Positions 1 through 64,000 of a DNA stretch of 64,000 bases are shown here, one piece after another. Positions within the stretch are counted from its first letter, which is position 1. The number at the start of each line of letters is the position of its first letter. Under the pieces are notes generated by a model. That model was given only the letters and a program-made list of their open reading frames with translations, was not told the origin of the DNA and searched no databases. The translations under genes and the position numbers were made by a program. Origin of the DNA: an uncultured Syntrophaceae bacterium (GTDB lineage Bacteria > Desulfobacterota > SM23-61); the NCBI GenBank assembly GCA_964484485.1, contig CAZAGD010000033.1, positions 1,238 through 65,237 of the forward strand. Reading direction: 5' to 3'.

Positions 1-145
1 AAAATGAAGGGAGGATATTCTTATGCAATTCTTGCATTAATGAGTTGGGAACAAGTGAAGAAATATTCTCCCTTATTCCTGGAAAAAGGATTGATCTTTC
101 AAAGAACAAAGTTATGTCTAGGAAGAGGTAAGGGGGGTTAAAAAA

Positions 146-364
146 ATGGGAAGGAAAATGGTTAAATTTTTTCATGATATTAGAGACTGGGAATTAGAAG
201 AAGTGTTGCAGAAATTTTTAGATAAGGGGCACGAGATTATATCTATACATTATGCGGTCTGTTGGGCTGTGCATGCTCCGTTCGAGGTATATAGTGAAGA
301 TGGAAAGGTTTCTGATAGCTATCCTTTTCATAGTATATTGGTTATTTTCGAAGAGAAAAAATGA
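146..364 (+). CDS. hypothetical small protein (72 aa) overlapping by 4 nt with downstream DUF3987-like gene
   Basis: ORF track; GGGG RBS-like run upstream; translationally coupled (ATGA overlap) to 361..1527; no recognisable motif. Confidence 0.35.
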   Translation: MGRKMVKFFHDIRDWELEEVLQKFLDKGHEIISIHYAVCWAVHAPFEVYSEDGKVSDSYPFHSILVIFEEKK

Positions 365-1527
365 GTTTATTACAATTAGCCAACCCTAAAGATGGGTTTA
401 TTAAAGATTTTATAGAGGTGCTAAATAAGAAAACTGATGCTTCGTTAGCATTTAAGCTTTTCTGCGGAATAGTGCTTGTGGGAGTAGCCCTGGGTAGGAG
501 AATCTGGTTTCCCTATGGAGGGAAAAACCTTTATCCTAATCTTTATGTTTGCCTGTTGGGGGAGAGTGGTATTTCCCGGAAGAGCACCTGCATAAATATC
601 GTGAAGAAGGTTATTAGTCATTTTGAAGAGAATTTAATTGTCTCAGATCAATATTCGCCAGAGCGTTTATTTAAAGACTTATCAGAAAGGTCGCAAGCTA
701 TCTTTCTATATTCTGAATTTGCTGCTGTTTTAAAGTATTTTGAAAGGAGTTATATGGTGGGGATGAAAGAGTGTTTAACTGAGCTTTACGACTGTCCTCC
801 AAAATATAGGCGGAGGTTGCAGAAGGAAGAGATAGTTATTAAGGACCCTGTTATTTCTATTCTGGCGGGGAGCACTCCTGAATGGTTATTTGCAAATATG
901 ACAGAAGAAGATATCCTGGGTGGATTCTTTGGCAGGTTTATTTATGTTATGGAGAGGGAGAGAAAAGAGTTTATTGCTTTGCCGCCTGGAATTAAAGATG
1001 GAGAAATTCACGATTTAGCTGGGCAATTGAATGAGATAAGGCAGGTGGAGGGAGAGGTAAAGATTGATAAGGTGGAGTGGGTATTTGAAAGATTTTCCCA
1101 AGAGAATTATGAAGAAATTTTAAAATCCGGGTCCTCTGGGATAAAAAAAGCTTTTTTAGTGCGGCTCCCTGAGTTTCTCCTCAAAATAGCGATGATTTAC
1201 CATTTTTCTAATTCCAGGGTGCTTAATATTTCGCCTGAAGCGATGAATAATGCTTTGGCTTTAGTAGGATATGTTAAAGAGGCATTAAAGAAGTCTTTGG
1301 AAGAGGACCTGGCCTTGACGCCTGAAATGAGGAACAGGATTAAAATACTTAAGCTTATCCAAAAGGAGCCAGGAATAGAACATGGAAAGCTTTTAAGGAA
1401 TAGCAATTTAACTTCTAAGCAGGTTCATGCCATAATTAATCATCTATTGGAGGAAGGGTCTATTCATATTGAAGGAAAGGGGAGAAAGAATGACCCGAAG
1501 AGGTATTTTGCTGTAAATTTTCTATAA
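361..1527 (+). CDS. DUF3987-like P-loop protein (phage/plasmid primase-helicase associated replication protein) with C-terminal winged-helix
   Basis: Motifs LLGESGISRKST (degenerate Walker A), ILAGSTPEW, GGFFGRF typical of DUF3987/VirE-like replication proteins of satellites and plasmids; C-terminal wHTH-like segment; lies in integrase/tRNA-bounded element. Confidence 0.55.
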   Translation: MSLLQLANPKDGFIKDFIEVLNKKTDASLAFKLFCGIVLVGVALGRRIWFPYGGKNLYPNLYVCLLGESGISRKSTCINIVKKVISHFEENLIVSDQYSPERLFKDLSERSQAIFLYSEFAAVLKYFERSYMVGMKECLTELYDCPPKYRRRLQKEEIVIKDPVISILAGSTPEWLFANMTEEDILGGFFGRFIYVMERERKEFIALPPGIKDGEIHDLAGQLNEIRQVEGEVKIDKVEWVFERFSQENYEEILKSGSSGIKKAFLVRLPEFLLKIAMIYHFSNSRVLNISPEAMNNALALVGYVKEALKKSLEEDLALTPEMRNRIKILKLIQKEPGIEHGKLLRNSNLTSKQVHAIINHLLEEGSIHIEGKGRKNDPKRYFAVNFL

Positions 1528-1611
1528 GTAATTGATAATATTATATATTTTAAAAATCGAATTCGCGCGCGATGTATACCCCCTGTAAGTTACTATAAGA
1601 GTAAGGGATTT

Positions 1612-1790
1612 TTATACGAACGAATTTATTGAATATTTTCTTTAATAATTTCAATATGTTATGCGTTCGTAAATGCGTTCGTAAAATATCTTAGTTACGA
1701 ACGCATTTTTCTGAGTAATATCATAGAATTAGGCTAAAAATTCGTTAAAATGAGTTCGTTCACTTCTCCCTCAAACGAATTCAAAGAAAT
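1612..1790. repeat. AT-rich iteron-like repeat block (TGCGTTCGTAA x2 direct plus inverted TTACGAACGCA; AACGAATTT / AAATTCGTT inverted pair)
   Basis: Read directly: 1659-1683 two tandem ATGCGTTCGTAA, 1696-1708 inverted copy, 1615-1626 ACGAACGAATTT vs 1739-1751 AAATTCGTTAAAA; located immediately downstream of the rep-like gene. Confidence 0.5.
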
Positions 1791-1892
1791 GTCAATTTTT
1801 TGACAAATGAAATTATATTCCTTATATCGCGTGCAAAGATCCTATTTTTTTGATTGACTTAAAACATATGGAAAAATAGAATACCTTAAAAG

Positions 1893-2005
1893 GTTTAAAC
1901 CACCCCCTCCCCGGGTATTAATAAATGGAGTCTCGAAAAGTCTTTCGGATAAAAAATAGTCTTTGAATCTGTCTTCATTCTTCCATGGTGGATTTACTCG
2001 AGATT
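1893..2005 (+). pseudogene. truncated duplicate of the 5' end (and upstream leader) of the AbrB-like gene at 3707
   Basis: ~85% nt identity between 1925-2005 and 3707-3790 (ATGGAGTCTCG.AA.GTCTTT..GATAAAAAATAGT.TTTG.AT.TGTCTTC.TTCTTC.ATGGT...GAGATTA.AA); upstream leaders also similar; copy at 1925 hits a stop after 13 codons. Confidence 0.6.
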
Positions 2006-2057
2006 AGAAGATAGATTATGCGTGAGTTAGCATATTACAAGAAAAGAGGAAAAAATA

Positions 2058-2690
2058 ATGTCTACCCGCTTAGCAGAAATATTCGCAGATGATAAACTAA
2101 CTGAGAAGATAAAAAGACGCTTACCTTACTTATTTCAGCTTGCAGAGTTAGAAAGTTCAAGAGCGGGTAAAACTGGAATGGAAGTTGGCTCAATTAGAGA
2201 AAGGATAATAGTGGCTTTGTTGATTTATAAATTCGGAGAAGAAAATGTGGAAACAGAAATACCGATTACTGAATCAGAAATAGATGCAAAATTATTTGGG
2301 GAGCCTATATCAATCAAAACGATCACGGGTAAGAATTTGGGCGGTGTCAAACTTATATGGACTGTGGATGCTCAGAAGGCAAAAGAATTTCGTGAGAACT
2401 ATTATCCCCATTGCGATATTTTACTTGTTCAAATCAACTGGAATGATAAAGGGGGATTTTATTACATCCCATTATCAACTCAGAAAATGCTTTTTAATAG
2501 AATAGGCAGAGAAAACTATATCAAGCTTCCAAAACCTGGAACAAATCCCAGAGGTGTAGAAATTACTAAAGAGGCATTATCCAGTTTAATTGAAGCAGAA
2601 GATTCAAAAAGCATCTCAATAATCTGGCAAAGAACAAAAATTGAGTTCAATTGCTATAAAAGATGGGTGGATCTATGGAGGGAAGAATAA
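2058..2690 (+). CDS. putative type II restriction endonuclease (R subunit of R-M pair)
   Basis: 210-aa ORF whose stop overlaps the RBS of the downstream methyltransferase; no other family recognisable; assignment by genomic context only. Confidence 0.4.
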   Translation: MSTRLAEIFADDKLTEKIKRRLPYLFQLAELESSRAGKTGMEVGSIRERIIVALLIYKFGEENVETEIPITESEIDAKLFGEPISIKTITGKNLGGVKLIWTVDAQKAKEFRENYYPHCDILLVQINWNDKGGFYYIPLSTQKMLFNRIGRENYIKLPKPGTNPRGVEITKEALSSLIEAEDSKSISIIWQRTKIEFNCYKRWVDLWREE

Positions 2691-2691
2691 A

Positions 2692-3636
2692 ATGGGATTT
2701 AATAGAAGAAAATATGGCACAAAAACAAGTGCATTCGGTTCTCCGGGAAGAATTAATCATGATTCCACTCCTTTTTATACAAGCAAATTGTATGAGGAAT
2801 TGCCCAAAGAGGAGGCAGTCGAATATGTAGAAAATGCCGTTCCATCAGAGTTTATAGATAAAATCATTTGTAAATCTAGTGAAAAAATGAATGAATTACC
2901 TGATAATAGCATTCATTTGATGGTTACATCTCCTCCTTACAATGTAGGAAAAGAATATGACGAGAATCTCACTTTAAATGAATACAGGTCATTCTTAAAA
3001 AGAGTTTGGAGTGAAGTTAGAAGAGTGCTCGTTCCTGGCGGGAGAGTATGTATCAATATTGCTAATCTTGGAAGAAAACCATACATCCCGCTTCATGCTT
3101 TTATAATTGATGATATGCTTGATTTAGGTTTTTTAATGAGAGGAGAAATAATTTGGAATAAAGCATCAAGTGGTAGTCCTTCAACTGCTTGGGGTAGCTG
3201 GCTTTCTGCTAAGAACCCAACGCTTAGGGACATTCACGAATACATTTTGGTCTTTTCGAAAGGAATGTTTTCTAGAGGAAGTTATGTCAAAAGAAAAAGC
3301 ACCATTTCTAAGGAAGAATTTCTTGAGTTTACGAAAAGTGTATGGACATTTGCTGCTGAGCCAGCATCGAAAATAGGACATCCAGCGCCTTTTCCAGTTG
3401 AATTACCTTACAGATTAATTCAGCTTTACACTTTTGAAGGTGAAGTTGTTTTAGACCCTTTTGTAGGAAGCGGGCAAGCTGCAATTGCAGCGATAAAAAC
3501 AAGACGCCACTATGTTGGATACGATATAAACCGAGAATATGTAAAATTGGCGGAAAAAAGAATTAAAGAATTTTCATTAGCGTTTAATGCACCTAAATTG
3601 TTTGAATTCAGAGAGAAATCAGGCAATTTGATATAA
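2692..3636 (+). CDS. DNA methyltransferase, beta-class amino-MTase (N4-cytosine or N6-adenine)
   Basis: Motif IV SPPY (MVTSPPYNVGKEY) preceding motif I FVGSGQ (DPFVGSGQAAIA) = beta-class order; GGAGGG RBS 9 nt upstream of ATG 2692 (ORF track start 2641 probably too early). Confidence 0.85.
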   Translation: MGFNRRKYGTKTSAFGSPGRINHDSTPFYTSKLYEELPKEEAVEYVENAVPSEFIDKIICKSSEKMNELPDNSIHLMVTSPPYNVGKEYDENLTLNEYRSFLKRVWSEVRRVLVPGGRVCINIANLGRKPYIPLHAFIIDDMLDLGFLMRGEIIWNKASSGSPSTAWGSWLSAKNPTLRDIHEYILVFSKGMFSRGSYVKRKSTISKEEFLEFTKSVWTFAAEPASKIGHPAPFPVELPYRLIQLYTFEGEVVLDPFVGSGQAAIAAIKTRRHYVGYDINREYVKLAEKRIKEFSLAFNAPKLFEFREKSGNLI

Positions 3637-3706
3637 TAATTTGGCTTTAAAGGCTTAAATCACCTCAGTCCCGAAGGCTAGAGAGACTGAATGAGGAAAG
3701 AGAGGT

Positions 3707-4099
3707 ATGGAGTCTCGGAAGGTCTTTAAGATAAAAAATAGTTTTTGCATTTGTCTTCCTTCTTCGATGGTAGAGATGCTTGAGATTAAAAAAGGTGATA
3801 GGTGTCAGTTTCTCTTGCTTCCTGGTTATGGGCTTTTAGTTAAGAAAGAAGGAATGGCCGATAGCTTTCATGCGCAAATGGAGGCTATTTCTGATTTGAG
3901 GCAGGAAGCTGATAATATTTTTCATGACTTTAGGCGTAAGGCACGGGGTTTGGTTCACCAGTTTGGTTTTAGGTTAGCTGAAGAATATATTAGTGCCTTA
4001 TTGGATAATTTAAAACGTCCTGCCCAAAGTTTTTTGGCAGAAGAGCAAAAGGTTCCCGACCTTCTTCTAAGTGGGGAAGAAGAAAAGAAGAAGAGTTGA
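3707..4099 (+). CDS. AbrB/MazE (SpoVT-AbrB swapped-hairpin) family DNA-binding protein
   Basis: N-terminus VFKIKNSFCICLPSSMVEMLEIKKGDRCQFLL matches swapped-hairpin beta-barrel pattern; helical C-terminal extension. Confidence 0.45.
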   Translation: MESRKVFKIKNSFCICLPSSMVEMLEIKKGDRCQFLLLPGYGLLVKKEGMADSFHAQMEAISDLRQEADNIFHDFRRKARGLVHQFGFRLAEEYISALLDNLKRPAQSFLAEEQKVPDLLLSGEEEKKKS

Positions 4100-4323
4100 G
4101 CTGAATAAAAAAGGATAGAAAAGATGAAATCATCTTTTAAACTAATCTGCGCAGAAGACCCTAAGATATTAGGAATTGAGAAAAAGAATGGAGATTGGGA
4201 TTAAAACGCATTAGCTGAGCACATAAAAAAATGTGCGGCCTGAAGAGTTTATAAAGAGCAATTAAAGAAGGATTTAGCTAAATTACTAAGGATAGGCTCC
4301 CATAAAAAGAAAGGGCGAGTAAA

Positions 4324-4557
4324 ATGAATAAGAAGCAAAGATGGGTTTTGATTATAGGTGGAATAATCATTGCACAAATGTTATTAAATCCGCCTTTTGA
4401 ATATAAAACTTTAAATGGCGTAACTTATAGTGGGGGATATGGTTGTCTTTTCACGGATTATGGGAGTGGAAAAGGTGTTAATTTAAGTTTATTATTTACG
4501 CAATGGATAGGAGTAATTTTAATATGTGCTATTTTATGGATTGTTTTTAAAAATTGA
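4324..4557 (+). CDS. small membrane protein (2 predicted TM helices)
   Basis: 77 aa, two hydrophobic stretches (VLIIGGIIIAQMLL; GVILICAILWIVF). Confidence 0.35.
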   Translation: MNKKQRWVLIIGGIIIAQMLLNPPFEYKTLNGVTYSGGYGCLFTDYGSGKGVNLSLLFTQWIGVILICAILWIVFKN

Positions 4558-4639
4558 GAATAAAGAATTAAAGCAGTAATTTAGGGGAAAAAGCCATGCA
4601 TTTTTAATCTCTTCTCTTTCCCCAACTAATTATAGAAGG

Positions 4640-5360
4640 GGGTTGAGGGGGAAACGAATTTAGCTGGGGTAGGGGGACTCCAGCGTTAAGAATTTGTTTC
4701 CCCTCATAGCTGCCGCCGCTTTCACCAATGAAAATAGAATGAATGCTAAAGCGGCGAGACCCCGTCCGCCATGATTTTGACGGCTTAGCTGAATAATTAA
4801 GAGAAGAGCGAGAATAAAATTAAATTAAGCTAAAACTTTTCCTTCCCGCAAGGCTCAAGGATTGAGCCCATGGAGAAGGGAAAGTTTTCTCCTTTACAAA
4901 ATTTAGAATAAAGAGGCGGTTTAAAATTGTGCTGGGGGTATCAGGGCTTTGCTTAACCCACTTGGGTGGGCAATTTAGGAAGGGGGTTAAGTGGCCTGAT
5001 ACCAGCCAATTTTGCCTCTTTATTTTAAATTTTGTTTTTTTGGGGGTTGGGTGGGAAAAGAAAAAATTAATCGCGGGGCTTGGGTAAGTGAAAAAATACC
5101 TTTGTTCCGCCCAAAGGCGAAAAAAGCAAAAAGGCTTGGTAGGCCGAGGCTCTGGGTTAAGCCCCCTCCCGCTCCCTATCGGGATCCGGATCCTTGAGGG
5201 CTTAACCTTTCGTCGTTACCGACTCAACCACTCGCCCTTGCCTACAATGCTCCCACCTGGTCGCATTGCTTAACGGCAATGGCTCGGGCAGACCCTCGGC
5301 CTACCAAGCCTTTTTGCCGATCAAAAAAACTTTTTTTCTTACCCAAGCCCCGCAAAAGCT
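4640..5360. ncRNA. candidate large structured RNA or origin-like region: chain of hairpins with nested near-perfect long inverted repeats
   Basis: No ORF >60 aa other than two implausible ones. Hairpins 4644-4704, 4713-4757, 4846-4891. Perfect 11-bp IR 4908-4918/5015-5025 with nested 9- and 8-bp stems. Outer 16-23-bp IR 5073-5096/5330-5353 enclosing perfect 24-bp IR 5126-5151/5293-5311. Recurrent GCTTAAC/GTTAAGC motif. Confidence 0.3.
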
Positions 5361-5965
5361 GCGGCGGCCGCGGCCACATTTTTTTTAATTGAAATTAAAA
5401 CTTTTTAAAGAGAAGCAGTGTAGGATGTTATAAAGGTCTCTCCCAAACCGGGAAACCTCCGCTTACCAGAATAAAGGTAAAAAAGCTAAAAATTAAATTT
5501 TTCCTTTTTTAAGAAATAAGCGAAAGAGACTCGGGCTTAAATTATCGGATTAGCGCAAATATATAAATGCTATTCGAAAAAATGAGTGCGCCATTATACC
5601 AAATCAGTCTTAAAAGATTAGAGATTAGGCTTTAAAATTTGATACCTAACTCAATAATGCTTTTCAAAGAAGATATAAGGCATAGTCAAGTTATAAGTTC
5701 AAGGATTACCTTTAAGCGCTGAGATTTTTCCCGGGATGAATTGAGAAAAAAATTTCTTAAAAAAAAGGGTTCTTCCTTAATTTTGGGGGATGCTTTGATA
5801 TTGTCCGCCATAAAAAGTCTCGTCTAATGGGCTATTATTAAGCCGGGTATTCAAAAAAAATTATTTTTCTATCAAAAAATAATGCTTGACAAGAAAAAAT
5901 TAGTAAGTTATGCTTATAAGTAAGATAGGTATTTAAGATTTAGATATTATGGTGGGGGTGGATGA

Positions 5966-6124
5966 ATGAAAAAGGAAGAGAAAAAATCGAAATCAGTAAG
6001 GTTGCAGGTTCAGCTTGACCCAGAGATAATGAGAGCATTAAGAAGAAGGGCAGCCGATGAATTAAAGACAGTCAGGAAATTAATAATTGAATGGGTGCAG
6101 AGCTGGTCTAAAGAAAAGAAATAG
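5966..6124 (+). CDS. small RHH/Arc-like putative DNA-binding protein (52 aa)
   Basis: ATG 5966 preceded by GGTGGGGGTGG; translation MKKEEKKSKSVRLQVQLDPEIMRALRRRAADELKTVRKLIIEWVQSWSKEKK has beta-strand then two helices typical of ribbon-helix-helix; below ORF-track cutoff. Confidence 0.35.
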   Translation: MKKEEKKSKSVRLQVQLDPEIMRALRRRAADELKTVRKLIIEWVQSWSKEKK

Positions 6125-6157
6125 GATTGGCGGGTGGGCCTGGAAAGGAGGTCCATA

Positions 6158-6280
6158 ATGAAAAAAAGAATAAAGAAAATATTAAGGGAAATCAAAGAGC
6201 AATGCCGTATTGTTATGGAGGATCGGCGGATAAAAGAGAACGATTGGATTGTGGCTCGATTGGGGTTGCATAATATTTAG
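6158..6280 (+). CDS. small basic protein (40 aa), possible partner of RHH ORF
   Basis: AAAGGAGG RBS 7 nt upstream of ATG 6158; MKKRIKKILREIKEQCRIVMEDRRIKENDWIVARLGLHNI. Confidence 0.25.
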   Translation: MKKRIKKILREIKEQCRIVMEDRRIKENDWIVARLGLHNI

Positions 6281-6474
6281 AGCTCTGCGATCTTGGGGAA
6301 AAAGAAGTTGAAAAAGATCCTTGAATAAAAAATTAATGGCGCCACCCGGAACCGGCTAAGGAACCAAGGAGCGCCCGGGCAGGCATGCCAATTAACTGGC
6401 CCACCCACCATTTTATTTATAGCACGGATTGATATGGGAGAGCAATAAAAAATGGAAAAAAATGGAGGTAGTCC

Positions 6475-7539
6475 ATGGGTGTTTATAAAAGGGGGAATGT
6501 TTATTACATAGATTATTATTTTGAGGGAAATAGGATTCGGGAGCGAGTGGGTAAGAATAAAAGACAAGCTGAGTTGGCTCTTGCTTCAAGGAAAGGGGAG
6601 ATTGCTCAAGGGAAATTTAATCTTGAGCGAGTAAAAAAGACTCCTTATTTTGAAGAATTTGCCAAGGAATATTTAGATTGGGCCAAAATCAATCATCGCT
6701 CTTGGGAAAGAATGGATGCAGTGCGGATAAAATGTTTATCGAATTTTTTTTCAGGGAGGCGCTTAAATGAAATCACGCCTTGGCTCATAGAGAAATTTAA
6801 ATCAGAGAGGAAAGATAAAGTAAAGCCGGCGACAATTAACCGAGAGTTGGCCGTGCTCTCGGCCATGCTTTCTCGGGCGATAGAATGGGGGAAGCTTAAT
6901 GAGCATCCTATGAAAGGTGGAAAGGTTAAAAAACTAAGAGAAGATGGCCATAAAGAAAAGATATTAACTGAAGAAGAAGAGAGTCGGCTTTTATCTGTGT
7001 GTAGAGGATGGTTTAAAGAAATGGTGGTTATAGCCTTAGATACCGGAATGCGTCTATCAGAGATAATTGAATTAAAAAAAGAGGATATTGACCTTAATAA
7101 TCATTTAATAAAAGTGAAACATACCAAAAGCGGCAGAGAGAGGAAAATTCCCTTAACTGAAAGAGTATTCTCCATACTGGCAGAGAGGATTAAAGAAGTT
7201 AAAGATTCGGAATTTATTTTTGCCAAAGGAAATGGAAATAAGTTATGGGCTGTAAGGAGTGCCTTTCTTAGGGCTTGTAAGAGAGCTGGTTTTGTTGGTT
7301 TGAGGTTTCATGATCTGCGGCATACCTTTGCTACTCGCTTAGTAACTTCCGGAATTGACCTGGCCACGGTGCAAAAATTACTTGGTCATGAAAATATTCA
7401 AATGACCTTGAGATATTCGCATCCAAGGTCTGAGGATATGAAGCGGGCCATAAAAATTCTTGAGAAGAATGCGGAGAGCAGTCACAAAATGGTCACAAAA
7501 GATGAAATGAAATTATTAAATCTTTGTATAACCCCTTGA
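6475..7539 (+). CDS. int: tyrosine site-specific integrase (phage integrase family)
   Basis: C-terminal catalytic motifs [11 protein letters not shown] and [14 protein letters not shown] (R-H-R-Y); N-terminal arm/SAM-like domain; ends 7 nt from tRNA 3' end. Confidence 0.9.
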
Positions 7540-7545
7540 AATTAC

Positions 7546-7622
7546 TGGCGCGCCCAGCCCGACTCGAACGGGCGACCTACGGATTCGTAGTCCGGCGCTC
7601 TATCCAACTGAGCTATGGGCGC
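7546..7622 (-). tRNA. tRNA-Arg (anticodon ACG)
   Basis: Reverse complement GCGCCCATAGCTCAGTTGGATAGAGCGCCGGACTACGAATCCGTAGGTCGCCCGTTCGAGTCGGGCTGGGCGCGCCA folds as cloverleaf: 7-bp acceptor, D-arm GCTC/GAGC, anticodon loop CTACGAA, T-arm GCCCG/CGGGC, encoded CCA. Confidence 0.9.
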
Positions 7623-7752
7623 GCCCTTAAATAATAAAATACCAGTATCTTTTACCCTTGTCAAATATTGGGTAAAACGCATCTCTCTTTTTTGATCAAT
7701 CCTTCTTGATTGTTCAATAAATTTTATTAGTTATGTTTGTCCAAGAATAAGT

Positions 7753-7917
7753 TTAACTTTTCTTGGAGGTCTTGGTTTGAAAAGTCGTCACCTGCTGCTT
7801 TACTTTCTTACTCTTACAGTCCGGACATTGAAAATCTTTTTTTTCATACTCTTTAAAAGAAATGTTTAAAACAAAAGGTTTACAACAATCTTCGCAAATA
7901 AACTCATAAACAGGCAT
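7753..7917 (-). CDS. FmdB-family zinc-ribbon putative regulatory protein (54 aa)
   Basis: Translated by hand: MPVYEFICEDCCKPFVLNISFKEYEKKDFQCPDCKSKKVKQQVTTFQTKTSKKS; CxxC...CxxC with MPxYEFxC start typical of FmdB family; AGGAGG RBS 7 nt upstream; missed by 60-aa ORF cutoff. Confidence 0.5.
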   Translation of the reverse strand: MPVYEFICEDCCKPFVLNISFKEYEKKDFQCPDCKSKKVKQQVTTFQTKTSKKS

Positions 7918-8112
7918 AAATCATCCTCCTTCTTTTTTAAGAGTTTATCCGCTAAAGCAGAATTCCTTTTTAATATAAGCATGATCAAAAGGGCTATCAA
8001 TGCCAAGGCCTCAAAGAGGCTAAAATTTTTTAAAAATTTTATAGCAGGCCCGTTTATTTTTTCTTTCCTCAAATTATATTTATATTAGCTTAAGGTAAGG
8101 TTTTGAGCAAGG

Positions 8113-8805
8113 GTGATGTCCATGCTTTTATCTTCTTTCCTCGAAGATTTAAGCAGGGAAATATTAAGAATATATGGGCAAATTGATCAAAAAGTTGCTG
8201 CTTTCCAGAAGACTACAGGAATAAAATGCCTTTCCGGGTGTGGCCAATGTTGCGCCTCGGGAAAGGTCAAGATTACGCCCCTGGAGTTTATTCCCTTAGC
8301 CCAGCACTTATTCCAGCGCGGAGAAGCAGATGCCTGGTGGTCATATTTAATTGAAAACCAGGAAGGAACTTGTGTCTTTTTCCGGGAAGATCTAACTAAA
8401 TTTGAGAATGGGCATTGTACAGTATATCCCTGGCGGGCTGCTACTTGCCGTTTATATGGGTTTGGAGTAAAACAAAATAAATACGGGAATCTCGAACCAA
8501 TCACCTGCCAATTTTTGAAAAATGATTTTTATAAGGCAATCAAGGACTTGGATAAAACTAATTCAAAAGATCTATGCCCGAGCTATGATTCTTTTATGGT
8601 TCAAATCGCCTCTCTTGACCCCCTCTTAAGTAAAAACCCCCTACCTGTAAATCAGGCAATTGCTAAGGGTTTAGAAAAATACGCCTTAGTTTTTCAAATA
8701 AATTCTTCCAGAGATTATTTCAATCCTCCAGAATCCGTTCCCTATTTCAATGGCCCTGATTTAACTGAAGGAAATATAAAAGGAAATTCAAGAAGCGAAA
8801 ATTAA
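8113..8805 (+). CDS. YkgJ/UPF0153-family Fe-S or zinc-chelating domain protein
   Basis: CLSGCGQCCASGK (CxxCxxCC) plus downstream Cys cluster GHCTVYPWRAATCRLYGF. Confidence 0.5.
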   Translation: MMSMLLSSFLEDLSREILRIYGQIDQKVAAFQKTTGIKCLSGCGQCCASGKVKITPLEFIPLAQHLFQRGEADAWWSYLIENQEGTCVFFREDLTKFENGHCTVYPWRAATCRLYGFGVKQNKYGNLEPITCQFLKNDFYKAIKDLDKTNSKDLCPSYDSFMVQIASLDPLLSKNPLPVNQAIAKGLEKYALVFQINSSRDYFNPPESVPYFNGPDLTEGNIKGNSRSEN

Positions 8806-9654
8806 GATGACCAGCCCCGCCATTAATAAAAGGCATCCTGGCCAAACCTCTTTAACCCATTGGGTTTCTTTAAAGAATAAAGAACCGACGATCAAAGTCA
8901 TGGGAATCTCAATCTGTTTTACAGCCTCTACATAAGCGGCCACGGATTTAATATAGCCAAAACTGCCAAATATGGTAGCAAAGGCGGCAAAAAACCCCAG
9001 GCTTAAAAAGTAAACAAAATAGCGAGGAAGGAGATACAGATGCTTTGCTGATTGGTAAATAACTATGGGAAAACATATCGCTGAAGCAAAAATATAATTG
9101 GTTAGAGTAGAAAAGAAAGGATCGCCTAATTGGGCAGTTTTCTTAAAAAGGAGAATCGTCGGAGTAAGAGTTAAGGCGGCCAGAAGGGCATAGCGCATTC
9201 CTTTGTCCCGGATTAGAAGAAGCAAGGGCTCGAGCAAAGAGACCCGAGCCTGTCTTATATTTAGTAAATAAATACCCAAAAAACTAATAATTATCCCCAG
9301 GCCTCCCCAAAAATTCACGTTTTCATCTAAGAAAATTACGCCGCAGATGGCCAAAAAAATTACTTGCAGCTTCCAAATAGCTACGGTAACGGAGATGGCC
9401 CCATATTTAAAAGACTTAGATAAGAGAAGGGTGGAAAAGACCTGCATCAATCCAGCCAGAAAAGAATAAATCCAATAGTCCCTACCAACCTCAGGGAGGC
9501 CTTTAAGATAACTGGCGGCCAGAGCAAACGGCAGCAGAAAGAAAAACCTTCCCCAAACATTAATATATTCATCTAAACTATGCCCCAATTTTTTCATGGT
9601 AGCATTTCTGCCTACTTGGCATAAGGCAGAGGCTATGGCAAAAATCCACCACAT
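8788..9654 (-). CDS. EamA/DMT-superfamily membrane transporter
   Basis: 288 aa, ~10 hydrophobic helices, duplicated EamA-like halves. Confidence 0.55.
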   Translation of the reverse strand: MWWIFAIASALCQVGRNATMKKLGHSLDEYINVWGRFFFLLPFALAASYLKGLPEVGRDYWIYSFLAGLMQVFSTLLLSKSFKYGAISVTVAIWKLQVIFLAICGVIFLDENVNFWGGLGIIISFLGIYLLNIRQARVSLLEPLLLLIRDKGMRYALLAALTLTPTILLFKKTAQLGDPFFSTLTNYIFASAICFPIVIYQSAKHLYLLPRYFVYFLSLGFFAAFATIFGSFGYIKSVAAYVEAVKQIEIPMTLIVGSLFFKETQWVKEVWPGCLLLMAGLVILIFAS

Positions 9655-9908
9655 AAATTCAATAAGCCCTTCTATATCTTAGCTAAGTTATTTTTTACAC
9701 CATTGGCCAAGAGTCATTCATTATGGCTAAGCCCCTCGGGTTCGCCAAGGCATCTTTTCTAAAATATTTAACCCCCTCATTAATAGCATAGAAGCCAGGA
9801 GTGTTATTGAAATTTTCTATTTCTTTCTTGATTTGGAGCAACAAATAACCTATATTGAGAGCATAAATTTATTCCAGAAAAGATCTTTGCCGAAAGGTTC
9901 ATAAAAAA

Positions 9909-10478
9909 TTGACCTTAGCGGAAAGAATTAAAGAAATCTTGGCCCAACGACCAAAAGTTTGCCTAAATGATCCGCAGCGCAAACGAGCTGCTGTGCTTAT
10001 CCCGCTTTTTCAAAAAGGGACTGCTTACCACCTCTTAGTTACTAAAAGAACTGAGCAATTACTCCATCACAAAGGGCAGATTTCTTTCCCGGGAGGAAGC
10101 CAGAACCCCGGTGAAGACCTCCTCACTACTGCTTTGCGGGAGGCGCAAGAAGAAATAGGCCTGCGGGCGCAAGATGTAAATATTTTAGGTGAACTTGATG
10201 ATACGAGCACTTTTTCTTCTGATTTTTTAATCTCCCCCTTTGTAGGCTTCATCCCTTATCCTTATCCATTTAAAGTAAATTTTCAAGAGATCGCCGAGAT
10301 AATCGAAATTCCCTGGATTGAATTAACTAATCCCCAAAACTGGCGGCAAGAAATAACTAAGAAAGATGACCATTTTCAACCGCTTTATTTCTTTTATTAT
10401 CAAGATTATCTTATTTGGGGGGCGACCGCCAGAATTTTAAAACAGTTAGTTGATTTGCTCTGCCCCACAGAGAAATAG
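9909..10478 (+). CDS. NUDIX hydrolase, CoA pyrophosphatase-like
   Basis: Nudix box GGSQNPGEDLLTTALREAQEEIGL; TTG start as given by ORF track (uncertain). Confidence 0.65.
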   Translation: MTLAERIKEILAQRPKVCLNDPQRKRAAVLIPLFQKGTAYHLLVTKRTEQLLHHKGQISFPGGSQNPGEDLLTTALREAQEEIGLRAQDVNILGELDDTSTFSSDFLISPFVGFIPYPYPFKVNFQEIAEIIEIPWIELTNPQNWRQEITKKDDHFQPLYFFYYQDYLIWGATARILKQLVDLLCPTEK

Positions 10479-10506
10479 TAAATGTTCTTGGGGAGAAGAG
10501 TTAAGT

Positions 10507-11112
10507 TTATATTTGATCGCTATCTTCAGCGGGCTCTACAAAGACCAAGCTTTTTTTGATTTCTTCAGCCGCTTTTACGCCTTCGGCAAAGGCCAGTTTA
10601 TTTAATTCTTCTGTGCCGCGCGGTATGCGCGCTAAAACGGCCGCGGCCATAGAGGCGGGAGAGACAAGGCCATCTCCGCCAGGAGCAATTTGAATAAGCA
10701 GACTTAAGGCGCCTAAAGCTACGATGTTAGCCATCTGTTCCCGGCCACATTTTTCGCGGGCAATCTTGGTGAAGGGGATCTTGATCACCCGCGGATAAGT
10801 TACTTCCGTAACCAATTGGGAATCGGCCACTAAAATCCCTGCAGGCTTCATTTCAGGAGCTGATTCATCATAGGCCATTTGGTTCATCGCTAGTAAAACA
10901 TCTAAGGCCATAGCTTTGGGATAATCGATCTCTTGATCACTGATGACCACATCAGCCCTACTTGTTCCGCCGCGGGCCGCCGGGCCATAGCTCACCGTCT
11001 GCACCACATATCTTCCCTCATAAATGCCCACGGCCTCAGCCAGAATGATCCCCGCCAAGACCAATCCCTGTCCTCCAGACCCACTTAAACGAATTTCAAA
11101 ACGATCGATCAT
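10507..11112 (-). CDS. 2-oxoacid:ferredoxin oxidoreductase gamma subunit (operon 1)
   Basis: GGQG motif (LSGSGGQGLVLAG) of POR/KOR gamma family; operon with delta/alpha/beta. Confidence 0.8.
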   Translation of the reverse strand: MIDRFEIRLSGSGGQGLVLAGIILAEAVGIYEGRYVVQTVSYGPAARGGTSRADVVISDQEIDYPKAMALDVLLAMNQMAYDESAPEMKPAGILVADSQLVTEVTYPRVIKIPFTKIAREKCGREQMANIVALGALSLLIQIAPGGDGLVSPASMAAAVLARIPRGTEELNKLAFAEGVKAAEEIKKSLVFVEPAEDSDQI

Positions 11113-11143
11113 TTTTTAAATCAAGTCCTTTTGGTGAAATTTT

Positions 11144-12046
11144 TTATATCCGATCGGAAATTTCTCGCCGATCGCTCTCTTCCTTCTCCTCTTTTTCTAC
11201 TTTCGCCGTTAATTGATAAGCAGCCGCTTCCTTTGCTTTCTGCCTTACCTTCTGATACTCCTCTATATAACTGGGAGCCTCCCGATCAACCAAGATGCCA
11301 ATTTCAAATTTCCCTTCCATTTCTTGGGGAGTCATTTTTTTAGCTTTTTCAACGGGGACAGCATTATCACGCTGCCACTTCATCATTTCTATATGGTTGC
11401 CCATTTTATTAAGACGGCCGAAATGCGTATGACATTGACTTATTACTTCTACCACCCCAAACCCTTTCTTTAAAAGAGCTTTCTCGATTAATTGATCAAG
11501 CTGACGTACATGGTAAACTGTTCCCCGAGCCGCAAAGACGGCCCCGGCGCAAGCAGCAAGCTGAGCAATGTTGAATGAATTTTCTACCGAACCATAAATA
11601 GCCGTAGTAGCTCGCTGTCCGTAAGGAGTCGTCGGGGAATATTGACCGCCCGTCATACCATAAATGTTGTTGTTGACTATGATTGCGGTGAGCTCTAAAT
11701 TACGCCGAGCAGCATGAATGAGATGATTGCCCCCAATAGCTGTGGCATCACCATCGCCCATGATGACGATTACTTTTAGCTCCGGCTTGGCCAATTTTAT
11801 GCCGGTAGCAAAAGTCAAGGCTCGCCCGTGGGTGGTATGCAAAGTATTAAAATCCACATAAACGGGCAGTCTACCCGAGCACCCAATTCCCGAAACCAAA
11901 ACAATTTCATCTTTAGAGTAACCTAAATGGTCAATAGCCCTAATTAATGATCCTAAAAGAATACCGATTCCACATCCCGGGCACCAGACATGGGGGAATT
12001 TTTTATCGTGACGCAGATATTTATAAATAAGGGGGCGATCTTCCAT
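11144..12046 (-). CDS. 2-oxoacid:ferredoxin oxidoreductase beta subunit, TPP-binding (operon 1)
   Basis: CPGCG..., GDGD TPP motif (IMGDGDATAIGGNHL); Lys/Glu-rich C-terminal tail. Confidence 0.85.
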   Translation of the reverse strand: MEDRPLIYKYLRHDKKFPHVWCPGCGIGILLGSLIRAIDHLGYSKDEIVLVSGIGCSGRLPVYVDFNTLHTTHGRALTFATGIKLAKPELKVIVIMGDGDATAIGGNHLIHAARRNLELTAIIVNNNIYGMTGGQYSPTTPYGQRATTAIYGSVENSFNIAQLAACAGAVFAARGTVYHVRQLDQLIEKALLKKGFGVVEVISQCHTHFGRLNKMGNHIEMMKWQRDNAVPVEKAKKMTPQEMEGKFEIGILVDREAPSYIEEYQKVRQKAKEAAAYQLTAKVEKEEKEESDRREISDRI

Positions 12047-13191
12047 TATTTGCTAACCTCCTGAATCTTTTCGAGGATTTCCTGTGGTTTGATTATCGTG
12101 CCGTCTATTTTATTAAGCGTCAATACTTTGGTCTTCCCTTGATTAACTCTTTTCACTTCTCGAGAAATCTGCCCCATGTTCATCTCCGGCACCAAAAGTA
12201 TTTTCCCGGCATAAGTTAAAGGTTCCACAAACTTGCGCGGAAATGGCCAAAGAGTGATTAATTTTAAAAGGCCTACTTTCCGCCCCTGAGCTCGAGCTTC
12301 CACCATGGCCCGATGCGCTGCCCGGGCGGAACAACCGTAAGCAATGATAACTATTTCCGCATCCTCTATTTGATAGGCTTCTACAAGTTGAATATCATCG
12401 AAATGAGAAGATATTTTGCGAAAAAGACGCAAAATAAAGGGTTCGATTTCATCTTGGCGGAGGGTGGGAAATCCGCGGATATCGTGGGTTAAACCTGTAA
12501 CATGGTATCGATATCCTTCGCCAAAAATACCCATAGGAGGAACACCCGAACTTGTATCTTCATAAGGCAGGTACCACTCGGGAGGAACGGATGGCTTGAT
12601 GCGGTCGATCACTTCGATCTCGCCAGGGGCGGGCAAGACAATCTTTTCACGCATGTGGGCGATAACTTCATCCAGGAGTAAAATTACAGGCGTGCGATAT
12701 TTTTCGGAAAAGTTAAAGGCTTTCACGGTCAGGGTAAAGCATTCCCAGACCGAAGCGGAGGAAAGGACGATTATGGGGTGATCGCCATGAGTCCCCCACC
12801 GGGCCTGCATTACATCCCCTTGGGCGGGATTGGTCGGTAAGCCAGTACTTGGCCCTCCGCGCATCACATTGACCACCACACAGGGAACTTCGGCCATGCA
12901 GGCGAAGCCTAAATTTTCCTGCATCAAAGAAAAACCTGGACCAGAAGTAGCGGTCATGGACTTGACTCCAGCCAGGGATGCTCCGATTATAGCTCCCATA
13001 CTCGCTATTTCATCTTCCATCTGAATGAAAGTACCATCTTCTTGGGGCAGGCGGTAAGAAAGACGCTCCGCAATTTCGGAAGCAGGAGTAATGGGATAGC
13101 CGGCAAAAAAACGACAGCCCGAATATATAGCCCCTTCTGCACAAGCTTCATTTCCCTGCATTAATTGAGCTTTAGCATCTTTTTTATTCAT
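12046..13191 (-). CDS. 2-oxoacid:ferredoxin oxidoreductase alpha subunit (operon 1)
   Basis: Conserved POR/KOR alpha domain (QGNEACAEGAIYSGCRFFAGYPITPASEI). Confidence 0.85.
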   Translation of the reverse strand: MNKKDAKAQLMQGNEACAEGAIYSGCRFFAGYPITPASEIAERLSYRLPQEDGTFIQMEDEIASMGAIIGASLAGVKSMTATSGPGFSLMQENLGFACMAEVPCVVVNVMRGGPSTGLPTNPAQGDVMQARWGTHGDHPIIVLSSASVWECFTLTVKAFNFSEKYRTPVILLLDEVIAHMREKIVLPAPGEIEVIDRIKPSVPPEWYLPYEDTSSGVPPMGIFGEGYRYHVTGLTHDIRGFPTLRQDEIEPFILRLFRKISSHFDDIQLVEAYQIEDAEIVIIAYGCSARAAHRAMVEARAQGRKVGLLKLITLWPFPRKFVEPLTYAGKILLVPEMNMGQISREVKRVNQGKTKVLTLNKIDGTIIKPQEILEKIQEVSK

Positions 13192-13444
13192 TAACTACTT
13201 CCTCGCCAACAATATTTTTTTCTTTATCTTCCTTTTTCTTCCTGGGTGAGCGGAGAGTGATGGCAAAATCAGGACACCTCAATTCACACATCTGGCAACC
13301 GGTGCACTTTTCCGGATTTTTTACAAAGGGAGTCCCAGATTCATCCTGGCCTAAAGCCTCTACGGGACAGAAAGCCACACATATGCCACATTTCTTGCAC
13401 CAACTTTTAAAAATCTCAATGTTATATTTCCCTTTTTTACTCAT
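13184..13444 (-). CDS. 2-oxoacid:ferredoxin oxidoreductase delta subunit (2x[4Fe-4S] ferredoxin)
   Basis: Two CxxCxxCxxxCP motifs. Confidence 0.8.
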   Translation of the reverse strand: MSKKGKYNIEIFKSWCKKCGICVAFCPVEALGQDESGTPFVKNPEKCTGCQMCELRCPDFAITLRSPRKKKEDKEKNIVGEEVVNE

Positions 13445-13454
13445 CTCTTCCTGC

Positions 13455-14336
13455 CTAATTTTTATCGGCCAATACTTTCTTCATGGTCAAGCCCATCTCG
13501 GCCGGATTCTTCACGACCACCACTCCGGCATCTGCCAGAGCTTTCATTTTGGCTTGGGCGGTGCCCTTTCCTCCAGAGATTATCGCACCAGCATGGCCCA
13601 TTCGTCTTCCCGGGGGGGCATTCTGTCCGGCAATGAAGGCCACCACCGGCTTAGGATAATGACTGTTTTTTATATAGGTAGCTGCTTCTTCTTCGGCCTC
13701 GCCGCCAATTTCGCCGATGAGCAACACGGCCTCGGTCTGCGCGTCTTGGGCAAATAACTTTAAAATATCCACAAAATTTAAACCGATGATTGGGTCTCCT
13801 CCTATGCCTACGCAAGTAGATTGACCTAATCCTAATTGAGTAAGTTGATGAACTGCTTCATAAGTAAGGGTGCCACTCCTCGACACTACGCCTATTTTAC
13901 CAGCTCGATGAATATAACCAGGCATAATGCCAATGCGACATTTATCAGGAGTAATAATTCCTGGACAATTAGGCCCTAAAAGGAGGCTTTTCTTCCCCGC
14001 TAAATAACCTTTAGCTACAACCATGTCTAAGACCGGAATTCCTTCTGTTATACAAACTATTATTTCCACTCCTGCTTCGGCTGCTTCCATGATGGCATCG
14101 GCCGCAAAGGGTCCTGGCACAAAGATCATGGAAGCCTGCGCCCCGGTCTCTTGCACTGCCTCAGCAACTGTATCAAAAACAGGAAGGCCATCTATAGTTG
14201 TGCCTCCTTTCCCGGGGGTGACGCCGCCAACCATCCTCGTCCCATAAGCTAATGATTGGCGCGTATGGAAAAGTCCTTGTTTTCCAGTAATTCCTTGACA
14301 AATGACTTTGGTCTGAGCATCAACCAAAATACTCAT
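13455..14336 (-). CDS. sucD: succinyl-CoA synthetase (ADP/GDP-forming) alpha subunit
   Basis: CoA-binding and phospho-His loop motifs (GITGKQG; [14 protein letters not shown]); immediately upstream of OFOR operon 1, suggesting 2-oxoglutarate specificity. Confidence 0.9.
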
Positions 14337-14499
14337 TTTAATCCCTTTTTTTCTAAATTGAGTTGATCTATCTTAATAAATTTGATCGAAGGGCGTCAAG
14401 GGAAAAAGGTTTCTGCCTTTTATTGCATCACTGAATGGTGGATGACATAGTAATCGAATTATTAGCTACTTTTGTTTTGGAAGGTTACGAGGCATTTTA

Positions 14500-14774
14500 T
14501 CTTAAGAGACTGGGTCGTAATTAATAAATGGCTAACTTTTGGTGAAGGAACCGGAGGCAGGCCAGAGGCAGGCCAGAGGCAGGCATTCATTCAGAATCAT
14601 GAGGCAGTGGCTTTTCCATAGGTACAGGCGGATTTAGAAGCTTGCTCAAATTGCTTAGTTTAACGATCCGCCCACTCTTTGCGGAAAATCGTTGACCGAT
14701 TTTGAACAGCTTCTTCTCCCGCCGATGCTTCTTCATTCATGCCTGCCTCTGGCCTGCCTCTGGCCTGCCTCCGG
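14500..14774. repeat. MITE-like element with ~38-bp terminal inverted repeats built from tandem GGCAGGCCAGAG units
   Basis: 14551-14592 CCGGAGGCAGGCCAGAGGCAGGCCAGAGGCAGGCATTCATTC is the reverse complement of 14743-14774; flank 14500-14550 is re-found (reverse complement) next to a solo copy at 39661-39745. Confidence 0.5.
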
Positions 14775-14839
14775 CCCTTTCTCGCCATGGCGACACAGTC
14801 TCTAATTTAAGAAGGAGTTGGGGGAGTTAGAGATTTTTT

Positions 14840-14880
14840 AATTTCTCGTAGGGCATGCCCTTGGGGCTTGCCGAACCCGC
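14840..14880. repeat. ~45-nt conserved intergenic repeat TTAATTTCTCGTAGGGCATGCCCTTGGGGCTTGCCGAACC (second copy at 59570..59612)
   Basis: Near-identical to 59570-59612 (TTAATTCCTCGTAGGGCCAGCCCTTGGGGCTTACCGAACC); both upstream of plus-strand genes. Confidence 0.45.
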
Positions 14881-15017
14881 TGCGCCACATCCCTAACATT
14901 GGCGCGAAAAGGATTAGAAAAAACTTGACTATTAAGCTCCTTATAGCTCATATTATTTTTAGCGAAGAAAAAAATCTTTGGGAGATTTTTCTAAATTGTT
15001 TGTGGGTGCAATCGAAA

Positions 15018-15269
15018 ATGGAAGGAGAAAATTTATTGGTAGAAAAAGAAAAAAAGAAGCAAGTAAAAATTCATATCAACCCCAAATGGTGTAAGGGTTG
15101 CTATATTTGTGTGGAAATATGTCCGCAAAAAGTTTTGGGCAAAGCAGGTGAAATATCAGAAAAAGGTTTTCAACAAGTAGTGGTGGTTTATCCAGAGAAA
15201 TGTACGGGCTGTCTCCAGTGCGAAATGCTTTGCCCTGATCTAGCTATTAATGTGGAAATAAAAAAGTGA
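15018..15269 (+). CDS. 2-oxoacid:ferredoxin oxidoreductase delta subunit (operon 2), start revised
   Basis: 2x CxxCxxCxxxCP; the paralogue at 13184..13444 is 86 aa, so the MEGENLL start at 15018 is preferred over the ORF-track start 14868, which would run through the repeat element. Confidence 0.7.
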   Translation: MEGENLLVEKEKKKQVKIHINPKWCKGCYICVEICPQKVLGKAGEISEKGFQQVVVVYPEKCTGCLQCEMLCPDLAINVEIKK

Positions 15270-15280
15270 GGTCTGATTAT

Positions 15281-16426
15281 ATGCCTTGGAAAAAAACAAA
15301 GAGTCTTTTGGAACCGGGCTGGTATTTTATGCAAGGAGACGAAGCCTGTGCTGAAGGGGCTCTGGCGGCTGGATGTCGCTTTTATGCTGGCTATCCTATT
15401 ACGCCGGCGAGTGAAATTATGATCCGGATGGTTCACCGCCTCCCCGAAGTAAACGGTGTATTTATCCAGATGGAAGATGAGATTGGGTCTATCTCTTCTG
15501 TAATCGGCGCTTCTTGGGCAGGAGCTAAAGCGATGACGGCCACTTCTGGTCCAGGAATCAGCCTGATGACGGAAAGTATAGGTTACGCGGGTATTACCGA
15601 AACACCTTGCGTTATTGTAGATGTGCAAAGGGCCGGGCCGAGTACGGGGCAAGCTACTCGCCCTGCGCAAGGGGATATCATGCAAGTGAAGTGGGGATGC
15701 CATGGCGACGTGGAAATTATTGCTTTCGCCCCTTGGTCCGTGCAAGAAATGTATGATTTAACCATCAAAGCCTTTAATTGCGCCGAGCGCTTCCGGGTAC
15801 CTACTTTCATTTTAGCCGATGAGGCAGTGGGTCATCTGCGCGAGACTCTATTGATCAAGGAAGAGGTAGAAATATTTGACCGCTATAAAGCACCTGGTTT
15901 GCCTCCTTTCGGTACAGATGAACCCAATGGCGTTCCCCCGATGCCAGCTTTTGGGGAAGGAGCTAATTTATTAGTGACCGGTTCAACTCACGATCCCTGG
16001 GGATTTCGCAAGACCGCTGATCCGCAGATCCAGGCTCGACTTACCGAAAGGTTAGTGCGCAAAGTCAAAGATTTTCGCGCGGAGATTTTGCTAACCGAAG
16101 GGCATTTTCTAACTGACGCCGAAATAGGGGTAATAGCTTATGGGTTCACCGCCCGGGCAGCCTTGGCGGCCATAAAGAAGCTGCGTCAGCAGGGAATAAA
16201 AGTTGGCTTATTACGCCTTATTTCTATTTGGCCTTTTGCAGAAGAGGCTGTTGCCGGACTGGGGCAAAATTGCCGGGTTATATTTGTGCCCGAGATGAAT
16301 AGAGGGCAAATTGCTGGGGAAGCCAAAAAATTCACTTCCACCCCGATTATCCCTTTACCCAAAACTAACGGGGAAGTATTTGAACCAGCAGAGATTGTTG
16401 AAGCCATTAGGAGGAACTTAACATGA
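15281..16426 (+). CDS. 2-oxoacid:ferredoxin oxidoreductase alpha subunit (operon 2)
   Basis: QGDEACAEGALAAGCRFYAGYPITPASEI, paralogous to 12046..13191; GTGAGGT RBS before ATG 15281. Confidence 0.85.
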   Translation: MPWKKTKSLLEPGWYFMQGDEACAEGALAAGCRFYAGYPITPASEIMIRMVHRLPEVNGVFIQMEDEIGSISSVIGASWAGAKAMTATSGPGISLMTESIGYAGITETPCVIVDVQRAGPSTGQATRPAQGDIMQVKWGCHGDVEIIAFAPWSVQEMYDLTIKAFNCAERFRVPTFILADEAVGHLRETLLIKEEVEIFDRYKAPGLPPFGTDEPNGVPPMPAFGEGANLLVTGSTHDPWGFRKTADPQIQARLTERLVRKVKDFRAEILLTEGHFLTDAEIGVIAYGFTARAALAAIKKLRQQGIKVGLLRLISIWPFAEEAVAGLGQNCRVIFVPEMNRGQIAGEAKKFTSTPIIPLPKTNGEVFEPAEIVEAIRRNLT

Positions 16427-17175
16427 ACCCTAAGATCATGGAAATGATCAACACCCAAGCCTTCCCCACACCCTTTTGTCCTGGTTGTGGCCATGGAATT
16501 TTGATGAATGCCATTCTTAGAGCCGTGGCGGAGATGGAGTACGACTTACAGAAAATGCTCTTCGTCTCGGGCATCGGCTGCGCGGCCTGGATTCCGAGTC
16601 CCCACTTCAAAGCAGATACTTTACATACCTTACACGGCCGGGCCATTGCTTATGCTACGGGCGCAAAACTATATAACCCTAATTTAAAAGTAGTCGTAGT
16701 AAGTGGAGACGGAGATCTAAGTTCCATCGGCGGCAATCATCTTATTCACGGGGCGAGAAGGAACATAGACTTAACTGTAATTTGCGCTAATAATAGTATC
16801 TACGGAATGACCGGTGGGCAGGTTGCTTCCACTACTCCCCTTGGTTCCTTAACCACTACCACCCCTCAAGGCAACAAAGAACCGCCGTTCGACCTATGCC
16901 GCTTAGTGAAAGCGGCCGGGGCGACTTTTGTAGCTCGGCAATCGGTAGCTACACCAGTACCGCTCGTGCGTACTTTAAAAAAAGCTTTAGCTCACGTGGG
17001 GTTTGCCTTTGTGGAAGTAATCTCTCCTTGCCCCACGCAATATGGGCGCAGAAATGCCTTTCGTTCACCTTATGAGTTAATAAAGTACCTAAGAGAAAAC
17101 TCTCTTTCCGCAGAAAAGGCCCAAGGCCTTTCTCCTGAGCAGTTACAAGGAAAAATCTTGCTCGGCGAATTTTAA
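16423..17175 (+). CDS. 2-oxoacid:ferredoxin oxidoreductase beta subunit (operon 2)
   Basis: CPGCGHG; VVSGDGDLSSIGGNHL TPP motif. Confidence 0.85.
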   Translation: MNPKIMEMINTQAFPTPFCPGCGHGILMNAILRAVAEMEYDLQKMLFVSGIGCAAWIPSPHFKADTLHTLHGRAIAYATGAKLYNPNLKVVVVSGDGDLSSIGGNHLIHGARRNIDLTVICANNSIYGMTGGQVASTTPLGSLTTTTPQGNKEPPFDLCRLVKAAGATFVARQSVATPVPLVRTLKKALAHVGFAFVEVISPCPTQYGRRNAFRSPYELIKYLRENSLSAEKAQGLSPEQLQGKILLGEF

Positions 17176-17198
17176 ACTAAAAGGAGATCTAACGACTT

Positions 17199-17735
17199 AT
17201 GAGTTTGACCCAAATTCGTTTTGCCGGCTTGGGCGGGCAAGGAATTATTCTCATGGGCGAAATATTGGGCGAAGCCGCCGCCTTAGATAAAAAGTACGTC
17301 GGCCAAACTTCTTCTTATGGCTCCGAAGCACGCGGGTCGGCCTGCCGCGCCGATGTGGTTATTTCTGATTCTTGGATTGATTATCCAGAAGTTACCGCAG
17401 CAGATGTCCTGGTTTGTATGGCCCAGGGAGCTTATGATTTAAACATCACTAAGGTAAATCACGAAAGCGGATTAATTTTCTATGACTCCCAATTGGTAAA
17501 GCCTGACCAGGAATCTAAGCTGCGCCATATACCCGTGCCAGCGACGGAAAAAGCTTTGAGCGAGCTGGGCAATAAAATGGTGGCTAATATGCTCCTCTTA
17601 GGAGCAGTGGTCAAGATTATGAATTTAGTAAGCAGAGAGGCTTTACAAAAAGCTCTCCTGAACAGAGTTCCCGCTTCTATTTTAGAATTGAACCAGAAAG
17701 CTTTAGCTTTGGGATTTGAATTAGAAATTATCTAA
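17199..17735 (+). CDS. 2-oxoacid:ferredoxin oxidoreductase gamma subunit (operon 2)
   Basis: FAGLGGQGIILMG motif. Confidence 0.8.
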   Translation: MSLTQIRFAGLGGQGIILMGEILGEAAALDKKYVGQTSSYGSEARGSACRADVVISDSWIDYPEVTAADVLVCMAQGAYDLNITKVNHESGLIFYDSQLVKPDQESKLRHIPVPATEKALSELGNKMVANMLLLGAVVKIMNLVSREALQKALLNRVPASILELNQKALALGFELEII

Positions 17736-17749
17736 AAGAATAGAAAGGT

Positions 17750-19060
17750 TCAGCGGGGTACGGGAGTCATCTGGCTAGGCAAAAAAGTGGCGATTTCCGG
17801 AAAGAGCACAATAAGGACTACGGCGGCCACCATCAGGAGAAAATAAGGCGCTGCTGCCCGAGCTATATAGACAATGGAATGTCCGGTAAGTCCTTGCAAG
17901 ACAAACAAATTGAAGCCTACGGGAGGGGTAATTTGGGCCATCTCGACCACGATAACGATAAAAATCCCGAACCAAATAAGATTAAAACCTGCTTGTTGGA
18001 CCATGGGCAGCAATACCGCCATAGTTAATACCACCATAGAGATGCCGTCGAGGAAGCAGCCCAGGATAATAAAAAAGACGGTTAAGGCAAAGATTAGTTG
18101 GTTGGGCGAGAGCTGCAGTTCACCTATCCACTGGGCTAAATTTCGCGGTAAACCCGTAAAGCCCATGGCCAAGGATAGAAAAGACGATCCGGCTAAGATC
18201 AACATGATCATGGCTGAAGTCTTGGTTGCGCCCAAAAGGCTGTCCACGAAAGTGCGCCAATTCATTGTCCCTTGAAACCAAGACAACAAAAGAGCTCCTA
18301 CTACACCTAAAGCTGCCGATTCCGTCGGGGTAGCATATCCCCCATAAATCGATCCCAAAACGAATAATATAAGCAGCCCCACCGGAATTAATCCTTTGGA
18401 AGCCTTCAATTTTTGCCAAAAGTTCATCCGGATATCATTGGGCGGAACTTTATCCGAATTGAGGAAGGACCAAATTCCTATATAGCCCATGAAGAGCGCG
18501 GCCAACATTATTCCAGGCAAGACGCCGGCAATAAAAAGCTGGGCGATAGATGTATCTGTGGCTACTCCATAAACAATCATAATTATTGAAGGGGGTATTA
18601 ATAATCCCAACGTTCCCGATCCTGCTAAACTACCCACGATCATCATTTCGGGATATTTGCGCTTGCGTAGTTCCGGGATAGACATTTTGCCAATGGTCAC
18701 TGCCGTTGCTGCCGAAGATCCAGATATAGCGGCAAAAATGGCACAGCCTGCAACATTAGTTTGCATCAATCGACCTGGTAAATTTCCCATCCAAGGAGAG
18801 AGTCCATCGAATAAGTCTTCGGACAAGCGCGAGCGAAAAAGGATATCGCCCATCCAGACAAAGAGAGGTAAGGCGGTGAGAGTCCAACTGGAGAGAGAGC
18901 CCCAAACGGTAGTGGCCATGGCATCGCCAGCCGGCCGCGTGGTAAAAAGTGCCATAGAAATCCAAGCCACGCCCATGAGAGATAGACCTACCCACACACC
19001 TGAACCGAGTAAGATAAAGAGGCTGAACAGAAATATAATAGTCAATAAAGCATCAGTCAT
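17750..19060 (-). CDS. dctM: TRAP transporter large permease (DctM family)
   Basis: 436 aa polytopic membrane protein with DctM-like repeats. Confidence 0.85.
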   Translation of the reverse strand: MTDALLTIIFLFSLFILLGSGVWVGLSLMGVAWISMALFTTRPAGDAMATTVWGSLSSWTLTALPLFVWMGDILFRSRLSEDLFDGLSPWMGNLPGRLMQTNVAGCAIFAAISGSSAATAVTIGKMSIPELRKRKYPEMMIVGSLAGSGTLGLLIPPSIIMIVYGVATDTSIAQLFIAGVLPGIMLAALFMGYIGIWSFLNSDKVPPNDIRMNFWQKLKASKGLIPVGLLILFVLGSIYGGYATPTESAALGVVGALLLSWFQGTMNWRTFVDSLLGATKTSAMIMLILAGSSFLSLAMGFTGLPRNLAQWIGELQLSPNQLIFALTVFFIILGCFLDGISMVVLTMAVLLPMVQQAGFNLIWFGIFIVIVVEMAQITPPVGFNLFVLQGLTGHSIVYIARAAAPYFLLMVAAVVLIVLFPEIATFLPSQMTPVPR

Positions 19061-19071
19061 TTATGGCCATC

Positions 19072-19587
19072 TTATTCTTTTGTAACCTCTCCCCCAGCCT
19101 TTAAGAGGATTACCAGTTTATCGATCAAAGCACAGGCCAACACTACTGTACCTATTGCCATGCTTGACTGGGGTATCCAAAGGGGCAGAGGAATAAGGCC
19201 TTGACTCATTTCATTGATCTGCCAAGAAACGATGGTCATCTTGACACTGTACCAAGCAAAAAAGCTGGCTATTATGGACCCCAGAGCGTGACTCCAAATC
19301 TCCATAACTTTTCGCTTGGGGTCGGATAAACGTTCAATAACTAAGCTTACGCGGATGTGCTCTTTGGCATGGAAAGTGTAAGAAAATCCCAAAAAAGATG
19401 CCGCAGCCATAGAGTAACCCGCGAATTCATCCATGCTACGCACAGCAAAGCCAAAAATAGCTCCGGCCAAAGCAGTCAAGATACAAAAAGCTATGCCGAC
19501 CATGAAAATTCCGGCCAAAATTCCACAAATCCAATAAAGAGTATCCAAAAATTTACGCAAAACATTACCCCTGGCGTAATTTTCCAA
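19072..19587 (-). CDS. dctQ: TRAP transporter small permease (DctQ family)
   Basis: 171 aa, 4 TM, between dctP and dctM. Confidence 0.75.
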   Translation of the reverse strand: MENYARGNVLRKFLDTLYWICGILAGIFMVGIAFCILTALAGAIFGFAVRSMDEFAGYSMAAASFLGFSYTFHAKEHIRVSLVIERLSDPKRKVMEIWSHALGSIIASFFAWYSVKMTIVSWQINEMSQGLIPLPLWIPQSSMAIGTVVLACALIDKLVILLKAGGEVTKE

Positions 19588-19689
19588 ATGTTATGGAATA
19601 AATAATAAAGGTATAGCTTATGCAGGTCTTAGAGGGAATTTAGGCCCGCTTTTCGCAGGCCTAAATTTAGCTGCCAAAATTTTATATAA

Positions 19690-20679
19690 CTACATTTTTT
19701 GGTAGGCAGCAAGTAATTTCTTTCCATCTTCTCCTGCTTTTTTCAGCCATTCGTCAATCATAATTTTCCCGGCTTCGCTCAGTCCCTTTTTCAGTTCGGG
19801 GCTAGGTAATTGGACTATCATACCGTTCTTTTTCAAGATTTCCACAGATTCAGTTGTTACCTTTTTGCTAGCTTCCCAGCCCGCAGCTTCTGCTTTCTTG
19901 GCTTCTTCTATTAAAATATCTTGGGTGGCTTTATCAAGCTTGTTAAAGCTGCTTTTATTCACGATGACCATGTTCTTAGGCTGCCAGGCTTGGGTGTCAT
20001 AATAGTACTTCACTTGCTCCCAAACTTTACTGTCCACGCCTGTGGCTCCCGAGGTCATCATGGCGTTAACTTTGCCTGTAGCCAGCGCTTGGCTCAGCTC
20101 GGCCGCCTGAATAGTTACTGGCCGAGCCTTCAATAGTTCAGCGAGGCGCATAGTGGCTGGGTTATAAGCTCGCCAGGCTAAGCCTTCCAGGTCTTTTACT
20201 GTTTTTAACTCTCGGTTACAATACAACCCTTGGGGGGGCCAGGGGACAGCATAAAGTAACATCATGCCATGGGCATCAAGATATTTTTCCACAAAAGGCT
20301 TTTGGGCCATATACAACTTCCATACTTGATCATAGCCAGTAGCCAAGAAGGGAATACCGTCTGCTTCGAATATTGGGTATTCATGGGCTAACAATGACAT
20401 TAAAACCTCCCCGATTTGGGCCTGGCCAGTCTGCACTGCTCTTTTGATTTCGGGGGCTTTAAAAAGGGATGCTCCGGCATGGACTACAATCTGCAATTTT
20501 CCGCCAGTCCGCTGTTTAACCGCATCAGCAAATTTTTGGCCGTTGACGCTATGAAAATTAGTTACAGGATAAGCCATAGGCATATCCCATTTGGTCTGGG
20601 CCCAACTTAAAGAAAGGCCCAGGCAAAGCGTCAAGAAACTTACTAAGGAAATAATAAAAATGTTCTTCTTAAAACCCAT
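19690..20679 (-). CDS. dctP: TRAP transporter solute-binding protein (DctP family), likely C4-dicarboxylate
   Basis: Signal peptide; DctP-family periplasmic binding protein pattern; TCA context. Confidence 0.8.
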   Translation of the reverse strand: MGFKKNIFIISLVSFLTLCLGLSLSWAQTKWDMPMAYPVTNFHSVNGQKFADAVKQRTGGKLQIVVHAGASLFKAPEIKRAVQTGQAQIGEVLMSLLAHEYPIFEADGIPFLATGYDQVWKLYMAQKPFVEKYLDAHGMMLLYAVPWPPQGLYCNRELKTVKDLEGLAWRAYNPATMRLAELLKARPVTIQAAELSQALATGKVNAMMTSGATGVDSKVWEQVKYYYDTQAWQPKNMVIVNKSSFNKLDKATQDILIEEAKKAEAAGWEASKKVTTESVEILKKNGMIVQLPSPELKKGLSEAGKIMIDEWLKKAGEDGKKLLAAYQKM

Positions 20680-20868
20680 AATTTTACCCTCCTATTGGTG
20701 ATTTTTACGTAAATCTTAAAGGTAAAAATCCTTAATTTTTAGAATGATAACTAACTAAAGATAAAAGGTCAACAATTTTTTGCTTGCTATATTCATTTTA
20801 TTGAATATAGGCGAAAGGAAGGGAAGTAAGTTAAATTTAGGGGCTGATTTGGAGGTTAATGAAATAAT

Positions 20869-22044
20869 TTAAAAATCTTTTTTTCCTTTTACCAATTCGA
20901 TAATTTTCTGAGCTGCCTCAGCCATATTGCTGTATGTTTTAATATTTAAACCAGATTCTTCTAATATCTTCCTCCCCAATTCCACGTTCGTCCCTTCCAT
21001 CCGAATCACCAAGGGAACGGGTAAAGGATTTTCGCGGAGGGCTTCGACAATACCTTCCGCATAGCTATCACAGCGGGTTATTCCGCCAAACATATTCACA
21101 AAAATTCCTTTAACTTTAGGATCGGAAGATAGCAGGCTGAAAGCATTGCGAATGACTTCTTTGGAAGCACCGGCGCCAGCATCCAAAAAATTAGCCGGCT
21201 CTCCACCATAACAGCGAAGAAGATCTAAGGTCGCCATCCCTAAACCCGCGCCGTTGACGATGCAACCAATATTCCCGGGAAGGCTAACGAATCTAAGATT
21301 TAGTCTTTCCGCTTCCAAGTCTCGCGGATCTTCTTGTTCAAAATCACGCAGGGCTAAAAGGTCAGGATGGCGAAAGAGAGCATTGTCGTCAATTTCCATT
21401 TTGGCGTCTAAAGCGACTAAATCACCGGCAACGGTCAAAGCCAAAGGATTAATCTCGGTGAGTACACAGTCGTTATCCATGAAAGCTCGGTAAAGAGCCA
21501 AGCTTACGGCTGACCACTTACCTATAGTATTTCCCGCTAAGCCCAACTCAATAGCCAAACGTCTTCCTTGGAAAAGAGTAAGCCCGCAGCCGGGCTCAGC
21601 TATTATTTTCTTTATCTTTTCGGGGGATCTTGAGGCTACTTCTTCAATTTCTACTCCCCCTTCAGCGCAACCGATCATAGCCACTCGGCCTTTTTGTCGA
21701 TCAATGGTTACTCCTATATAAAATTCCTGGGCTATGGGAATACTTTCTTCTACCAACACCCGGCTCACCTTTTTCCCTGCTGGGCCTGTCTGCTGGGTGA
21801 CCAATTTGGAGCCGATTAATTGGCGAGCAACTTGGGCGACTTCTTGATAATTCCTTACTTGGCTAATTCCTCCCCATTTCCCCCTTCCACCGGCATGAAT
21901 TTGGGATTTTACCACAAATGGGCCTGAACCAATTGCTCGGGCAGCGGCCTCGGCCTCGGCGATCGTAAAAGCTACTTGTCCTTTTGGTATTTTAATTCCA
22001 TAGCGAGCCAAAATTTCTTTGGCTTGGTACTCGTGAATGTGCAC
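20869..22044 (-). CDS. sucC: succinyl-CoA synthetase beta subunit
   Basis: ATP-grasp N-terminus MHIHEYQAKEIL, conserved SucC motifs. Confidence 0.9.
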   Translation of the reverse strand: MHIHEYQAKEILARYGIKIPKGQVAFTIAEAEAAARAIGSGPFVVKSQIHAGGRGKWGGISQVRNYQEVAQVARQLIGSKLVTQQTGPAGKKVSRVLVEESIPIAQEFYIGVTIDRQKGRVAMIGCAEGGVEIEEVASRSPEKIKKIIAEPGCGLTLFQGRRLAIELGLAGNTIGKWSAVSLALYRAFMDNDCVLTEINPLALTVAGDLVALDAKMEIDDNALFRHPDLLALRDFEQEDPRDLEAERLNLRFVSLPGNIGCIVNGAGLGMATLDLLRCYGGEPANFLDAGAGASKEVIRNAFSLLSSDPKVKGIFVNMFGGITRCDSYAEGIVEALRENPLPVPLVIRMEGTNVELGRKILEESGLNIKTYSNMAEAAQKIIELVKGKKDF

Positions 22045-22094
22045 AGGCTACTCCTCTTATTAAAAACTCCCCTGCTAAATCTATTTACTAAAAT

Positions 22095-22793
22095 TTAATA
22101 TTTCTCACTGAGCACTTTCTTCTTCAATTCGCCAATTGCCCAAGTGGGATTAAGAGATTTAGGACAGATAGTGCAATTGAATATAGTATGGCATCGCCAA
22201 AGGCCATGGCGATTATCTAAAATCGGTAGGCGCTCAGCAAATCCCTCATCGCGCGAGTCAAAGCAATATCGGTAAGCTTTGAGCAGGGCTGCTGGTCCCA
22301 AAAATTGGGGATCAGCCCAATAGGAAGGACAAGAGGAAGTGCAAGCGCCACAGAGGATGCATTCATAAGAGCCATCGATTTTTTTTCTATCGGTGACGCT
22401 TTGATAACGCTCTTTGTCCGTTGGCGGTGTGCCGGCAATTAAATAGGGTTTGACGGCTTCATATTTTTTATAAAAATCTTCCATATCAACCGCCAGGTCT
22501 TTGATTACGGGAAAATGCCGCAAGGGTTCGATTTCAATCACCCCTTGGCCCAGAGACTTAACCTGAGTCTCGCAGGCCAGCCGATTCAATCCGTTGATCG
22601 TCATGGCGCAAGAACCGCATATGCCATGACGGCAAGAACGGCGGAAGGTAAGACTACCATCTTGTTTCCATTTTATTTCATTCAACACATCTAAGATGGT
22701 CATCCCCTCCTGTACATCTACCTGATAGTTTTTATAATATGGCTTTTGGTCTTCATCTGGATTAAATCTGAAAATTTTAAAGGTCTGGATCAT
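22095..22793 (-). CDS. sdhB: succinate dehydrogenase / fumarate reductase iron-sulfur subunit
   Basis: 2Fe-2S (CRHGICGSC) and 4Fe-4S/3Fe-4S Cys motifs. Confidence 0.9.
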   Translation of the reverse strand: MIQTFKIFRFNPDEDQKPYYKNYQVDVQEGMTILDVLNEIKWKQDGSLTFRRSCRHGICGSCAMTINGLNRLACETQVKSLGQGVIEIEPLRHFPVIKDLAVDMEDFYKKYEAVKPYLIAGTPPTDKERYQSVTDRKKIDGSYECILCGACTSSCPSYWADPQFLGPAALLKAYRYCFDSRDEGFAERLPILDNRHGLWRCHTIFNCTICPKSLNPTWAIGELKKKVLSEKY

Positions 22794-22804
22794 CGCTCTG
22801 CTCC

Positions 22805-24562
22805 TTAAAATTTTCTTTCTTCTGGTTGGAAACGGGTAACGACTACTGGCTTATAATCCAAGCGAATTCCCGCTTCTGTCTTCCAGGCTAAGGTATGTTT
22901 CATCCAGTTAATATCGTCTCGCTTGGGGAAATCAGTCCGGTAATGGGCTCCCCGACTTTCAGTACGCGCTAATCCACCCACCACGATAGTTTCTACAAAA
23001 TCCAGCATATTGCCTAACTCTATGGCGTCTAAAAGTTCGGTATTGAACCTTTGACCTTTATAGCCCACGCTGATCTCCCGATAACGCCCCTGTAAAGACT
23101 TAATAATCTCCAGTTGCTTTTTCAGCAGTTTTTCTTCTCGGAAGATGCCACAGTTGACCATCATTGTTTGTTGTAATTCTTCGCGAATAGCCGCGGGACT
23201 TTCTTTTCCTTGAGCGGCTAACAACCCTTCTATTTTAGCTCGGCTTCTCTCCATAGCATCTTTGGGGAGATCTATTTTTTCTGCTCCGCCATTAATAAAT
23301 TTGCTCATGGCTCGTCCTGTTCTGCGTCCATATACTGCACAGTCCATGGTGGAGTTGCATCCCAGACGATTTGCCCCATGGACGGATACACAAGCACATT
23401 CCCCCGCAGCGTAAAAGCCTATGACTGGAGTATTTTGGGCATCTTTTACCACTTGGCCATGGACATTGGTAGGTATACCACCCATAGCATAATGGGCGGT
23501 GGGCAAAATTGGCACCAAATCAGTGACGGCATCAATTCCAGCGAACTTAAGGATTAATTCATGGATCTGGGGTAATTTCTCTAAAATCGCTGCTCGGCCC
23601 AAGTGCCGAAGGTCCAGGTGCACATAACCTTTCCCGCCAATACCTCGGCCCTCATCAATTTCCCTTTGAATGGACCGGGAAACTACATCTCGGGGAGCGA
23701 GCTCCATTTTGGCGGGAGCGTATTTTTCCATAAAGCGTTTACCTTCGTTATTGATTAGATAGCCGCCTTCGCCACGGGCTCCTTCGGTAACTAAAACCCC
23801 CGAAGGGTAAAGCCCTGTAGGATGGAACTGCACAAATTCCATATCTTCTAAGGGGAGTCCGGCCTGTAAAACTATGGCCATTCCATCTCCTGTATTTGAT
23901 AAAGCATTGGTATTGACTTTCCACGCTCGGGCATACCCTCCGGTGGCGAACATGACTGCTTTAGCATGGAAAATATGCAAACCGCCATGTTGCATATCCC
24001 AAGCGACGACGCCACAGCAAGTATTGTCCTTTAAAATTAAATCTAAAACAAAGAATTCGTTATAAAAACGAACATCATGCTTGAGGCATTGTTCGTAAAG
24101 AGTATGCAACATGGCATGCCCAGTGCGATCTGCGGCATAGCAAGCCCGCCGAATTGGTCCTTTACCAAAATTGCTATAATGACCGCCAAACTCGCGCTGG
24201 GCAATTTTTCCACTCTCCGTGCGGCTAAAAGGGCAGCCCATATGCTCTAATTCATAGGCAACTTCTATGGCCTCGCGCACTAAAATCTCCTGCGCATCTT
24301 GATCACCCAAATAATCTGCGCCCCGGACGGTGTCATAGAGGTGCCATTCCCAGCTATCCTCTTCCATATTTCCTAAGGGAGCAGCCGTTCCTCCTTGCGC
24401 GGAGATAGAATGAGAGCGGGTGGGAAAGACTTTGGAAAGAACAGCCGTATCTATGGAGCGACTCGTCTCCAGCGCGGCATAAAGACCGGCGATTCCCGCC
24501 CCGACAATTACCACATCATGTTCATGAATCATCATCATCCTCCATTTTGTTTCATCCCCCAA
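22805..24562 (-). CDS. sdhA: succinate dehydrogenase / fumarate reductase flavoprotein subunit
   Basis: FAD fold [10 protein letters not shown], covalent-FAD His region [10 protein letters not shown]; true start may be the internal MMMIHEH. Confidence 0.9.
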
Positions 24563-24641
24563 ACGATGAATGGATTTAACTTAAAAAGCTTTTCATTATT
24601 CTCTGCGTTCGCAGGTAGCGACCTCTGCGGTAAAAAAATTT

Positions 24642-24944
24642 TTAACTACCAAAAGGCACTATAGTTACCACCCCTAAAATAAGAAAAGTTATGCCCACTA
24701 TCCAGGTCAAGCCGAAAAGGGAAACGCGCAACCAAGCGGTGTGTACGTAGTCAGCAATTATTATCCAAAAGCCATTCAAAATATGATAAAGAAGGAGAAG
24801 CACAAAGAAAAGGTGAAAGAATTTCCAAAAGGGGCTGCCCAGATCAACAGGTGAGATACCCCAATGAACCGCGCCTAAATGGATAACCAAGATCAGAACA
24901 ATCAAAATCCCGCTAATCCTTTGAAATAGCCAATTAAAAGCCAT
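24642..24944 (-). CDS. succinate dehydrogenase membrane anchor subunit (SdhD-like)
   Basis: 100 aa, 3 TM, adjacent to sdhC/A/B. Confidence 0.6.
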   Translation of the reverse strand: MAFNWLFQRISGILIVLILVIHLGAVHWGISPVDLGSPFWKFFHLFFVLLLLYHILNGFWIIIADYVHTAWLRVSLFGLTWIVGITFLILGVVTIVPFGS

Positions 24945-24953
24945 ATTCCCCTC

Positions 24954-25277
24954 CTATAAAGCAGTCAGAGAGCCTAAGAAAAAGATTACTCCCAAGACGA
25001 TCATCACCCAAAAGAGTTTCTTATGGTAGAGCGCACCCTGCCCAAAATCAATGATTAATACGCGCACCCCATTTAGGGTATGATAGATCAAAAAGGCCAT
25101 GAGTAGCGCGACCATAACCTTATGGGTAAGAAAATCGCTTAGCGCTGCCAAACCTTTCTGATCATATTTCATCCCGAATTGAGCCAATATATGGAGCAGC
25201 AGATAAATTCCTAAAGCTGCGCCAGTGATCCTATGGATCAACCAAGCTATTGCTCCTGTTTGCCAACGATAACGCAT
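24954..25277 (-). CDS. succinate dehydrogenase cytochrome b subunit (SdhC-like)
   Basis: 107 aa, 3 TM with conserved His. Confidence 0.6.
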   Translation of the reverse strand: MRYRWQTGAIAWLIHRITGAALGIYLLLHILAQFGMKYDQKGLAALSDFLTHKVMVALLMAFLIYHTLNGVRVLIIDFGQGALYHKKLFWVMIVLGVIFFLGSLTAL

Positions 25278-25364
25278 ATTCTTCTCCTTTTTTCCAAAAG
25301 AGGACGCCGATTGACCCGCTATCTTTTTCTTCCGGAAAGTCTGAGTTAATCTGCGTCCAAATTT

Positions 25365-25919
25365 CTACCGGGCATATTGGGCCATGCCCTGCTGGTACAA
25401 GTCATTTCCATAAATATCATTGACGACAATTACGGGAAAATTTTCCACCTCCAGCCGGCTTATGGCTTCCGGACCAAGATCCTCGTAAGCTACCACCTCA
25501 GCTTTCTTTATGGCCTTGGCTAAAAGGGCGCCTGCTCCACCCGTGGCCGCGAAATAAACTGCTTTATATTTTTTCATGGCTTCCACTACCTCTTTTTTGC
25601 GCATGCCTTTGCCGATCATGCCTTTTAAGCCTACTTCCATAAGCTTAGGAGAATAGGCGTCCATACGGCCACTAGTAGTAGGACCGGCAGAGCCAATAAC
25701 TTGCCCCGGCTTAGCGGGCGCTGGTCCCACGTAATAGATCACTTGTCCTTTGAGATCTATGGGCAAAGGCTTCCCTTCCTGGAGTAAGTCAAAAAGGCGT
25801 TTGTGGGCCGCATCCCGGCCTGTATAAATAACGCCGCTTAAAAGGACTTTATCACCTGCTTTTAATTTTTCCACATCCGCATCTGTAAGAGGAGTTTTTA
25901 AACGAATTGGGCCACTCAT
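25365..25919 (-). CDS. class I fumarate hydratase, beta (C-terminal domain) subunit
   Basis: Fe-S hydro-lyase beta domain motifs (LSGVIYTGRDAAHKR; AVYFAATGGAGAL). Confidence 0.85.
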   Translation of the reverse strand: MSGPIRLKTPLTDADVEKLKAGDKVLLSGVIYTGRDAAHKRLFDLLQEGKPLPIDLKGQVIYYVGPAPAKPGQVIGSAGPTTSGRMDAYSPKLMEVGLKGMIGKGMRKKEVVEAMKKYKAVYFAATGGAGALLAKAIKKAEVVAYEDLGPEAISRLEVENFPVIVVNDIYGNDLYQQGMAQYAR

Positions 25920-25934
25920 TTTTCATCTCCTTCC

Positions 25935-26798
25935 TTAAATAATTGCTTCCTTATGCCGATGAGCATGGCAATTAAGGTTAATGGCTAAAGGAAAGCTGGC
26001 AATATGGCAAGGGATCATCTCAGCATGGACAGCTAAAGCAGTTATCCGGCCTCCTAACCCCTGGGGGCCGATCCCCAAATTATTTATGCGGGCCAATAGA
26101 TCTTCTTCCAGGGCGGCCAGTTCTGGATCTGGATTCTTCTGCCCTAAGGGGCGTAAAAGAGCTTTTTTAGCAATCAAAGCGGCCTGCTCATAAGTTCCGC
26201 CAATACCAACGCCCACTACTACTGGTGGACAAGGATTGGAACCAGCCTGTTTTACCCACTCCACAACTCTTTTTTTCAACCCTTCTTTTCCTTCAGAAGG
26301 ACTTAACATCATCACCGTAGACATGTTTTCACTCCCCCCACCTTTGGGGGCAACCGTGATCTTGATTTTATCACCCGGGACCATTTCCAGATGAATAATA
26401 GCCGGGGTATTATCTTTCGTATTTACCCGGGAAAAACAATGGCAGGCTGATTTTCTTAGATATCCTTCTTTATACCCCTGGCGGACACCTTCATTAATGG
26501 CCGCATTAAAATCTCCGCCCGTAATATGCACATCCTGTCCCAACTCCACAAAAACAACGGCCAAACCGGTATCCTGGCAGATGGCCACTTGTTCTTCGCG
26601 AGCTATACGGGCATTCTCTTTAAGCTGCTGAAAAACCTCGCGGCCCACAGGCGACTCCTCCATTTTTTCAAATTTATCAAAAGCAGCCAGCACATCCTCT
26701 CCTAAATAAAGATTAGATTCAATACATAGATTTTTGACGACTTCTGTTATCTGACTAGCGTAAACTTCTCTCATCTTCAACCTCCTTACGGCAAGCAT
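25935..26798 (-). CDS. class I fumarate hydratase, alpha (catalytic N-terminal domain) subunit
   Basis: Fe-S hydro-lyase alpha domain (CQDTGLAVVFVELG; Cys ligands). Confidence 0.85.
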   Translation of the reverse strand: MLAVRRLKMREVYASQITEVVKNLCIESNLYLGEDVLAAFDKFEKMEESPVGREVFQQLKENARIAREEQVAICQDTGLAVVFVELGQDVHITGGDFNAAINEGVRQGYKEGYLRKSACHCFSRVNTKDNTPAIIHLEMVPGDKIKITVAPKGGGSENMSTVMMLSPSEGKEGLKKRVVEWVKQAGSNPCPPVVVGVGIGGTYEQAALIAKKALLRPLGQKNPDPELAALEEDLLARINNLGIGPQGLGGRITALAVHAEMIPCHIASFPLAINLNCHAHRHKEAII

Positions 26799-26886
26799 GA
26801 AGGAGGGACCAAATAATTATCTTCGTCCCTCCTTATTTTATTCTGGTAAATCTTTTTCCTCCTTTACCCCGAGGAAAAATTTCTGC

Positions 26887-28224
26887 TTATTTTTCCGTGT
26901 AAGCAGGGATTATTCCTTTTTCCATTAAAACCTGCGTTTCCATTCTGGCTCTGCGGATCGTTTCTGAGGCTTTTTGGAAAAGTTCTTCTTTACTCAATTT
27001 GATGCGGGCCACTCCCTGCTCAATGGCTTTCAAAGCTGTGGCCACGGCCTGCCTGGGGAATACTTCCCATTCCTCCATGGTGGGCAGGATATAGTCTTCT
27101 CTAAGGCCTTTATCTTCCGCACACTTAGCTAATTCGAGAGCGGAGGCAATGCACATTTCATCGGTAATCGTCCGGGCCATAACATCAAGAGTGCCGCGGA
27201 AAATGGCGGGGAAACAGAGACTATTGTTAACCTGGTTGGGAAAATCAGAACGCCCCGTAGCCACAATTTTAGCTCCACCTTCTTTGGCCTCCCAGGGATA
27301 TATTTCCGGGATGGGATTGGCGCAGGCGAAAACGATAGGATCTTTGGCCATTTTCTTTATCCACTCTTTTTTAATCACATCAGGTCCAGGTTTGGCCAAG
27401 GCAATAACTGCATCTGCTCCTTCCATTGCTTCCGCTATCCCACCCTGCCTTTGTTCGGCATTAGTAATCTGGCAGAAGTGCCATTTTTCTTTAAATTCTT
27501 TCTGCGTATCAGTCCGTCCTTTGTGCAAAGTACCTTTTGAATCGACCATAATTATTTTTCCCGGATCAGCCCCGGCCGCAATAAGAATCCGAGCGGTAGC
27601 GATATTAGCCGCACCGGCGCCGATCAAAGTTAAGCGGGCTTTATCTAATTTCTTGCCCACCACTTTTAAGGCATTCACCAAACCCGCTAAAGTTACCGCG
27701 GCTGTCCCCTGCTGGTCATCATGCCAAACGGGAATTTTGGCCTCTTTCCGCAGCGTATCCAAGATGTAGAAACATTTGGGTTGGGATAAATCTTCCAGGT
27801 TGATCCCCCCAAAACAAGGAGAGATTATTTTTACTGTTTTAATAATCTCATCAGGGTCTTTAGTATCCAAAGTAATCGGCCAGGCATCGACCCCACCCAG
27901 ATACTTGAAAAGAATGGCTTTACCCTCCATAACCGGGATAGCCGCCTCAGGACCAATATCTCCCAATCCTAAAACCCGAGTGCCATCGGAAACTACAGCG
28001 ATCATGTTGGCCTTATTAGTATGCTCAAAAACTTTCTCGGGATGAGCTTCAATATCCCGGCAGGCCGCGGCCACGCCCGGAGTATACCAAATGGCAAAAT
28101 CGTCAAATGTACGCACCGGGCATTTGAGAGTAGAAGAAATCTTCCCTTTGTAAAAGGGGTGCATCTTTAAAGCATCCGCCGAAGGCTTTTTGGATCTTGC
28201 TAATAATTCTTCTTTAGTTAACAT
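26887..28224 (-). CDS. NAD(P)-dependent malic enzyme (oxaloacetate-decarboxylating malate dehydrogenase)
   Basis: Short-type malic enzyme; Rossmann GAGAANIATARIL; divalent-cation site. Confidence 0.85.
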   Translation of the reverse strand: MLTKEELLARSKKPSADALKMHPFYKGKISSTLKCPVRTFDDFAIWYTPGVAAACRDIEAHPEKVFEHTNKANMIAVVSDGTRVLGLGDIGPEAAIPVMEGKAILFKYLGGVDAWPITLDTKDPDEIIKTVKIISPCFGGINLEDLSQPKCFYILDTLRKEAKIPVWHDDQQGTAAVTLAGLVNALKVVGKKLDKARLTLIGAGAANIATARILIAAGADPGKIIMVDSKGTLHKGRTDTQKEFKEKWHFCQITNAEQRQGGIAEAMEGADAVIALAKPGPDVIKKEWIKKMAKDPIVFACANPIPEIYPWEAKEGGAKIVATGRSDFPNQVNNSLCFPAIFRGTLDVMARTITDEMCIASALELAKCAEDKGLREDYILPTMEEWEVFPRQAVATALKAIEQGVARIKLSKEELFQKASETIRRARMETQVLMEKGIIPAYTEK

Positions 28225-28302
28225 GTCTTCCTCCTTTTTTTCTGCGCCGTTTTAAATTTTCCTTATTTTTACCTCTTTCTTCCAATAAAGCAAAGACAAA
28301 TT

Positions 28303-29979
28303 TTAAAGTTTAGTTATTGGTTCATATTCCCCGAACACCTCCCGTAAAACATCGCATATTTCCCCCAAGGTGCAGTAAGCCCGCACACAGTCCAAGATAG
28401 GATACATCAAATTGCCATCACCTTGGGCCACTTGGCGTAATTCCTTTAAAGAACTCTTTACTTTTTCGCCATCTCTTTCTCGCCTTAATTCGGCCAATCT
28501 TCTGACCTGTACTTCCCTTACCCGGGGGTCAACCTTCAATAATCCTTTTGGCGGGGGCTCTTTGGTCTGAAACCTGTTTACCCCCACAATAACCCTTTCT
28601 CCACGCTCGATCTCCTTCTGATACCTGTAAGCGCTCTCCTGAATTTCCTGCTGGATATAACCTTTTTCAATCGCCGCTACTGCTCCGCCCAGTTGGTCAA
28701 TCTTGGCTAGGTAAGCGCTGGCCCTTTTCTCTATCTCCTCGGTGAGTTTCTCGATATAAAAAGAACCTCCCAAAGGATCTATGGTTTCGGCCACTCCTGA
28801 TTCATAGGCAATTAATTGCTGGGTGCGCAAGGCGATCTGGACCGATTGCTCTGAAGGTAAAGCCAAAGCCTCATCCATGGAGTTGGTGTGCAAAGACTGG
28901 GTTCCGCCTAAGACGGCAGCCAAAGCCTGCCAAGCAACCCGAATTATATTATTGAAAGGCTGCTGGGCGGTTAGTGTACACCCCGCGGTTTGGGTATGAA
29001 AGCGGAGCATTAAGGAGCGCGGATTGCGAGCATGAAACCTTTCTTTCATGATCTTGGCCCAGAGCCTGCGGGCCGCGCGGAATTTGGCTATTTCTTCTAA
29101 GAAATCAAGGTGAGCGTTGAAGAAAAAGGAAATCCGCGGGCCAAAAACATCCACGTCTAAACCGGCTTTCTGCGCGGCTTCCACATAAGCTATGCCATTG
29201 GCTAAAGTAAAGGCTACTTCCTGCACCGCGGTACACCCGGCCTCCCGCATATGATAGCCACTAATACTAATCGTATTCCAATTGGGGACTTTTTGGGCAC
29301 AATATTCAAAGGTATTCGTAATGATCCGCATGGAATGCTGAGGTGGAAAGATGTAAGTTCCCCGCGAGGAATATTCTTTTAAAATATCATTCTGGATGGT
29401 GCCGTTAAGCTGGTCGGGAGAAACCCCTTGTTTTTCAGCAACCACAATATACATAGCTAAAAGGATGGCTGCTGGAGCGTTGATGGTCATGGAGGTAGAA
29501 ACTTTTTCTAAGGGAATTTGGTCGAAGAGAATCTCCATATCCCGCACGGAATCAATGGCTACGCCCACTTTACCCACTTCTCCTTGGGCTAAAGGATGAT
29601 CCGAGTCATAACCAATTTGCGTCGGCAAATCAAAAGCCACGGAAAGACCTGTTTGCCCTTGATCTAAAAGATAGCGATAGCGTTTGTTCGTATCTTCAGC
29701 GGTGCCGAAGCCGGCGTACTGCCGCATGGTCCAGAAACGACCTCGATACATGGTGGGCTGCACGCCGCGGGTATATGGATATTCTCCAGGTAAGTTTAGA
29801 TTAGCTAGGTAATCCAATTCGGCAATATCCGCGGGGGTATAGATCCTTTGGATAGGTATGCCGGAAGTGGTCTGAAACTCCTTCTTTCTTTCTGGGTTTT
29901 TCACCAAAGACTTCTCCACCGTCTCCGTCCATTTTTTAACATTTTCTTCAATTTCGGCTATTTTTTTGGGGTCGAACAT
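28303..29979 (-). CDS. methylmalonyl-CoA mutase large-subunit catalytic (substrate-binding TIM barrel) domain protein; no B12-binding domain in this ORF
   Basis: Acyl-CoA mutase family N-terminal barrel motifs ([20 protein letters not shown]; [23 protein letters not shown]); 558 aa ends before cobalamin-binding domain. Confidence 0.85.
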
Positions 29980-30008
29980 AGGCTTTCCCTCTCTGAGCTA
30001 AAATTTCT

Positions 30009-31892
30009 TTAAAGTTTACTGCTCATCTTGGGCTTGCTTTTATCTTGGCTTTTCTTTTTAATCAATATTTCTTCTTCTTTTTCGGCCTTGGCTAAATCTT
30101 CGAACTTAATATCTAAGCCACAAACGCCAACAATTTGCCCAATTTTATCTCTAATAGGGGCCGAGACGGTTAAACATAAACGCCCAGTTATCTTCGAAGT
30201 ATACAGTTCACTCACGTGCACCTGTCCATCTTTTAAAGGTTCGATAAACCAGGAACGGTCAGAGTAGTCTTCATGTAAACCGACTATTTCATATTTCGCC
30301 TTATCCACCACTTGGGTAATATTCTTGGTGATCTTCCGTCCTTCTAAATCGGTAACGTAAGCGAATTGAATAAAGGGGTGGTCGGCCACTAATTTCAGCA
30401 AAAGGGGCTCAATTAGCTTCGGTTTCATAGACTTTAAAGGAGCAGCTTCAATAATTTCTTCTATAAGATGAGCAGCCATTTTATGGGCGCGGGTCTTGAT
30501 GCGGTCAAAATCCGAGACGAAAAACTCGGGCAGATGTTTTCGGGCTTGCCGTTCCATCTCGGTATGCGAAATACTGGTGACCCTGCCTTCGTTATACTGG
30601 TCCATCACCCATTTATAAATTTTAGCTATCCCGGGATGTCGTTTGTCTACCCTCTTTTCCGGTGGTAGCTTTAAGTGGGTGTTCACCCAATGGGCAATCC
30701 CTGCCAGGCCTGATTTGTCAGTAATGATAATGGACATTGGTCGTTTGAGAATCTTGGCGGTATTGAAGATATTATATATTTCCGCCGACTTGGCTAAAGC
30801 ATCTATATGGATGCCCGCCCCCGTAGTATTAAAATCCAGTCCTACCAAGGGATAATTGATGGGAATATGCACCCCCATCTCTCTTTCCGCGTATTGCGCG
30901 ATGTCGGTAATCACGGTAGTATCGATACCGTTTGTTTCTCCGCGCAAGGCAATGTACTCAATGATCAAGGCCTCCAAGGGCGTATTCCCCGTTCTTTCTC
31001 CCAACCCCAAGATGGCTCCATTAGCTGCTGCGCAACCATATAGCCAAGCCGTGGTGGCATTTATAAGCACTTTATGGAAGTCGTTATGCCCATGCCATTC
31101 TAAAAGTTCTCCGGGCACTCCTGCCTCATCAATCATGGTACGTACTAATTTGTCTACAGCGCGGGGCAAAGCTGCGCCCGGATAAGTAACTCCATAGCCC
31201 AAGGTATCGCAAAGGCGGATTTTGACCGGCATTCCACTTTTTTCCCGGAGCCTCATCAAGGCTTGGGCAAAAGGGACGCAGAACCCAAAGATGTCGGCCC
31301 GGGTTACATCTTCGAAATGACATCGCGGAATAATACCTGCGTCCAGGGCAGCTTCGACAATGTCCAGATATTCATCAAATACTTGCCTTCTTTTCTTGCC
31401 CAGTTTCAAAAAAATATGGTAATCGGAAACAGAAGTGAGGATACCTGTTTCTTTTAAGCCCATTTCTTTGACTAATTTTAGATCCTTTTTGTTGGCCCGG
31501 ATCCAACCCGTAATTTCTGGGTACGGATAACCTTTCTCTAAACATTTGGTTACCGCTTCTTGGTCGCGCTGGCTGTATAAAAAAAATTCTGTTTGCCTAA
31601 TTACCCCCTGCGGTCCCCCTAACTTGTGCAGCATGTCAAATAAATCTACAATCTGTTTGACGGTGAAAGGAGGTCGGGCTTGTTGCCCATCTCTAAAAGT
31701 AGTATCGGTGATAAAAAATTCTTTTGCCGGACAAAGAGGAATTATTTTGTGATCAAAATCAATCCGGCTTACTTCTTCATAAGGGAAAACTTCCCGTTGC
31801 AAATTTGGTTCGGCCACATCTTGTAAATCTAAGCGCCAAAATTTAGTATGTTCGTGGGTCAGCAACCGGCGTTCTTCATCCCACTTGGCCAT
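30009..31892 (-). CDS. DRE-TIM/HMGL-like 2-oxoacid:acyl-CoA condensing enzyme of long-form LeuA type (isopropylmalate/citramalate/homocitrate/Re-citrate synthase family) with C-terminal Cache/PAS-like domain
   Basis: DTTFRDGQQ, HFEDVTRAD, LCDTLGYG, HGHNDF...LGLGERTGNTPLE motifs; N-terminal PYEEV segment like long-form LeuA. C-terminal ~200 aa FAYVTDLEGRKI...DRSWFIEPLKDGQVHVSELYTSKITGRLCLTVSAPIRDKIGQIVGVCGLDIKFEDL matches Cache/PDC sensor pattern, not the LeuA dimer regulatory domain. Confidence 0.6.
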   Translation of the reverse strand: MAKWDEERRLLTHEHTKFWRLDLQDVAEPNLQREVFPYEEVSRIDFDHKIIPLCPAKEFFITDTTFRDGQQARPPFTVKQIVDLFDMLHKLGGPQGVIRQTEFFLYSQRDQEAVTKCLEKGYPYPEITGWIRANKKDLKLVKEMGLKETGILTSVSDYHIFLKLGKKRRQVFDEYLDIVEAALDAGIIPRCHFEDVTRADIFGFCVPFAQALMRLREKSGMPVKIRLCDTLGYGVTYPGAALPRAVDKLVRTMIDEAGVPGELLEWHGHNDFHKVLINATTAWLYGCAAANGAILGLGERTGNTPLEALIIEYIALRGETNGIDTTVITDIAQYAEREMGVHIPINYPLVGLDFNTTGAGIHIDALAKSAEIYNIFNTAKILKRPMSIIITDKSGLAGIAHWVNTHLKLPPEKRVDKRHPGIAKIYKWVMDQYNEGRVTSISHTEMERQARKHLPEFFVSDFDRIKTRAHKMAAHLIEEIIEAAPLKSMKPKLIEPLLLKLVADHPFIQFAYVTDLEGRKITKNITQVVDKAKYEIVGLHEDYSDRSWFIEPLKDGQVHVSELYTSKITGRLCLTVSAPIRDKIGQIVGVCGLDIKFEDLAKAEKEEEILIKKKSQDKSKPKMSSKL

Positions 31893-32550
31893 AAATTCCC
31901 CTAACTTTGGCGTTTCTTTTCTTGGAAATTCTGCGGGATAAATTATTTATCTGGCTCTGCACCAGAAAGTCAATTATTTCCTCTTTGCGAAAATACGGCT
32001 TTAAGATCCACCGACGCAAAACTCCGAAAACACCGCTGAAGACTAAGAAATTGGCTTCTAAAAAAGGGTCAAACGCCCCTGGCCCCAACTCACTAATCAA
32101 CCTTTGAAAATGATCAACAATTTCGAATTCTTTCTGCAAAATAACCTTTAAATAATCTTTTTTTACGTAACGCGCTTGCGTATAAGAAAGCATTACTTGA
32201 TCTTCCAATTCCATGGCTGCTTCCACAAAAGCTCGGTAATTAATTTTGAGCCGCGCCAAAGGGTCAGCTACCTGACAAGTCCTCGATCTAACTTTAGCAA
32301 AAAAATTAACCACATAATTTTCGAAAAAAAGATAGAGAATATCATCTTTGGAACTAACATAATCATAGATACTGCCCAAACTGAGACCTGCTTCGCGAGC
32401 TATCTCCCGCACGGTTGCTTTATGGAAGCCCTTCCTTTTGAATACTTGGATAGCTCCCGCAATGATTTGCCGCCTTTTTTCATCCACTAATTTGGCATCT
32501 TTAACTTGGGCTTTGATTAGCATAGGCGCCCTTGGCGAACGAATGTTCAT
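31876..32550 (-). CDS. TetR/AcrR-family transcriptional regulator
   Basis: N-terminal HTH VREIAREAGLSLGSIYDYVSSKDDIL; first gene of the long minus-strand array. Confidence 0.8.
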   Translation of the reverse strand: MNIRSPRAPMLIKAQVKDAKLVDEKRRQIIAGAIQVFKRKGFHKATVREIAREAGLSLGSIYDYVSSKDDILYLFFENYVVNFFAKVRSRTCQVADPLARLKINYRAFVEAAMELEDQVMLSYTQARYVKKDYLKVILQKEFEIVDHFQRLISELGPGAFDPFLEANFLVFSGVFGVLRRWILKPYFRKEEIIDFLVQSQINNLSRRISKKRNAKVRGIYGQVG

Positions 32551-32620
32551 TCATAGAGCATTATAAATCCCTGACGTTTTCTGTCAAGTGAAAATTTGGC
32601 TGATGGTCGATAACTTTTTA

Positions 32621-32713
32621 AATTCTAGTCTAATTCAAGGGGGAGGAGAGGCTCAATTTTAAATTCCAGCTTAATTCAGGCGGGAGGAAGATAGGCTCTC
32701 CCCCTCCCGCCTG
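32621..32713. promoter_or_regulatory. direct repeats (AATTC.AGC.TAATTCA.G.GGGAGGA x2) plus 11-bp hairpin CAGGCGGGAGG/CCTCCCGCCTG in tetR-gap divergent intergenic region; candidate operator
   Basis: Read directly at 32621-32654, 32662-32699 and hairpin 32677-32687/32703-32713; TTGACA -35-like hexamer at 32772 before gap. Confidence 0.3.
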
Positions 32714-32792
32714 TTTCCTGATGGTGAGAAACATTAAAACGGTTAGAAGGTAAGCCAGCTCTAAAGGCTTTGACAAATTCCCCCCTTGATGA

Positions 32793-33845
<1,053 letters not shown>

Positions 33846-33946
33846 AATTTTTATTCTCCTCTTGGCTCTTTAAAATGAACTATAGGAATGGTGGCCCAAT
33901 TTAGAAGGCTGATTAATAGACTTTTTTATAATCCGAAAGCCATGCT

Positions 33947-36900
33947 ATGACTGTAAACCGCCAGTTGGAAGAAGTGCAGAAAGAATTAAGAGCCCGGGAA
34001 ATTCCCCAAGAAGTCCTTGAATCGGCCGCCCTCCAAAAGAATCTCCAAGAAACATCTGTGGCCCAGCTCCAAATTGATCCCAAATATGAAGTGCTCATAG
34101 AGACGGTAGAAGGTTATCGGGGCATTCAGAAAGCTGCCGAAACCTTGCTCTTTGAGTTGCATCATCCCTTTAAAAATTGGGAAATAATCTTGCGGGAAAT
34201 GCGCTCTTTTGCCTTAAAGTATTTTACCGCCTACAGCCGTCATCCTCGCGGGTCCCAAGCCATATCCGCCATTATTGATGTCTTTTTTGAGGCTATAAGC
34301 CAGGTTAACTCTGATAGCTTACAAATAAAAGCTATCGATTATTTGCTCAATTATTTGGAAAAGATCGTTAATGAGCTAAACGGCCAAAATCATGGCGAAA
34401 TTTGGCCGATATTGCAACTTACTTGTCAGCGTTTGGCTTCCCTTCCTGACCAGCAATTTTTTTATTTGGCTTCCAGCCATATCCCTTTAAAAAAGATCGG
34501 GCAGGCTTTATTGCTTAAACTCCCCGAAAATTCTTTTTTACCGGAATTTAATAATCTTTTCATGCGCAGCCTGAAAATTACCTACGCTTATTGGCTGCAA
34601 GAAGAAGATCCGCTCTGCTGGTTTGATAAAGCGGGATCTGCGCCAGTTCTGGGCGAGCAATTAAAATATCCAGATGTCCTCCATTTAATTTCTCATCAAC
34701 ACTTAAAGTCTCTGGTTCAAGAGTTAGAAAATTTTTCGGGCCAGGAAGAATTTAAAAGTAATGGCTCTCTGCAGCTTCTCCGTCATCTCTTGACCTTCCC
34801 TTCCTACTTAGACATAGTACGGGCTTACAAAGAAATTCCTCACCTTTGGCCTGCTCCGCAAACGGCGGAAAAAGAAATTCCTCTTTTAGAGAATAAAAAA
34901 ATATTAGCCCTCTTTAAAATAATGGAAATTCCCGGGCTAAAAGATATTCACGAAGAAACTTTAAGGGAAATTAATCATACGCTCGTGGAACTCATCCGCC
35001 AAGAACCGCCGGAACGGATGCGCGAATTTCTAATTAAGACTTTTTCCCTCCTCAAGTCCAGTATGGAAAATTACCCCCATACGGCCTTGCAGTGCATCCA
35101 AACCTTAGGCGCAGAAATTTTTAATCAAGGTTATAGCCCTTTGGTGGAAGTCTTCTTAGAGTTAGTCTTACATTTCGGTTTTCAATACCCTAATGTGCAG
35201 GGGGTGGACACAAATTGGCAGTTAATCTGCAATCCCTGCCATTTGCTCAATGTGCGGGTCTGGTTGGATATTATTGGCCGAAATCCGAAATGGTGTAGTA
35301 CGCTCCTTTCGGCCCTCATAATTAACTTAAAATTAGCAGGCATTTGCATAAGGGATACTGATCTTTTTCAAAAAGAAGTAAGCAAACTGCTCAATGCCGA
35401 AATTGAGCCCGTCTACAATTTAATCAAGCAATTAGCGAAATTATTTCCCGTATATTTCAACGAAATTGGGGCGGAAGGAGAATTACGCGAGGCTACCACC
35501 GAGATAGATGAAATTACTTATCGTAAGGATCTCCTCATTCATTTTCTCCGTAAACAAAGTCATGTGGAGAGTAGTAATCTCATCGAGGATTTCGTTAGGG
35601 AAATAATCCGTTTTTGGCGCTTAAGAGATAAAGAGGGGTTAAAGAATTTTCTACCGGCGGAGATTTGGGGAAAGATAGAGATTACCGGCCCTTTCATCGA
35701 TGAAGTTAATTATATCGTTCAAAAGATCTTTGCCGAGAAAAGGCTCCAGAGCGAAAAGGATCTTTTAGGTCTAACCGATCGTGAACTGTCCGCCTTTATG
35801 GCTGCCTTGCCGGATGTGGCGGAGACGGAAAAGAAACGGGTCTCTTTGTTAATCAAGATTTACCGGCTTATTAATCAGAAGTATAACTTAGGCTTTCAGG
35901 AAATTGCCGCCCATTTGCAGGAAGCTTCCCGCTGGGGCTTCGAGGGCTTGGATGCTCTTTTACGGGTTATCGAGCGCAACGACCCCGAAGAATGTCTGGA
36001 ACATATCTTGTCCTATCTGGAAAATTTGAAGAAAATTATTCTTTCCCCCCAAAAATTCGAAGCCCGGGAAGATATCTACCGCAAACGGCATATAGCAGCT
36101 GACATTCCCTCTCTGTATGGTCGCTATCGCGAGCGGAAATTCGATGCCTTAGGTTTAACTTTTCGTTTAGAAAATTTGGCGAATATCTATTTTGAAAGAC
36201 TCATCGACTCTTTAGATCTTTCCTTTATTACTCGGGCTACCTTTTTTAAAATCATCTCCTGTTTGCGTTATCTCATGCGGGCTATCGAATTAGATGGCAT
36301 CTTTTCGCCGCGGCTTAATACCCAGCTTATGCTCTTAGAAAAATCTTTAGAGATAAAGCGCTTCACTTTTATGCAGTACCTGGACATATTCCGCGGCTTC
36401 TCCGAAGGAGTTAAAGATGTCATTTCCGTTTATTATGTGAATGCCCATAAAAATAACTTGGAGCTTTTAATTTGGCAAATGGGTAAAAAGAATATTCTGC
36501 CCAAATATCTGCCCCCTTCCGCTGAAGAAATTGGCCCCCATGAGTTTGTCCATCAAATAGGTGAAAAATTTATTCGCGATCTGATCGCTAATACTTTTGG
36601 CCTGCAGTACTTGGATATTTTCTTGGCGCGAATTCAACAAACGCTGGCCGAGCAGAGAGAAACTTTGAACGAAGCTGACCTCGATTTGCTGATGACTTAT
36701 GACCCCAAAAAAGTATGTTGTTTAATCCACCATCCCAATCGCTTGACTAATGATCTAATTCATTTGGGGAGTAAAGGGTATAACTTAGTGGTCTTAGCTT
36801 CCGAAGGCATCCCCGTACCTCCCGGCTTTATTCTGACTACGGAAGTATTCCGCTGCCTAAGGATAATTGAACGTTATCGGCACGCCCACGACCATTTGGA

Positions 36901-38242
36901 ACGGGAAGTCCGCTTTGGCCTGCAGCAAATTGAAAAAGCCACCGGACGTGAATTCGGTAATCCGCAACGGCCGTTACTCTTGGCCGTGCGCAGCGGGTCC
37001 ACAATATCTATGCCAGGGATGATGGCCACTTTATTAAATGTGGGTATAAATGAGGAGATCGTAGAAGGGTTGATCCGCTTCACGGGGGAAACTTGGTTTG
37101 CTTGGGATAATTATCGGCGTTTTATCCAATCCTGGGGCATGTCTTATGGGATTGAACGGGAAGTTTTTAACGAGATCATGCGCCACTTCAAAGCTAAGTA
37201 CAGAGTAGAAAAGAAGAGACAATTCTCCGGGGAAGAAATGAAAGAAATAGCTCTAGCCTATCGCCGCGCCGTCGAAGAAAGACATATCACTATCTATGAA
37301 GATCCCTGGGCCCAATTACAAGTAGCCATTAAACAAGTCCTTTCTTCTTGGAATTCCATCAAAGCCAGGCAATACCGAGAAATTATGGGTATTTCCGACT
37401 ATTGGGGAACGGCGGTGATTGTGCAAGCGATGGTCTTTGGTAATCTCAGCCTCTCCTCGGGCAGCGGGGTAGTCTTCACGGCCCATCCCTACCGAAAAAT
37501 TAGACGGGTGGCCCTGTGGGGTGATTTTACTCCCGGCAACCAAGGGGAAGATATTGTCGGGGGCTTAGTCTCTACTTATCCCATCTCCAAAGAACAAAAA
37601 GAATTGGAGGGAAGGGAAGAAGACTTGGAGGAAGCCTTCCCTAAAATATATAAGCGTTTATTTGAGATTGCCAAAACATTAGTCTATGAGAAAAAGTGGA
37701 ACCCCCAAGAAGTGGAGTTTACTTTCGAAAGCCCAGAAGAAAATAGTCTATACATTCTGCAGACCCGCGATATGGTCTCAACTAAAAGGGAAAAATTTGA
37801 GGTATTTACACCCTCGCCCTCTCTGCAAGAGAGTTTTTTGAGTAAGGGAATTGGCGTAAGCGGGGGGGCCCTTTCCGGGCGGGTAGTATTTAACTTAGAA
37901 GAGATTCATCATTGGCGCAGGTTGGAGCCAACGACTCCGCTCATTCTTGTTCGATCCGATACAGTGCCGGAAGATATCCAGGAAATTTCCTTAACCAATG
38001 GGTTGCTCACGGCAAAAGGCGGCCAAACTTCTCACGCGGCGATCGTGGCTTTTGAATTGGATAAGACGGCCGTGGTAGGTTGCCGCGGTTTAATAGTTTT
38101 AGAAAATGAAGGAAGACTTTTTATTAATCACGTGGAAATAAAGAGAGGTGACTTCCTCAGCTTAGACGGTAGAAAGGGTTTAGTTTATTTGGGCAAGCAT
38201 GAAATTAAGGCAGAAGAAGATCTCCCCACTTTTTTAGTTTAA
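33947..38242 (+). CDS. 1431-aa multidomain protein: novel ~920-aa N-terminal region fused to PPDK/PEP-synthase-type ATP-grasp nucleotide-binding domain and phospho-histidine swivel domain; lacks the PEP/pyruvate-binding TIM barrel (putative dikinase-like phosphotransferase)
   Basis: Residues ~930-1230 match PPDK_N (GYNLVVLASEGIPVPPGFILTTEVF; LLLAVRSGSTISMPGMMATLLNVGINEE); residues ~1340-1420 match the PEP-utilising mobile domain (GGQTSHAAIVAFELDKTAVVGC); ORF stops right after the swivel domain. Confidence 0.6.
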   Translation: MTVNRQLEEVQKELRAREIPQEVLESAALQKNLQETSVAQLQIDPKYEVLIETVEGYRGIQKAAETLLFELHHPFKNWEIILREMRSFALKYFTAYSRHPRGSQAISAIIDVFFEAISQVNSDSLQIKAIDYLLNYLEKIVNELNGQNHGEIWPILQLTCQRLASLPDQQFFYLASSHIPLKKIGQALLLKLPENSFLPEFNNLFMRSLKITYAYWLQEEDPLCWFDKAGSAPVLGEQLKYPDVLHLISHQHLKSLVQELENFSGQEEFKSNGSLQLLRHLLTFPSYLDIVRAYKEIPHLWPAPQTAEKEIPLLENKKILALFKIMEIPGLKDIHEETLREINHTLVELIRQEPPERMREFLIKTFSLLKSSMENYPHTALQCIQTLGAEIFNQGYSPLVEVFLELVLHFGFQYPNVQGVDTNWQLICNPCHLLNVRVWLDIIGRNPKWCSTLLSALIINLKLAGICIRDTDLFQKEVSKLLNAEIEPVYNLIKQLAKLFPVYFNEIGAEGELREATTEIDEITYRKDLLIHFLRKQSHVESSNLIEDFVREIIRFWRLRDKEGLKNFLPAEIWGKIEITGPFIDEVNYIVQKIFAEKRLQSEKDLLGLTDRELSAFMAALPDVAETEKKRVSLLIKIYRLINQKYNLGFQEIAAHLQEASRWGFEGLDALLRVIERNDPEECLEHILSYLENLKKIILSPQKFEAREDIYRKRHIAADIPSLYGRYRERKFDALGLTFRLENLANIYFERLIDSLDLSFITRATFFKIISCLRYLMRAIELDGIFSPRLNTQLMLLEKSLEIKRFTFMQYLDIFRGFSEGVKDVISVYYVNAHKNNLELLIWQMGKKNILPKYLPPSAEEIGPHEFVHQIGEKFIRDLIANTFGLQYLDIFLARIQQTLAEQRETLNEADLDLLMTYDPKKVCCLIHHPNRLTNDLIHLGSKGYNLVVLASEGIPVPPGFILTTEVFRCLRIIERYRHAHDHLEREVRFGLQQIEKATGREFGNPQRPLLLAVRSGSTISMPGMMATLLNVGINEEIVEGLIRFTGETWFAWDNYRRFIQSWGMSYGIEREVFNEIMRHFKAKYRVEKKRQFSGEEMKEIALAYRRAVEERHITIYEDPWAQLQVAIKQVLSSWNSIKARQYREIMGISDYWGTAVIVQAMVFGNLSLSSGSGVVFTAHPYRKIRRVALWGDFTPGNQGEDIVGGLVSTYPISKEQKELEGREEDLEEAFPKIYKRLFEIAKTLVYEKKWNPQEVEFTFESPEENSLYILQTRDMVSTKREKFEVFTPSPSLQESFLSKGIGVSGGALSGRVVFNLEEIHHWRRLEPTTPLILVRSDTVPEDIQEISLTNGLLTAKGGQTSHAAIVAFELDKTAVVGCRGLIVLENEGRLFINHVEIKRGDFLSLDGRKGLVYLGKHEIKAEEDLPTFLV

Positions 38243-38318
38243 CCTTTACCCAGAAGGTTTATAGCCATTGAATTTTCCCAGAAAATTTTGGATATAAAAA
38301 TAAACAGGGAGGGTATAG

Positions 38319-39611
38319 ATGAATAGCCAGTTAAAGGTGGAGTTTGTGGAGAAAGAAAATAAAAAGAGTTCTTTGAAGTTGGGCATAAACGGTCTGGGGC
38401 GCATCGGCAAATTAACTCTTTGGCATCACGTAGCGCGGGGATATTTTGCGGAATTGATCGTAAATATAGGGCGGGAGGCTGGAAGAAGTCTCCAGGATGT
38501 AGCAGACTACATAGTTCATGACAGCACTTACGGTCATTTAGCTAACTATCTTTTTGGATATAAGGGTGGGCGAGTTATTGAGAATCTTAATGAGGAACAT
38601 GGCACGATGTTAGTTAATGGAGTGCCCGTGACCATCCTGCGCCGAGATCGTAATCCAAAAGATTTGCCATGGAAACAAATGCAGGTGCCCATAATAGTGG
38701 AGGCTACGGGCAAGTTTTTGGACCCGACCGCTCCACCAGATTTTAAAAATGGTTCTATCAAGGGACACTTAGCTGCCGGCGCTCAAAAAGTGTTGGTTTC
38801 TGCTCCTTTCAAGATCAAAGATAAATCTCTGCCTATGCCTGAAGAAGCAATTACTATGGTCATGGGCATAAACGACCACCAGTATCAAGCGCTCAAGCAT
38901 AATATTATCTCGGCCGCTTCTTGTACAACCACTTGCTTGGCTTTTATGGTTAAACCGCTCCTTGATTATTTTGGGGCGGATAGGATTTTAAGTGCCTCCA
39001 TGGTCACCGTGCACGCCGCCACTGGTTCCCAGGAAGTTTTAGATCGTCTTCCTGATCCCAAAGCGGATGACCTTAGAAAAAACAGGTCTATTATGAACAA
39101 TATAATCCTCACCTCTACTGGAGCAGCTAAAGCCTTGGCTTTAGTCATTCCCGAAATGAAGAAAATCGGGTTTATTGCTGAATCGGTGCGCATTCCTACT
39201 AATACCGGCTCTTTGATAGTCTTGGTGGTAAATATTCAGGATGAAAACTTAGAAAATCCCATAAATCGAGAAAAAATCAATCAAGTTTATCAGCGCGCCG
39301 CGGCCACTTATATGCAGAAATACCTTTGCTTTAGTGAAAGGCAAAACGTATCTTCCGATATAATTGGCACTCCCTTTGCGGCGGCCATTATCGAGGGAGC
39401 GGAAACCCATACACGCACTGCCCATATTTGCGTGGATCTGGCCAAGATTCCTGGACTTCCCAAAGAAATTTCTGCACCAAAAGGCTCTTGCCTCGTTGAA
39501 ATCCCGGTCACTCAAGCTGTCGTTTACGGTTGGTACGATAATGAATTGGGCAGCTATACCAATATGTTGGGAGACTTAACCGTCAAAGTGGCTGAAGAAC
39601 TCCTTCTTTAA
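38319..39611 (+). CDS. divergent GAPDH-family dehydrogenase paralogue (430 aa) with N-terminal extension and large insertions
   Basis: GINGLGRIGK NAD motif, SAASCTTTCLAFMVKPL catalytic Cys, VHAATGSQ, WYDNELGSY; about 95 aa longer than canonical gap. Confidence 0.6.
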   Translation: MNSQLKVEFVEKENKKSSLKLGINGLGRIGKLTLWHHVARGYFAELIVNIGREAGRSLQDVADYIVHDSTYGHLANYLFGYKGGRVIENLNEEHGTMLVNGVPVTILRRDRNPKDLPWKQMQVPIIVEATGKFLDPTAPPDFKNGSIKGHLAAGAQKVLVSAPFKIKDKSLPMPEEAITMVMGINDHQYQALKHNIISAASCTTTCLAFMVKPLLDYFGADRILSASMVTVHAATGSQEVLDRLPDPKADDLRKNRSIMNNIILTSTGAAKALALVIPEMKKIGFIAESVRIPTNTGSLIVLVVNIQDENLENPINREKINQVYQRAAATYMQKYLCFSERQNVSSDIIGTPFAAAIIEGAETHTRTAHICVDLAKIPGLPKEISAPKGSCLVEIPVTQAVVYGWYDNELGSYTNMLGDLTVKVAEELLL

Positions 39612-39660
39612 AATTTCCTTTTAAATCCTCAAGTTAAGAATAAGAAAGCAAAGATTAAAT

Positions 39661-39745
39661 TCTGGCCTGCCTCCGGCCTGCCTTTAGCCCCTTCACTAAA
39701 TGTTAGCTATTTATTAATTATGACCCAGTCCCATAGGAGCAAGGA
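39661..39745. repeat. solo copy of the GGCAGGCC-type repeat plus conserved flank (family of element at 14500..14774)
   Basis: CTGGCCTGCCTCCGGCCTGCC followed by CCTTCACTAAATGTTAGCTATTTATTAATTATGACCCAGTC; matches reverse complement of 14500-14592. Confidence 0.45.
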
Positions 39746-39846
39746 CTCAAAATTTGTTTTTAAATGGCCCTGAATTTTTTGCTTGACATACTACATATAG
39801 TGGATTAAATTATTTCCCATACTAAATATGCTATTTTGTATGGGGG

Positions 39847-42057
39847 TTGGATATGGAACCAGCAAGCCAAAAAATGGGGGCAAAAGGAGCTAATTTGCCA
39901 TTAAATCCTTTTAAGGCGGCGCTAAAAGAAACGACTGATCTCGCCCTCTTCGTGCGCACTTCCAGTGAAACTATTTCCGACTGGAATAGGCAGAGAATTG
40001 TGGATGCTCTCTTAAGAGAGACGAACATTGCCCAAGAGGTGGCCGAAAAAATAAGCCGCGAAGTGGAAGAACAAATCATTTCTTCGAAGATCTCTTTAGT
40101 TACCGCTCCTTTGATTCGCGAACTGGTGGATGCTAAACTAATCGAATATGGCCTGGAAGAAGCACGGAAAAAGCACACCCGTTTGGGAGTCCCGCTTTAT
40201 GATGTTGATCAGCTTATCCTCCATCCCAATCGCGAGAATGCCAACGTTCCCCATGGCCCCGAAGCTACTAATCTTACTTTGGCCGAACGCATAAAAAAAG
40301 AATATGCGCTCCTCAATGTTTTTTCTCAGGAAATTGGCGATGCCCATATGCGGGGAGATATCCACCTCCATGATTTAGGTTTTATTGACCGCCCTTACTG
40401 CTCCGGACAATCTTTAGAATATATTAAAAAATTTGGCCTCAATCTTCCCAACTCTCTTTCTATGGCCAAACCGGCTAAACATCCAGAGGTCTTATTGGCC
40501 CACATGGTTAAGTTTGCGGCCGCTTTGCAAAGTCATTTTGCCGGGGCCATCGGTTGGGATGCAGTCAATCTATTCTTTGCTCCTTATTTAGTAGGGCTCA
40601 GTGATCGGGAGATACATCAATTAGCCCAGATGCTTATTTATGAATTTTCCCAACAGGCCGTGGCCCGGGGAGGCCAAGCCATTTTTACGGACATTAATCT
40701 TTATTGGGAAGTACCTAAACATTTTGAAAAAGTTATGGCCATCGGTCCTGGAGGGGAATTTACGGGAAAAACTTATGCGGAATATGCACCCGAAGCGCAA
40801 AGATTCGTTTGGGCCCTTTTTGATGTTTACCGCGAAGGAGATGCCGTAGGTAGGCCCTTCTTCTTTCCCAAACCTCTGGTGCACATTACGGAAAAATTCT
40901 TCCAGACCCCAGGCCATTTAGACTTCTTAGCCCATATTTGTGAAGTGGCGGCCGAAAAAGGGAATACTTACTTTGTTTTTGACCGGGGGAGCACGGCCAA
41001 GGTTTCCGAATGCTGTCGGTTGAGTTTCAAATTAGAAGAAGCCGACTTAGAAGATGCCCAATATCCTTGGCGGATGCGCTATTGTGCTCTGCAGAATGTT
41101 ACGCTGAACTTACCGCGTCTGGCCTATCAAAGCGGCGGCAGCGATGACCAGCTTTTTAATAAGATTGCCCAAGTTTTTAATATAGCTGTGCAGGCTCATC
41201 TGCAGAAGAAAGCCTTCTTAGAGAGATTATTGGCCTTGGGAGCAGATGGTCCGTTAGCTCTGCTCACCATGAATAAAGATGGCCTCCCTTATTTGCGGCT
41301 GGGGCGAGCCACTTATTTAATCGGCATGGTGGGCCTTAACGAAATGGTGCAAATCCACTTGGGGAAGCAACTCCATGAATCTGACGAAGCCTTGAAATTT
41401 GGGTTGAAGGTAATTGCTTATATGAAACTCTTGGCTGACAAAATGAGTCGGCAATATAATATGCGCTTCGTGTTAGAACAAACACCTGCAGAATCGACGG
41501 CCTACCGTTTTGCTAAGCTTGATCTGCGCGACTTTTCTCCGCGGGCGGGGTATATTGTCAAAGGTGATATTTCGCGGGGCGAAATTTACTATAGCAATTC
41601 TACCTACCTAAATGTCGGCGCCCCCCTGAACCCCATCGAGCGGGTGCGCAAAGAAGGTCTTTTCCACCCCTTGATAGAAGCAGGTGCTCTAACTCACCTT
41701 TGGTTGGGGGAGGCGCGGCCGTCTAAAGATTCCTTGGCCAACTTCATCATTAAAGTTTTCCGCAATTCGCAAAATGACCAAATCGCCTTTTCACCAGAAT
41801 TTACGGCCTGCCCTGATTGCGCCAGAACATCCCGTGGTCTCCAAGCAAAGTGTCCCTACTGCGGTTCGGCAAATGTGGAAGGAATAACGCGGATAACCGG
41901 TTATTTTACCAAGATCTCCAGTTGGAACAAGGGCAAATTAGGAGAATTAAAGGACCGCTTCCGCAATCAAAATTATTTCTTAGAAAAAGATGGGGGAGTA
42001 GCTAAAGATAATCGTCCTTGGTCGTTTCGAGAAGAAACTTCCAGAACCTTCGTCTAA
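39847..42057 (+). CDS. nrdD: anaerobic ribonucleoside-triphosphate reductase (class III RNR)
   Basis: N-terminal ATP-cone (NRQRIVDALLRE), C-terminal Zn ribbon CPDCARTS...CPYCGS and glycyl-radical motif TRITGY. Confidence 0.85.
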   Translation: MDMEPASQKMGAKGANLPLNPFKAALKETTDLALFVRTSSETISDWNRQRIVDALLRETNIAQEVAEKISREVEEQIISSKISLVTAPLIRELVDAKLIEYGLEEARKKHTRLGVPLYDVDQLILHPNRENANVPHGPEATNLTLAERIKKEYALLNVFSQEIGDAHMRGDIHLHDLGFIDRPYCSGQSLEYIKKFGLNLPNSLSMAKPAKHPEVLLAHMVKFAAALQSHFAGAIGWDAVNLFFAPYLVGLSDREIHQLAQMLIYEFSQQAVARGGQAIFTDINLYWEVPKHFEKVMAIGPGGEFTGKTYAEYAPEAQRFVWALFDVYREGDAVGRPFFFPKPLVHITEKFFQTPGHLDFLAHICEVAAEKGNTYFVFDRGSTAKVSECCRLSFKLEEADLEDAQYPWRMRYCALQNVTLNLPRLAYQSGGSDDQLFNKIAQVFNIAVQAHLQKKAFLERLLALGADGPLALLTMNKDGLPYLRLGRATYLIGMVGLNEMVQIHLGKQLHESDEALKFGLKVIAYMKLLADKMSRQYNMRFVLEQTPAESTAYRFAKLDLRDFSPRAGYIVKGDISRGEIYYSNSTYLNVGAPLNPIERVRKEGLFHPLIEAGALTHLWLGEARPSKDSLANFIIKVFRNSQNDQIAFSPEFTACPDCARTSRGLQAKCPYCGSANVEGITRITGYFTKISSWNKGKLGELKDRFRNQNYFLEKDGGVAKDNRPWSFREETSRTFV

Positions 42058-42121
42058 GATGTAAAATGATAACTTATAAACTAAGAGAAAATTTTCATGG
42101 GCCGAAAGGAGGGGAAAAGAA

Positions 42122-42370
42122 ATGACGCTCTTTGTCAAAGAAGGATGCGCTAAGTGTGAATATGTGAAAAAAAGCGTCGATTTGGCTAAGTTAGGAGTCA
42201 AAGTGGAAGTGTTAAGTCCGGACAACCCAGATTCCTTAGCCCATTTGGCCTGGCACGAATTAGTAAAAGTAGCCGAAACCCAAATGCCTATCTTAGTCTT
42301 GGATGACTCTTCTTCTCTTACGGGAGCCATACGCATAAAGAATTATCTCCTTGCGCTGAGTCAAAATTAG
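42122..42370 (+). CDS. glutaredoxin-like small redoxin (CxxC) associated with nrdDG
   Basis: 82 aa, EGCAKCEYVKK CxxC motif, thioredoxin-fold pattern. Confidence 0.55.
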   Translation: MTLFVKEGCAKCEYVKKSVDLAKLGVKVEVLSPDNPDSLAHLAWHELVKVAETQMPILVLDDSSSLTGAIRIKNYLLALSQN

Positions 42371-42407
42371 GAAGAAATTTTTGTCAATTATTTAACTCCA
42401 AGGACAT

Positions 42408-43190
42408 ATGGCATATTCAATCAAAGGGTTTTTAGAAACTTCTTTTTCCGATTGGCCGGGGAAAGTGGCCGCTGTTCTTTTTCTCCCCTATTGTAACTTT
42501 CGTTGTCTTTATTGCCATAATTACGAGCTTATTCTTCATCCGGAAAAATTTCCCGACTTCCCCCTTTTAGAAATCATTAAAAAAATTTCCTTAAACCGCG
42601 ATTGGATTGATGGCGTCTGCCTCACTGGGGGAGAACCAACCATCCATCGCTGGCTCCCCGCGCTCCTCCGTTTTTTAAAAGAAAAATTGGGGCAGGATAT
42701 GCCTATTAAGCTGGACACCAATGGTTCCGCGCCCCAAGTCTTGGAAAAACTTATTCAAGAAAAGTTAGTAGATTATGTGGCCATGGACTTGAAAGCGCCC
42801 TTAATCGTAGAGCGCTACGAAGAGGTGGTGGGTGTGTCTCTGGGTGAAGAGGGCTTAGGCAACATTAAAAAAAGCATAATGACCCTCCTTTCCCAGAAAG
42901 TTGATCATGAATTCCGGACTACTATAGTTCCTGCTCTTCTCCAAGAAAAAGAAATTTATGAAATGGCCCGAACAATTAAGGGCGCGCAACGTTATACTCT
43001 GCAAAATTTTAATCCTCGCCAAACTTTAGCGGAAAATTTGCGAAACTGCAAACCTTTGGATGAACTTACTTTGCAACGGCTGCAGAAGAACGTTACGGAA
43101 ATAATCAGGGCGAATAATTGTCCGGATAAATCCCCAATTAAGCAGGAAGATATCAGTCTAAATAAGTTATTTATCTCTTACGCAAAGTAA
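42408..43190 (+). CDS. nrdG: anaerobic ribonucleotide reductase activating protein (radical SAM)
   Basis: CNFRCLYCHN CxxxCxxC radical-SAM motif; position after nrdD. Confidence 0.8.
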   Translation: MAYSIKGFLETSFSDWPGKVAAVLFLPYCNFRCLYCHNYELILHPEKFPDFPLLEIIKKISLNRDWIDGVCLTGGEPTIHRWLPALLRFLKEKLGQDMPIKLDTNGSAPQVLEKLIQEKLVDYVAMDLKAPLIVERYEEVVGVSLGEEGLGNIKKSIMTLLSQKVDHEFRTTIVPALLQEKEIYEMARTIKGAQRYTLQNFNPRQTLAENLRNCKPLDELTLQRLQKNVTEIIRANNCPDKSPIKQEDISLNKLFISYAK

Positions 43191-43210
43191 TTGGGAAAGG
43201 CAACTTATAT

Positions 43211-43789
43211 ATGAAAGAGGCCATCAGCAGGATAATCCAGGAAAGCGTTGATTTAAAATTGCGCTTTGGGCAAAAATACGGAGAAACGCTGAGCCAAGTA
43301 ATTAAGCTCATCGTGGAAGCTTTTAAAGCTGGTAATAAACTCCTTCTTTTTGGCAATGGAGGGTCGGCTGCGGATGCTCAACACCTGGCCGCCGAGTTTA
43401 TAAATCGTTACCTGATTGAACGTCCCCCTTTACCGGCCATTGCTTTGACTACCGATACTTCAGTACTTACCAGCATTAGCAATGATTATAGTTTTCAAGA
43501 TGTTTTTGTAAAGCAGATCAAAGCTTTGGGAAAAGCTGGAGATGTGGCTATAGGTATTTCCACCAGTGGCGCATCGGTCAATGTGATCAAAGGCATAAAA
43601 TTGGCCAAGGAAATGGGCCTAAAAACGATTGCGTTAGTCGGCGGAGATGGGGGAGAACTGGCCAAGATCGCTGATTTAGCTTTGATCGTGGAGTCGACCA
43701 GCACGCCGCGTATTCAGGAAGTGCATATTACCATCGGCCATATTATCTGCGAAATGGTTGATCTCATGCTTTTCCAAAAACCCCTTTAG
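43211..43789 (+). CDS. gmhA: SIS-domain sedoheptulose-7-phosphate isomerase (GmhA-like)
   Basis: GNGGSAADAQHLAAEF and SIS fold motifs. Confidence 0.75.
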   Translation: MKEAISRIIQESVDLKLRFGQKYGETLSQVIKLIVEAFKAGNKLLLFGNGGSAADAQHLAAEFINRYLIERPPLPAIALTTDTSVLTSISNDYSFQDVFVKQIKALGKAGDVAIGISTSGASVNVIKGIKLAKEMGLKTIALVGGDGGELAKIADLALIVESTSTPRIQEVHITIGHIICEMVDLMLFQKPL

Positions 43790-43800
43790 GGAGGCTGCTT

Positions 43801-44808
43801 ATGGCGGAGCTGAAAAAGGGGTGGTCCATTAAGCCTATTTCTTTAGCCCGTGTGCGTACTTCTTCCCTTAAGGGGAAAAAGAGCCTGGTTAACACGCAGG
43901 ACTTCGCTCATCCTCTGCAGGCGCCAGCCACTTTTAAAGAATTTTTGGCCAATCTTCCCCGCATCTTGGCGGCCCAGGATTTTCGGGAATTAATCGCCCG
44001 CCTTAAGAAAGCCTACCAAAAAAACAGGCCTATTCTCTTAGGCATGGGCGCTCATCCCATCAAAGTAGGCTTAAGTCCTTTAATAATTCAGCTTATGGAA
44101 AAAGGGATCCTCCACGGAGTAGCGATGAATGGGGCGGGCATTATCCATGATTTTGAAATCGCTTTGGCGGGAAAAACATCGGAAGATGTGGCGGCCGAAA
44201 TCAGCAGCGGATCATTCGGCATGACCAAGGAAACTGGGAAATTTCTCAATCAGGCCATAAAAGAAGGATGGGCTAAAAGATGGGGTCTGGGGTACGCGGT
44301 GGGCGAAATGATCAGGCGAGAGAAATTCCCCTTTGGGGAGATGAGTATCACTGCTGCCGGAGTACGGATGGGTATTCCTGTAACTGTCCATGTGGGGATC
44401 GGTACAGATGTTATCCATATGCACCCCGAAGCCCAGGGGGAAGCCATAGGGGGAGCAAGCCACATAGATTTTCGCCTTTTCGCCAAATTAATTTCCCAGC
44501 TGGAAGGAGGAGTTTATTTAAACCTGGGTTCGGCAGTAATTTTGCCTGAAGTCTTCTTGAAAGCCTTGACTTTAGCGCGCAATTTGGGGTACCGGGTAAA
44601 AGATTTTACAACCGCTAATATGGATTTCATTCCTCATTACCGCCCTTTAACTAATGTCGTTCGCCGCCCCACCCTGACTGGTGGAAAGGGGTTTCACTTT
44701 ACCGGACACCATGAAATAATGTTTCCTCTTTTAGTGGCCGCCCTTTTAGAAGAAATCACCCCTATGGAAAAAACTCCGGCGCTTAAAAAATCTCGGCGGG
44801 CTAAATAA
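43801..44808 (+). CDS. conserved hypothetical protein (335 aa)
   Basis: ORF with good coding character; no family confidently recognised from memory. Confidence 0.35.
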   Translation: MAELKKGWSIKPISLARVRTSSLKGKKSLVNTQDFAHPLQAPATFKEFLANLPRILAAQDFRELIARLKKAYQKNRPILLGMGAHPIKVGLSPLIIQLMEKGILHGVAMNGAGIIHDFEIALAGKTSEDVAAEISSGSFGMTKETGKFLNQAIKEGWAKRWGLGYAVGEMIRREKFPFGEMSITAAGVRMGIPVTVHVGIGTDVIHMHPEAQGEAIGGASHIDFRLFAKLISQLEGGVYLNLGSAVILPEVFLKALTLARNLGYRVKDFTTANMDFIPHYRPLTNVVRRPTLTGGKGFHFTGHHEIMFPLLVAALLEEITPMEKTPALKKSRRAK

Positions 44809-45604
44809 ACTTTTTTAAAGCTTGTAAATTGGGGAAGAGGTGTTCTTTTAAGTGGGGCTCGATAGTGAGGATGGGTTGCAATTGGTGAGCCCGCAGCGCC
44901 GAGAAGAGGGCGGCAAAATCTATCAAGCCCTGGCCTAAAGGTAAATGTTCATCTGCTTGCCGATGATTGTCATGAAGATGAATTTCCAGCAGATAGGGGG
45001 CAAGGATTTCTACCCATTTCCCGAGGGCTACCTGAGAGAAGATATGACCGTGCCCCGTGTCCAAACAATAACCGAAAAAGGGCGAGTTTATAGCTTGCAG
45101 AAGTTTATGCAGAATGGAGGGATTTTCTTCAAAAACATTTTCTACAGCTAAGCGCACCGAAAGTTTTTCCGCTATTTTGACTAACGGCCGCCAAGTAAGC
45201 AAGCTTTTTTCTAACCACAAATCCACGTCATCATCATAACGGAAACGATCATATCCCGGATGAAAAATTATTGTGCGCGGAGAGAAAAGGGGAACAAGGT
45301 CCATGACCTGATGAAAGCGCCAGAAGGTAACCTGACGAATTAGCGTATCGACCGCTCCCGGATTTAAATCCATAAAAGGGGCGTGGAAAGTAATAGACAA
45401 ATTTTTTTCCTTTAGCTGCTGAGCAATTTTTTCCGCCTCAGCCCAGCTTAAATGGTCAAGAATTTGGGCACTGAAATATATCTCTGGTTGGATCCCCATT
45501 TCTAAAATCGAGAATACATTCTCCGCCAGCATGGGAAAGGGGATGTTAACCTGGATTTTTTTTAATATCTCTTCCATACTGTTATTGGGTTCGGCCAAAA
45601 TCAA
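44801..45604 (-). CDS. xylose-isomerase-like TIM-barrel sugar-phosphate isomerase/epimerase family protein
   Basis: LEIHLHDN...DEHLPLGQGLIDF metal-binding pattern of AP-endonuclease-2/XylA-like TIM barrel. Confidence 0.55.
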   Translation of the reverse strand: MILAEPNNSMEEILKKIQVNIPFPMLAENVFSILEMGIQPEIYFSAQILDHLSWAEAEKIAQQLKEKNLSITFHAPFMDLNPGAVDTLIRQVTFWRFHQVMDLVPLFSPRTIIFHPGYDRFRYDDDVDLWLEKSLLTWRPLVKIAEKLSVRLAVENVFEENPSILHKLLQAINSPFFGYCLDTGHGHIFSQVALGKWVEILAPYLLEIHLHDNHRQADEHLPLGQGLIDFAALFSALRAHQLQPILTIEPHLKEHLFPNLQALKKFI

Positions 45605-46389
45605 GTTCCTTTCTGCGAACTAACTACTTCTACCTGAAAGTTAGCAATCTTTTTGGCGGAAGCCGCCTCCTCATAAAATTTCGTAAAAACAATCATAAAG
45701 GGAATTGCTTTGCCCGGGGGAATATTTACATTGGCGAAAGTCTCTCCAAATTGGGCGGCCAGACTCTTTTCTATGGCCTCGGGGGGAAAATTTTTAAGAT
45801 CTTCTTCCAGAAGAATATTGCCGCAATAACTCGACCTCTCCTCGATTTTGCCACCCTGAGCATCTAAAAGAGTTCCTTTAACTTTTATAAAACTGCGCGG
45901 CTCACTCCATCGATTCACCGCTTCTCCTTCTACGACAAATATCCTCTGGCGGTGCTTATTTTCTAAATAATAGCCCCTTATTTTCTCCAAAGAGATAAAG
46001 CCCGGCCCGCTTTTCTTAAACCCGAGGTAAGATCTGAGTAGGGAATAATAATAATGACCCCTTTCTTTAAGGAAAGAGTTCGGCCCGACCTGTCCTAATC
46101 CATAGATTAAGCCGGCCAGAATTAAAATTATAATTAAAATTAGCGCGCCTTTTCTGGCCCCCGAAGATTTGGATGTAGCCCAGCCTTTAACTTTTTTTTC
46201 AGCTTGGGTAGAAATTTGCGGGGGAGCTGGCGGGAATTCAGCTTCTCGTGGCTCGGCTGACAGCGCCGGCCCGGGGGAGATGAAAAAGATGTGTTGGCAT
46301 TTAGAACAGCGCGCCTTGGCTCCTCCTTCAGGGATACGCTCCTCAGCCAATTTAAATTTGGTCAAACAACTTGGGCAAGTGATGATCAT
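45601..46389 (-). CDS. MJ0042-type zinc-ribbon protein with TM helix and DUF3426-like C-terminal domain
   Basis: MIITCPSCLTKFKL...RCSKCQHIF zinc ribbon; Pro-rich linker; one TM. Confidence 0.5.
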   Translation of the reverse strand: MIITCPSCLTKFKLAEERIPEGGAKARCSKCQHIFFISPGPALSAEPREAEFPPAPPQISTQAEKKVKGWATSKSSGARKGALILIIILILAGLIYGLGQVGPNSFLKERGHYYYSLLRSYLGFKKSGPGFISLEKIRGYYLENKHRQRIFVVEGEAVNRWSEPRSFIKVKGTLLDAQGGKIEERSSYCGNILLEEDLKNFPPEAIEKSLAAQFGETFANVNIPPGKAIPFMIVFTKFYEEAASAKKIANFQVEVVSSQKGT

Positions 46390-46430
46390 TTTTGTTTTTT
46401 TATCAAAGAATTTTCTCTTTCGGCTCCCAA

Positions 46431-46934
46431 TTAAATAATATAAATGCCGCGCAAGTTGCGGTATTCCTCGGCGCAGTCTAATCCATAGCCGACCACAAAA
46501 TGGTCCGGAATTTTAAAGCCTATGTAATCGGCCTCAAAATTTACTCGGCGCCGCTGCGGCTTGTCTAAAAGGGCAACTACTTTCAAAGAACGCGGCCTGC
46601 GGGCTTTCAAGCAGCGGCATAGGTAACGCAGGGTAATTCCAGTATCTATGATGTCTTCTATTACTAACACATCCTTTCCCTTAATGGGCATTTCCAAATC
46701 CTTGGTTAGTTTTATTTTTCCGGAAGAACATTGCCCTGAACCATAGCTGGCCAAGCGCACAAAATCCATTTTCACAGGAACAGTCATCTTGCGGACTAGA
46801 TCAGCCATAAAAATAAAGGCACCTTTCAAAATGCCCACTAAAAGGACCTCTTTTCCCGCGTAATCTCGGGATATTTGCTGCGCCAGAACACTGACTTTTT
46901 TCTGAACTTCTTTCTCTGATAATAGTAGCTTCAT
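46431..46934 (-). CDS. hpt: hypoxanthine-guanine phosphoribosyltransferase
   Basis: PRPP-binding motif VLVIEDIIDTGITL; start revised to MKLLLSEKE (ATG 46934), ORF-track start 47192 too long. Confidence 0.8.
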   Translation of the reverse strand: MKLLLSEKEVQKKVSVLAQQISRDYAGKEVLLVGILKGAFIFMADLVRKMTVPVKMDFVRLASYGSGQCSSGKIKLTKDLEMPIKGKDVLVIEDIIDTGITLRYLCRCLKARRPRSLKVVALLDKPQRRRVNFEADYIGFKIPDHFVVGYGLDCAEEYRNLRGIYII

Positions 46935-47124
46935 AATGGAATTGAGTATATTTATTTTTAAAAAAAATGTAAAGATAGAATTTGGCTGATTCTCTAACCA
47001 TTTACCTTCTTGACTTACCTTAAAGATAAAAATAATCTTGCCAAAAGGTGAATGATAAGATAAAAATTTTTCAGAACAAAAAAGGAGAAATTCATTCTTC
47101 CGGGAGAAAAAAGAAAGGAGACTT

Positions 47125-47907
47125 ATGGAAGAAAGGCGCATAAAAAAATTGGCCGAGATGTTACTGAAGGCGGAGTGTGAAAAAAAGCCCATTCCTCCTT
47201 TAACTGAGACAGACCCAGATATAGGCGTGGAAGAGGCTTACCAGATTCAGCTCCACCTCATCGAACGCAAAAAAGCAACTGGCCGAGTGGTGGTGGGTAA
47301 AAAGATTGGTTTGACTTCTTTGGCCATGCAGGCCATGTTAGGGGTAAAAGAGCCGGATTATGGGCATATCTTAAATGATATGATAATTATGGAAGGAGAA
47401 AAAATTAAATTGGCTGATCTTATAGCTCCGCGCTTAGAAGGAGAGATCGCTTTTATTTTAAAGGAAGATCTTCAGGGGCCCGGAGTTACTATTTCCGAGG
47501 TGCTCCGCGGCAGCGCCGGGATCATGCCTGCTTTAGAAATAATTGATAGCCGTATCCGCGACTGGAAGATCAAACTCCCGGATACAGTTGCCGATAATGC
47601 TTCCAGCGCCCGGGTTGTCTTAGGCGGAAAACTCACTCCCCTCCTCAATTTAGATTTGCGTACAGTAGGGATGGTCTTGGAGAAGAATGGAGAAATTATA
47701 GCCACCGCCGCTGGCGCAGCCGTGTTAGGGCACCCGGCCCAGGCCGTAGCTTGGTTAGCTAACAAATTGGCCACTTATGGCCTGACCTTGCGCAAAGGAG
47801 AAATTATTCTCTCGGGCTCTTTAACTGCGGCCCTCCCTATTGCTCCGGGAGACTTTTTCCGCGCAGATTTCGGCCACTTGGGAGATGTTAAAATAAAATT
47901 TGCTTAA
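47125..47907 (+). CDS. 2-keto-4-pentenoate hydratase / 2-oxohept-3-enedioate hydratase family (MhpD/HpaH, FAH-fold)
   Basis: Family pattern incl. conserved hydratase core; 260 aa. Confidence 0.65.
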   Translation: MEERRIKKLAEMLLKAECEKKPIPPLTETDPDIGVEEAYQIQLHLIERKKATGRVVVGKKIGLTSLAMQAMLGVKEPDYGHILNDMIIMEGEKIKLADLIAPRLEGEIAFILKEDLQGPGVTISEVLRGSAGIMPALEIIDSRIRDWKIKLPDTVADNASSARVVLGGKLTPLLNLDLRTVGMVLEKNGEIIATAAGAAVLGHPAQAVAWLANKLATYGLTLRKGEIILSGSLTAALPIAPGDFFRADFGHLGDVKIKFA

Positions 47908-47942
47908 AAAAATTTAAATATCACTCAAAAGTGGTACGGCTA

Positions 47943-49043
47943 TTAATTATTAGGCAAATTATTTAAAACCCAAAAAGATTCATCCCGAAGGGCAATTTTT
48001 ACTTTTTTACCTCTCCAAAGTTCTAAATTTCTGAAAGCATAGTTGGGAATGTTGATTTCAAAATTTACTTTTCCTTCTTTAGTTTGGAAATTAATTAGAC
48101 GGTATCCACCTTTATCAATAAAATCTATAATCTCTCCTTCCAAAATATTTTTTTTTAGCGCCTCCTTAACAGGTTTTTCTTCCCTAAGGATCATTACTTC
48201 CTCAGGCCGAATAAAAAGATCGATTTCTTTATCTCCTCCATCATAAAGAGTAGCGGGAATGGAAAGAAGAAGACCATTTAAACTCCAAAAATGTCTCTGT
48301 AGATTTTCATCCCTTTTGAGAAATTCCGCACGGTAAATGTTCCTCAATCCGAGAAATTGGGCTACTTTTTTAGACTTTGGTCTTAAAAATATTTCTTCTT
48401 TGGTTCCTACCTGCTCCACTTTTCCATCGATAAAAACAGTAATTCGATCAGCCAACGAATAGGCTTCTTCAAAATCATGGGTTACGCATAAAATTGTGGG
48501 TCGGAAGGAATCATGAATAGCTTTAAGGAGCTGTTGAATCTCAAATTTAATGCCCGGGTCTAGTCCGGTAAAAGGTTCGTCAAGGAGAAGGAGTTTAGGC
48601 TTTGAGGCCAATCCCCTTAGCAAGGCCACCCGTTTCTTTTCTCCCCCACTAAGACGAGCGGGATAGCGATCAAGAAGCCCTTCAAGTTTCATAATGGAAA
48701 TTAAATTATTAATATAGGATTCATAATCCTTTAAAGGAAGGCTCCGCGCCCTTATTCCATAAAGAATATTCTCTATAACCTTCATATGAGGAAAGAGAGC
48801 CAAGTCTTGAGGCACGTAAGAAATTTCCCTCTTTTCAGGAGAAAGATTTTGAATCTCTTTCCCTTCAATCCAGATCTTCCCCTTTCTGGGCTTATGAAGA
48901 CCAATGATTGATTCGAGGATCAAGGTTTTTCCACTGCCTGTTGGCCCGAGAAGATAGTGGAAATCTCCTTGGTTAATCTCCAGATTAAGATCAAAAAATT
49001 TGAAAGATTTTAAGACGATGGTTAGCCCTTCGACCTTAATCAT
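47943..49043 (-). CDS. modC: molybdate/tungstate ABC transporter ATP-binding protein with C-terminal TOBE domain
   Basis: Walker A GPTGSGKT, LSGGEKKRVALLRGL signature, Walker B LLLDEP; C-terminal TOBE-like domain. Confidence 0.8.
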   Translation of the reverse strand: MIKVEGLTIVLKSFKFFDLNLEINQGDFHYLLGPTGSGKTLILESIIGLHKPRKGKIWIEGKEIQNLSPEKREISYVPQDLALFPHMKVIENILYGIRARSLPLKDYESYINNLISIMKLEGLLDRYPARLSGGEKKRVALLRGLASKPKLLLLDEPFTGLDPGIKFEIQQLLKAIHDSFRPTILCVTHDFEEAYSLADRITVFIDGKVEQVGTKEEIFLRPKSKKVAQFLGLRNIYRAEFLKRDENLQRHFWSLNGLLLSIPATLYDGGDKEIDLFIRPEEVMILREEKPVKEALKKNILEGEIIDFIDKGGYRLINFQTKEGKVNFEINIPNYAFRNLELWRGKKVKIALRDESFWVLNNLPNN

Positions 49044-49812
49044 ATCGAAATTTCTTACCGGTCAAGCGCACGCCATAAAGGGCTAAAATTCCTAAAAGTA
49101 CTAAGACTAAAATCAGAATAACAGACTTTTCAATATTGGCCGAAGCTAAGGCGGTAAATATGGCAATAGGCATAGTTTCAGTTTTTCCTGGCATGGCACC
49201 TGCGAGGGTAACGGTAGCTCCAAATTCACCTACGGCTTTGGCCCAAGAGAGAATAACCGAGGCCAGGAGGCCGCGAAAAGAAAGGGGCAAGGTAATTAGA
49301 TAAAAGGTCTGCCATGGCGAAGAGCCCAGCGATCGAGCGACAGCTTCATACCGGGGAGAGATCTCATCCAGAGAAGCTTTCATTAATCGGGTGGCCAAGC
49401 CGGCGACGGTGGCAAATTGAGCTAAGATAATTCCGGGGACCTCAAAGACGAAAAAAATACCTTTATTTTGGATTAAATTCCCTAAGGGAGTGTTAAAAAA
49501 AACAAGGAAAGAAGCTCCCAGAGCAATAGGGGAAAGGATCAGGGGAATTTCTAAGAAGGCATCAATAAGACTTTTCCCTCTAAAATCAAAACGCGAAAGA
49601 GCATAAGCGGAAGGAAGCGCAATAAGGATAGCCAAGAAGGTAGCCAGCGTGGCGGCCGTTAGACTAAGGCGGATCGAATATAAAGTATAAGGATTTAGCA
49701 ATGCTTCCCAGAAACCTTTTCCGCCAACGAAATAGAAAAGAGAAAAGATTAAAACCAAATAAAAAAGAAAAATGCCAAGTGCTGCCCCAATCATGGCCCC
49801 GCGAAAGCTCAT
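49036..49812 (-). CDS. modB: molybdate/tungstate ABC transporter permease
   Basis: 6 TM; EAA-like loop; overlaps modC and the binding-protein gene. Confidence 0.8.
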   Translation of the reverse strand: MSFRGAMIGAALGIFLFYLVLIFSLFYFVGGKGFWEALLNPYTLYSIRLSLTAATLATFLAILIALPSAYALSRFDFRGKSLIDAFLEIPLILSPIALGASFLVFFNTPLGNLIQNKGIFFVFEVPGIILAQFATVAGLATRLMKASLDEISPRYEAVARSLGSSPWQTFYLITLPLSFRGLLASVILSWAKAVGEFGATVTLAGAMPGKTETMPIAIFTALASANIEKSVILILVLVLLGILALYGVRLTGKKFRYD

Positions 49813-50738
49813 AGCTTCCTTTTACTCCATTCTCTGGGAAGAGCATATTCTCCACCTACTGGTGTATCAGGTTTGGTAAAACGGCGACTTTCTTGCAGGT
49901 CCATTAAATAATTATATTTCCGGAAAATATTTTTTCCTTCAGGTGATAAAAGGAAATTGATAAAATTTTGGGCTCCCGTTTTGTTTTGAGTGAATTTTGA
50001 AATACCGATGGGAATATAGCCAATTCTTGGAATTTCTTCTGGCTTTAAATAGATCGTCTCAATTCTTTTGGGATCCCAATATTGGAAAACCCTCCAACCG
50101 ATCACTGCATCCACCGCTTTAAAGGAGATGGCATTCGCTGTTTTTTCACAACTTTCTGCATAATTAATTAAATTTTTCTTTAAATTCTCTTTCTCAGTGG
50201 GATTTAAATTTTTTTCTATAATTTCTACTGCATAAATTCCCACACAAACATATTCAGGATTAGCAATAGCTACCCGGATTCCTGGTTTAGTTAAATCTTT
50301 AAGAGAATAGATTCTTTTAGGATTCCCCCTTTGCACATTAATAGCAGGAATAAGATAAACCACAATTCTCTCTGTTTCGGAAAAGACCAAGCCTTCTTTT
50401 TTAGCTTGTTCCATAAAATCCGAAGATCCCGGGAAAAAAACATCTCCTTTTTTAGCTAATTTCATCTGTGAAAGGAGGAAGCCTGACCCTCCAAAAGCGC
50501 TGTCGACAGGGATGGCATATTTTCTTTGAAAAAGTTGGACGACTTCTTCGGTAGCAGGCTTGCTGGCTGCTCCTGCCAAAAGAAGTAACCGGGAAGAAGC
50601 AAAGGCTTCTTGGAAAATGCCTATTGATATAAAAAATACCAAAAGAATAAGCCTTGATTGATAATAGATTTTTCTCATCCACATACTTTTTGGAAAAAAA
50701 GAAAAGGGACCGGCTAATTTTGGGAGATAGGGAAGCAT
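49809..50738 (-). CDS. molybdate/tungstate ABC transporter substrate-binding protein (ModA/WtpA-like)
   Basis: Signal/TM then oxyanion-binding protein fold pattern; start possibly at internal MRKIYYQ. Confidence 0.65.
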   Translation of the reverse strand: MLPYLPKLAGPFSFFPKSMWMRKIYYQSRLILLVFFISIGIFQEAFASSRLLLLAGAASKPATEEVVQLFQRKYAIPVDSAFGGSGFLLSQMKLAKKGDVFFPGSSDFMEQAKKEGLVFSETERIVVYLIPAINVQRGNPKRIYSLKDLTKPGIRVAIANPEYVCVGIYAVEIIEKNLNPTEKENLKKNLINYAESCEKTANAISFKAVDAVIGWRVFQYWDPKRIETIYLKPEEIPRIGYIPIGISKFTQNKTGAQNFINFLLSPEGKNIFRKYNYLMDLQESRRFTKPDTPVGGEYALPREWSKRKL

Positions 50739-50857
50739 ATAATTAATTTCTTTGTGGTTGTTTCTGCAATTGGTGGTTAACCGCCAGCTTTCCGTAATAA
50801 CCTCTAAAACATCCCACCAATTTATTTTATTATTATAAGAATTAAAATGGTATTAAT

Positions 50858-51484
50858 TCAACATTTTAGAGCACAGGGTTGGATCACTCCTCTTAAAATA
50901 TGGGCAGCTCCTCTATAAAAATCTTCCTTAGTATTTTCTAAAACCTTGTCCGAAAAGATTGGCACCCATAATCTCATATGCTCTCTAAGGAAATCGTCCC
51001 TTAATTCCAAATTTCGAGAAGCTTCTTGACGCCGCCCTTCTTCAAAATCTTGGATAATTTTTTGAGTCAAATAATATAAAAATTCCAGTTCTATACCAAG
51101 GTAATCATCAGGCATGCTGTAAAGATCTTTCACGGCCATTCCTGCCTCAAGATATCGCTTTCTTACCATAATAGTCTCCTCAGTCATTAATGCTGGTGTC
51201 TCAGACAAATAAAATGAGGCATAAGGAACGGCCGGAGGGTTTTTAGGGCCGATGAATAAACGGGTATATTCGAAAGTAAGGTCTTCTAAGTATTCATTTA
51301 TTCTGTGTAAATTTTTATTTGCTGAAATAGCTAATAATTTTAGTCCATAATCTACCTCATCCTCCACCTCTTCAGGAAGCGTGATCTGGGCAATTTCCAT
51401 GATGAATTCTCTGGTAGGCTCTTTTAAAAATAATAACCTTAAGAGATTGTACAAATAGACTTCTTCTTTTAATTCATCGATCAT
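50858..51484 (-). CDS. TorD/DmsD-family redox-enzyme maturation chaperone
   Basis: 208 aa helical protein with TorD-family pattern, immediately downstream of molybdoenzyme catalytic subunit. Confidence 0.6.
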   Translation of the reverse strand: MIDELKEEVYLYNLLRLLFLKEPTREFIMEIAQITLPEEVEDEVDYGLKLLAISANKNLHRINEYLEDLTFEYTRLFIGPKNPPAVPYASFYLSETPALMTEETIMVRKRYLEAGMAVKDLYSMPDDYLGIELEFLYYLTQKIIQDFEEGRRQEASRNLELRDDFLREHMRLWVPIFSDKVLENTKEDFYRGAAHILRGVIQPCALKC

Positions 51485-51544
51485 TATTACCTCATTTAAG
51501 TCAAAATCGAACTGCCCAAAGGGGAGTTCTCCCCTTTGGGCTAT

Positions 51545-54427
51545 TTATGCCTTTTTAACCCTAACCATCATATCGGCATAGCAGGGCTGTCCCATGATTG
51601 GGCTCAGGGCATCTGGATCACAGAGCATGTTATGGTCCGGCGTATAGTCTTTGCTATTGTAGGCAGGCCCCAGACCTGGACTAAATCTTCCTCCGGCACC
51701 AAAGCCTATTTTTATCACACCGGGTCTTATGCCCCCTGAGACGTATGCTTTGCCCCTCTGTGATTTGCCAATCGGATTTTCTATAATTACAAGATCGCCC
51801 GTCTTAATCCCCAGCTTCTGCGCATCATTATAGTTAATCCAGATTGTTCCCACAGAATAAGTATTTGCTTTGAATTTTAGGCGCAGGGGTTTCATTGGCT
51901 GATCACCTACAGGCATTGCTTCAGGCACGGTAGCTACAAATTCATTGTTCATCGGTAGCCATAAACCCTCGGCCTTTATTTCGCCGAGCCATGGTACCAT
52001 CTGTGTTCCAGTCATAGCGTGGTGGACTCTTCCTGTAATAAGTTGGAAGGGGAAATCTTTCGCATATTTCTTATATTCAGGATTTGTATAAGGGTTCCAC
52101 TTTGTTTCAAACCAATAAAAGGTGGATGGGAATTTGTCAAAACCGATCTGTTTAAGGCCCAATGGAACTTCCCCGCCGGCCTTTTCTATCTTGGCATTAT
52201 GCCCAGCATATCCTCCATAACGCCTATCACCATCTTTCCAATCAAATTTGAACTCAATGAGTCTGGTCGAAGTAGGTGGCCAGACCTTGTGTGGCTCATC
52301 TTTTGTCGACCACTTATACCTATACCAACTCATGGGCCATACGGCGACACCCTTATTTTTTCTGAGCCATGACACCGTAACAGGTTCACCGATTATTTCC
52401 TTTTTCTCATGGTCAATTTTGACATTCCCCTTCTCAAGCGACTCAGGTGTGCCTATGATTTTATATCCTTCGGGATATTGCGGATAGGGGAGGGGCGTGC
52501 CTATATTGGGTTTATCGGGAGTTTTCAGTATAAGGTCATTGGCAAATTCCTCTTCTGTCTTATACTTTTCCCAGAAGTCTCCAGGGTGGATATCCTTATC
52601 GCCCAGTTCATGTAATTTTTTGGCAAGCATATTCATTATATCCGTGGGGTTTTTGCTCTCATGAAGAGGTTTGATAACCGCGTCTCTAACATATCCAAGG
52701 GGCATAGGAGGATAGATGTCTGACCAGCTTATTCTTTCAGCCCCACTCGCCTCGGGAAGAATTACGTCGGCATAAAGGGCACTCTCCAGATTGAGTGTGT
52801 CAATAAATACAAAAAGCTCAAGCTTGTAATTGCCTGCTGCATCTTTTGTGGTTAATGCTGCCTTCCATCTCCAGGTTGCAGAAGCAGTTACTACGGAATT
52901 ACCTGTCCTTAATATATAAGCTTTTATGGGATACTTATGTCCTCTGAATGGGCCATATCTTATCTTTACCTCGTTTCCTTCAAAGAATTCAGGATAATCA
53001 CCCACCACATCATCCCATGCTGATGGATATTTACTTCCGAAGAGGTCTTTATGGAGCTCGCTTACCTTCCCTTCCACCTCTTTTCCATCAATTGTACGTT
53101 TTACTTTTCGGTCAATAAAGCGGCCCTTTTCTACCCATGACATGTGCCTTGCCGTATGTCCGCCACCTTTACCCCACTTCATTATCTCTGTGTCAATGAT
53201 GCCACCAGGGGCGTCAAAGTTTCCGGTAATCACATTAAGGGCCACACCAAGGATGGAAGCACAGTATCCGTTAAAATGGTGACCAGGAGACTGCATGCCC
53301 CAGACTAGGGCTGCTGGTTTAGTTATACCAAAAGTATGGGCAAGGTCTGCAATATCCTCTTTCATAAGGCCTGTTCTATCAGCTGCCCATTCCAGGCTGA
53401 AGTAGCTAAGCCCATTTATGGGGTCCTTTTTGGCCCACCAGGCTTTAAATGCCTCCTCAAACTCATCCCACCCTACGGAATATTTCTTAAAGCTCCAGTC
53501 AATATATTTTCTATTCGGGTCATCCTGTTTGTCATTCTCCAGGATGTATCTGAGTATTGCTCCGAATAAGTCCCCATCAGTCCCAGGACGAGGGGCAAGC
53601 CACTTATCGGCCATTGCTGCCGTATTGCTTAGGGATGGGTCTATGACGATCACTTTACAACCATTCTCTACCATGGCCCCGACCGTGCCTCTGTTTTCAT
53701 AAAATATCCTGGTAGCCACAAATGGATTCCAGCCATTATAGATGATGAGTTTTGTTTTATAAGACATATCCTTTTTCAATGAACCATCCGGCTGTCTCAC
53801 ATAAACTGGCCTCATAATATCAGGCTCCCATCTTTTCCCACCAACCATGAGTTTTGGTCCATGCCTTCTTGGGGTATCACATATGGAGCCATGTTCGACA
53901 CAATTAGGAGTTCCGAAGGCAAAGAAGAGTCTCCAGTACTGGTCTCTGTCTGTTACATCGCCAGTATCCATTATGATAGATTCAGGACCGTATTTATTTT
54001 TAATCGTAATAAGTTTTTTTCCTATATAATCAATTGCCTCATCCCATGATACTCTCTTAAACTTCCCTTCTCCCCTTTCACCAACCCTTATCATTGGGTA
54101 TTTTAGCCGGTAAGGTGAATAAACGAGCTGTCCCAGAGCCGCCGCCTTAGCGCAGGCAATTCCATCATTTAAAGGCACGTGGGAATTACCATAAATCTTG
54201 TGCAACCTTCCGCCTTTTACCCACACCTCCAATCCACATTCACTGGGACACATGACGCAAGCAGTGTATTTTACTTCATATTTACTCATAGCTACTTGCA
54301 TTGCTTCTGCCTCTGCTGGACATATATTTTTTAATGAGATTAGGCCCGTATTATGTAAAGCAGTTATACTTCCCAAAGCTGCCGCATATTTTAAAAATAA
54401 TCTTCTTGATATTTGCATATTCTTCAC
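51545..54427 (-). CDS. TAT-exported molybdopterin (Mo-bisPGD, DMSO-reductase family) oxidoreductase catalytic subunit (Ttr/Psr/Arr/Arx-like)
   Basis: Twin-arginine signal MKNMQISRRLFLKYAAALGSITAL; N-terminal CxxCxxxC...C 4Fe-4S motif; 960 aa. Confidence 0.85.
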   Translation of the reverse strand: MKNMQISRRLFLKYAAALGSITALHNTGLISLKNICPAEAEAMQVAMSKYEVKYTACVMCPSECGLEVWVKGGRLHKIYGNSHVPLNDGIACAKAAALGQLVYSPYRLKYPMIRVGERGEGKFKRVSWDEAIDYIGKKLITIKNKYGPESIIMDTGDVTDRDQYWRLFFAFGTPNCVEHGSICDTPRRHGPKLMVGGKRWEPDIMRPVYVRQPDGSLKKDMSYKTKLIIYNGWNPFVATRIFYENRGTVGAMVENGCKVIVIDPSLSNTAAMADKWLAPRPGTDGDLFGAILRYILENDKQDDPNRKYIDWSFKKYSVGWDEFEEAFKAWWAKKDPINGLSYFSLEWAADRTGLMKEDIADLAHTFGITKPAALVWGMQSPGHHFNGYCASILGVALNVITGNFDAPGGIIDTEIMKWGKGGGHTARHMSWVEKGRFIDRKVKRTIDGKEVEGKVSELHKDLFGSKYPSAWDDVVGDYPEFFEGNEVKIRYGPFRGHKYPIKAYILRTGNSVVTASATWRWKAALTTKDAAGNYKLELFVFIDTLNLESALYADVILPEASGAERISWSDIYPPMPLGYVRDAVIKPLHESKNPTDIMNMLAKKLHELGDKDIHPGDFWEKYKTEEEFANDLILKTPDKPNIGTPLPYPQYPEGYKIIGTPESLEKGNVKIDHEKKEIIGEPVTVSWLRKNKGVAVWPMSWYRYKWSTKDEPHKVWPPTSTRLIEFKFDWKDGDRRYGGYAGHNAKIEKAGGEVPLGLKQIGFDKFPSTFYWFETKWNPYTNPEYKKYAKDFPFQLITGRVHHAMTGTQMVPWLGEIKAEGLWLPMNNEFVATVPEAMPVGDQPMKPLRLKFKANTYSVGTIWINYNDAQKLGIKTGDLVIIENPIGKSQRGKAYVSGGIRPGVIKIGFGAGGRFSPGLGPAYNSKDYTPDHNMLCDPDALSPIMGQPCYADMMVRVKKA

Positions 54428-54431
54428 CCTC

Positions 54432-55097
54432 CTACTGGTTGATTAAGCCATCGGCTATTTTAAATACTTCTTTATCTGGGACAATGAAATATACCCTCGG
54501 CTTCAGTCCATAGTCTGGATTCCAAACCTCTGTTTTCACGGATGCTTTGAGTTTAGAAATCGCACTGTTCGGGTCATTTAAATCTCCGAAGAACCTTGCC
54601 CTCCCTGCACAGTTACGGATACATGTGGGTTCTTCAATACCTGAGGCAAGCCTATGACTGCAAAAGTCGCACTTATCAACGGTTCTTAAATCTTTCGCTC
54701 TCTTCCCCCTAACCTCTTCCACATCCTTGGCGTATTTAGACGGGTCGTTCTTTACAAGAAGATGAGGATGGAGAAATCTCGCTCCATAGGGACATGCCTT
54801 GACACACCGTCCACAGCCAATGCATAAATCCCGGTTTACCATTACCACACCATCTTCCCTTTTATAAGTAGCTCCCTTCACAGGACATGGGAGGACACAT
54901 GCCGGCTCATCACACTGGTTACAGATTTTGGGGAAGAAATACCTTTTTGCCTTTGGATACTCGCCTGCGTCGGCAATATCCACTTTTGACCTAAACTTGC
55001 CCACGGGAACGCCATTCTCCATTTTGCAACTCACCTGGCAAGATGTACAGCCTACGCACTTGCGCAGGTCCACAATTAATGCGTAATTTTTGCCCAT
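54432..55097 (-). CDS. 4Fe-4S ferredoxin-type electron-transfer subunit of the molybdoenzyme (DmsB/PsrB/ArrB-like)
   Basis: Four Cys clusters (CVGCTSCQVSC; CNQCDEPAC; CIGCGRCVKAC; CDFC); start placed at ATG 55097 with GGGGG RBS. Confidence 0.8.
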   Translation of the reverse strand: MGKNYALIVDLRKCVGCTSCQVSCKMENGVPVGKFRSKVDIADAGEYPKAKRYFFPKICNQCDEPACVLPCPVKGATYKREDGVVMVNRDLCIGCGRCVKACPYGARFLHPHLLVKNDPSKYAKDVEEVRGKRAKDLRTVDKCDFCSHRLASGIEEPTCIRNCAGRARFFGDLNDPNSAISKLKASVKTEVWNPDYGLKPRVYFIVPDKEVFKIADGLINQ

Positions 55098-55132
55098 AAT
55101 TACCCCCTTTCCCAAATTTTTTAAAAATTATC

Positions 55133-55148
55133 AGCAATTCTTATGCCA
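55133..55148 (-). promoter_or_regulatory. sigma-54 (-24/-12) promoter TGGCATAAGAATTGCT upstream of the molybdoenzyme operon
   Basis: Minus-strand reading of 55133-55148 gives TGGCAT-N5-TTGCT matching TGGCAC-N5-TTGCW at 15/16 positions with correct spacing; ~25 nt upstream of start codon; sigma-54 activator encoded immediately upstream. Confidence 0.5.
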
Positions 55149-55236
55149 GACTTAAGTATATGGATGGTTTCAGATATTTGTTATGGAGTAGTGCTAAATG
55201 ATTGAGCAGGTGTGCAGAAACTGAACAGATTTTTAT

Positions 55237-56616
55237 TTATTCCTCTTCTAATTTTTTCCGCAAGGTGTTCCGCGATATGCCCAAGAGTTTCGCTGCTTGA
55301 ACTTGATTTCCTTCGGTAGCCTCAAGGGCCTTTCTGATCATCTTCTTCTCGACCTTTTTCAGCACTTCATCAAAAATATATGCGCCTTTACTTTGCAAAG
55401 CCAATTGCGCGAGTTCTTCTGTGATTTTGTCAAAATCATGATTATGACGCTTTTGCTCAGAAAAACTATTAAGGAGCTCAACGGAAAGATAATCACCCTT
55501 GGAAAAAACCACTGCTCTTTGGATTGTATTTTCTAATTCTCTTACATTCCCAGGCCAGGAATATGATTTAAATTTTGCAAGTGTTTCCGAAGTCATGCCT
55601 TTTATCGTCTTACCAAATTTTTGATTATACTTATGAATAAAATAATTAATAAGTTCAGGAATATCCTCTTTTCTTTCCCGCAAAGGTGGCACATTTATAT
55701 TGACTACATTTATCCGATAATAAAGGTCTTCTCGGAAACAGCCCTTTTCTACTAACTCCTCAAGTTTCTTGTTTGTGGCAGTAATAATCCGTACATCTGT
55801 TTTGATTGACTCTGGGCTGCCCAGCCTTTGGATCTCACCATCTTGGAGCACGCGTAATAGCTTTGCCTGTAAAGGAAGAGCCATATCTCCAATTTCATCA
55901 AGGAATAGAGTACCTTTATGGCACTGTTCAAATTTCCCAAGGCGTTTAAAATCCGCACCGGTAAATGCCCCCCGCTCATAACCAAAAAGTTCCGCTTCCA
56001 GGAGCTGCTCTGGTATGGCCGAGCAATTAATCGCCATAAAAGGCTTTTCTGCTCGGCTACTGTAATGGTAAATGGCCCGGGCTATTAATTCTTTGCCTGT
56101 TCCGCTTTCTCCCTTTATAAGAATTGGCGCATCAGTTGGAGCTATCTGACCTATCTGTTTATAAATTTCAAGCATCTGCGGGCTCTTGCCTATAATTTTT
56201 TCCCCTCCTCCAAAATCTTGAAATTCGTTAAAGGTGACGACCTCTTGCATCATTTTTTTTACATTAAGGGCATTCTTAACCCGCATAAGTAATTCATCAT
56301 TATTAAACGGCTTAGGAATATAATCATACGCTCCTAATTTCATGGCCCATATCGCTTTTTCCGTTGTGCTAAAGGCCGTCATCATAATTACTTGAATTTT
56401 AGCATCTACGGCTTTTATTCTTCGTAATACCTCAAGGCCATCCATTTCAGGCATTCTGACATCCATGATTACCAAGTCTGGTTTCATATCATTTAACAAC
56501 ATTAAGGCATCTGTTCCGCTGGCCGCGGTATAAACAATATACCCTTCAGATTGCAGGAATCTTTTAAGCGAATAACAGATTGCTCTTTGATCATCAACCA
56601 CGAGTATTTTATTCAT
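55237..56616 (-). CDS. sigma-54-dependent response regulator (NtrC family: REC + AAA+ + Fis-HTH)
   Basis: Receiver Asp region LVIMDVRMP; Walker A GESGTGKE; GAFTGA motif (ERGAFTGAD); C-terminal HTH QAAKLLGISRNTLRKK. Confidence 0.9.
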   Translation of the reverse strand: MNKILVVDDQRAICYSLKRFLQSEGYIVYTAASGTDALMLLNDMKPDLVIMDVRMPEMDGLEVLRRIKAVDAKIQVIMMTAFSTTEKAIWAMKLGAYDYIPKPFNNDELLMRVKNALNVKKMMQEVVTFNEFQDFGGGEKIIGKSPQMLEIYKQIGQIAPTDAPILIKGESGTGKELIARAIYHYSSRAEKPFMAINCSAIPEQLLEAELFGYERGAFTGADFKRLGKFEQCHKGTLFLDEIGDMALPLQAKLLRVLQDGEIQRLGSPESIKTDVRIITATNKKLEELVEKGCFREDLYYRINVVNINVPPLRERKEDIPELINYFIHKYNQKFGKTIKGMTSETLAKFKSYSWPGNVRELENTIQRAVVFSKGDYLSVELLNSFSEQKRHNHDFDKITEELAQLALQSKGAYIFDEVLKKVEKKMIRKALEATEGNQVQAAKLLGISRNTLRKKLEEE

Positions 56617-57998
56617 ATAATTAAAGGTATTCGTACCGTAAAGGTCGTCCCCGGCCCATTATTTTCGAAACTAATATCCCCATTATGGAAGTTAACAATA
56701 TTATGGTAAGCTATCCAAAGACCGAGTCCTGTGCCTTCAACCTTGGTGGTGAAAAATGGGTCAAATATTTTATTTTTTATCTCTTCGCTAATACCACCCC
56801 CGGAATCTGAAATGGAGATAAAGACGTGGCCGTCATCCGGTCTGCTTGTTACTCTAAGTCTACCTCCATTTGGCATAGCCTCAATAGCATTAAGAACAAT
56901 ATTAAGCAAAGCCTGCTCAAGCAATGTTTTATCACCTTTTATGGGGGGAAGTTTGGATAGTTTTAACTCCGTCTCAATTTTTCGGTCTTTTATCTGAAAT
57001 CGCATTAGCTTTAAGACTTGTTTTATTAGGGAATTAAGATATACATCAGAGACGTTAAATTCATCACTTCGGGCAAACTTGAGAAATCTATTCAAAAGGT
57101 TCTCCATATGTTCGACTTCCACAAGGATTACTTCTATATCTTCTTGCGTTAGCTGGGGATTATTCTTAAACGCCTGAAATAAAACTTTAATAGAGGTAAG
57201 GGGGTTTCTTATTTCATGAGCAAAGCCCGCAGAGAGTCTTCCGAGAGCTGTTAGTTTCTCCGTCCTGAGCATATTTTTATAAGAATCTTCCATTCGCTCC
57301 TTATATAACTTGAGTTCTTGAGATAGATTATTAAAGGCATTTGCTAATTCCCCAATTTCATCCTTAGAATTTATCTCGACCATCCTCCCAAAATGCCCTT
57401 TAGACAGGCTGTGGGAAAAATCTACGAGTCTGTAGAGGGGCTTAGTAATAACTTTGCCCAAACTGCTTGATAAAGCCAAACTGATTATTAAGCCAAATAT
57501 CGTTAGCGTTAGAACAATATTACGGACTCTGGTTAAAGAATGAGTAATTCGCTCTTGCTTCATGCCTATATGCAGCTCTGCCTCCAAACCGTCGAACATC
57601 TTTATGCCAAAGTCTCTTATAAAACCGATCTCCGTCTCTAATAACTTTGCGGAAATATTTTTTGGAGTTGTAGGATTCCATTGCAATAGATCTGCGGGAT
57701 AGCCATCTTTAAAAGTGTGCACAAGAATATATCCTTCTGGGTCTGTAACATATATGTATTCAATATCTCTTTCATTTTTAAGAATATCCTCAAGCGCTTC
57801 CTCTATTTTAAAACGATCATGGAGCAACACATAATCGGCTATTATATTCGACAAATTCCTAACCAAGGATTCACCCTCTTTCAATAATTCTACCTCCATG
57901 GTTTTAGCAACCAAATTTCTGACCGCCATTCCTATGAGCAGTCCCAAAGCTACGACAATAACCGAATTTAATATGACTATCTTGACCCAGAGTTTCAT
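56613..57998 (-). CDS. sensor histidine kinase (TM + HAMP-like + HisKA + HATPase)
   Basis: H-box FAHEIRNPLTSI, N/G boxes (NAIEAM; DSGGGI; GTGLGL); start placed at MKLWVKIV (57998) adjacent to the upstream gene stop. Confidence 0.8.
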   Translation of the reverse strand: MKLWVKIVILNSVIVVALGLLIGMAVRNLVAKTMEVELLKEGESLVRNLSNIIADYVLLHDRFKIEEALEDILKNERDIEYIYVTDPEGYILVHTFKDGYPADLLQWNPTTPKNISAKLLETEIGFIRDFGIKMFDGLEAELHIGMKQERITHSLTRVRNIVLTLTIFGLIISLALSSSLGKVITKPLYRLVDFSHSLSKGHFGRMVEINSKDEIGELANAFNNLSQELKLYKERMEDSYKNMLRTEKLTALGRLSAGFAHEIRNPLTSIKVLFQAFKNNPQLTQEDIEVILVEVEHMENLLNRFLKFARSDEFNVSDVYLNSLIKQVLKLMRFQIKDRKIETELKLSKLPPIKGDKTLLEQALLNIVLNAIEAMPNGGRLRVTSRPDDGHVFISISDSGGGISEEIKNKIFDPFFTTKVEGTGLGLWIAYHNIVNFHNGDISFENNGPGTTFTVRIPLII

Positions 57999-58930
57999 TT
58001 TACGGAGAGGTATTTGTGCACGAGTTCTTTTACCTCGGCTAAGCAACCATCTTTGTACAAAGTAAACCCATTGGGCATCTCTGTCTTATCCCAATCTATA
58101 ACCATTCCGGAATGCTTGTTTTTGGGGTCGAAGGCCATTAAAGCTTCTTTCACTGCCCTTAAAATGATGGGGTCAACATTTTTATTGGCACAAATAAGGC
58201 TGCTCGGATAGGGTTTTGAGATAGCGATAATCTTGAGCTTTCCTTGAGTTGCTAATCTTTGAGCAAGTGTATCTTGCATCCCGCCTGCTTCGTATTCACC
58301 ATTCAAGATGGCTCTGGCAGTATTGGCGTGAGAGCCTGTAAAAATATAACTTTTTAAATCCGCCAATCTCACCCCCGCATCTTCAAGCATCTTTCGGGGG
58401 ATAATATGGCCTTGGGTGGAGAATCTGTCGCCGAAGGCGAATGATCGCCCTTTCAGGTCCTTGATCGATTTAAAAGGGCTATCTATTTGAGTTACAATAG
58501 CAGCATGATATTCTGCCTTCCCTTCGGCATTAAGTCCCATTACTAGACATTTGGTCTCATGTTTCTCCTTGGCCAGAACACAATTAACAGGCCCAAGAGC
58601 AGCAAAATTAGTAACTCCCCGTCCTAAATTTTCCACGGTATCTTCGTATTTTTCGGTAAATCTTAGAGAAAATTTGTATCCCGAATAATTCTCCAAATAA
58701 CGAAGAAAAGGCAAATATATTCGGACTTCCTCTCTGGGACTGAGTCTAAGATCAAAACCAAATTTCAAAATATCCTCGGCAGGTTGCCGGAAAGAATTTT
58801 TAGAAATTATAGGAGTGCGTTGATAAAGGCTTACTTTTTTAGCAACTTCTTCGTCTCCGCAATTTATAATCAGAAGGGGGAAAAGCAAGTAGGCTAATTT
58901 CTTAATAGCCTTAAAATTGTTAACCTTCAT
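57995..58930 (-). CDS. periplasmic PhnD-like (phosphonate-ABC-type) solute-binding protein, probable ligand sensor partnered with the kinase
   Basis: Signal peptide; PhnD/SsuA-like fold pattern; translationally coupled to HK gene. Confidence 0.65.
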   Translation of the reverse strand: MKVNNFKAIKKLAYLLFPLLIINCGDEEVAKKVSLYQRTPIISKNSFRQPAEDILKFGFDLRLSPREEVRIYLPFLRYLENYSGYKFSLRFTEKYEDTVENLGRGVTNFAALGPVNCVLAKEKHETKCLVMGLNAEGKAEYHAAIVTQIDSPFKSIKDLKGRSFAFGDRFSTQGHIIPRKMLEDAGVRLADLKSYIFTGSHANTARAILNGEYEAGGMQDTLAQRLATQGKLKIIAISKPYPSSLICANKNVDPIILRAVKEALMAFDPKNKHSGMVIDWDKTEMPNGFTLYKDGCLAEVKELVHKYLSVK

Positions 58931-59569
58931 TTCTTCTCCCCTTGCTTTCCGCCTATATTATTTTCTTTACTATACTCACAAATTTGGCACCTTAGCCGGA
59001 GACCCGAGAATACAGAAGTGCCTTTCATCATCTTTTTTAATCACCCATAAGGGTAATTTTATCTAATTAAATTAGGAATGTGAAGCATTTTATAAACCCT
59101 TTCTGAAGGGCCAGGAAAACTGCTCAAATAATAAATGGGAAATAAGTGTGGTCATTCTTGCTCCGAAAAAACCTGGTAAATTCAAAATGTTTTTTGGGCT
59201 GCTCCTTGCGCAAGAATTAATTAAGGGCAACGGCTTTTGTAGATTCGCTCATCTCTGTGTGCTCGGGGGGCCTTCGGCGGCTAAGATTAAAATGCTATCT
59301 TCTGCGTCCTCGGCGCTCTTGGCGGTGAAACCCTTCAGCATTTATGGCTTGCCGCATACGGCCAGGGATGAGCCCTGGGCCTACGCCATACTCCGATGCC
59401 TAATGCCTCATATATTAATCGGAGCAATTAAATATTTACAGCTATGACTCTTATCTTACTCCGGGGTCTGGCTTTATCGAGTTTCCCCAATGAAAATTTC
59501 TCGTAATTACCCATAAGAAATAAAACCAAATGCGGCAAGGGACAAGCCCTTGCGCTACATTAAAGATTT

Positions 59570-59612
59570 TATTAATTCCTCGTAGGGCCAGCCCTTGGGG
59601 CTTACCGAACCA
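59570..59612. repeat. second copy of ~45-nt intergenic repeat (see 14840..14880)
   Basis: TTAATTCCTCGTAGGGCCAGCCCTTGGGGCTTACCGAACC. Confidence 0.45.
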
Positions 59613-59827
59613 CCCATGAAGATGGCGCTTATTTTATGCTCCCATTAATAAAACCTTATATAAAAATGGCTACATGTCTCAGAAGTTATTATTTGCGAAT
59701 TTGCATCTTAAAAGCTAAAGCTCCCGCCCTTCAGTGAGGTATGATTAGAGGTCTTCTTTTTTTCTTGACAAGATAAGCCGCTTATATTATTTTGTATACT
59801 AATTATTTTAAAGCCGGAAAAATACGC

Positions 59828-60241
59828 ATGCCTTCCTATGAGGAGTGTTTAGTTTTTCTTTTAGCCAAGGCTTATCAAAAAGCCCATGCAGCTTTTAAGC
59901 AAAAACTCGCTCCCTACGGAATTACTCCCGTCCAACATCTCATTTTAGCCGTCCTGGCCGAAGAAGATTCTCTTGCGCCCGCAGAAATTTCGGACAGGAT
60001 TCTCATGGATGGGGCAACTCTCTCGGGAGTCCTGGACCGAATGGCCGAAGCTGGTCTTATTAGAAAAGAAGAAAATCCGCAGGATCGGCGGTCGTTAAAA
60101 ATATCTTTGACAGCCAAAGCCAAAAAAATGTGTGCTGACCTGGCCACCCAAAGAAAAGCCATAAATGAGGAATTGACGGCTAAATTTACTCTGGAAGAGA
60201 AAATTTTACTCAAAAGATTGCTCAAAGATTTAAAAGAGTAA
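59828..60241 (+). CDS. MarR-family transcriptional regulator
   Basis: wHTH pattern (APAEISDRILMDGATLSGVLDRMAEAGLIRKEENPQDRRS); ATG 59828 preferred to TTG 59792. Confidence 0.8.
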   Translation: MPSYEECLVFLLAKAYQKAHAAFKQKLAPYGITPVQHLILAVLAEEDSLAPAEISDRILMDGATLSGVLDRMAEAGLIRKEENPQDRRSLKISLTAKAKKMCADLATQRKAINEELTAKFTLEEKILLKRLLKDLKE

Positions 60242-60243
60242 TT

Positions 60244-60257
60244 ATTTGTATACAAAT
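60244..60257. promoter_or_regulatory. perfect 14-bp palindrome ATTTGTATACAAAT between marR and the nitroreductase gene; related half-site TTTGTATACTAA at 59789..59801 upstream of marR; candidate MarR operators
   Basis: Read directly; palindrome is self-complementary; second copy lies ~30 nt upstream of marR ATG. Confidence 0.4.
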
Positions 60258-60305
60258 TAATAAACGGGGAATATAAAAAGGCAGGAGCTGGAGAGAAAGG
60301 GGTCC

Positions 60306-61187
60306 ATGATTTACATAAAGGAGGAAAAATGCACTAACTGTGGCTTATGTGTTTCCGTATGCGTGCGCCGAATTCTCCGCCTGGGCGATAAAGGAGCAGA
60401 AATAACTGATTCCAATATGTGTTTTTATTGTGGTCATTGCAAAGCGGTCTGCCCGGCAGATGCTTTTTATTTTAGCGAAGGTAATGACCAATTCTTACCG
60501 GTTATTTCCAAAAGGGAGATTCCTCAGCCGGCTATTTTTTTCCGTTTCTTAAGGCGACGCCGCAGTCTACGGGTTTACGAAGATCGTTTAGTAGAAAAGA
60601 CTAAATTAAAAATGTTAATCGAGGCCGGCCGCTATGCACCTACAGGGTCAAACCGGCAAGCCTGTGAATTTGTGGTAGTTAGTGGGCGGCCAATGGTAGA
60701 CCAGATTTGCGAGTTAGCCATTGCTAACCTCTATGAACAAGGGCAGGAAATTAGAAAGGCAATTAGGGAGTATCAAAATTTACAGCAACCTCTACCTGCG
60801 GAATTCTCAGTAAAACAAAATTTCCCCCCCATTTGGGAACGGATCGCGAAAAAGTGGCAAGAAGGGGAAGACCAGCTCCTCCATCATGCTCCTGCTTTGA
60901 TCATTATCCATATGGATAAAAAGGCTGCTACTACTCCGGAGATAGACGCGGCTATTGCGGCTACTCATATGATCCTCTTGGCCGAAACCTTAGGTTTGGG
61001 AACATGCTTTATTGCCTTTCTCATCTGGGCCATAGAAAACTCTGCAGATTTAAAAAGGCTGCTCCAGATCCCTGATTACCACCAAGCGCTGATTGCTTTT
61101 ACCGTAGGCTATCCTGCTGTTCAATATCTAAGAGTAGTAGCCCGAAACCAGGCGCGCGTTAAATGGCTGGGGGAATACATTGACTAA
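60306..61187 (+). CDS. ferredoxin-nitroreductase fusion protein (N-terminal 2x[4Fe-4S], C-terminal nitroreductase fold)
   Basis: CTNCGLCVSVC and CGHCKAVCP motifs then nitroreductase-family core (RRSLRVYED...APTGSNRQ). Confidence 0.7.
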   Translation: MIYIKEEKCTNCGLCVSVCVRRILRLGDKGAEITDSNMCFYCGHCKAVCPADAFYFSEGNDQFLPVISKREIPQPAIFFRFLRRRRSLRVYEDRLVEKTKLKMLIEAGRYAPTGSNRQACEFVVVSGRPMVDQICELAIANLYEQGQEIRKAIREYQNLQQPLPAEFSVKQNFPPIWERIAKKWQEGEDQLLHHAPALIIIHMDKKAATTPEIDAAIAATHMILLAETLGLGTCFIAFLIWAIENSADLKRLLQIPDYHQALIAFTVGYPAVQYLRVVARNQARVKWLGEYID

Positions 61188-61207
61188 TACGGAAAGGAGG
61201 AAGCAAA

Positions 61208-62281
61208 ATGCCCCACGAGGTTTATAAAAGGTTGTGTCAGGCTATGGCGCAAAGGGGAGGGCCTTACCCAGGACTTGACATTCCTGAATTTTACGATTTA
61301 GCCCAAGAACTTTTCACTTTAGCCGAAGCCGAAGTATCGGCCGCGATGCCCCGTAAACCTGCTCCGGCCTCGATAATTGCCCAGCAGTTGGGCAAAAAGG
61401 AAGAGGAGGTACACCTTATTCTCGAGGCCATGGCGAATAAGGGTCTTTGCAGCACTTTTGTAGCCGACGAACGCCGCTATTATGTGCCCTCTCCCTTCGT
61501 ACCCGGAATCTTTGAATTTCAATTTATGCGGGGCACTAAAACGGAGCGAGATAGAAAAATTGCTAAATTAATTCATGCCTATAAAAATGCTGTGGACCGC
61601 CTTTCCCCTGTTCAACCAATTTCCTTTCCTTTTAACCGAGTTATCCCTGTAGGAGTAACCCTGCGTCCCGATTCGCGCGTCCACACTTTTAATCAAGTTT
61701 ACTCTTATATTGACCGTTACGATCCCATCGCGGTCTCTACTTGCTTTTGCCGCCACGAAGCAAAGCTTTTGGATGAGAAAGATGATTGTGGAAAGCCTGA
61801 TGATGTATGCCTGCAATTTGGCTTGGGAGCAGCTTATGTGATTGAAAGAGGTTTGGGCAAGAAGGTGAGTAAAGAAGAAGCTAAGGAGGTTTTGCAAAAA
61901 GCTGAAAAAGCTGGCTTGGTCCATGCCAGCTTGAATACGCAAGAAATTGATTTTATCTGTAATTGTTGTCCCTGTCATTGCCTCATTCTAAAGCGGGCTT
62001 TAAGCCAGCCCAAACCAGGAAAAGTGCTTTATTCTGGTTACCAGCCGGTTTATCAACCGGAGTTATGTACGGGTTGTGGCACTTGTGCGGAGAGGTGTCC
62101 GGCAAAAGCAGTAAACCTAAAAGATAATATTCCTCAACTCGATACTGACCGCTGTTTTGGCTGCGGAATATGCGCTTCCAGCTGCCCAATTGAGGCTATC
62201 ACCATGGAAGTTAAACCAGAAACTCCCCCGCCGCCCTTGAATCGGAAAGAGTTACGACAGGCTTTAGAAATGAACCGTTAA
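61208..62281 (+). CDS. Fe-S protein with C-terminal 2x[4Fe-4S] ferredoxin domain and Cys-rich central region
   Basis: CTGCGTCAERCP and CFGCGICASSCP motifs; additional CxxC/CNCCPCHC cluster; N-terminal region unassigned. Confidence 0.5.
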   Translation: MPHEVYKRLCQAMAQRGGPYPGLDIPEFYDLAQELFTLAEAEVSAAMPRKPAPASIIAQQLGKKEEEVHLILEAMANKGLCSTFVADERRYYVPSPFVPGIFEFQFMRGTKTERDRKIAKLIHAYKNAVDRLSPVQPISFPFNRVIPVGVTLRPDSRVHTFNQVYSYIDRYDPIAVSTCFCRHEAKLLDEKDDCGKPDDVCLQFGLGAAYVIERGLGKKVSKEEAKEVLQKAEKAGLVHASLNTQEIDFICNCCPCHCLILKRALSQPKPGKVLYSGYQPVYQPELCTGCGTCAERCPAKAVNLKDNIPQLDTDRCFGCGICASSCPIEAITMEVKPETPPPPLNRKELRQALEMNR

Positions 62282-62307
62282 AATTGATCCTTTATAGGGA
62301 GGCCATA

Positions 62308-63180
62308 ATGAAAAATAGTGCAGATCTAAAAAATCTAAGCTCTTGGGTGGAATCTTTAATTAAAGATTTTATAAACCATTCTCCAGAAAATACATTAAAA
62401 AATAAAGCCAATGAAAAAGCTTGGGATGACCCCCTGGTGGGCTTTGCCCCGGGGAGTGATCAATTATTTCAAGATTTCAAAACTTATGTGGGCGAATTTC
62501 ATTGGACTCCTCTGGAAATATTTGTTAAGACTTTTCCCACATGGACAGGCCAGGTTGAAGACCTCACAGTAATTTCTTGGATTTTGCCGCAGACCGAGAG
62601 AACCAAAGCTGATAACCGGCAAGAAACAGCGTTCCCTTCCGAGAGATGGGCCCGCGCGCGGATTTTTGGTGAAGAAGTGAACGTCAAACTTCGCCAACAT
62701 GTGGTGGCTAAATTACAGGAAAGAGGTATCTTAGCCGTAGCCCCTATGCTCTCCCCTTTTTGGGAGCAAAAAATATCTCCTCGTTTTGGATATGCTTCTA
62801 CTTGGTCGGAGAGACATGCCGCTTACGCGGCTGGGTTAGGAACTTTTGGCCTTAGCGATGGCCTAATTACGCCTAAAGGAAAGGCTATGCGCTGTGGCTC
62901 TGTAGTGGCAAATATAAAGCTTCCTCCGACTTCCCGCCCTTACTCTGATCATCAAGCTTATTGTTTATTCTTTTCTAAGGGAATCTGCGGCAAATGTATA
63001 AAAAGGTGCCCGGCTCAAGCTATTAGTGAAAAAGGGCATGACAAAGTTAAATGCCGCAATTATATGCATCCCCTTATAGAAGAATATGTGGAAAAAAACT
63101 TTGGCTTTAAAGGCTACGGATGCGGCCTATGCCAAACAGGGGTTCCTTGCGAATCTGGCATCCCCCTGACTGATGCTTGA
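62308..63180 (+). CDS. QueG/reductive-dehalogenase-like 4Fe-4S protein (short form)
   Basis: AAGLGTFGLSDGLITPKGKAMRCGSV resembles the QueG GLGWIGKN..LLITP..G motif; CGKCIKRCPAQAI cluster; GGGAGG RBS before ATG 62308. Confidence 0.45.
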   Translation: MKNSADLKNLSSWVESLIKDFINHSPENTLKNKANEKAWDDPLVGFAPGSDQLFQDFKTYVGEFHWTPLEIFVKTFPTWTGQVEDLTVISWILPQTERTKADNRQETAFPSERWARARIFGEEVNVKLRQHVVAKLQERGILAVAPMLSPFWEQKISPRFGYASTWSERHAAYAAGLGTFGLSDGLITPKGKAMRCGSVVANIKLPPTSRPYSDHQAYCLFFSKGICGKCIKRCPAQAISEKGHDKVKCRNYMHPLIEEYVEKNFGFKGYGCGLCQTGVPCESGIPLTDA

Positions 63181-63228
63181 AAGCTGTTTAGCAAACATTT
63201 GATCCCTGAAAAAAAGAAAAGGTGACCT

Positions 63229-63954
63229 ATGATTATTTTTGATGCTGCTTTTCGGCAAAAAATGAGAGAAAAATTGGAAGTGGAACTTTTAGGAGTGGCC
63301 TCTATAGATGAAAAAACTCCTCCCGAAATAAAAAATCAAGCCGCGGCCCTTCTTCCGGGAGCAAAATCAGTCATAGTTATGGGCAAAGAGATTTTTAAAG
63401 AAGTGGTCGCCCTTCTTTCCCCAGCTAAACAAGTCGGAGAAGCTGAACCTGGAGAATTATTTGGCCCCCATAGCGATTTTTTAAACAGCCGATTAACCAG
63501 AGCAGTCTACGACTTGGCAAGTTTTTTACACAAAGAAGGCTATCGCTGTCTGCCTCTCCCCGCGGCCGGTTGTCCAACTGATCAAAGATTTTTAAAAGCC
63601 ATTTTTTCTTATAAGCATGCCGCTCAACTGGCAGGTCTGGGAGTAATTGGCCGACATGGACTACTCATTACGCCCCAATACGGACCTCGCGTAAGGCTGG
63701 CATGTTTGCTTACGGACGCCCTTTGGGAACCATCTCCGGCTTTGCCCAAAAATTTCTGTTTAAACTGTGCCGCTTGTATTTCAGCTTGCCCCTCCCAAGC
63801 TTTACAGATGCCTAAAAATGGAGAATTATATACGATGAATAAATTTGCCTGTCGCACTTATCGCCAGGCAGGCTTAACCTGCAGCGTTTGTTTGAAAACA
63901 TGTGCCGAGGTTTTAGAAAAAAAGGATAGAGGGGGAATGGGCAAATCTATTTAA
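63229..63954 (+). CDS. QueG/reductive-dehalogenase-like 4Fe-4S protein, paralogue of 62308..63180
   Basis: LAGLGVIGRHGLLITPQYGPRVRL and CLNCAACISACPSQAL; shares motif order with upstream gene. Confidence 0.45.
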   Translation: MIIFDAAFRQKMREKLEVELLGVASIDEKTPPEIKNQAAALLPGAKSVIVMGKEIFKEVVALLSPAKQVGEAEPGELFGPHSDFLNSRLTRAVYDLASFLHKEGYRCLPLPAAGCPTDQRFLKAIFSYKHAAQLAGLGVIGRHGLLITPQYGPRVRLACLLTDALWEPSPALPKNFCLNCAACISACPSQALQMPKNGELYTMNKFACRTYRQAGLTCSVCLKTCAEVLEKKDRGGMGKSI

Positions 63955-64000
63955 TTTGCGTTTAATATTTTAAAAAGGAGGCCTAAATGTTTCAAACTAA

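Follow-up and report, generated by a model that had tools for sequence, protein, structure and literature searches.

The hairpins studied here lie in a 64-kb stretch of DNA, the whole of which is called the window below. They stand in a stretch of 1.4 kb that is free of open reading frames (ORFs) and contains all four of them, inside an integrated P4-like element whose parts are a primase-helicase, a ThaI restriction-modification system carried as cargo, an AbrB-like gene, an Arc-like gene, an integrase and a tRNA-Arg (Table 1). The initial annotation, made from the sequence by itself, had remarked that large ornate RNAs such as GOLLD and ROOL typically occur in prophage-like regions near tRNA genes, and the hairpins are indeed found in an integrated element, 2.5 kb from the tRNA-Arg. 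Across the family the gene order is primase-helicase, AbrB-like gene, one variable cargo gene, structured region, and then either the Arc-like gene with the integrase or the attachment site. The elements are roughly 9 kb in size, hold about ten genes and integrate at a tRNA. In all related elements the AbrB-like gene precedes the cargo slot and the structured region, and the slot that holds a 77-aa ORF in the window is occupied in sister elements by a 322-aa, a WYL, a 199-aa or a 209-aa gene. An equivalent Arc-like gene also follows the structured region in the distant lineage L022. Small elements of this kind, which integrate at a tRNA and whose slot for cargo carries the ThaI system in the window, form a previously undescribed family.

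The replicase of these elements is a Toprim/DUF3987 primase-helicase, and no relaxase, rolling-circle initiator or invertase is encoded in them. Immediately behind the primase gene, at 1615-1760, stand five or more iterons of the form TACGAACG(A/C)AT, some in each orientation, and none were found in 4600-5400. A replication origin at the structured region was considered and rejected, the iteron-type origin being that at 1615-1760. Scans of the AbrB-like family against genome and viral collections gave nothing relevant, the primase had no match among viral contigs, and the Arc-like protein and a spurious 52-aa ORF, used as search handles for further loci, brought up no new lineage.

Table 1. 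Features of the hairpin region and of the adjoining part of the element (positions in the window).
Feature	Position	Strand	Remarks
AbrB/MazE-like gene, 130 aa	3707-4099	+	weak MazE_antitoxin match; family of 11 protein clusters, aligned
Cargo ORF, 77 aa, in variable slot	4324-4557	+	
5' edge of conserved non-coding module	4605-4635	+	homology to L016-type elements begins at 4605
Hairpin 1	4644-4706	+	outer stem 7+10 bp with one bulged G, nested inner 8-bp stem
Junction CAUAGCUGCCGC	4704-4719	+	identical in A-type and B-type lineages (alignment)
Hairpin 2	4714-4756	+	9-bp stem GCCGCUUU/AAAGCGGC, large loop, weak
Hairpin 3	4832-4888	+	inverted repeat I3; perfect 7-bp apical stem GGCUCAA/UUGAGCC
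Hairpin IV	4896-5041	+	inverted repeat I4; irregular, 140 nt, then U7 at 5035-5041; terminator-like on +
G-rich word GGGGGUUGGGUGGGAAAAGAA	5042-5062	+	86% repeat (D6); other copy 4638-4658, at base of hairpin 1
Outer inverted repeat, left copy (GCGGGGCTTGGGTAAG)	5073-5088		partner 5338-5353
Inner inverted repeat (I2), left copy	5126-5154		partner 5289-5317; 29 nt, 97% complementary
Three-way-junction cassette, 134 nt	5155-5288	-	between 29-bp inner inverted repeats
Inner inverted repeat (I2), right copy	5289-5317		
Outer inverted repeat, right copy	5338-5353		16 nt, 100% complementary to left copy
Intrinsic-terminator-like GC hairpin and T8 run	5358-5385	+	likely 3' end of structured unit
Less structured non-coding DNA	5386-5863	+	still 84% identical to L016-type elements
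Promoter-like site TTGACA-17-TATGCT	5886-5914	+	before Arc-like gene
Arc-like (ribbon-helix-helix) gene, 52 aa	5966-6124	+	PHROG Arc-like repressor match
Tyrosine integrase with arm-binding N-terminus	6475-7539	+	Pfam Phage_integrase 6.3e-40
tRNA-Arg(ACG), attachment site of element	7546-7622	-	attP-like junction in L002

Folding and limits of the hairpin chain

The hairpins at 4640-5025 are real, and all four that had been annotated there were recovered at, or very near, the same positions. Three of them (4644-4706, 4832-4888 and 4896-5035) fold far better than shuffled sequences, and that at 4714-4756 is marginal. Hairpin 1 folds at −33.0 kcal/mol (z −5.2, equalled by none of 200 shuffles) and hairpin 3 at −29.5 kcal/mol (z −4.1); hairpin 2, with z −2.1 and 7 of 200 shuffles folding equally well, is marginal when taken alone. 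For hairpin IV the z score was −8.9 and the folding energy −66.1 kcal/mol on the + strand versus −55.5 on the − strand. It had been described as an extended hairpin at 4908-5025 with an 11-bp closing stem; the hairpin exists, but its true span is 4896-5035 and its closing arms are 22 nt long at 95% complementarity. Its inner stem is formed by GCUUAACCC and GGGUUAAGU. Over the whole stretch 4560-5400 the z score is −10.6 for the + strand and −16 for the − strand, and the GC content is 0.43-0.53 in the module versus about 0.33-0.38 in its flanks.

Four copies of GGTTAAGC occur in the 64-kb window, three of them at 4951, 5155 and 5200, and these three lie as stem halves in no more than two stems, the inner one of hairpin IV and the cassette arm 5155-5207. 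More clearly clustered is the looser word GGGTTRRG, with 5 of its 10 window copies within 4640-5160. The GCTTAAC/GTTAAGC core, on which a family of related modules had been proposed, is real and recurs in 5073-5353, but what is left of the family is two stems sharing the same 8-9 bp in a single lineage; the more distant B-type and C-type sister lineages lack the exact core.

Integrons are marked by attC sites of 57-141 nt with RYYYAAC ... GTTRRRY boxes (R''/R'), by an IntI integrase and by a cassette array. GCTTAAC ... GTTAAGT fits the two boxes, so that the hairpins might be read as integron-like attC sites at a slot for gene cassettes: hairpin IV, the only place where the boxes fit, has them in its core in the right R''/R' order, the region comes directly after the variable cargo gene, and its folding is strand-specific. 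However, the integrase is not of the IntI type but an arm-binding phage type acting at a tRNA, there is one cargo gene and no array, and a second copy of the motif has its boxes in reverse order. The motif is also absent in the B-type and C-type lineages, and the hairpin that it bounds is about 42 nt long; we know of no attC site as short as this. The attC reading is already largely refuted and retains hardly any probability.

At the 5' edge of the module, the word AACUA..UAUA(G/A)A..GGGUUGAGG in 4605-4635 is also kept in L022. No convincing sigma-70 promoter was found directly upstream of the module, which counts against an RNA. A GC-rich hairpin followed by a U run, as in an intrinsic terminator, was found at 5358-5374 with its T8 and at hairpin IV with its U7; hairpins 1 and 2 have no U run. 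L016 carries a different stem sequence at the site equivalent to 5358-5385, with the same CACAUUUUUU tail. Two independent assemblies end at 4635, another break falls at 5217, and three assemblies begin at 5649.

On the + strand hairpin 3, hairpin IV (U7) and 5358-5385 (U8) are terminator-like, as is 5118-5098 on the − strand, and the region could be an ordinary stack of terminators and mRNA-stabilising hairpins that insulates the cargo slot from the arc-int and host genes, with the inversions described below as accidental by-products of long repeats. Its place, which in every case follows the cargo and precedes int or the attachment site, agrees with such a role, and so does the persistence of hairpins while the sequence changes fast between lineages. 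We nevertheless regard a mere terminator stack as doubtful: hairpins of 140 and 281 nt, in about 780 nt altogether, exceed the needs of termination, and hairpin 1 is without a U tail. The region also holds a three-way junction with a conserved scaffold and compensated arms, and the conserved unpaired words GGGUUGAGG and CAUAGCUGCCGC, and the identity of the module (92-95%) exceeds that of the neighbouring genes.

A coding region was rejected, the longest ORFs being 61 aa and the single ORF called as a gene evolving without constraint. In that ORF (4929-5087, the only one called by others here) about 15 nucleotide changes altered 12 of 52 residues, and it is therefore not coding. A hammerhead-like look of GAGUCGGUAACGACGAAA was dismissed as well: it deviates at the core positions, its GAAA is not kept in L016, and Rfam gave no match.

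Conservation, compensatory changes and strand polarity

Compared with elements that have different neighbouring genes, 4605-5154 is 92% identical and 5289-5863 is 84% identical. The sister elements that share the module differ in cargo and replicase, and their AbrB-like protein is just 72% identical. At the same position, B-type and C-type relatives carry regions of 0.9-2.4 kb that are highly structured and lack ORFs.

Hairpin 1 was found in L022 by the covariance model R1 (E 2.6e-5). Fourteen of its 25 pairs are changed on both sides, a number that none of 500 shuffles reached and that compares with 1-4 in slid controls; 95.9% of the cells are paired, versus 46-56% when the partners are slid. 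Covariation across homologues had been proposed as a check: compensatory changes, as expected of a structured RNA helix, are present in hairpin 1 (14/25) and in the cassette (11 compensated pairs among 3 alleles), in two or three lineages only and in an alignment fitted to the model. Counting against the RNA reading, of the substitutions that separate the window from L016, an A-type pair, at sites predicted to be paired, half disrupt the pairing and none is a double compensation.

The module is strand-specific, with + polarity. In the window chain, internal 1x1 mismatches of the G·U and A·C kinds stand at 13:0 on the + strand and 3:4 on the − strand, and in L022 at 22:1 versus 6:2. Substitutions relative to L016 at paired sites keep the pairing five times on the + strand and once on the − strand, and four substitutions in hairpin IV keep it only as G·U on the + strand. 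This G·T-tolerant polarity is also compatible with a folded single strand of DNA. The big hairpins of B-type and C-type elements have no strand preference, which counts against the RNA reading.

The covariance-model search proposed by the initial annotation was run with Rfam 15 (4227 families, GOLLD and ROOL included) at the gathering score on the window and seven related loci, and only tRNAs were found. Within 4300-6500, at E<=5, there were only chance-level miRNA, snoRNA and sRNA matches of at most 21 bits. The module matches no described RNA family, and the likeness to GOLLD and ROOL that had been suggested did not hold, neither of these nor any other Rfam 15 family giving a match. Group II intron, 6S, Y RNA and tRNA-like readings had no support from Rfam or ARAGORN. 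A blastn search of 4560-5960 against phage and plasmid collections gave no match, and when viral contigs were scanned with three hairpin words, two words gave nothing. The third, the 17-mer GGCTTGGTAGGCCGAGG, hit eight viral contigs, of which six are copies of a single phage, over just 17-19 nt within unrelated sequence, and these hits were set aside as chance.

Selfish palindromic repeats (MITE-, REP- or ERIC-like), accumulated by chance in an intergenic region, could produce a long hairpin with terminal inverted repeats, and contigs do break in and around the hairpin. This origin is highly improbable: the 64-kb window holds the structure once only, the two arm cores, when searched for in 241 million metagenome records, turned up a single contig of the same element family, and wherever the structure occurs, both its position and the type of element around it are the same.

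An invertible and hypervariable cassette

In the window the cassette is opposed to the hairpin chain, an orientation independently confirmed by contig L001, and in L016, L017, L020, L021 and L018 the two run the same way. The covariance model R2, which represents the cassette, scored 166 bits on the − strand of the window, and it found no cassette copy in B-type or C-type elements nor elsewhere in the window. A second inversion junction, at the outer 16-bp repeats, is present in L019. The locus thus has identical flanking inverted repeats and both orientations, as an inverton does, the orientations being observed across different elements or samples and not within one population. Contig breaks at 5217 and in the repeat arms hint at heterogeneity.

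The cassette is also hypervariable: L018 and L021, which are otherwise 99.97% identical, show 58 differences, of which 53 fall inside it. The same three-way-junction fold is present in three cassette alleles, the sense strand being 13-15 kcal/mol more stable. No promoter-like site and no conserved ORF were found within 5155-5288, and the integrase that targets the tRNA, 1.1 kb off, is the only recombinase present. When the cassette was tried for antisense pairing with nine leaders of the element's genes, the best duplexes lay within the background distribution, which counts against the RNA reading. An antisense immunity RNA of the P4 CI/c4 type is not supported, with no complementarity above background in the nine leaders and no Rfam match.

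The 16- and 29-bp repeats are without G·U pairs and resemble DNA recombination sites more than RNA helices, which counts against the RNA reading. A component at the DNA level, which the initial annotation had not foreseen, is indicated by the long near-perfect stems and by the demonstrated inversions. It is possible, at odds well below even, that the whole region is a cis-acting one, in which hairpins and repeats act as a folded single strand or cruciform of DNA and any transcript is incidental; possible roles are recombination or inversion sites, a helper-copied packaging or transfer signal, or priming sites for the complementary strand. In agreement with this, the 16-bp and 29-bp inverted repeats are perfect, two different inversion junctions occur in related contigs, and the cassette has been swapped between elements 99.97% identical elsewhere. 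The region is also the best-conserved non-coding part of the element, as is usual for cis sites that fit a helper, its polarity suits a folded DNA strand too, and assemblies break at 4635, 5217 and 5649. On the other side, the elements carry primase-helicases and an iteron origin elsewhere, but no relaxase, rolling-circle initiator or invertase, and no matching potential helper was found in the phage, plasmid and viral-contig collections. About 9% of the pairs in the chain are G·U, which is typical of RNA and costly in DNA, and the unit is closed by a hairpin-plus-T-run terminator.

A candidate structured transcript and its relation to known systems

The hairpins and 5073-5353 are conserved together, are strand-specific and are followed by a + strand terminator, and we therefore prefer one large unit. 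Of the two options raised by the initial annotation, a family of modules or one large ornate RNA of ~700 nt, the second is the better, in that there is one conserved structured unit of ~700-800 nt; that it is an RNA we infer. Our main reading, to which we give a probability of about one half, is that the hairpins are the 5' two-thirds of a single strand-specific, structured non-coding module of about 0.78 kb (about 4605-5385, +), most likely RNA, with the flippable cassette as its specificity determinant.

Transcription, processing and function of the module, which we likewise infer, might proceed as follows. As a + strand product, the RNA would form the extended 3' end (3' UTR) of the AbrB-cargo transcript or, alternatively, would start at a weak promoter belonging to the module itself, at about 4610-4635. 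The U-tailed hairpin IV would bring about a first stop and the terminator 5358-5385 the final one, so that transcription would not run on into the arc-int genes or the attachment site. The long near-perfect stems (hairpin IV and the 80-bp arms of 5073-5353) may be sites of double-strand-RNA processing, where cleavage would free smaller stable RNAs, including the 134-nt three-way-junction RNA. With the cassette flipped and exchanged at the DNA level between its identical inverted repeats, an element would express the sense cassette, the antisense one (as in the window) or another allele, and the cassette could serve as a switchable specificity determinant, for example of immunity or incompatibility between related elements. 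More tentatively still, and with rather low confidence, the cassette may be a phase-variable, exchangeable RNA gene (an 'RNA shufflon'), in which inversion and allele swapping would choose which RNA a long precursor yields on processing, the variable tips would decide the specificity of immunity or incompatibility within the P4-like family, and the hairpin chain would be precursor scaffold and terminator.

Segments between identical inverted repeats that occur in both orientations are shared with invertons and shufflons, and nested repeats likewise allow more than one inversion. In contrast to those systems, the segment here has no promoter-like site or coding sequence and holds a folded RNA-like module, no dedicated invertase adjoins it, and its orientations come from different elements or samples. 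The DNA inversion switches known to us flip promoters or protein-coding ends, not structured RNA modules.

RNase III recognises processing stems such as the rRNA precursor stems and lambda sib. The long near-perfect helices enclosing a structured RNA are a feature in common with these, cleavage being putative here. In L016-type circles the module lies across attP from int, as sib does, but in the window it is upstream of int, and sib-like retroregulation therefore cannot be general.

ColE1 RNA I/II, R1 CopA, P4 CI and P1/P7 c4 are cis-antisense RNAs that control copy number or immunity in plasmids and satellites (cf. PMC7567579). Stem-loop tips that vary between similar replicons, and could set specificity, are found in both cases, and the element here is P4-like with a primase-helicase. 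The likeness is purely an analogy: there is no match to Rfam C4 or a related family, the cassette is 3 kb from the iteron origin, and no convergent promoters were detected.

The large ornate RNAs GOLLD and ROOL (Rfam; the review of Harris and Breaker, via PMC7567579; cryo-EM in PMC12286853) share with the module a length of several hundred nt, many helices, the lack of coding capacity and a mobile element next to a tRNA gene. They differ in having many short helices with conserved junctions, whereas the stems of the module are long and near-perfect; the module is also partly invertible DNA, and known so far from few metagenomic element lineages. According to the passages on PLE phage satellites of Vibrio cholerae in PMC7567579, the most abundant PLE transcript, the inter-inverted-repeat (IIR) transcript, is a non-coding RNA between inverted repeats, an analogue that speaks for the RNA reading. 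The non-coding region of a small integrative, satellite-type element is the setting in both cases, the RNA here being a predicted one. Those passages describe antisense matches of the PLE RNA to leaders of PLE genes, whereas none were found for the module; they do not report inversion or hypervariability for PLE, and the two have no sequence relation.

What is unusual in the element described here is a folded non-coding cassette that is both invertible and hypervariable. To our knowledge, no function has yet been established for GOLLD, ROOL and the other large structured non-coding RNAs that mobile elements carry, and a compact new example in a 9-kb element of about ten genes would be a tractable case. 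If the main reading is true, an invertible RNA cassette would be a new way to vary RNA-borne specificity.

Hairpins within an integrated element

The 1.4 kb that contain the hairpins (4558-5965) hold no credible ORF and reach a GC content of 0.43-0.53, compared with about 0.33-0.38 in the flanks; the stretch belongs to an integrated element (see the table). Inverted-repeat detection and folding against shuffled sequences found the four hairpins essentially at the places claimed in the initial annotation, confirming its observation; its interpretation was partly supported. Hairpin IV had been given too short a closing stem, as the actual arms span 22 nt and are 95% complementary. The GCTTAAC/GTTAAGC core proposed to be shared along the chain does exist, but only in two stems with 8-9 bp in common (4951/4984 and 5155/5200). 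A looser G-rich word, GGGTTRRG, has five of its ten window occurrences in 4640-5160. The entire 4560-5400 region folded with z of -10.6 on the + strand and -16 on the - strand.

Features of the element and of its structured region (window positions)
Feature	Position	Energy on + strand (kcal/mol)	z	Remark
DUF3987 primase-helicase	361-1527
Iteron cluster TACGAACG(A/C)AT	1615-1760			At least 5 copies, both orientations, in AT-rich gap directly after primase-helicase gene
ThaI-type restriction endonuclease and overlapping N4/N6 DNA methylase	2058-3636			Endonuclease complete (E 1e-98); element cargo
AbrB/MazE-like gene	3707-4099			130 aa
77-aa ORF	4324-4557			Followed by structured region
Hairpin 1	4644-4706	-33.0	-5.2
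Hairpin 2	4714-4756	-12.9	-2.1	Marginal; equalled by 7 of 200 shuffles
Hairpin 3	4832-4888	-29.5	-4.1
Hairpin IV	4896-5035	-66.1	-8.9	U7 directly after
Nested repeat	5073-5353		about -14	Either strand
29-bp inverted repeats	5126-5154 and 5289-5317			Arms of cassette
Cassette	5155-5288			134 nt, between the arms
GC hairpin with T8	5358-5385			Terminator-like on + strand
Promoter-like site	5886-5914
Arc-like gene	5966-6124			52 aa
Tyrosine integrase	6475-7539
tRNA-Arg	7546-7622			- strand

On the + strand, the G-rich words GGGGGUUGAGG (4638-4658), GGGGGUUAAGU (4982-4994) and GGGGGUUGGGU (5042-5062) resemble the Shine-Dalgarno-like GGUGGGGGUGG (5950-5962) ahead of the Arc-like gene, and by this resemblance might be mimics of ribosome-binding sites.

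The iterons are the probable replication origin of the element. On metagenome contig L014 the element continues further left, with an additional AlpA-like HTH_17 gene; the left end lies past both the window start and L014. Contig L002, whose integrase is identical, shows an attP-like junction for the window's element in the 3' half of the tRNA (1333-1429; window 7546-7594); a single mismatch falls in the anticodon region, and past the tRNA 3' half the sequence is AT-rich and unrelated. In two other contigs (L003 and L004), the integrase gene is 100% identical and the sequence diverges completely upstream of window 6446 (contig positions 1-29), so that the integrase module exists in another upstream context too. 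The opening ~85 nt of the AbrB-like gene occur a second time, as a truncated copy ahead of the ThaI restriction-modification genes (1927-2012 versus 3707-3792, ~85% identical), suggesting that this pair may have been inserted as cargo via recombination at the 5' end of the AbrB-like gene.

Sister elements and strand-specific structure

The AbrB-like protein family comprised 11 clusters, found in metagenomes only, whose contigs fell into three lineages: A (the window and L016-L021), B (L022-L024) and C (L025-L029 and L032-L034). The evidence base is a few lineages, because the public matches are all short metagenomic contigs. In all lineages, a single variable gene (77 aa, 322 aa, WYL, 199 aa or 209 aa) comes after the AbrB-like gene, and behind it lie 0.9-2.4 kb of DNA that has no ORFs and folds strongly; an Arc-like gene comes next in L022 as in the window. 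Elements of the L016 type differ from the window's in replicase (a Zn-ribbon protein and a 592-aa Toprim/DUF3987 protein), integrase and target, which is tRNA-Glu, and their AbrB-like protein is only 72% identical. Even so, homology begins exactly where the cargo gene ends, with ~92% identity over 4605-5154 and ~84% over 5289-5863. Contig L018 is a 9.04-kb circular form of the L016-type element (80-nt overlap of ends), with ~2 kb of non-coding sequence and an attP of 49 nt from the tRNA-Glu 3' part adjoining int; the sister element is here in its excised or episomal form.

The general build of the window's nested repeat, in which very long perfect arms enclose a small branched interior, recurs in the big hairpins of the B- and C-type elements, where neither a sequence relation nor a strand preference is seen. 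Two C-type contigs have a common 68-nt segment in opposite orientations (L026:2880-2947 and L032:3972-4039, 73% identity), the L032 copy of which overlaps the end of a minus-strand gene.

A search with a covariance model for hairpin 1, derived from A-type sequences, found a B-type copy in L022 (4040-4140, E 2.6e-5). Its flanks GGGUUGAGG and CCUCAUAGCUGCCGC match the A-type ones exactly, while the stems are largely rewritten. Covariation supported the pairing of hairpin 1: 14 of 25 pairs were altered on both sides with compensation and 95.9% of cells were paired, against 46-56% when partners were slid. Polarity was measured as internal G·U pairs versus A·C 1x1 mismatches, which numbered 13:0 on the + strand and 3:4 on the - strand for the window chain, and 22:1 and 6:2, respectively, for the L022 chain. 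The + strand was more stable by ~10 kcal/mol in hairpins 1 and IV. Between the window and L016, 23 substitutions were found in 4636-5041; five at paired sites still pair as G·U on the + strand and one on the - strand, but 12 of the 23 break predicted pairs and double compensations are absent, so this close pair gives modest support only.

The terminator-like hairpin is kept in L016 with an altered stem. A plain stack of terminators or insulators would account for the position and the U tails; we consider it improbable, since the size, the conserved unpaired words and the cassette are all left unaccounted for. An ORF at 4929-5087, called as a gene in L018-L021, was rejected as coding because 12 of its 52 residues change for ~15 nucleotide changes. 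Covariation, polarity, the 3' end and the non-coding character together argue for a single-stranded nucleic acid of + sense, from ~4605 to ~5385, for which RNA would be the simplest reading.

An invertible, hypervariable cassette

Outside the coordinates of the initial annotation, but in the same unit as the hairpins, the cassette is flipped in the window relative to L016, L017, L018, L020 and L021, while the orientation of the arms is unchanged. Contig L001, from a different sample, agrees with the window's orientation at the right junction. The segment folds into one and the same three-way junction in three alleles, with 11 compensated pairs and a strand polarity of its own. Sense and antisense energies were -82.6 and -69.5 kcal/mol for the L016 allele (sense on +), -67.4 and -52.7 for L018 (sense on +), and -68.4 and -54.5 for the window (sense on -), where the cassette covariance model scored 166 bits on the - strand. 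At the tail of contig L019 (8137-8191), the chain flank is joined to the reverse complement of the right arm just past a 16-bp outer repeat, GCGGGGCTTGGGTAAG, which could be a second, outer inversion or else a chimeric-read or fold-back sequencing artefact.

Over 6218 aligned positions, 58 differences separate L018 from L021; 53 of these lie inside the 135-nt cassette (L018:8902-9036) and three more within 10 nt of it, with flanks 99.97% identical. Because point mutation cannot give such clustering, the cassette must have been exchanged as a hypervariable unit. Breaks in independent metagenome assemblies fall at 4635 (two contigs), 5217 (one) and 5649 (three), which fits a stretch common to, or heterogeneous among, co-resident elements; ~1 kb from 4635 to 5649 seems not to have been resolved in the assemblies of those communities.

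Perfect repeats, inversions and high conservation would also suit a region acting as DNA, either as recombination or inversion sites or as a packaging, transfer or priming signal. We regard this, the main rival reading, as less likely in view of the G·U content, the terminator, an element with no relaxase, rolling-circle or invertase gene, and the failure to find a matching helper sequence. As candidates, a MITE/REP repeat and an integron attC site each failed the defining test.

A candidate structured transcript

Our best reading, with a probability of about one half, takes the unit for a single structured transcript of the + strand, or else for a long 3' UTR belonging to the AbrB-cargo operon; the reported hairpins would form its first two-thirds. 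The U-tailed hairpins would end the transcript and may also keep read-through from reaching arc-int or the attachment site; the long near-perfect helices would serve as double-strand-RNA processing sites; and the transcript would contain a cassette that can change, at the DNA level, in both orientation and allele. Both the RNA nature of the module and its function are what we infer from these features.

The structured regions of the window and its relatives matched no Rfam family, and that of the window had no match in phage and plasmid collections. The suggested kinship with GOLLD and ROOL was thus not upheld: the unit fails both families' models, and the sole likeness is that it, too, is large, structured and non-coding and sits in a mobile element with a tRNA nearby. 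The closest published analogue found is in PLE phage satellites, which have an abundant non-coding transcript between inverted repeats (PMC7567579). The PLE RNA has antisense matches to gene leaders, whereas none were found between the window cassette and the element's gene leaders. In its behaviour the cassette is like an inverton or shufflon, except that what it carries is neither a promoter nor a coding end but a folded non-coding module.

The region is a new, uncatalogued structured non-coding module in a new family of small integrative elements, its unusual feature being the invertible and hypervariable cassette adjoining the reported hairpins. A switchable cassette of this kind would point to a role in specificity, for instance in immunity or incompatibility.

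Follow-up and report, generated by a model that had tools for sequence, protein, structure and literature searches.

A Re-citrate synthase with a C-terminal Cache domain, a candidate allosteric module, in an uncultured Syntrophaceae bacterium

The gene at 30009..31892 (minus strand) of the window, by which we mean the whole 64,000-nucleotide stretch of DNA analyzed here from an uncultured Syntrophaceae bacterium, is a complete open reading frame with an ATG start that we assign by sequence as a Re-citrate synthase gene (EC 2.3.3.3 type). Its 627-residue product (71.3 kDa) is predicted to be soluble and carries a Cache domain at its C-terminus. On balance, we favor a reading in which this domain is allosteric, with an amino acid or amino-carboxylate as its most likely ligand. 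Re-citrate synthases are oxygen-sensitive, homocitrate-synthase-like enzymes that depend on a divalent metal and form citrate from acetyl-CoA and oxaloacetate, with Re-face stereospecificity, in anaerobes lacking Si-citrate synthase, and they supply the oxidative branch of the TCA cycle that leads to 2-oxoglutarate and glutamate.

Identity and architecture of the synthase

We compared the protein with two known, isolated Re-citrate synthases, SYN_02536 of S. aciditrophicus and CKL_0973 of C. kluyveri (PMC12016533). Both reference sequences were machine-read from Table S1 of that paper with the loss of some residues, so the resulting identities are lower bounds: at least 64% to SYN_02536 over residues 1-602, Cache domain included, and at least 49% to CKL_0973 over residues 28-456, covering leader, barrel and linker. 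In a neighbor-joining tree, the window protein and the sequence L001 are sister to the S. aciditrophicus enzyme and the sequence L008 (81% bootstrap), and both characterized Re-citrate synthases fall with the window protein inside a single clade (77% bootstrap). Support within this clade is below 60%, and the tree gives no order for gain or loss of the Cache domain. Because the protein shares this level of identity, its domain architecture and its clade with a purified enzyme, we assign it as a Desulfobacterota-type Re-citrate synthase, whose substrate would by orthology be oxaloacetate. Of the two guesses in an earlier sequence-only reading, a citrate-type synthase is the one borne out by this clustering, and a methylcitrate-type synthase is left without support.

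The likeness to SYN_02536 extends along the leader, barrel, linker and C-terminal Cache domain, and includes the motifs SDRxWF, YxSKxTG and GxDI; the two proteins differ in organism, in gene neighborhood and in the tail, which is unrelated past residue ~602. The S. aciditrophicus enzyme was reportedly characterized by Kim et al. (2013, J Bacteriol 195:1689) and the C. kluyveri enzyme by Li et al. (2007, J Bacteriol 189:4299). Some close homologs are already named citrate (Re)-synthase by JGI, and other public names in the family are misleading, among them “histone-lysine N-methyltransferase”, “cache domain-containing protein” and “triose-phosphate isomerase”. As an ordinary ortholog of a characterized enzyme, the window gene can now be named correctly for its function.

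At the level of the superfamily, the sequence-only reading had recognized a condensing enzyme of the LeuA/homocitrate-synthase family, and this holds. The HMGL-like profile PF00682 matches residues 61-333 (Pfam, E = 9e-31), and the best sequence match of solved structure is CimA (3ble; E = 7.5e-25), with which the catalytic motifs align. An identity as LeuA, CimA or NifV was considered and rejected, as all of the corresponding NCBIfam equivalog models score far under their cut-offs: 137.8 bits against 462.9 for nifV_homocitr, the best equivalog match, 82.9 against 598.7 for leuA_bact, and 82.9 against 950 for CimA. No NCBIfam model attains its cut-off on the synthase.

The protein can be divided into five parts, all encoded on the minus strand. 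The N-terminal leader (residues 1-59; 31716..31892), defined by alignment to the characterized Re-citrate synthases, aligns over residues 28-59 with the C. kluyveri enzyme and over its whole length with the S. aciditrophicus enzyme; it shows 43% mean identity among fused homologs and has low confidence in our full-length model. The long-form leader of the sequence-only reading is present, but it characterizes Re-citrate synthases as a family and not LeuA in particular. The DRE-TIM/HMGL-like catalytic barrel that follows (residues 60-340; 30873..31715; delimited with PF00682 and the alignment to CimA 3ble) shows 69% mean identity across 78 genomes and contains the motifs R67-D68, H267-x-H269 and G298-ERTGN, alignable with those of CimA. 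Next comes a post-barrel helical linker with subdomains (residues 341-460; 30513..30872), which includes the motif GIH362xD and in relatives gives an HCS_D2-like match. Residues R67, D68, H267, H269, E299 and H362 are invariant among 50 homologs.

Unfused Re-citrate synthases stop where this linker stops. CKL_0973, which resembles the window protein in leader, barrel and linker and shares its 77%-supported clade, ends opposite residue ~456, where the Cache domain of the window protein begins, and many relatives of 440-476 residues do likewise, spanning residues ~20-460 of the synthase. Such unfused enzymes, for example that of C. kluyveri, function without a Cache domain. At the other end of the Cache domain, the protein closes with a variable Lys/Glu-rich tail (residues 606-627, with the stop codon; 30009..30077), delimited by conservation and modeling, with 25% mean identity among homologs and pLDDT below 50. 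The full-length model is mediocre overall (pLDDT 68, pTM 0.54), and we therefore claim no contact between domains.

The Cache domain and its candidate pocket

Residues 461-605 (30078..30512, minus strand) form a single-module Cache/PDC domain, delimited by Pfam, structure modeling, Foldseek and profile searches. The Pfam family MCP-like_PDC_1 (PF22673) matches residues 502-601 with an E-value of 1.5e-15, its score of 58 bits exceeding the gathering score of 27. The dCache_1 profile (PF02743), at 32.7-36.5 bits, falls short of its cut-off of 45 and aligns only in its distal half (profile positions ~57-155 of 240). Modeled alone, the C-terminal 176 residues gave a pLDDT of 82.8 and a pTM of 0.75, and showed a single module in which two N-terminal helices lead into a PDC sheet and a further helix closes the C-terminus. 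A Foldseek search with this model returned the sensor domains of KinD, Tlp3, YkuI, DctB, DcuS and CitA at a probability of 1.00, those of KinD and Tlp3 being the best structural matches (E ~1e-7). A profile search with the Cache domain likewise found Tlp3 (E = 1e-7) and KinD (E = 1.6e-5). By profile and predicted fold, then, the C-terminal module is a member of the Cache/PDC superfamily.

This module occupies the position that LeuA and CimA give to a regulatory domain. Both of those enzymes resemble the window protein in their DRE-TIM catalytic fold and motifs, and also in the layout of barrel, helical linker and extra C-terminal domain; they differ in that their C-terminus has the LeuA_dimer regulatory fold, and in using 2-oxoisovalerate or pyruvate in place of the oxaloacetate expected here by orthology. 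Pfam gave no match to a LeuA_dimer-type domain, and together with the model and Foldseek this led us to reject a canonical C-terminus of that kind. The sequence-only reading had seen a Cache-like module in this slot, quoting the strings DRSWF, SELYTSKITG, TVSAPI and GQIVGVCGLDI, which we locate at residues 545-595, and had proposed a structure prediction of the C-terminus. PF22673, the model and Foldseek all agree with it: the region folds as a PDC domain, and the LeuA regulatory domain is absent from the top 50 Foldseek matches.

Cache domains have been described mainly as extracellular sensors in signaling proteins. We found no transmembrane segment in the synthase by Kyte-Doolittle analysis, in which the maximum 19-residue window scores 1.1, so the Cache domain is predicted to be cytoplasmic; a membrane or periplasmic location was rejected on the same analysis, which found no hydrophobic segment. 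The module thus appears atypical both in its location and in being joined to an enzyme. Its best matches in sequence and structure, the amino-acid sensors Tlp3, PctA/B/C and Mlp24/37 together with KinD, share the PDC fold, but theirs are periplasmic, double-module, transmembrane-flanked domains of chemoreceptors or kinases, whereas that of the synthase is single, cytoplasmic and enzyme-fused. The C-terminal PAS-like domain of YkuI (PF10388; PDB 2bas) is closer in arrangement, being a cytoplasmic PDC/PAS-like module at the C-terminus of an enzyme-type domain, although its partner is an EAL domain of c-di-GMP signaling and not a metabolic synthase. YkuI matches the Cache model with a Foldseek E-value of 1e-6 and a query TM score of 0.60; its Pfam match is weak, and the resemblance in sequence is marginal (E = 0.027 to 0.047).

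We identified a candidate ligand pocket by aligning the domain to Tlp3, PctC, KinD, Mlp24 and PctA. The first element, D545-R546-S547-W548-F549 (30246..30260, minus strand), places R546 opposite R126 of PctA and R131 of KinD, both carboxylate contacts, W548 opposite W128 of PctA, and F549 opposite Y129 of PctA. The second, Y564-T-S566-K-I-T569 (30186..30203, minus strand), places Y564 opposite Y144 of PctA and forms part of a Y-x-S-x-x-T-G string common to the synthase (YTSKITG) and KinD (YSSRITG). The third, D594 (30111..30113, minus strand), is equivalent to D173 of PctA in an alignment of its surroundings with GVDI of Tlp3 and GGDL of PctA; KinD has no Asp at this position. In amino-acid sensors, R126 contacts the carboxylate, Y129 is a structural aromatic, and D173 contacts the amino group (PMC8915833, PMC10104139). 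In PctA, a D173N exchange reportedly abolishes binding.

Equivalents of PctA R126, W128, Y129, Y144 and D173 are thus all present in the synthase and conserved in its homologs. In terms of the AA_motif defined for amino-acid-binding dCache_1 domains (dCache_1AA; PMC8915833), sequence alignments place four of its five positions in the synthase, as R546, W548, Y564 and D594. The Y121 position, the first carboxylate contact, is not kept: it is E541 here, five residues ahead of R546, and homologs vary (E in 35, Y in 11, T in 10, and others). Among 78 homologs with overall identities of 50-73%, W548, F549, S566 and D594 are conserved in 100%, T569 in 97%, R546 in 95% and Y564 in 83%, with F in a further 8%. 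Fifteen of the 95 core positions are conserved at 90% or more, and R546, W548, F549 and D594 are all among them (hypergeometric probability ~4e-4). Pocket conservation of this kind could partly reflect constraints of the PDC-family fold. Overall, the conserved residues make small-molecule regulation of the synthase through the Cache pocket plausible.

Distribution and gene neighborhood

All of the best 120 protein clusters carry the same synthase-Cache fusion, as do at least 78 of the best 80 loci from named genomes, mostly Desulfobacterota and including gut Desulfovibrio and Bilophila; the best match among the genomes listed is 73% identical to the synthase. The fusion, which the sequence-only reading had called unusual, is instead the standard form across Desulfobacterota, and one purified enzyme has it. 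Relatives carry other regulatory additions, namely an N-terminal receiver domain and ACT domains below threshold, which speaks for a regulatory slot in this family.

The gene does not stand at the head of its array, as had been suggested, since a TetR-family regulator precedes it as the first gene of the operon (31876..32550, minus strand; PF00440 TetR_N, E = 2e-13), its 3' end overlapping the start of the synthase gene by 17 nt. Directly upstream of the TetR ATG, a sigma-70 consensus scan found a promoter-like TTGACA-16-TATAAT site (32560..32587, minus strand), which matches the consensus at 12 of 12 positions and is a consensus match only. Downstream, co-oriented metabolic genes (20869..29979, minus strand), identified by Pfam, NCBIfam and inspection of small open reading frames, encode methylmalonyl-CoA mutase, malic enzyme, class I fumarase alpha and beta subunits, two small SDH/FRD membrane subunits, SdhA, SdhB and SucC. 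With Rfam we found no regulatory RNA near the synthase gene, the only hit being a tRNA at 7.5 kb.

This TCA/propionate neighborhood is lineage-specific and not conserved. Among the best 80 related loci, methylmalonyl-CoA mutase lies downstream of the synthase in five and a TetR homolog lies beside it in none, and we accordingly rejected a functional link to the propionate/methylmalonyl-CoA genes by conserved synteny. The commonest neighbors in the same 80 loci are aspS (34) and hisS (28); isocitrate dehydrogenase follows the synthase in nine and aconitase-like genes in six.

Proposed regulation of the synthase

We propose that the Cache module is the allosteric regulatory domain of this Re-citrate synthase. 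It follows the post-barrel linker, in the slot of the Leu/Ile-binding domain of LeuA and CimA, enzymes in which feedback by the end-product amino acid acts through the C-terminal domain. A small metabolite would bind in the pocket of R546, W548, Y564, S566, T569 and D594, and within the oligomer its presence there would be relayed to the catalytic barrel. Because the Arg that binds the carboxylate and the Asp that binds the amine in amino-acid-sensing dCache_1 domains are both retained, the likeliest class of ligand would be an amino acid or amino-carboxylate. The first candidate is glutamate, the end product of the pathway, which would then exert feedback control; such feedback through the Cache domain would, we infer by analogy, parallel that of leucine on LeuA. 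The more specific idea that a cytoplasmic Cache-type amino-acid sensor sets Re-citrate synthase activity in response to glutamate or a relative, such as aspartate, we put forward tentatively, as somewhat doubtful.

Two features of the domain run counter to regulation by an amino acid: Y121 of the AA_motif is not kept, and the module is single where the validated sensors have a double Cache domain. In the literature that we searched, which did not include Kim et al. 2013, we found no biochemical characterization of the Cache domain. Searches for links between Cache domains and Re-citrate synthase or HMGL-like enzymes, for cytoplasmic Cache domains, and for the pocket residues of KinD returned nothing relevant.

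A plain carboxylate is also possible as the ligand because of the Y-x-S-x-x-T-G string in common with KinD, whose sensor binds pyruvate, a molecule without an amino group. The enzyme would then be the same and its Cache domain still regulatory, sensing the level of a substrate or product such as pyruvate, oxaloacetate, malate, citrate or 2-oxoglutarate. KinD, crystallized with pyruvate, is at once the top structural match and the second-best sequence match, its R131 aligns with R546, and its YSSRITG is nearer to the synthase's YTSKITG than the corresponding stretch of any amino-acid sensor; moreover, the C4-dicarboxylate and citrate sensors DctB, DcuS and CitA are among the fold matches, and the missing Y121 position points the same way. 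Against this, the fully conserved D594 lines up with an Asp that contacts the ligand's amine in sensors of amino acids and amines and that KinD lacks, and the best sequence match is an amino-acid receptor, Tlp3. We consider a plain carboxylate unlikely on this evidence, and continue to favor an amino acid or amino-carboxylate.

The domain could instead be structural, building for example a tetramer, with the pocket kept for folding and no ligand-dependent regulation. PDC domains commonly dimerize through long N-terminal helices, and helices of this kind are present at residues 461-504; the S. aciditrophicus enzyme is reported by Kim et al. to be homotetrameric and to show activity, once isolated, with no effector added; and W548 and F549 correspond to aromatic residues, one of which has been described as structural. 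However, the polar pocket residues R546, S566, T569 and D594 are 95-100% conserved, whereas the N-terminal helices show 34% mean identity among homologs, and a ligand site fits this contrast better than an interface does. Unfused members of the family, moreover, dispense with the domain, and a purely structural role seems improbable to us.

That the protein is another DRE-TIM condensing enzyme, a 2-methylcitrate, citramalate, homocitrate or isopropylmalate synthase tied to the propionate/methylmalonyl-CoA genes, is very hard to credit: it is encoded beside TCA genes and methylmalonyl-CoA mutase, JGI annotation often uses generic names like isopropylmalate, homocitrate or citramalate synthase, and specificity in this superfamily is unreadable from sequence alone, but it shares its identity, architecture and supported clade with a purified Re-citrate synthase, the NifV, LeuA and CimA equivalogs reach 83-138 bits against cut-offs of 463-950, the mutase neighborhood recurs in so few loci while isocitrate dehydrogenase and aconitase-like genes follow in others, and the methylmalonyl-CoA route requires no methylcitrate synthase.

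A regulatory Cache domain on this Re-citrate synthase would be a cytoplasmic one, attached to the enzyme at the entry to the oxidative branch of the TCA cycle. If amino-acid control holds, this would be the first Cache domain to act directly as the allosteric domain of an enzyme of central metabolism and not as a signaling input, and a feedback solution like that of leucine on LeuA would have evolved independently. Such feedback would then operate across Desulfobacterota, gut sulfate reducers included. The identity of the ligand would extend the known Cache motif for amino-acid binding to the direct allostery of an enzyme, and would reveal how syntrophs and sulfate reducers control the flow of carbon into glutamate synthesis.

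A cytoplasmic Cache domain at the C-terminus of the synthase

The synthase is encoded on the minus strand (30009..31892) as a protein of 627 aa and 71.3 kDa, with an ATG start. Pfam searches assign residues 61-333 to an HMGL-like/DRE-TIM catalytic domain (E 9e-31) and residues 502-601 to MCP-like_PDC_1 (PF22673; 58 bits vs a gathering score of 27), and the double-Cache model dCache_1 matches through its distal half only, below cut-off. AlphaFold2 modeled the full-length protein with a mediocre overall pLDDT of 68, but with values of 74-90 across residues 461-600. The C-terminal 176 aa modeled alone (20 homologues) reached a pLDDT of 82.8 and a pTM of 0.75, and fold into a PDC sheet preceded by two helices and followed by one. 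Against the PDB, Foldseek matched this model to the sensor domain of KinD, both pyruvate-bound and pyruvate-free, to Tlp3 in complex with amino acids, to YkuI's cytoplasmic PAS-like domain, and to DctB, DcuS, CitA, PctC, Mlp37 and CtaA, each with a probability of 1.00; the top 50 matches contained no LeuA regulatory domain. Profile and fold both place the C-terminal domain in the Cache/PDC superfamily, bearing out the sequence-only reading of a LeuA-type enzyme with a C-terminal Cache-type domain.

No hydrophobic segment is present in the synthase (Kyte-Doolittle 19-residue window maximum of 1.1 over the whole protein), and the entire enzyme, including the Cache module, is therefore cytoplasmic. 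This Cache domain is atypical: a single module, cytoplasmic and joined to a metabolic enzyme.

Enzyme identity and spread of the fused form

Curated LeuA, CimA and NifV models all scored far below their cut-offs (the best, NifV, at 138 bits vs 463), and we rejected all three assignments on this basis. The nearest solved structures by sequence are catalytic domains only, of CimA, homocitrate synthase and LeuA. Our decisive comparison used two sequences printed in Table S1 of PMC12016533, where they are termed known, isolated Re-citrate synthases: SYN_02536 from Syntrophus aciditrophicus and CKL_0973 from Clostridium kluyveri. Identity to SYN_02536 is at least 64% over residues 1-602, a lower bound because the reference text was machine-read with dropped residues, and the similarity extends through the leader and the whole of the Cache module, including its SDRxWF, YxSKxTG and GxDI strings. 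CKL_0973 is 49% identical over residues 28-456, but stops exactly where the Cache domain starts. A neighbor-joining tree of residues 28-456 (100 bootstraps) groups all Cache-bearing forms, CKL_0973 and other unfused forms of ~450-476 aa in one clade (77%), within which our query and the related locus L001 are sister to S. aciditrophicus and locus L008 (81%). Branching within the clade is otherwise weakly supported (bootstrap below 60%), and a single Cache gain followed by several losses would be one possible history.

Because of its identity to both isolated enzymes and their shared clade, the gene product can be assigned by orthology to the Re-citrate synthase family, as a fused subtype with the architecture of an already purified enzyme. 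The fusion, first taken to be unusual, is thus not a new architecture. The S. aciditrophicus enzyme is reportedly a homotetramer of ~72.9-kDa subunits, a size that fits the fused architecture, and is said to use acetyl-CoA and oxaloacetate only.

The fusion is widespread: PF00682 is joined to PF22673/PF02743 in all 120 best protein clusters (65-95% identity, 599-643 aa). Clustering at 50% yielded both forms: the representatives P0121 (615 aa) and P0124 (593 aa) are fused, and many others, 440-476 aa long and spanning residues ~20-460, are unfused. Scanning one genome per species, we examined the best 80 of at least 600 matching loci: 78 are fused, L079 is truncated at the end of its contig, and L080 (468 aa) is genuinely unfused. 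Going by their record titles, these 80 loci belong to Syntrophales, Syntrophobacterales, Desulfobacterales, Desulfomonilales, Syntrophorhabdales, Thermodesulfobacteriaceae, Desulfovibrio, Bilophila and Mailhella, and include MAGs labeled Nitrospirota, Omnitrophota, Armatimonadota, Spirochaetales, Lentisphaerae, Elusimicrobia and Termititenax. Names among the 120 clusters include “citrate (Re)-synthase” and “isopropylmalate/homocitrate/citramalate synthase”; P0008, P0042, P0047, P0065, P0076, P0089 and P0119 are called “histone-lysine N-methyltransferase”, “triose-phosphate isomerase”, “EAL-associated domain-containing protein” or “cache domain-containing protein”. No NCBIfam model attains its cut-off for this family, which is systematically misnamed or under-annotated in public records.

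Gene neighborhood and other features of the window

The synthase had been placed at the head of its array, but is the second gene on the minus strand, after a TetR gene (31876-32550, -) that overlaps its start by 17 nt. A perfect match to the sigma-70 promoter consensus (TTGACA-16-TATAAT; 32587-32560, -) ends only ~9 nt ahead of the annotated TetR ATG (window 32550-32590, -), so that the transcript would be nearly leaderless unless translation in fact starts further downstream. The -35 hexamer is overlapped by a short inverted repeat, TGACAG...CGTCAG, a candidate for the TetR operator. The divergent TetR/GAPDH intergenic region also holds an 18-nt inverted repeat (32677-32713; CAGGCGGGAGGAAGATAG / CTCTCCCCCTCCCGCCTG; 83% complementary, 1-nt gap).

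After the synthase come methylmalonyl-CoA mutase, malic enzyme, a two-subunit class I fumarase, two small membrane subunits, SdhA, SdhB and SucC; a TRAP transporter is next, with SucD and two 2-oxoacid:ferredoxin oxidoreductase sets further along. SucD (13455-14336, -) and SucC (20869-22044, -) are not adjacent but ~6.5 kb apart, and the two three-subunit oxidoreductase sets lie close by each other (10507-13191, -; 15266-17735, +).

Among the best 80 of at least 600 related loci, methylmalonyl-CoA mutase lies downstream of the synthase in five, isocitrate dehydrogenase follows in nine and an aconitase/LeuC-like pair in six and three, and a TetR homologue is found beside it in none. The commonest neighbors, directly upstream and on the same strand, are the aspartyl-tRNA synthetase gene aspS (34/80) and the histidyl-tRNA synthetase gene hisS (28/80), making hisS-aspS-ReCS synteny far commoner than any TCA-gene neighbor. 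The window's arrangement is lineage-specific and therefore gives no argument for a methylcitrate-type function. Of the original guess at a citrate- or methyl-citrate-type synthase, the citrate-type half stands, on the identity to SYN_02536.

A 1431-aa protein (33947-38242, +) carries PPDK_N and PEP-utilizers mobile domains; its pyruvate phosphate dikinase match is confined to the last ~490 residues, leaving ~940 N-terminal residues that match no family. The gene is flanked by a normal GAPDH (32841-33845, +) and a 430-aa GAPDH-like paralogue just under the type I GAPDH cut-off (38319-39611, +). Window positions 1-9000 have low GC (36-39% vs ~45% elsewhere) and strong positive GC skew, and encode, especially at 361-1527, 6475-7539 and 7546-7622, a DUF3987/wHTH protein and a tyrosine integrase adjoining tRNA-Arg(ACG); this region looks like a mobile element integrated at a tRNA site.

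The Cache pocket and its candidate ligands

The best PDB sequence matches of the Cache domain are ligand-binding distal modules, those of Tlp3 (profile E 1e-7) and KinD (1.6e-5), with PctA, PctC, Mlp24 and Mlp37 also among the top matches. In the dCache_1 amino-acid motif (PctA numbering), Y121, R126 and W128 contact the ligand carboxylate, and Y144 and D173 its amino group (PMC8915833). R126 sets amino-acid sensors apart from amine sensors, D173 is common to both, and Y129 is a structural aromatic (PMC10104139). HMMER alignments equate R546 with R126 (R131 in KinD, Lys in Tlp3), W548 with W128, F549 with Y129, Y564 with Y144 and D594 with D173, thereby matching four of the five motif positions. 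The Y121 equivalent, E541, is variable among the 78 fused homologues (50-73% identical overall) in which we assessed conservation. In this sample W548, F549, S566 and D594 are conserved in 100%, T569 in 97%, R546 in 95%, and Y564 in 83% with a further 8% Phe. Of 95 core positions, 15 reach 90% conservation or more, and R546, W548, F549 and D594 are all in this set (hypergeometric probability ~4e-4); mean identity is 54% in the PDC core, 69% in the barrel and 34% in the Cache N-terminal helices.

From the fold and the conserved pocket we infer that the module binds a ligand and may thereby affect catalysis. It would act as an allosteric domain of Re-citrate synthase, because it comes straight after the helical linker behind the barrel, the position at which LeuA and CimA carry a Leu/Ile-binding regulatory domain, and because relatives in the family carry other regulatory additions: an N-terminal response-regulator receiver domain (P0122) or sub-threshold ACT domains (P0193, P0166). 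A further relative has an ATP-grasp/L-amino-acid-ligase module instead (P0153, 833 aa), and in P0145 and P0142 the C-terminus is extended by 70-130 aa that carry no annotation. Our literature search, whose limited coverage makes it weak evidence, found no work linking Cache domains with Re-citrate synthase.

Our best guess at the ligand class, judged from aligned residues, is an amino acid or amino-carboxylate, because the pocket retains an Arg for carboxylate binding together with an Asp for amine binding; the first candidate would be glutamate, the final product of the branch that starts with Re-citrate synthase. The main rival is a plain carboxylate, in line with a YxSxxTG string like that of KinD and with the lack of a Y121 equivalent; against it, D594 is conserved in all 78 homologues, whereas KinD, a pyruvate binder, has no Asp at this position. 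A purely structural or oligomerization role is a further alternative, but the conservation pattern points to a conserved ligand site, not a degenerate spacer. Much less likely, set against orthology to isolated enzymes, is a synthase of different substrate specificity. The interest that remains lies in what the Cache domain of Re-citrate synthase senses, a question that is well defined and easily tested.

Follow-up and report, generated by a model that had tools for sequence, protein, structure and literature searches.

A family of barrel-less PPDK-derived proteins encoded beside GAPDH genes, mainly in Desulfobacterota

Rifampin phosphotransferase (RPH), HpeHI and phenylphosphate synthase combine an ATP-grasp domain and a swivelling His domain with an acceptor domain that is not a barrel, and convert ATP to AMP (PMC4844700, PMC12167813). 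In M. tuberculosis, VadK (Rv1127c) autophosphorylates on a histidine with ATP and Mg2+, binds methylcitrate-cycle enzymes and tunes flux, and has been presented as a kinase with a regulatory role (PMC13400623). Here we analyze X, a protein derived from pyruvate, phosphate dikinase (PPDK) and encoded in a 64,000-nucleotide stretch of DNA (the window) from an uncultured Syntrophaceae bacterium. X belongs to a large, uncharacterised family, mainly from Desulfobacterota, in which a helical domain of ~930 aa replaces the PEP/pyruvate barrel. X is almost always encoded next to a glyceraldehyde-3-phosphate dehydrogenase (GAPDH), and the pairing suggests that lower glycolysis/gluconeogenesis in these bacteria has an ATP-driven step, or a point of control, that has yet to be described.

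Architecture and conservation of X

X (1,431 aa) is encoded by a single uninterrupted frame of 1,431 codons (Table 1). Pfam recognises two domains, PPDK_N (aa 983-1229; E 4.6e-32) followed by the PEP-utilizers mobile domain (aa 1332-1411; E 4.2e-17). The alignment with PPDK (5jvn, E 7e-76) pairs X residues 940-1421 with residues 23-515 of the dikinase. The protein ends directly past the central His domain, where the PPDK barrel would start, and the PF02896 barrel is absent from X by Pfam. The original prediction of a PPDK-type ATP-grasp domain and swivel His domain without the barrel is thus borne out, and the motif on which it drew, GGQTSHAAIV, is located at aa 1358-1367.

Table 1. Features of the X locus, in window positions
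Feature	Coordinates	Strand	Basis
Sigma-70-like promoter match, TTGACA-17-TATTCT with extended TG, upstream of gap	32770..32798	+	consensus match only
gap (gap1), canonical type I NAD-type (INDL motif) GAPDH, 334 aa	32841..33845	+	TIGR01534
X, barrel-less PPDK-derived protein	33947..38242	+	ORF, Pfam/NCBIfam and homologue searches
N-terminal family-specific domain, aa 1-930	33947..36736	+	all-alpha, solenoid-like; profile and structure searches
D470-T471-D472, near-invariant core of 'RDTDLF' motif	35354..35362	+	conservation
Conserved block NEIGAEGxLR ... HFLRKQSH, aa 505-539	35459..35563	+	conservation
Sole beta-hairpin of N-terminal domain, aa 707-728	36065..36130	+	AlphaFold model and conservation
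PPDK-type nucleotide-binding (ATP-grasp) domain, aa 940-1280	36764..37786	+	Pfam, PPDK alignment, model
Phospho-histidine swivel (central) domain, aa 1300-1421	37844..38209	+	Pfam, alignment, structure match
Codon of H1363, predicted phosphoryl-carrier histidine (T1361-S1362-H1363)	38033..38035	+	motif, conservation
gap2, 430-aa divergent phosphorylating-type GAPDH, conserved X partner	38319..39611	+	TIGR01534, alignments, synteny

The equivalents of PPDK K22, R92, E323, Q335, R337, T453 and H455 are identical in X. The first five, in C. symbiosum PPDK, align with K943, R1015, E1257, Q1272 and R1274, respectively, and we take their roles to be those known from the PPDK literature. These catalytic-residue equivalents are invariant among 116 close sequences and kept in distant members; H1363 is likewise invariant in the close set and, among distant sequences, is kept in all but a hemerythrin-fused cluster. 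In a confident AlphaFold2 model of aa 232-1431 (pLDDT 86.7, pTM 0.79), the ATP-grasp and His domains superpose on C. symbiosum PPDK at 3.2-3.9 Å over ~540 columns, and the isolated PPDK carrier domain (2fm4) matches the X His domain with a target-normalised TM-score (TMt) of 0.83. The modelled His domain sits on the ATP site and is not docked on the N-terminal domain, so the model does not locate the acceptor site.

Public annotations call relatives of X 'pyruvate, phosphate dikinase' or 'phosphoenolpyruvate synthase', names that would suit a frameshifted, truncated or chimeric ppdK or ppsA. We reject such an artefact as virtually inconceivable: homologues with the architecture of X and the same C-terminal end (1,335-1,540 aa) occur in hundreds of independent assemblies, and no barrel was found nearby. 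Downstream of X, where barrel motifs in other frames would have indicated a frameshift, none was found, and a 76-bp intergenic spacer with a good RBS leads into gap2. The signature G[ST]ND[LM][TIS]Q, which we presume to be diagnostic of the barrel, is missing from all frames, both in the window and in 170 loci. A stand-alone barrel was also sought, and Pfam gave no PF02896 match among 26 of the 53 window ORFs of ≥150 aa, namely the six that flank X and 20 others.

The N-terminal region had been described as novel and mostly helical, and both descriptions stand. Residues 1 to ~935 have no sequence match in Pfam, NCBIfam or PDB, and a profile of the domain gave 0 matches against PDB at E≤10. Structure prediction yields a confident all-alpha model (pLDDT 83.9, pTM 0.74), for which fold searches returned generic helical-repeat matches only (HEAT, designed repeats) and no recognisable catalytic fold; as modelled, the fold is alpha-solenoid-like. 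Among its 97 invariant positions, 38 are Arg, Lys, His, Asp or Glu, and these persist down to 28% identity. The block at aa 505-539, with E510, R514, D521, R526, D528, H532, R535, K536 and H539, is also retained down to 28% overall identity. The hairpin tip KRHIAADIPS (aa 713-722) is near-invariant, yet has pLDDT below 50, and may be a mobile loop. Judged from the alignments, this pattern shows a probable catalytic or specific binding site, not a loose scaffold.

A homologue search with X, one of the checks proposed with the original prediction, recovered more than 115 full-length proteins (1,385-1,455 aa, same ends, 46-98% identity). With only the first 930 aa as query, 604 cluster representatives were recovered at E≤1e-3, 217 of them at E≤1e-30, and at least 568 species genomes, mostly Desulfobacterota, encode a relative. 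One subclade is fused to a hemerythrin domain; its catalytic His is replaced by Tyr and R1015 by Gly, and the N-terminal motifs are retained, which suggests an N-terminal function with no need for phosphotransfer.

The GAPDH partners and their synteny with X

X was originally reported to lie between a canonical gap and a divergent gap paralogue, and TIGR01534 confirms this, scoring gap1 at 434.7 bits (cut-off 367.2) and gap2 at 338 bits, below the cut-off of 367. The gap2 protein has an N-terminal extension and four conserved subfamily-specific insertions (about 8-31 aa), and retains the catalytic residues Cys and His as well as those of the two phosphate sites. Where NAD-type enzymes have the NAD-ribose Asp (Asp32) it carries Arg, a replacement that an anabolic phosphorylating GAPDH of NADP type would be expected to show; gap2 probably uses NADPH. 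Neither the gap/X nor the X/gap2 spacer contains a terminator-like site. Promoter-consensus matches such as that upstream of gap are no more numerous in the region than in shuffled sequence.

The gene neighbourhoods of homologues show that the link between X and GAPDH is a deep synteny that holds both ways and is not peculiar to the window. A canonical gap lies upstream of X on the same strand in 54 of 75 X loci (within 600 bp in 42), and gap2 directly follows X even in homologues of 28-38% identity (L086, L088-L090) that otherwise sit among unrelated genes. In the reverse test, X adjoined gap2 in 46 of 61 metagenomic gap2 loci, 7 of them convergent. What is conserved is thus the GAPDH link rather than the 'sandwich' of the original prediction: the core is the pair X and gap2, or X and gap in Desulfobulbia, and Desulfobulbus-type loci have neither gap nor gap2 within 8 kb of X.

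A pgk gene lies downstream in 4 of 37 X-positive and 11 of 13 X-negative gap2 loci (Fisher p 2e-6, with no correction for phylogeny). Beside gap2, pgk thus tends to be found where X is missing and vice versa, a pattern that fits a PGK-like role; in several genomes (L001, L002, L003, L086) pgk is also in the X operon or close to it, so X is no simple PGK replacement. The other neighbours (pgk-tpi, glgA in 34/90 loci, and a gene of the phosphoglycerate-mutase family) suggest a setting of gluconeogenesis and glycogen metabolism. The glgA-gap-X arrangement is common in Desulfobulbia, and an rpoN-ptsN-rapZ-EIIA(Man) cluster lies directly upstream of X in about 10/90 loci. Only in certain lineages are glgA or PTS genes found near X, whereas a GAPDH gene remains its neighbour across unrelated contexts and with either relative orientation.

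Proposed reaction and alternative explanations

X is, in our view, likely to be an enzyme that relays phosphoryl groups through a phospho-His and works in functional coupling with GAPDH. Its acceptor might be 3-phosphoglycerate and its product 1,3-bisphosphoglycerate, an assignment that we regard as doubtful; as a whole, an ATP-driven relay with GAPDH that possibly converts the one into the other is our best explanation, and a tentative one. ATP would bind the C-terminal ATP-grasp domain, H1363 would be phosphorylated and AMP released, as the conserved residues and relatives suggest. The gamma-phosphate would probably pass to Pi, giving PPi, because the ATP-grasp module is PPDK-like and not PpsA-like. 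By analogy with PPDK, RPH and HpeHI, the His domain would then swivel off the ATP site, and the phosphoryl group would pass to an acceptor held by the conserved charge-rich N-terminal surface (DTD, GAEG, HFLRKQSH and the KRH hairpin). Gene context would put the process at the GAPDH step, with the carboxylate of 3-phosphoglycerate as the likeliest acceptor; succinyl-CoA synthetase provides a precedent for transfer from phospho-His to a carboxylate. The resulting 1,3-bisphosphoglycerate would be handed, possibly within a physical X-GAPDH complex, to gap2 (probably using NADPH) and reduced to glyceraldehyde-3-phosphate. Gluconeogenesis would thereby gain an AMP-forming step that does without PGK and is driven more strongly. 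By our calculation, textbook values of standard free energy give about +4 kJ/mol for 3PG + ATP + Pi -> 1,3BPG + AMP + PPi, versus about +19 kJ/mol for PGK. In reverse, the X reaction would make ATP from AMP and PPi.

The claim that X is an ATP-dependent dikinase acting on a substrate of its N-terminal region stands in part. The catalytic residues are conserved, but the putative acceptor region has no recognisable catalytic fold, the His domain is modelled at the ATP site, and the His-less subclade keeps the N-terminal motifs. The proposed triose-phosphate/3-carbon phospho-transfer system gains from GAPDH synteny in both directions, and a dikinase acting on a 3-carbon phospho-compound is plausible but unproven; to hold a 3-carbon acid, 930 aa make a large domain. 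The only structural neighbours of the modelled N-terminal domain, helical-repeat protein-binding scaffolds, also argue against the relay.

Such scaffolds are what a VadK-like regulatory phospho-His kinase would call for. X would autophosphorylate from ATP, its solenoid would bind GAPDH and perhaps other lower-glycolysis enzymes, and flux direction would be set by phosphorylating or sequestering the bound protein, with no metabolite made. VadK, the sole characterised barrel-less PPDK, is described as regulatory (PMC13400623), and the C-terminal half of X scores 316 bits on the VadK family model, albeit below both the cut-off (456) and its PPDK score (378). The gap2-specific insertions could be docking sites, and a switch between the two GAPDHs of the operon, apparently of different cofactor preference, would be sensible. 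The hemerythrin sensor domain of one subclade is typical of signalling proteins, and that subclade keeps its N-terminal motifs without the catalytic His. However, solenoid scaffolds rarely keep ~100 invariant positions across 28-50% identity, no target residue is known, and the alternation of X and pgk beside gap2 suggests an enzymatic equivalent, not a regulator. We regard regulation of this kind as a serious rival, somewhat less probable than the relay.

Two further readings keep X as an enzyme and change its direction or its acceptor. PPDK works in the ATP-forming direction in several anaerobes, and the Desulfobacterota lineages in which the family is concentrated use the APS pathway. With its PPDK-type ATP-grasp module, X could thus take the acyl-phosphate of 1,3-bisphosphoglycerate onto its His and form ATP and Pi from AMP and PPi, a PPi-dependent PGK substitute that would recycle the AMP and PPi of ATP sulfurylase/APS reductase, e.g., during glycogen fermentation in sulfate reducers. 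With a calculated standard free energy close to zero both directions are feasible, glgA is nearby in the 34 loci noted above, and in Desulfobulbia X is paired with gap1, which is NAD-type. However, gap2, the ancestral partner, resembles NADP-type enzymes, suggesting the reductive direction, sat, apr and pyrophosphatase genes show no synteny with X in the loci examined, and the acceptor site is as unlocated as in the relay model; we consider this reading unlikely. More improbable still is that X phosphorylates glycogen or another glucan (like glucan-water dikinase, GWD), glycerate or a PTS-type protein, its link to gap reflecting co-regulated carbon-storage genes. The glgA-gap-X order and the upstream PTS cluster would suit such an acceptor, and known barrel-less dikinases use acceptors as diverse as rifampin, phenols and starch (PMC4844700, PMC12167813). 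Against this, those neighbours are confined to certain lineages and GAPDH is not, X has neither a carbohydrate-binding module nor a PEP-utilizers_N/HPr-binding domain by Pfam, and the domain order is unlike that of GWD.

Comparison with known systems

The relay proposed for X shares the logic of RPH and the two-component phenol/hydroxyphenylethanone dikinases (HpeHI, phenylphosphate synthase). RPH has the order ATP-grasp, acceptor domain, His, whereas X has N-terminal domain, ATP-grasp, His, and the ATP-grasp domain of X is of PPDK type, unlike the PpsA/RPH type. The five best RPH matches by Foldseek cover about 440-465 columns of X at TM 0.14-0.22, RPH is not among the matches listed in either fold search with the N-terminal model alone, and the NCBIfam RPH model scores X at 41 bits (cut-off 999). 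VadK (NF004531) is likewise PPDK-derived and without a barrel, and keeps the ATP-grasp domain and catalytic His; it has about 490 aa and no extra domain, whereas X carries 930 aa more at its N-terminus and falls short of the family model (316 vs 456 bits). VadK belongs to Actinomycetes and the methylcitrate cycle, X to Desulfobacterota and the GAPDH step.

PGK is a functional analogue only. It directly adjoins gap2-type GAPDH in loci without X, co-exists with X in several operons, and would interconvert the same metabolites if our main hypothesis is right; it has no homology to X, forms ADP and uses no phospho-enzyme intermediate. The gap2 protein shares the type I GAPDH fold, Cys/His and phosphate sites with B. 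subtilis GapB and chloroplast GapA/B and, like these anabolic NADP-type enzymes, has lost the NAD-specifying Asp. With its extension and four insertions it forms its own subfamily, falls short of the TIGR01534 cut-off (338 vs 367), and has a cofactor preference predicted from sequence. X is homologous to PPDK itself (EC 2.7.9.1; TIGR01828; PDB 1dik, 1kbl, 1vbg, 5jvn): the aligned regions (X 940-1421, PPDK 23-515) share about 30-34% identity (E 1e-77), with ATP-grasp domain, linker, swivelling TSH-motif His domain and identical key catalytic residues, and the two domains as modelled fit onto 1kbl at 3.2 Å. X differs from PPDK in lacking the TIM barrel (PF02896), ending at the equivalent of PPDK residue ~515, in scoring 378 bits against a PPDK-model cut-off of 843, in bearing an unrelated 930-aa all-alpha domain at the opposite (N-terminal) end, and in having GAPDH, not PEP/pyruvate-node genes, as its genomic partner.

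Reading frame, domains and family of X

X, the PPDK-derived protein, is encoded by a single uninterrupted frame of 1,431 codons, as the original prediction had it, and lies between genes for a canonical type I GAPDH (gap) and a divergent GAPDH (gap2), the two flanking genes that had also been called. Pfam recovers the predicted ATP-grasp and phospho-His domains as PPDK_N (PF01326, aa 983-1229, E 4.6e-32) and the PEP-utilizers mobile domain (aa 1332-1411), and a search of PDB sequences aligns X residues 940-1421 with PPDK residues 23-515 (E 7e-76). The motif GGQTSHAAIV (aa 1358-1367) is of the swivel-domain class G-G-x-T-S-H-A-A (PF00391), and its position marks H1363 as the carrier His. The C-terminus of X is equivalent to PPDK residue ~515, just after the central domain, in agreement with the claim that the protein stops before the PEP/pyruvate TIM barrel. 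Pfam finds no barrel (PF02896) on X or the neighboring genes; the check for barrel motifs in other frames likewise returned no PEP-barrel signature across all frames of the window and of 170 fetched loci, a weak test. The proposed novelty of the N-terminal region also holds, with no Pfam match on the first ~935 aa and no match to PDB sequences on residues 1-939. A frameshift or truncation artefact is ruled out by the full-length homologues, the short spacer to gap2 and the lack of a barrel motif in any frame. The X/gap2 spacer is 76 bp, with a strong ribosome-binding site before gap2. A promoter-like site upstream of gap, together with the lack of terminator-like sites in the gap/X and X/gap2 spacers (both weak evidence), makes gap, X and gap2 look like one transcription unit.

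Coordinates of X, its flanking genes and other features of the window
Feature	Coordinates	Strand	Remarks
Putative mobile element	1-7622		GC 0.36-0.39
DUF3987/wHTH protein	361-1527		within 1-7622
ThaI-family restriction endonuclease	2058-2690		within 1-7622
N4/N6 DNA methylase	2641-3636		within 1-7622; overlaps the endonuclease
Phage-type integrase	6475-7539		directly adjoins the tRNA gene
tRNA-Arg(ACG)	7546-7622	-	end of the low-GC stretch
Methylmalonyl-CoA (propionate) pathway block	22805-29979	-	succinate dehydrogenase/fumarate reductase flavoprotein, two-subunit fumarase, malic enzyme, methylmalonyl-CoA mutase
HMGL-like enzyme-sensor fusion	30009-31892	-	627 aa
TetR regulator	31876-32550		adjoins the HMGL-like gene; divergent from gap
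gap	32841-33845	+	334 aa
X	33947-38242	+	
gap2	38319-39611	+	430 aa
nrdD, radical-SAM activase, SIS-domain protein	39847-43789	+	NrdD is an anaerobic ribonucleotide reductase with ATP-cone
Molybdopterin oxidoreductase catalytic subunit	51545-54427	-	960 aa; N-terminal Fe4S4 domain

The low-GC stretch, set against a GC of about 0.45 elsewhere in the window, resembles a mobile element that has integrated and carries a restriction-modification system. The methylmalonyl-CoA block lies just upstream of the gap operon. The HMGL-like gene joins a homocitrate/isopropylmalate-synthase-type catalytic domain to a C-terminal Cache/PDC sensor, an unusual fusion. The gap2-nrdD-activase-SIS order is conserved on contigs of the closest relatives (L005, L006).

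Searching 5.8 billion proteins with X yielded more than 115 homologues (1,385-1,455 aa, query coverage 98-100%, identity 46-98%), from Thermodesulfobacteriota MAGs, Thermodesulfatator, Dissulfurimicrobium and Thermosulfuriphilus, with no labels beyond ‘PEP/pyruvate-binding domain-containing protein’, ‘PPDK’ or ‘PEP synthase’. An exhaustive search of 1.84 billion cluster representatives with just the N-terminal 930 aa gave 604 matches at E≤1e-3, of which 217 reach E≤1e-30; the full-length proteins from this search span 1,335-1,540 aa with identity down to 28%, bear PPDK-type names only, and include one from a Myxococcota MAG. A scan of one genome per species places relatives in at least 568 species, including cultured Desulfobulbus elongatus DSM 2908, Desulfocicer vacuolatum DSM 3385, Thermosulfurimonas dismutans S95 and Desulfurivibrio sp., as well as a complete Ca. 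Electrothrix chromosome and one Thermodesulfovibrionales MAG. Full-text searching and targeted look-ups found no publication on the family in the literature covered; the relevant papers concern only the analogues VadK (M. tuberculosis Rv1127c), rifampin phosphotransferase (RPH) and HpeHI.

Conservation of the dikinase half and the N-terminal domain

Positions of C. symbiosum PPDK that we take to be catalytic are identical in X by alignment (K22 to K943, R92 to R1015, E323 to E1257, Q335 to Q1272, R337 to R1274, T453/H455 to T1361/H1363), and the D321 position shows a conservative change to Glu. Residues at the catalytic positions, including the carrier His, are invariant in 116 close sequences and kept in distant members. 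For a confident AlphaFold2 model of aa 232-1431 (pLDDT 86.7, pTM 0.79), superposition of the ATP-grasp and His domains gives 3.2-3.9 Å over ~540 columns with C. symbiosum PPDK (1kbl, 1dik; 3.2 Å for 1kbl) versus 10-14 Å with maize and Flaveria PPDK conformers; the model is therefore in the state with the His facing the ATP site. X matches PPDK at E 1e-77 and PpsA matches the His domain only. The module is plainly of the PPDK type and not of the PpsA or RPH type, which would make Pi/PPi chemistry likelier than water chemistry.

Within the N-terminal domain, 97 positions are invariant across 81 sequences, 38 of them Arg, Lys, His, Asp or Glu, and conservation peaks at aa 400-550 and 700-750. The motifs comprise D470-T471-D472, G508-A-E-G511...R514, D521, R526, D528, H532-F-L-R-K-Q-x-H539, K645-Y646, E708, K713-R-H715...P721...Y724-G...Y727-x-E729, Q810, E873, R877 and D890, and are still present at 28-47% overall identity. 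The hairpin tip KRHIAxDIPS is near-invariant, yet has pLDDT <50 in both models, as expected for a mobile functional loop.

One subclade of the family (L087:6001-10623, protein P0292; proteins P0160 and P0154) carries an N-terminal hemerythrin domain. GAPDH genes were not found nearby in this subclade, and a ferritin-like gene lies upstream.

Gene neighborhoods of X and gap2

The suggested search for homologues and their gene neighborhoods revealed, besides a large family, GAPDH adjacency that recurs in both search directions. The forward survey covered 85 loci with X, 75 of which had enough flank for the upstream gap to be judged. In 54 of these 75, X is preceded on its own strand by a canonical gap, no more than 600 bp away in 42 of the 54; downstream of X, gap2 occurs in 12/63 loci and pgk(-tpi) in 10/63. 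The order gap-X-gap2-pgk-tpi-secG is found in Thermodesulfatator atlanticus and Dissulfurimicrobium. Distant X homologues (28-38% N-terminal-domain identity) sit in completely different neighborhoods. Three loci (L088, L089, L090) have a 381-417-aa GAPDH directly after X, the order at L086 is X-gap2-gap1-pgk-tpi (gap1 being the canonical gap), and the GAPDHs of all four share insertions characteristic of the window gap2. GAPDH genes beside distant homologues in unrelated contexts are the decisive synteny evidence. No gap lies within 8 kb of X in Desulfobulbus-type loci, and a phosphoglycerate-mutase-family gene stands beside X in a cable bacterium.

At three loci (L001:2169-6922, L002:3059-6984, L086:214-5917) the gap/X operon comes right after rpoN-hpf-ptsN(EIIA-Ntr)-rapZ-EIIA(Man)[-EIIB-EIIC]-GNAT acetyltransferase, an arrangement found in Thermodesulfobacteria-type genomes.

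For the reverse survey, metagenome contigs were scanned with a gap2-only alignment, yielding 80 gap2-type loci, 61 of them judgeable. X adjoins gap2 in 46 of the 61: 39 have it upstream in the same orientation, 7 downstream and convergent (L161-L164, L166, L167 and L159, tail to tail on the opposite strand). Adjacency that survives a change of orientation speaks for functional coupling rather than inherited operon order. In most of the 15 gap2 loci without X, pgk is immediately downstream. Where ≥1.5 kb is available downstream, gap2 is followed by pgk in 4/37 loci with X vs 11/13 loci without X (Fisher p 2e-6, ignoring phylogeny, and the X-negatives may be one clade); X and PGK thus tend to fill the same slot next to a gap2-type GAPDH. 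At L093, L095-L097, L099, L102, L108, L110, L114 and L120, pgk follows a long gap2-type GAPDH of a clade with 63-65% identity to the window gap2, and X is absent within up to 6 kb on either side.

The gap2 product has Gp_dh_N and Gp_dh_C domains with the catalytic Cys and His (in SCTT and TVH; SCTT is found in 80/80 gap2 sequences from metagenomes). The alignment shows that it also keeps S148, T150, T179, R195, T208-G209 and R231, the Ps/Pi phosphate-site residues; the site and the catalytic roles are those we take to apply to GAPDH. With these residues kept, gap2 is expected to be of the phosphorylating type, with GAP and 1,3-BPG as its substrates. In place of the INDL-motif Asp, which contacts the NAD ribose, gap2 has an invariant Gly-Arg. 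Loss of this Asp is the usual signature of NADP preference and suggests an anabolic enzyme like B. subtilis GapB. An N-terminal extension, four conserved insertions and a score just below the TIGR01534 cut-off (337.6 vs 367.2 bits) mark gap2 as a divergent type I GAPDH subfamily with conserved insertions.

Candidate functions and relation to known dikinases

X has an intact, conserved PPDK-type ATP-grasp and phospho-His module and a conserved, charge-rich new domain, and its pairing with a phosphorylating GAPDH is conserved in both directions. It is probably a phospho-His relay enzyme functionally coupled to GAPDH. Pairing of a kinase with an acyl-phosphate reductase is standard (PGK/GAPDH, aspartokinase/ASA dehydrogenase), and transfer from phospho-His to a carboxylate has a precedent in succinyl-CoA synthetase. 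The conserved residues and the analogy with PPDK and VadK (PMC13400623) suggest that H1363 would be autophosphorylated from ATP; by analogy with RPH and HpeHI (PMC4844700, PMC12167813), the His domain would then swivel and pass the phosphoryl group to an acceptor that is part of the N-terminal domain or bound by it. The acceptor best fitting the gene context would be 3-phosphoglycerate, giving 1,3-BPG for reduction by gap2, and the helical domain might hold the GAPDH tetramer and channel the labile 1,3-BPG. That 3-phosphoglycerate is the acceptor is a tentative assignment. Still more speculative is the full scheme, a so far unknown two-enzyme route of central carbon metabolism in which X, as a ‘3-phosphoglycerate, phosphate dikinase’ (ATP to AMP), would form 1,3-BPG through a phospho-histidine and pass this labile product straight to a dedicated NADPH-type GAPDH docked on its helical domain. 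From textbook standard free energies we calculate about +4 kJ/mol for 3PG + ATP + Pi -> 1,3BPG + AMP + PPi, about -15 kJ/mol with water as co-acceptor instead, and about +19 kJ/mol for PGK. With such a step, gluconeogenesis would become easier for energy-limited anaerobes, and the reverse reaction could regenerate ATP from AMP and PPi, which arise from sulfate activation.

Several observations count against 3-phosphoglycerate phosphorylation by X. In a fold search the N-terminal fold resembles protein-binding solenoids and has no recognizable catalytic precedent; pgk is present alongside X in several operons; and no acceptor site could be located on the model, which has the His domain facing ATP and is silent on its docking to the N-terminal domain. 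The 1,540-aa hemerythrin cluster has Tyr at the carrier-His position (GGATSYAA) and Gly at that of R1015 (equivalent to R92), so that the dikinase engine looks dead from its sequence; the N-terminal motifs are intact, and the still constrained domain must then do something on its own. VadK, the one characterized barrel-less PPDK, is reported to be a regulatory kinase that binds pathway enzymes (PMC13400623). Together these points make a serious rival of the idea that X is a regulatory kinase or scaffold acting on GAPDH, which we consider possible, if doubtful, to the same degree as the 3-phosphoglycerate assignment. The conservation pattern of the N-terminal domain is unlike that of a loose scaffold. 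Other acceptors, such as glycogen or PTS proteins, are improbable. While glgA is near X in 34/90 loci, usually as glgA-gap-X, it is confined to certain lineages, and X is without a CBM, so a glycogen dikinase was rejected. The rpoN-hpf-ptsN-rapZ-EIIA(Man) cluster is similarly lineage-restricted (about 10/90 X loci); its adjacency may be mere synteny or may link a phospho-His protein to a PTS-type phosphorelay. An ATP-dependent, Enzyme-I-like PTS role is unlikely given this low count and the absence of an HPr-binding domain in X.

Few parts of metabolism have been mapped as thoroughly as lower glycolysis/gluconeogenesis, so a widespread, unrecognized ATP-driven enzyme or regulator at the GAPDH step would be a real addition, and one surprising to specialists. 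Its carriers, including cultured Desulfobulbus, Desulfocicer, Thermodesulfatator, Thermosulfurimonas and Desulfurivibrio as well as cable bacteria, are key in anoxic sulfur and carbon cycles, and the current misannotation of the family as PPDK or PEP synthase inflates the pyruvate-to-PEP capacity predicted in metabolic reconstructions of these organisms. If 3-phosphoglycerate phosphorylation is correct, X would provide a PGK bypass for energy-limited sulfate reducers, sulfur disproportionators and cable bacteria, with ATP recovery in reverse, and its 930-aa domain would have a new fold for catalysis or channelling. With hosts in culture and a well-defined two-gene module, the hypothesis lends itself to direct testing.

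In its predicted mode of action X resembles the swivelling phospho-His dikinases. With PPDK (TIGR01828, EC 2.7.9.1) it shares the PF01326 ATP-grasp domain with catalytic Lys, Arg, Glu and Gln and the central swivel domain PF00391 with the TSH carrier His, but the C-terminal barrel PF02896 is missing and the equivalog cut-off is missed (378.3 vs 843.45 bits). The PEP synthase models TIGR01418 and NF005057 are missed as well (73.8 vs 739.75 and 83.4 vs 598 bits), and X lacks the combination of PpsA-type ATP-grasp and barrel. VadK, which autophosphorylates on a conserved His in an ATP- and Mg2+-dependent manner (PMC13400623), belongs to a class with two domains (ATP-grasp and His, ~490-534 aa), whereas X carries an additional 930-aa domain and falls short of the short barrel-less PPDK model NF004531 (316.5 vs 456 bits). 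RPH and the PpsA-like small-molecule dikinases (NF041857, 41.4 vs 999 bits) differ in order, with ATP-grasp, RIF-binding-type and C-terminal His domains; the top five RPH hits to the aa 232-1431 model cover only ~440-465 columns at TM 0.14-0.22, and RPH is not among the listed fold hits of the N-terminal model. GWD and PWD have N-terminal CBMs, of which Pfam finds none on X aa 1-935, and a His domain before the C-terminal nucleotide-binding domain, the reverse of the order in X. With the barrel absent, all curated cut-offs missed, and a different domain order and acceptor domain, X lies outside PPDK, PpsA, VadK, RPH and GWD. It is a third independent instance, after the RPH-type dikinases and VadK, in which the phospho-His engine of PPDK/PpsA is put to use with a new partner domain, and would define a large all-alpha domain without a solved relative: the phospho-transfer engine is known, and the N-terminal domain and the conserved module with a distinct GAPDH subfamily are new.
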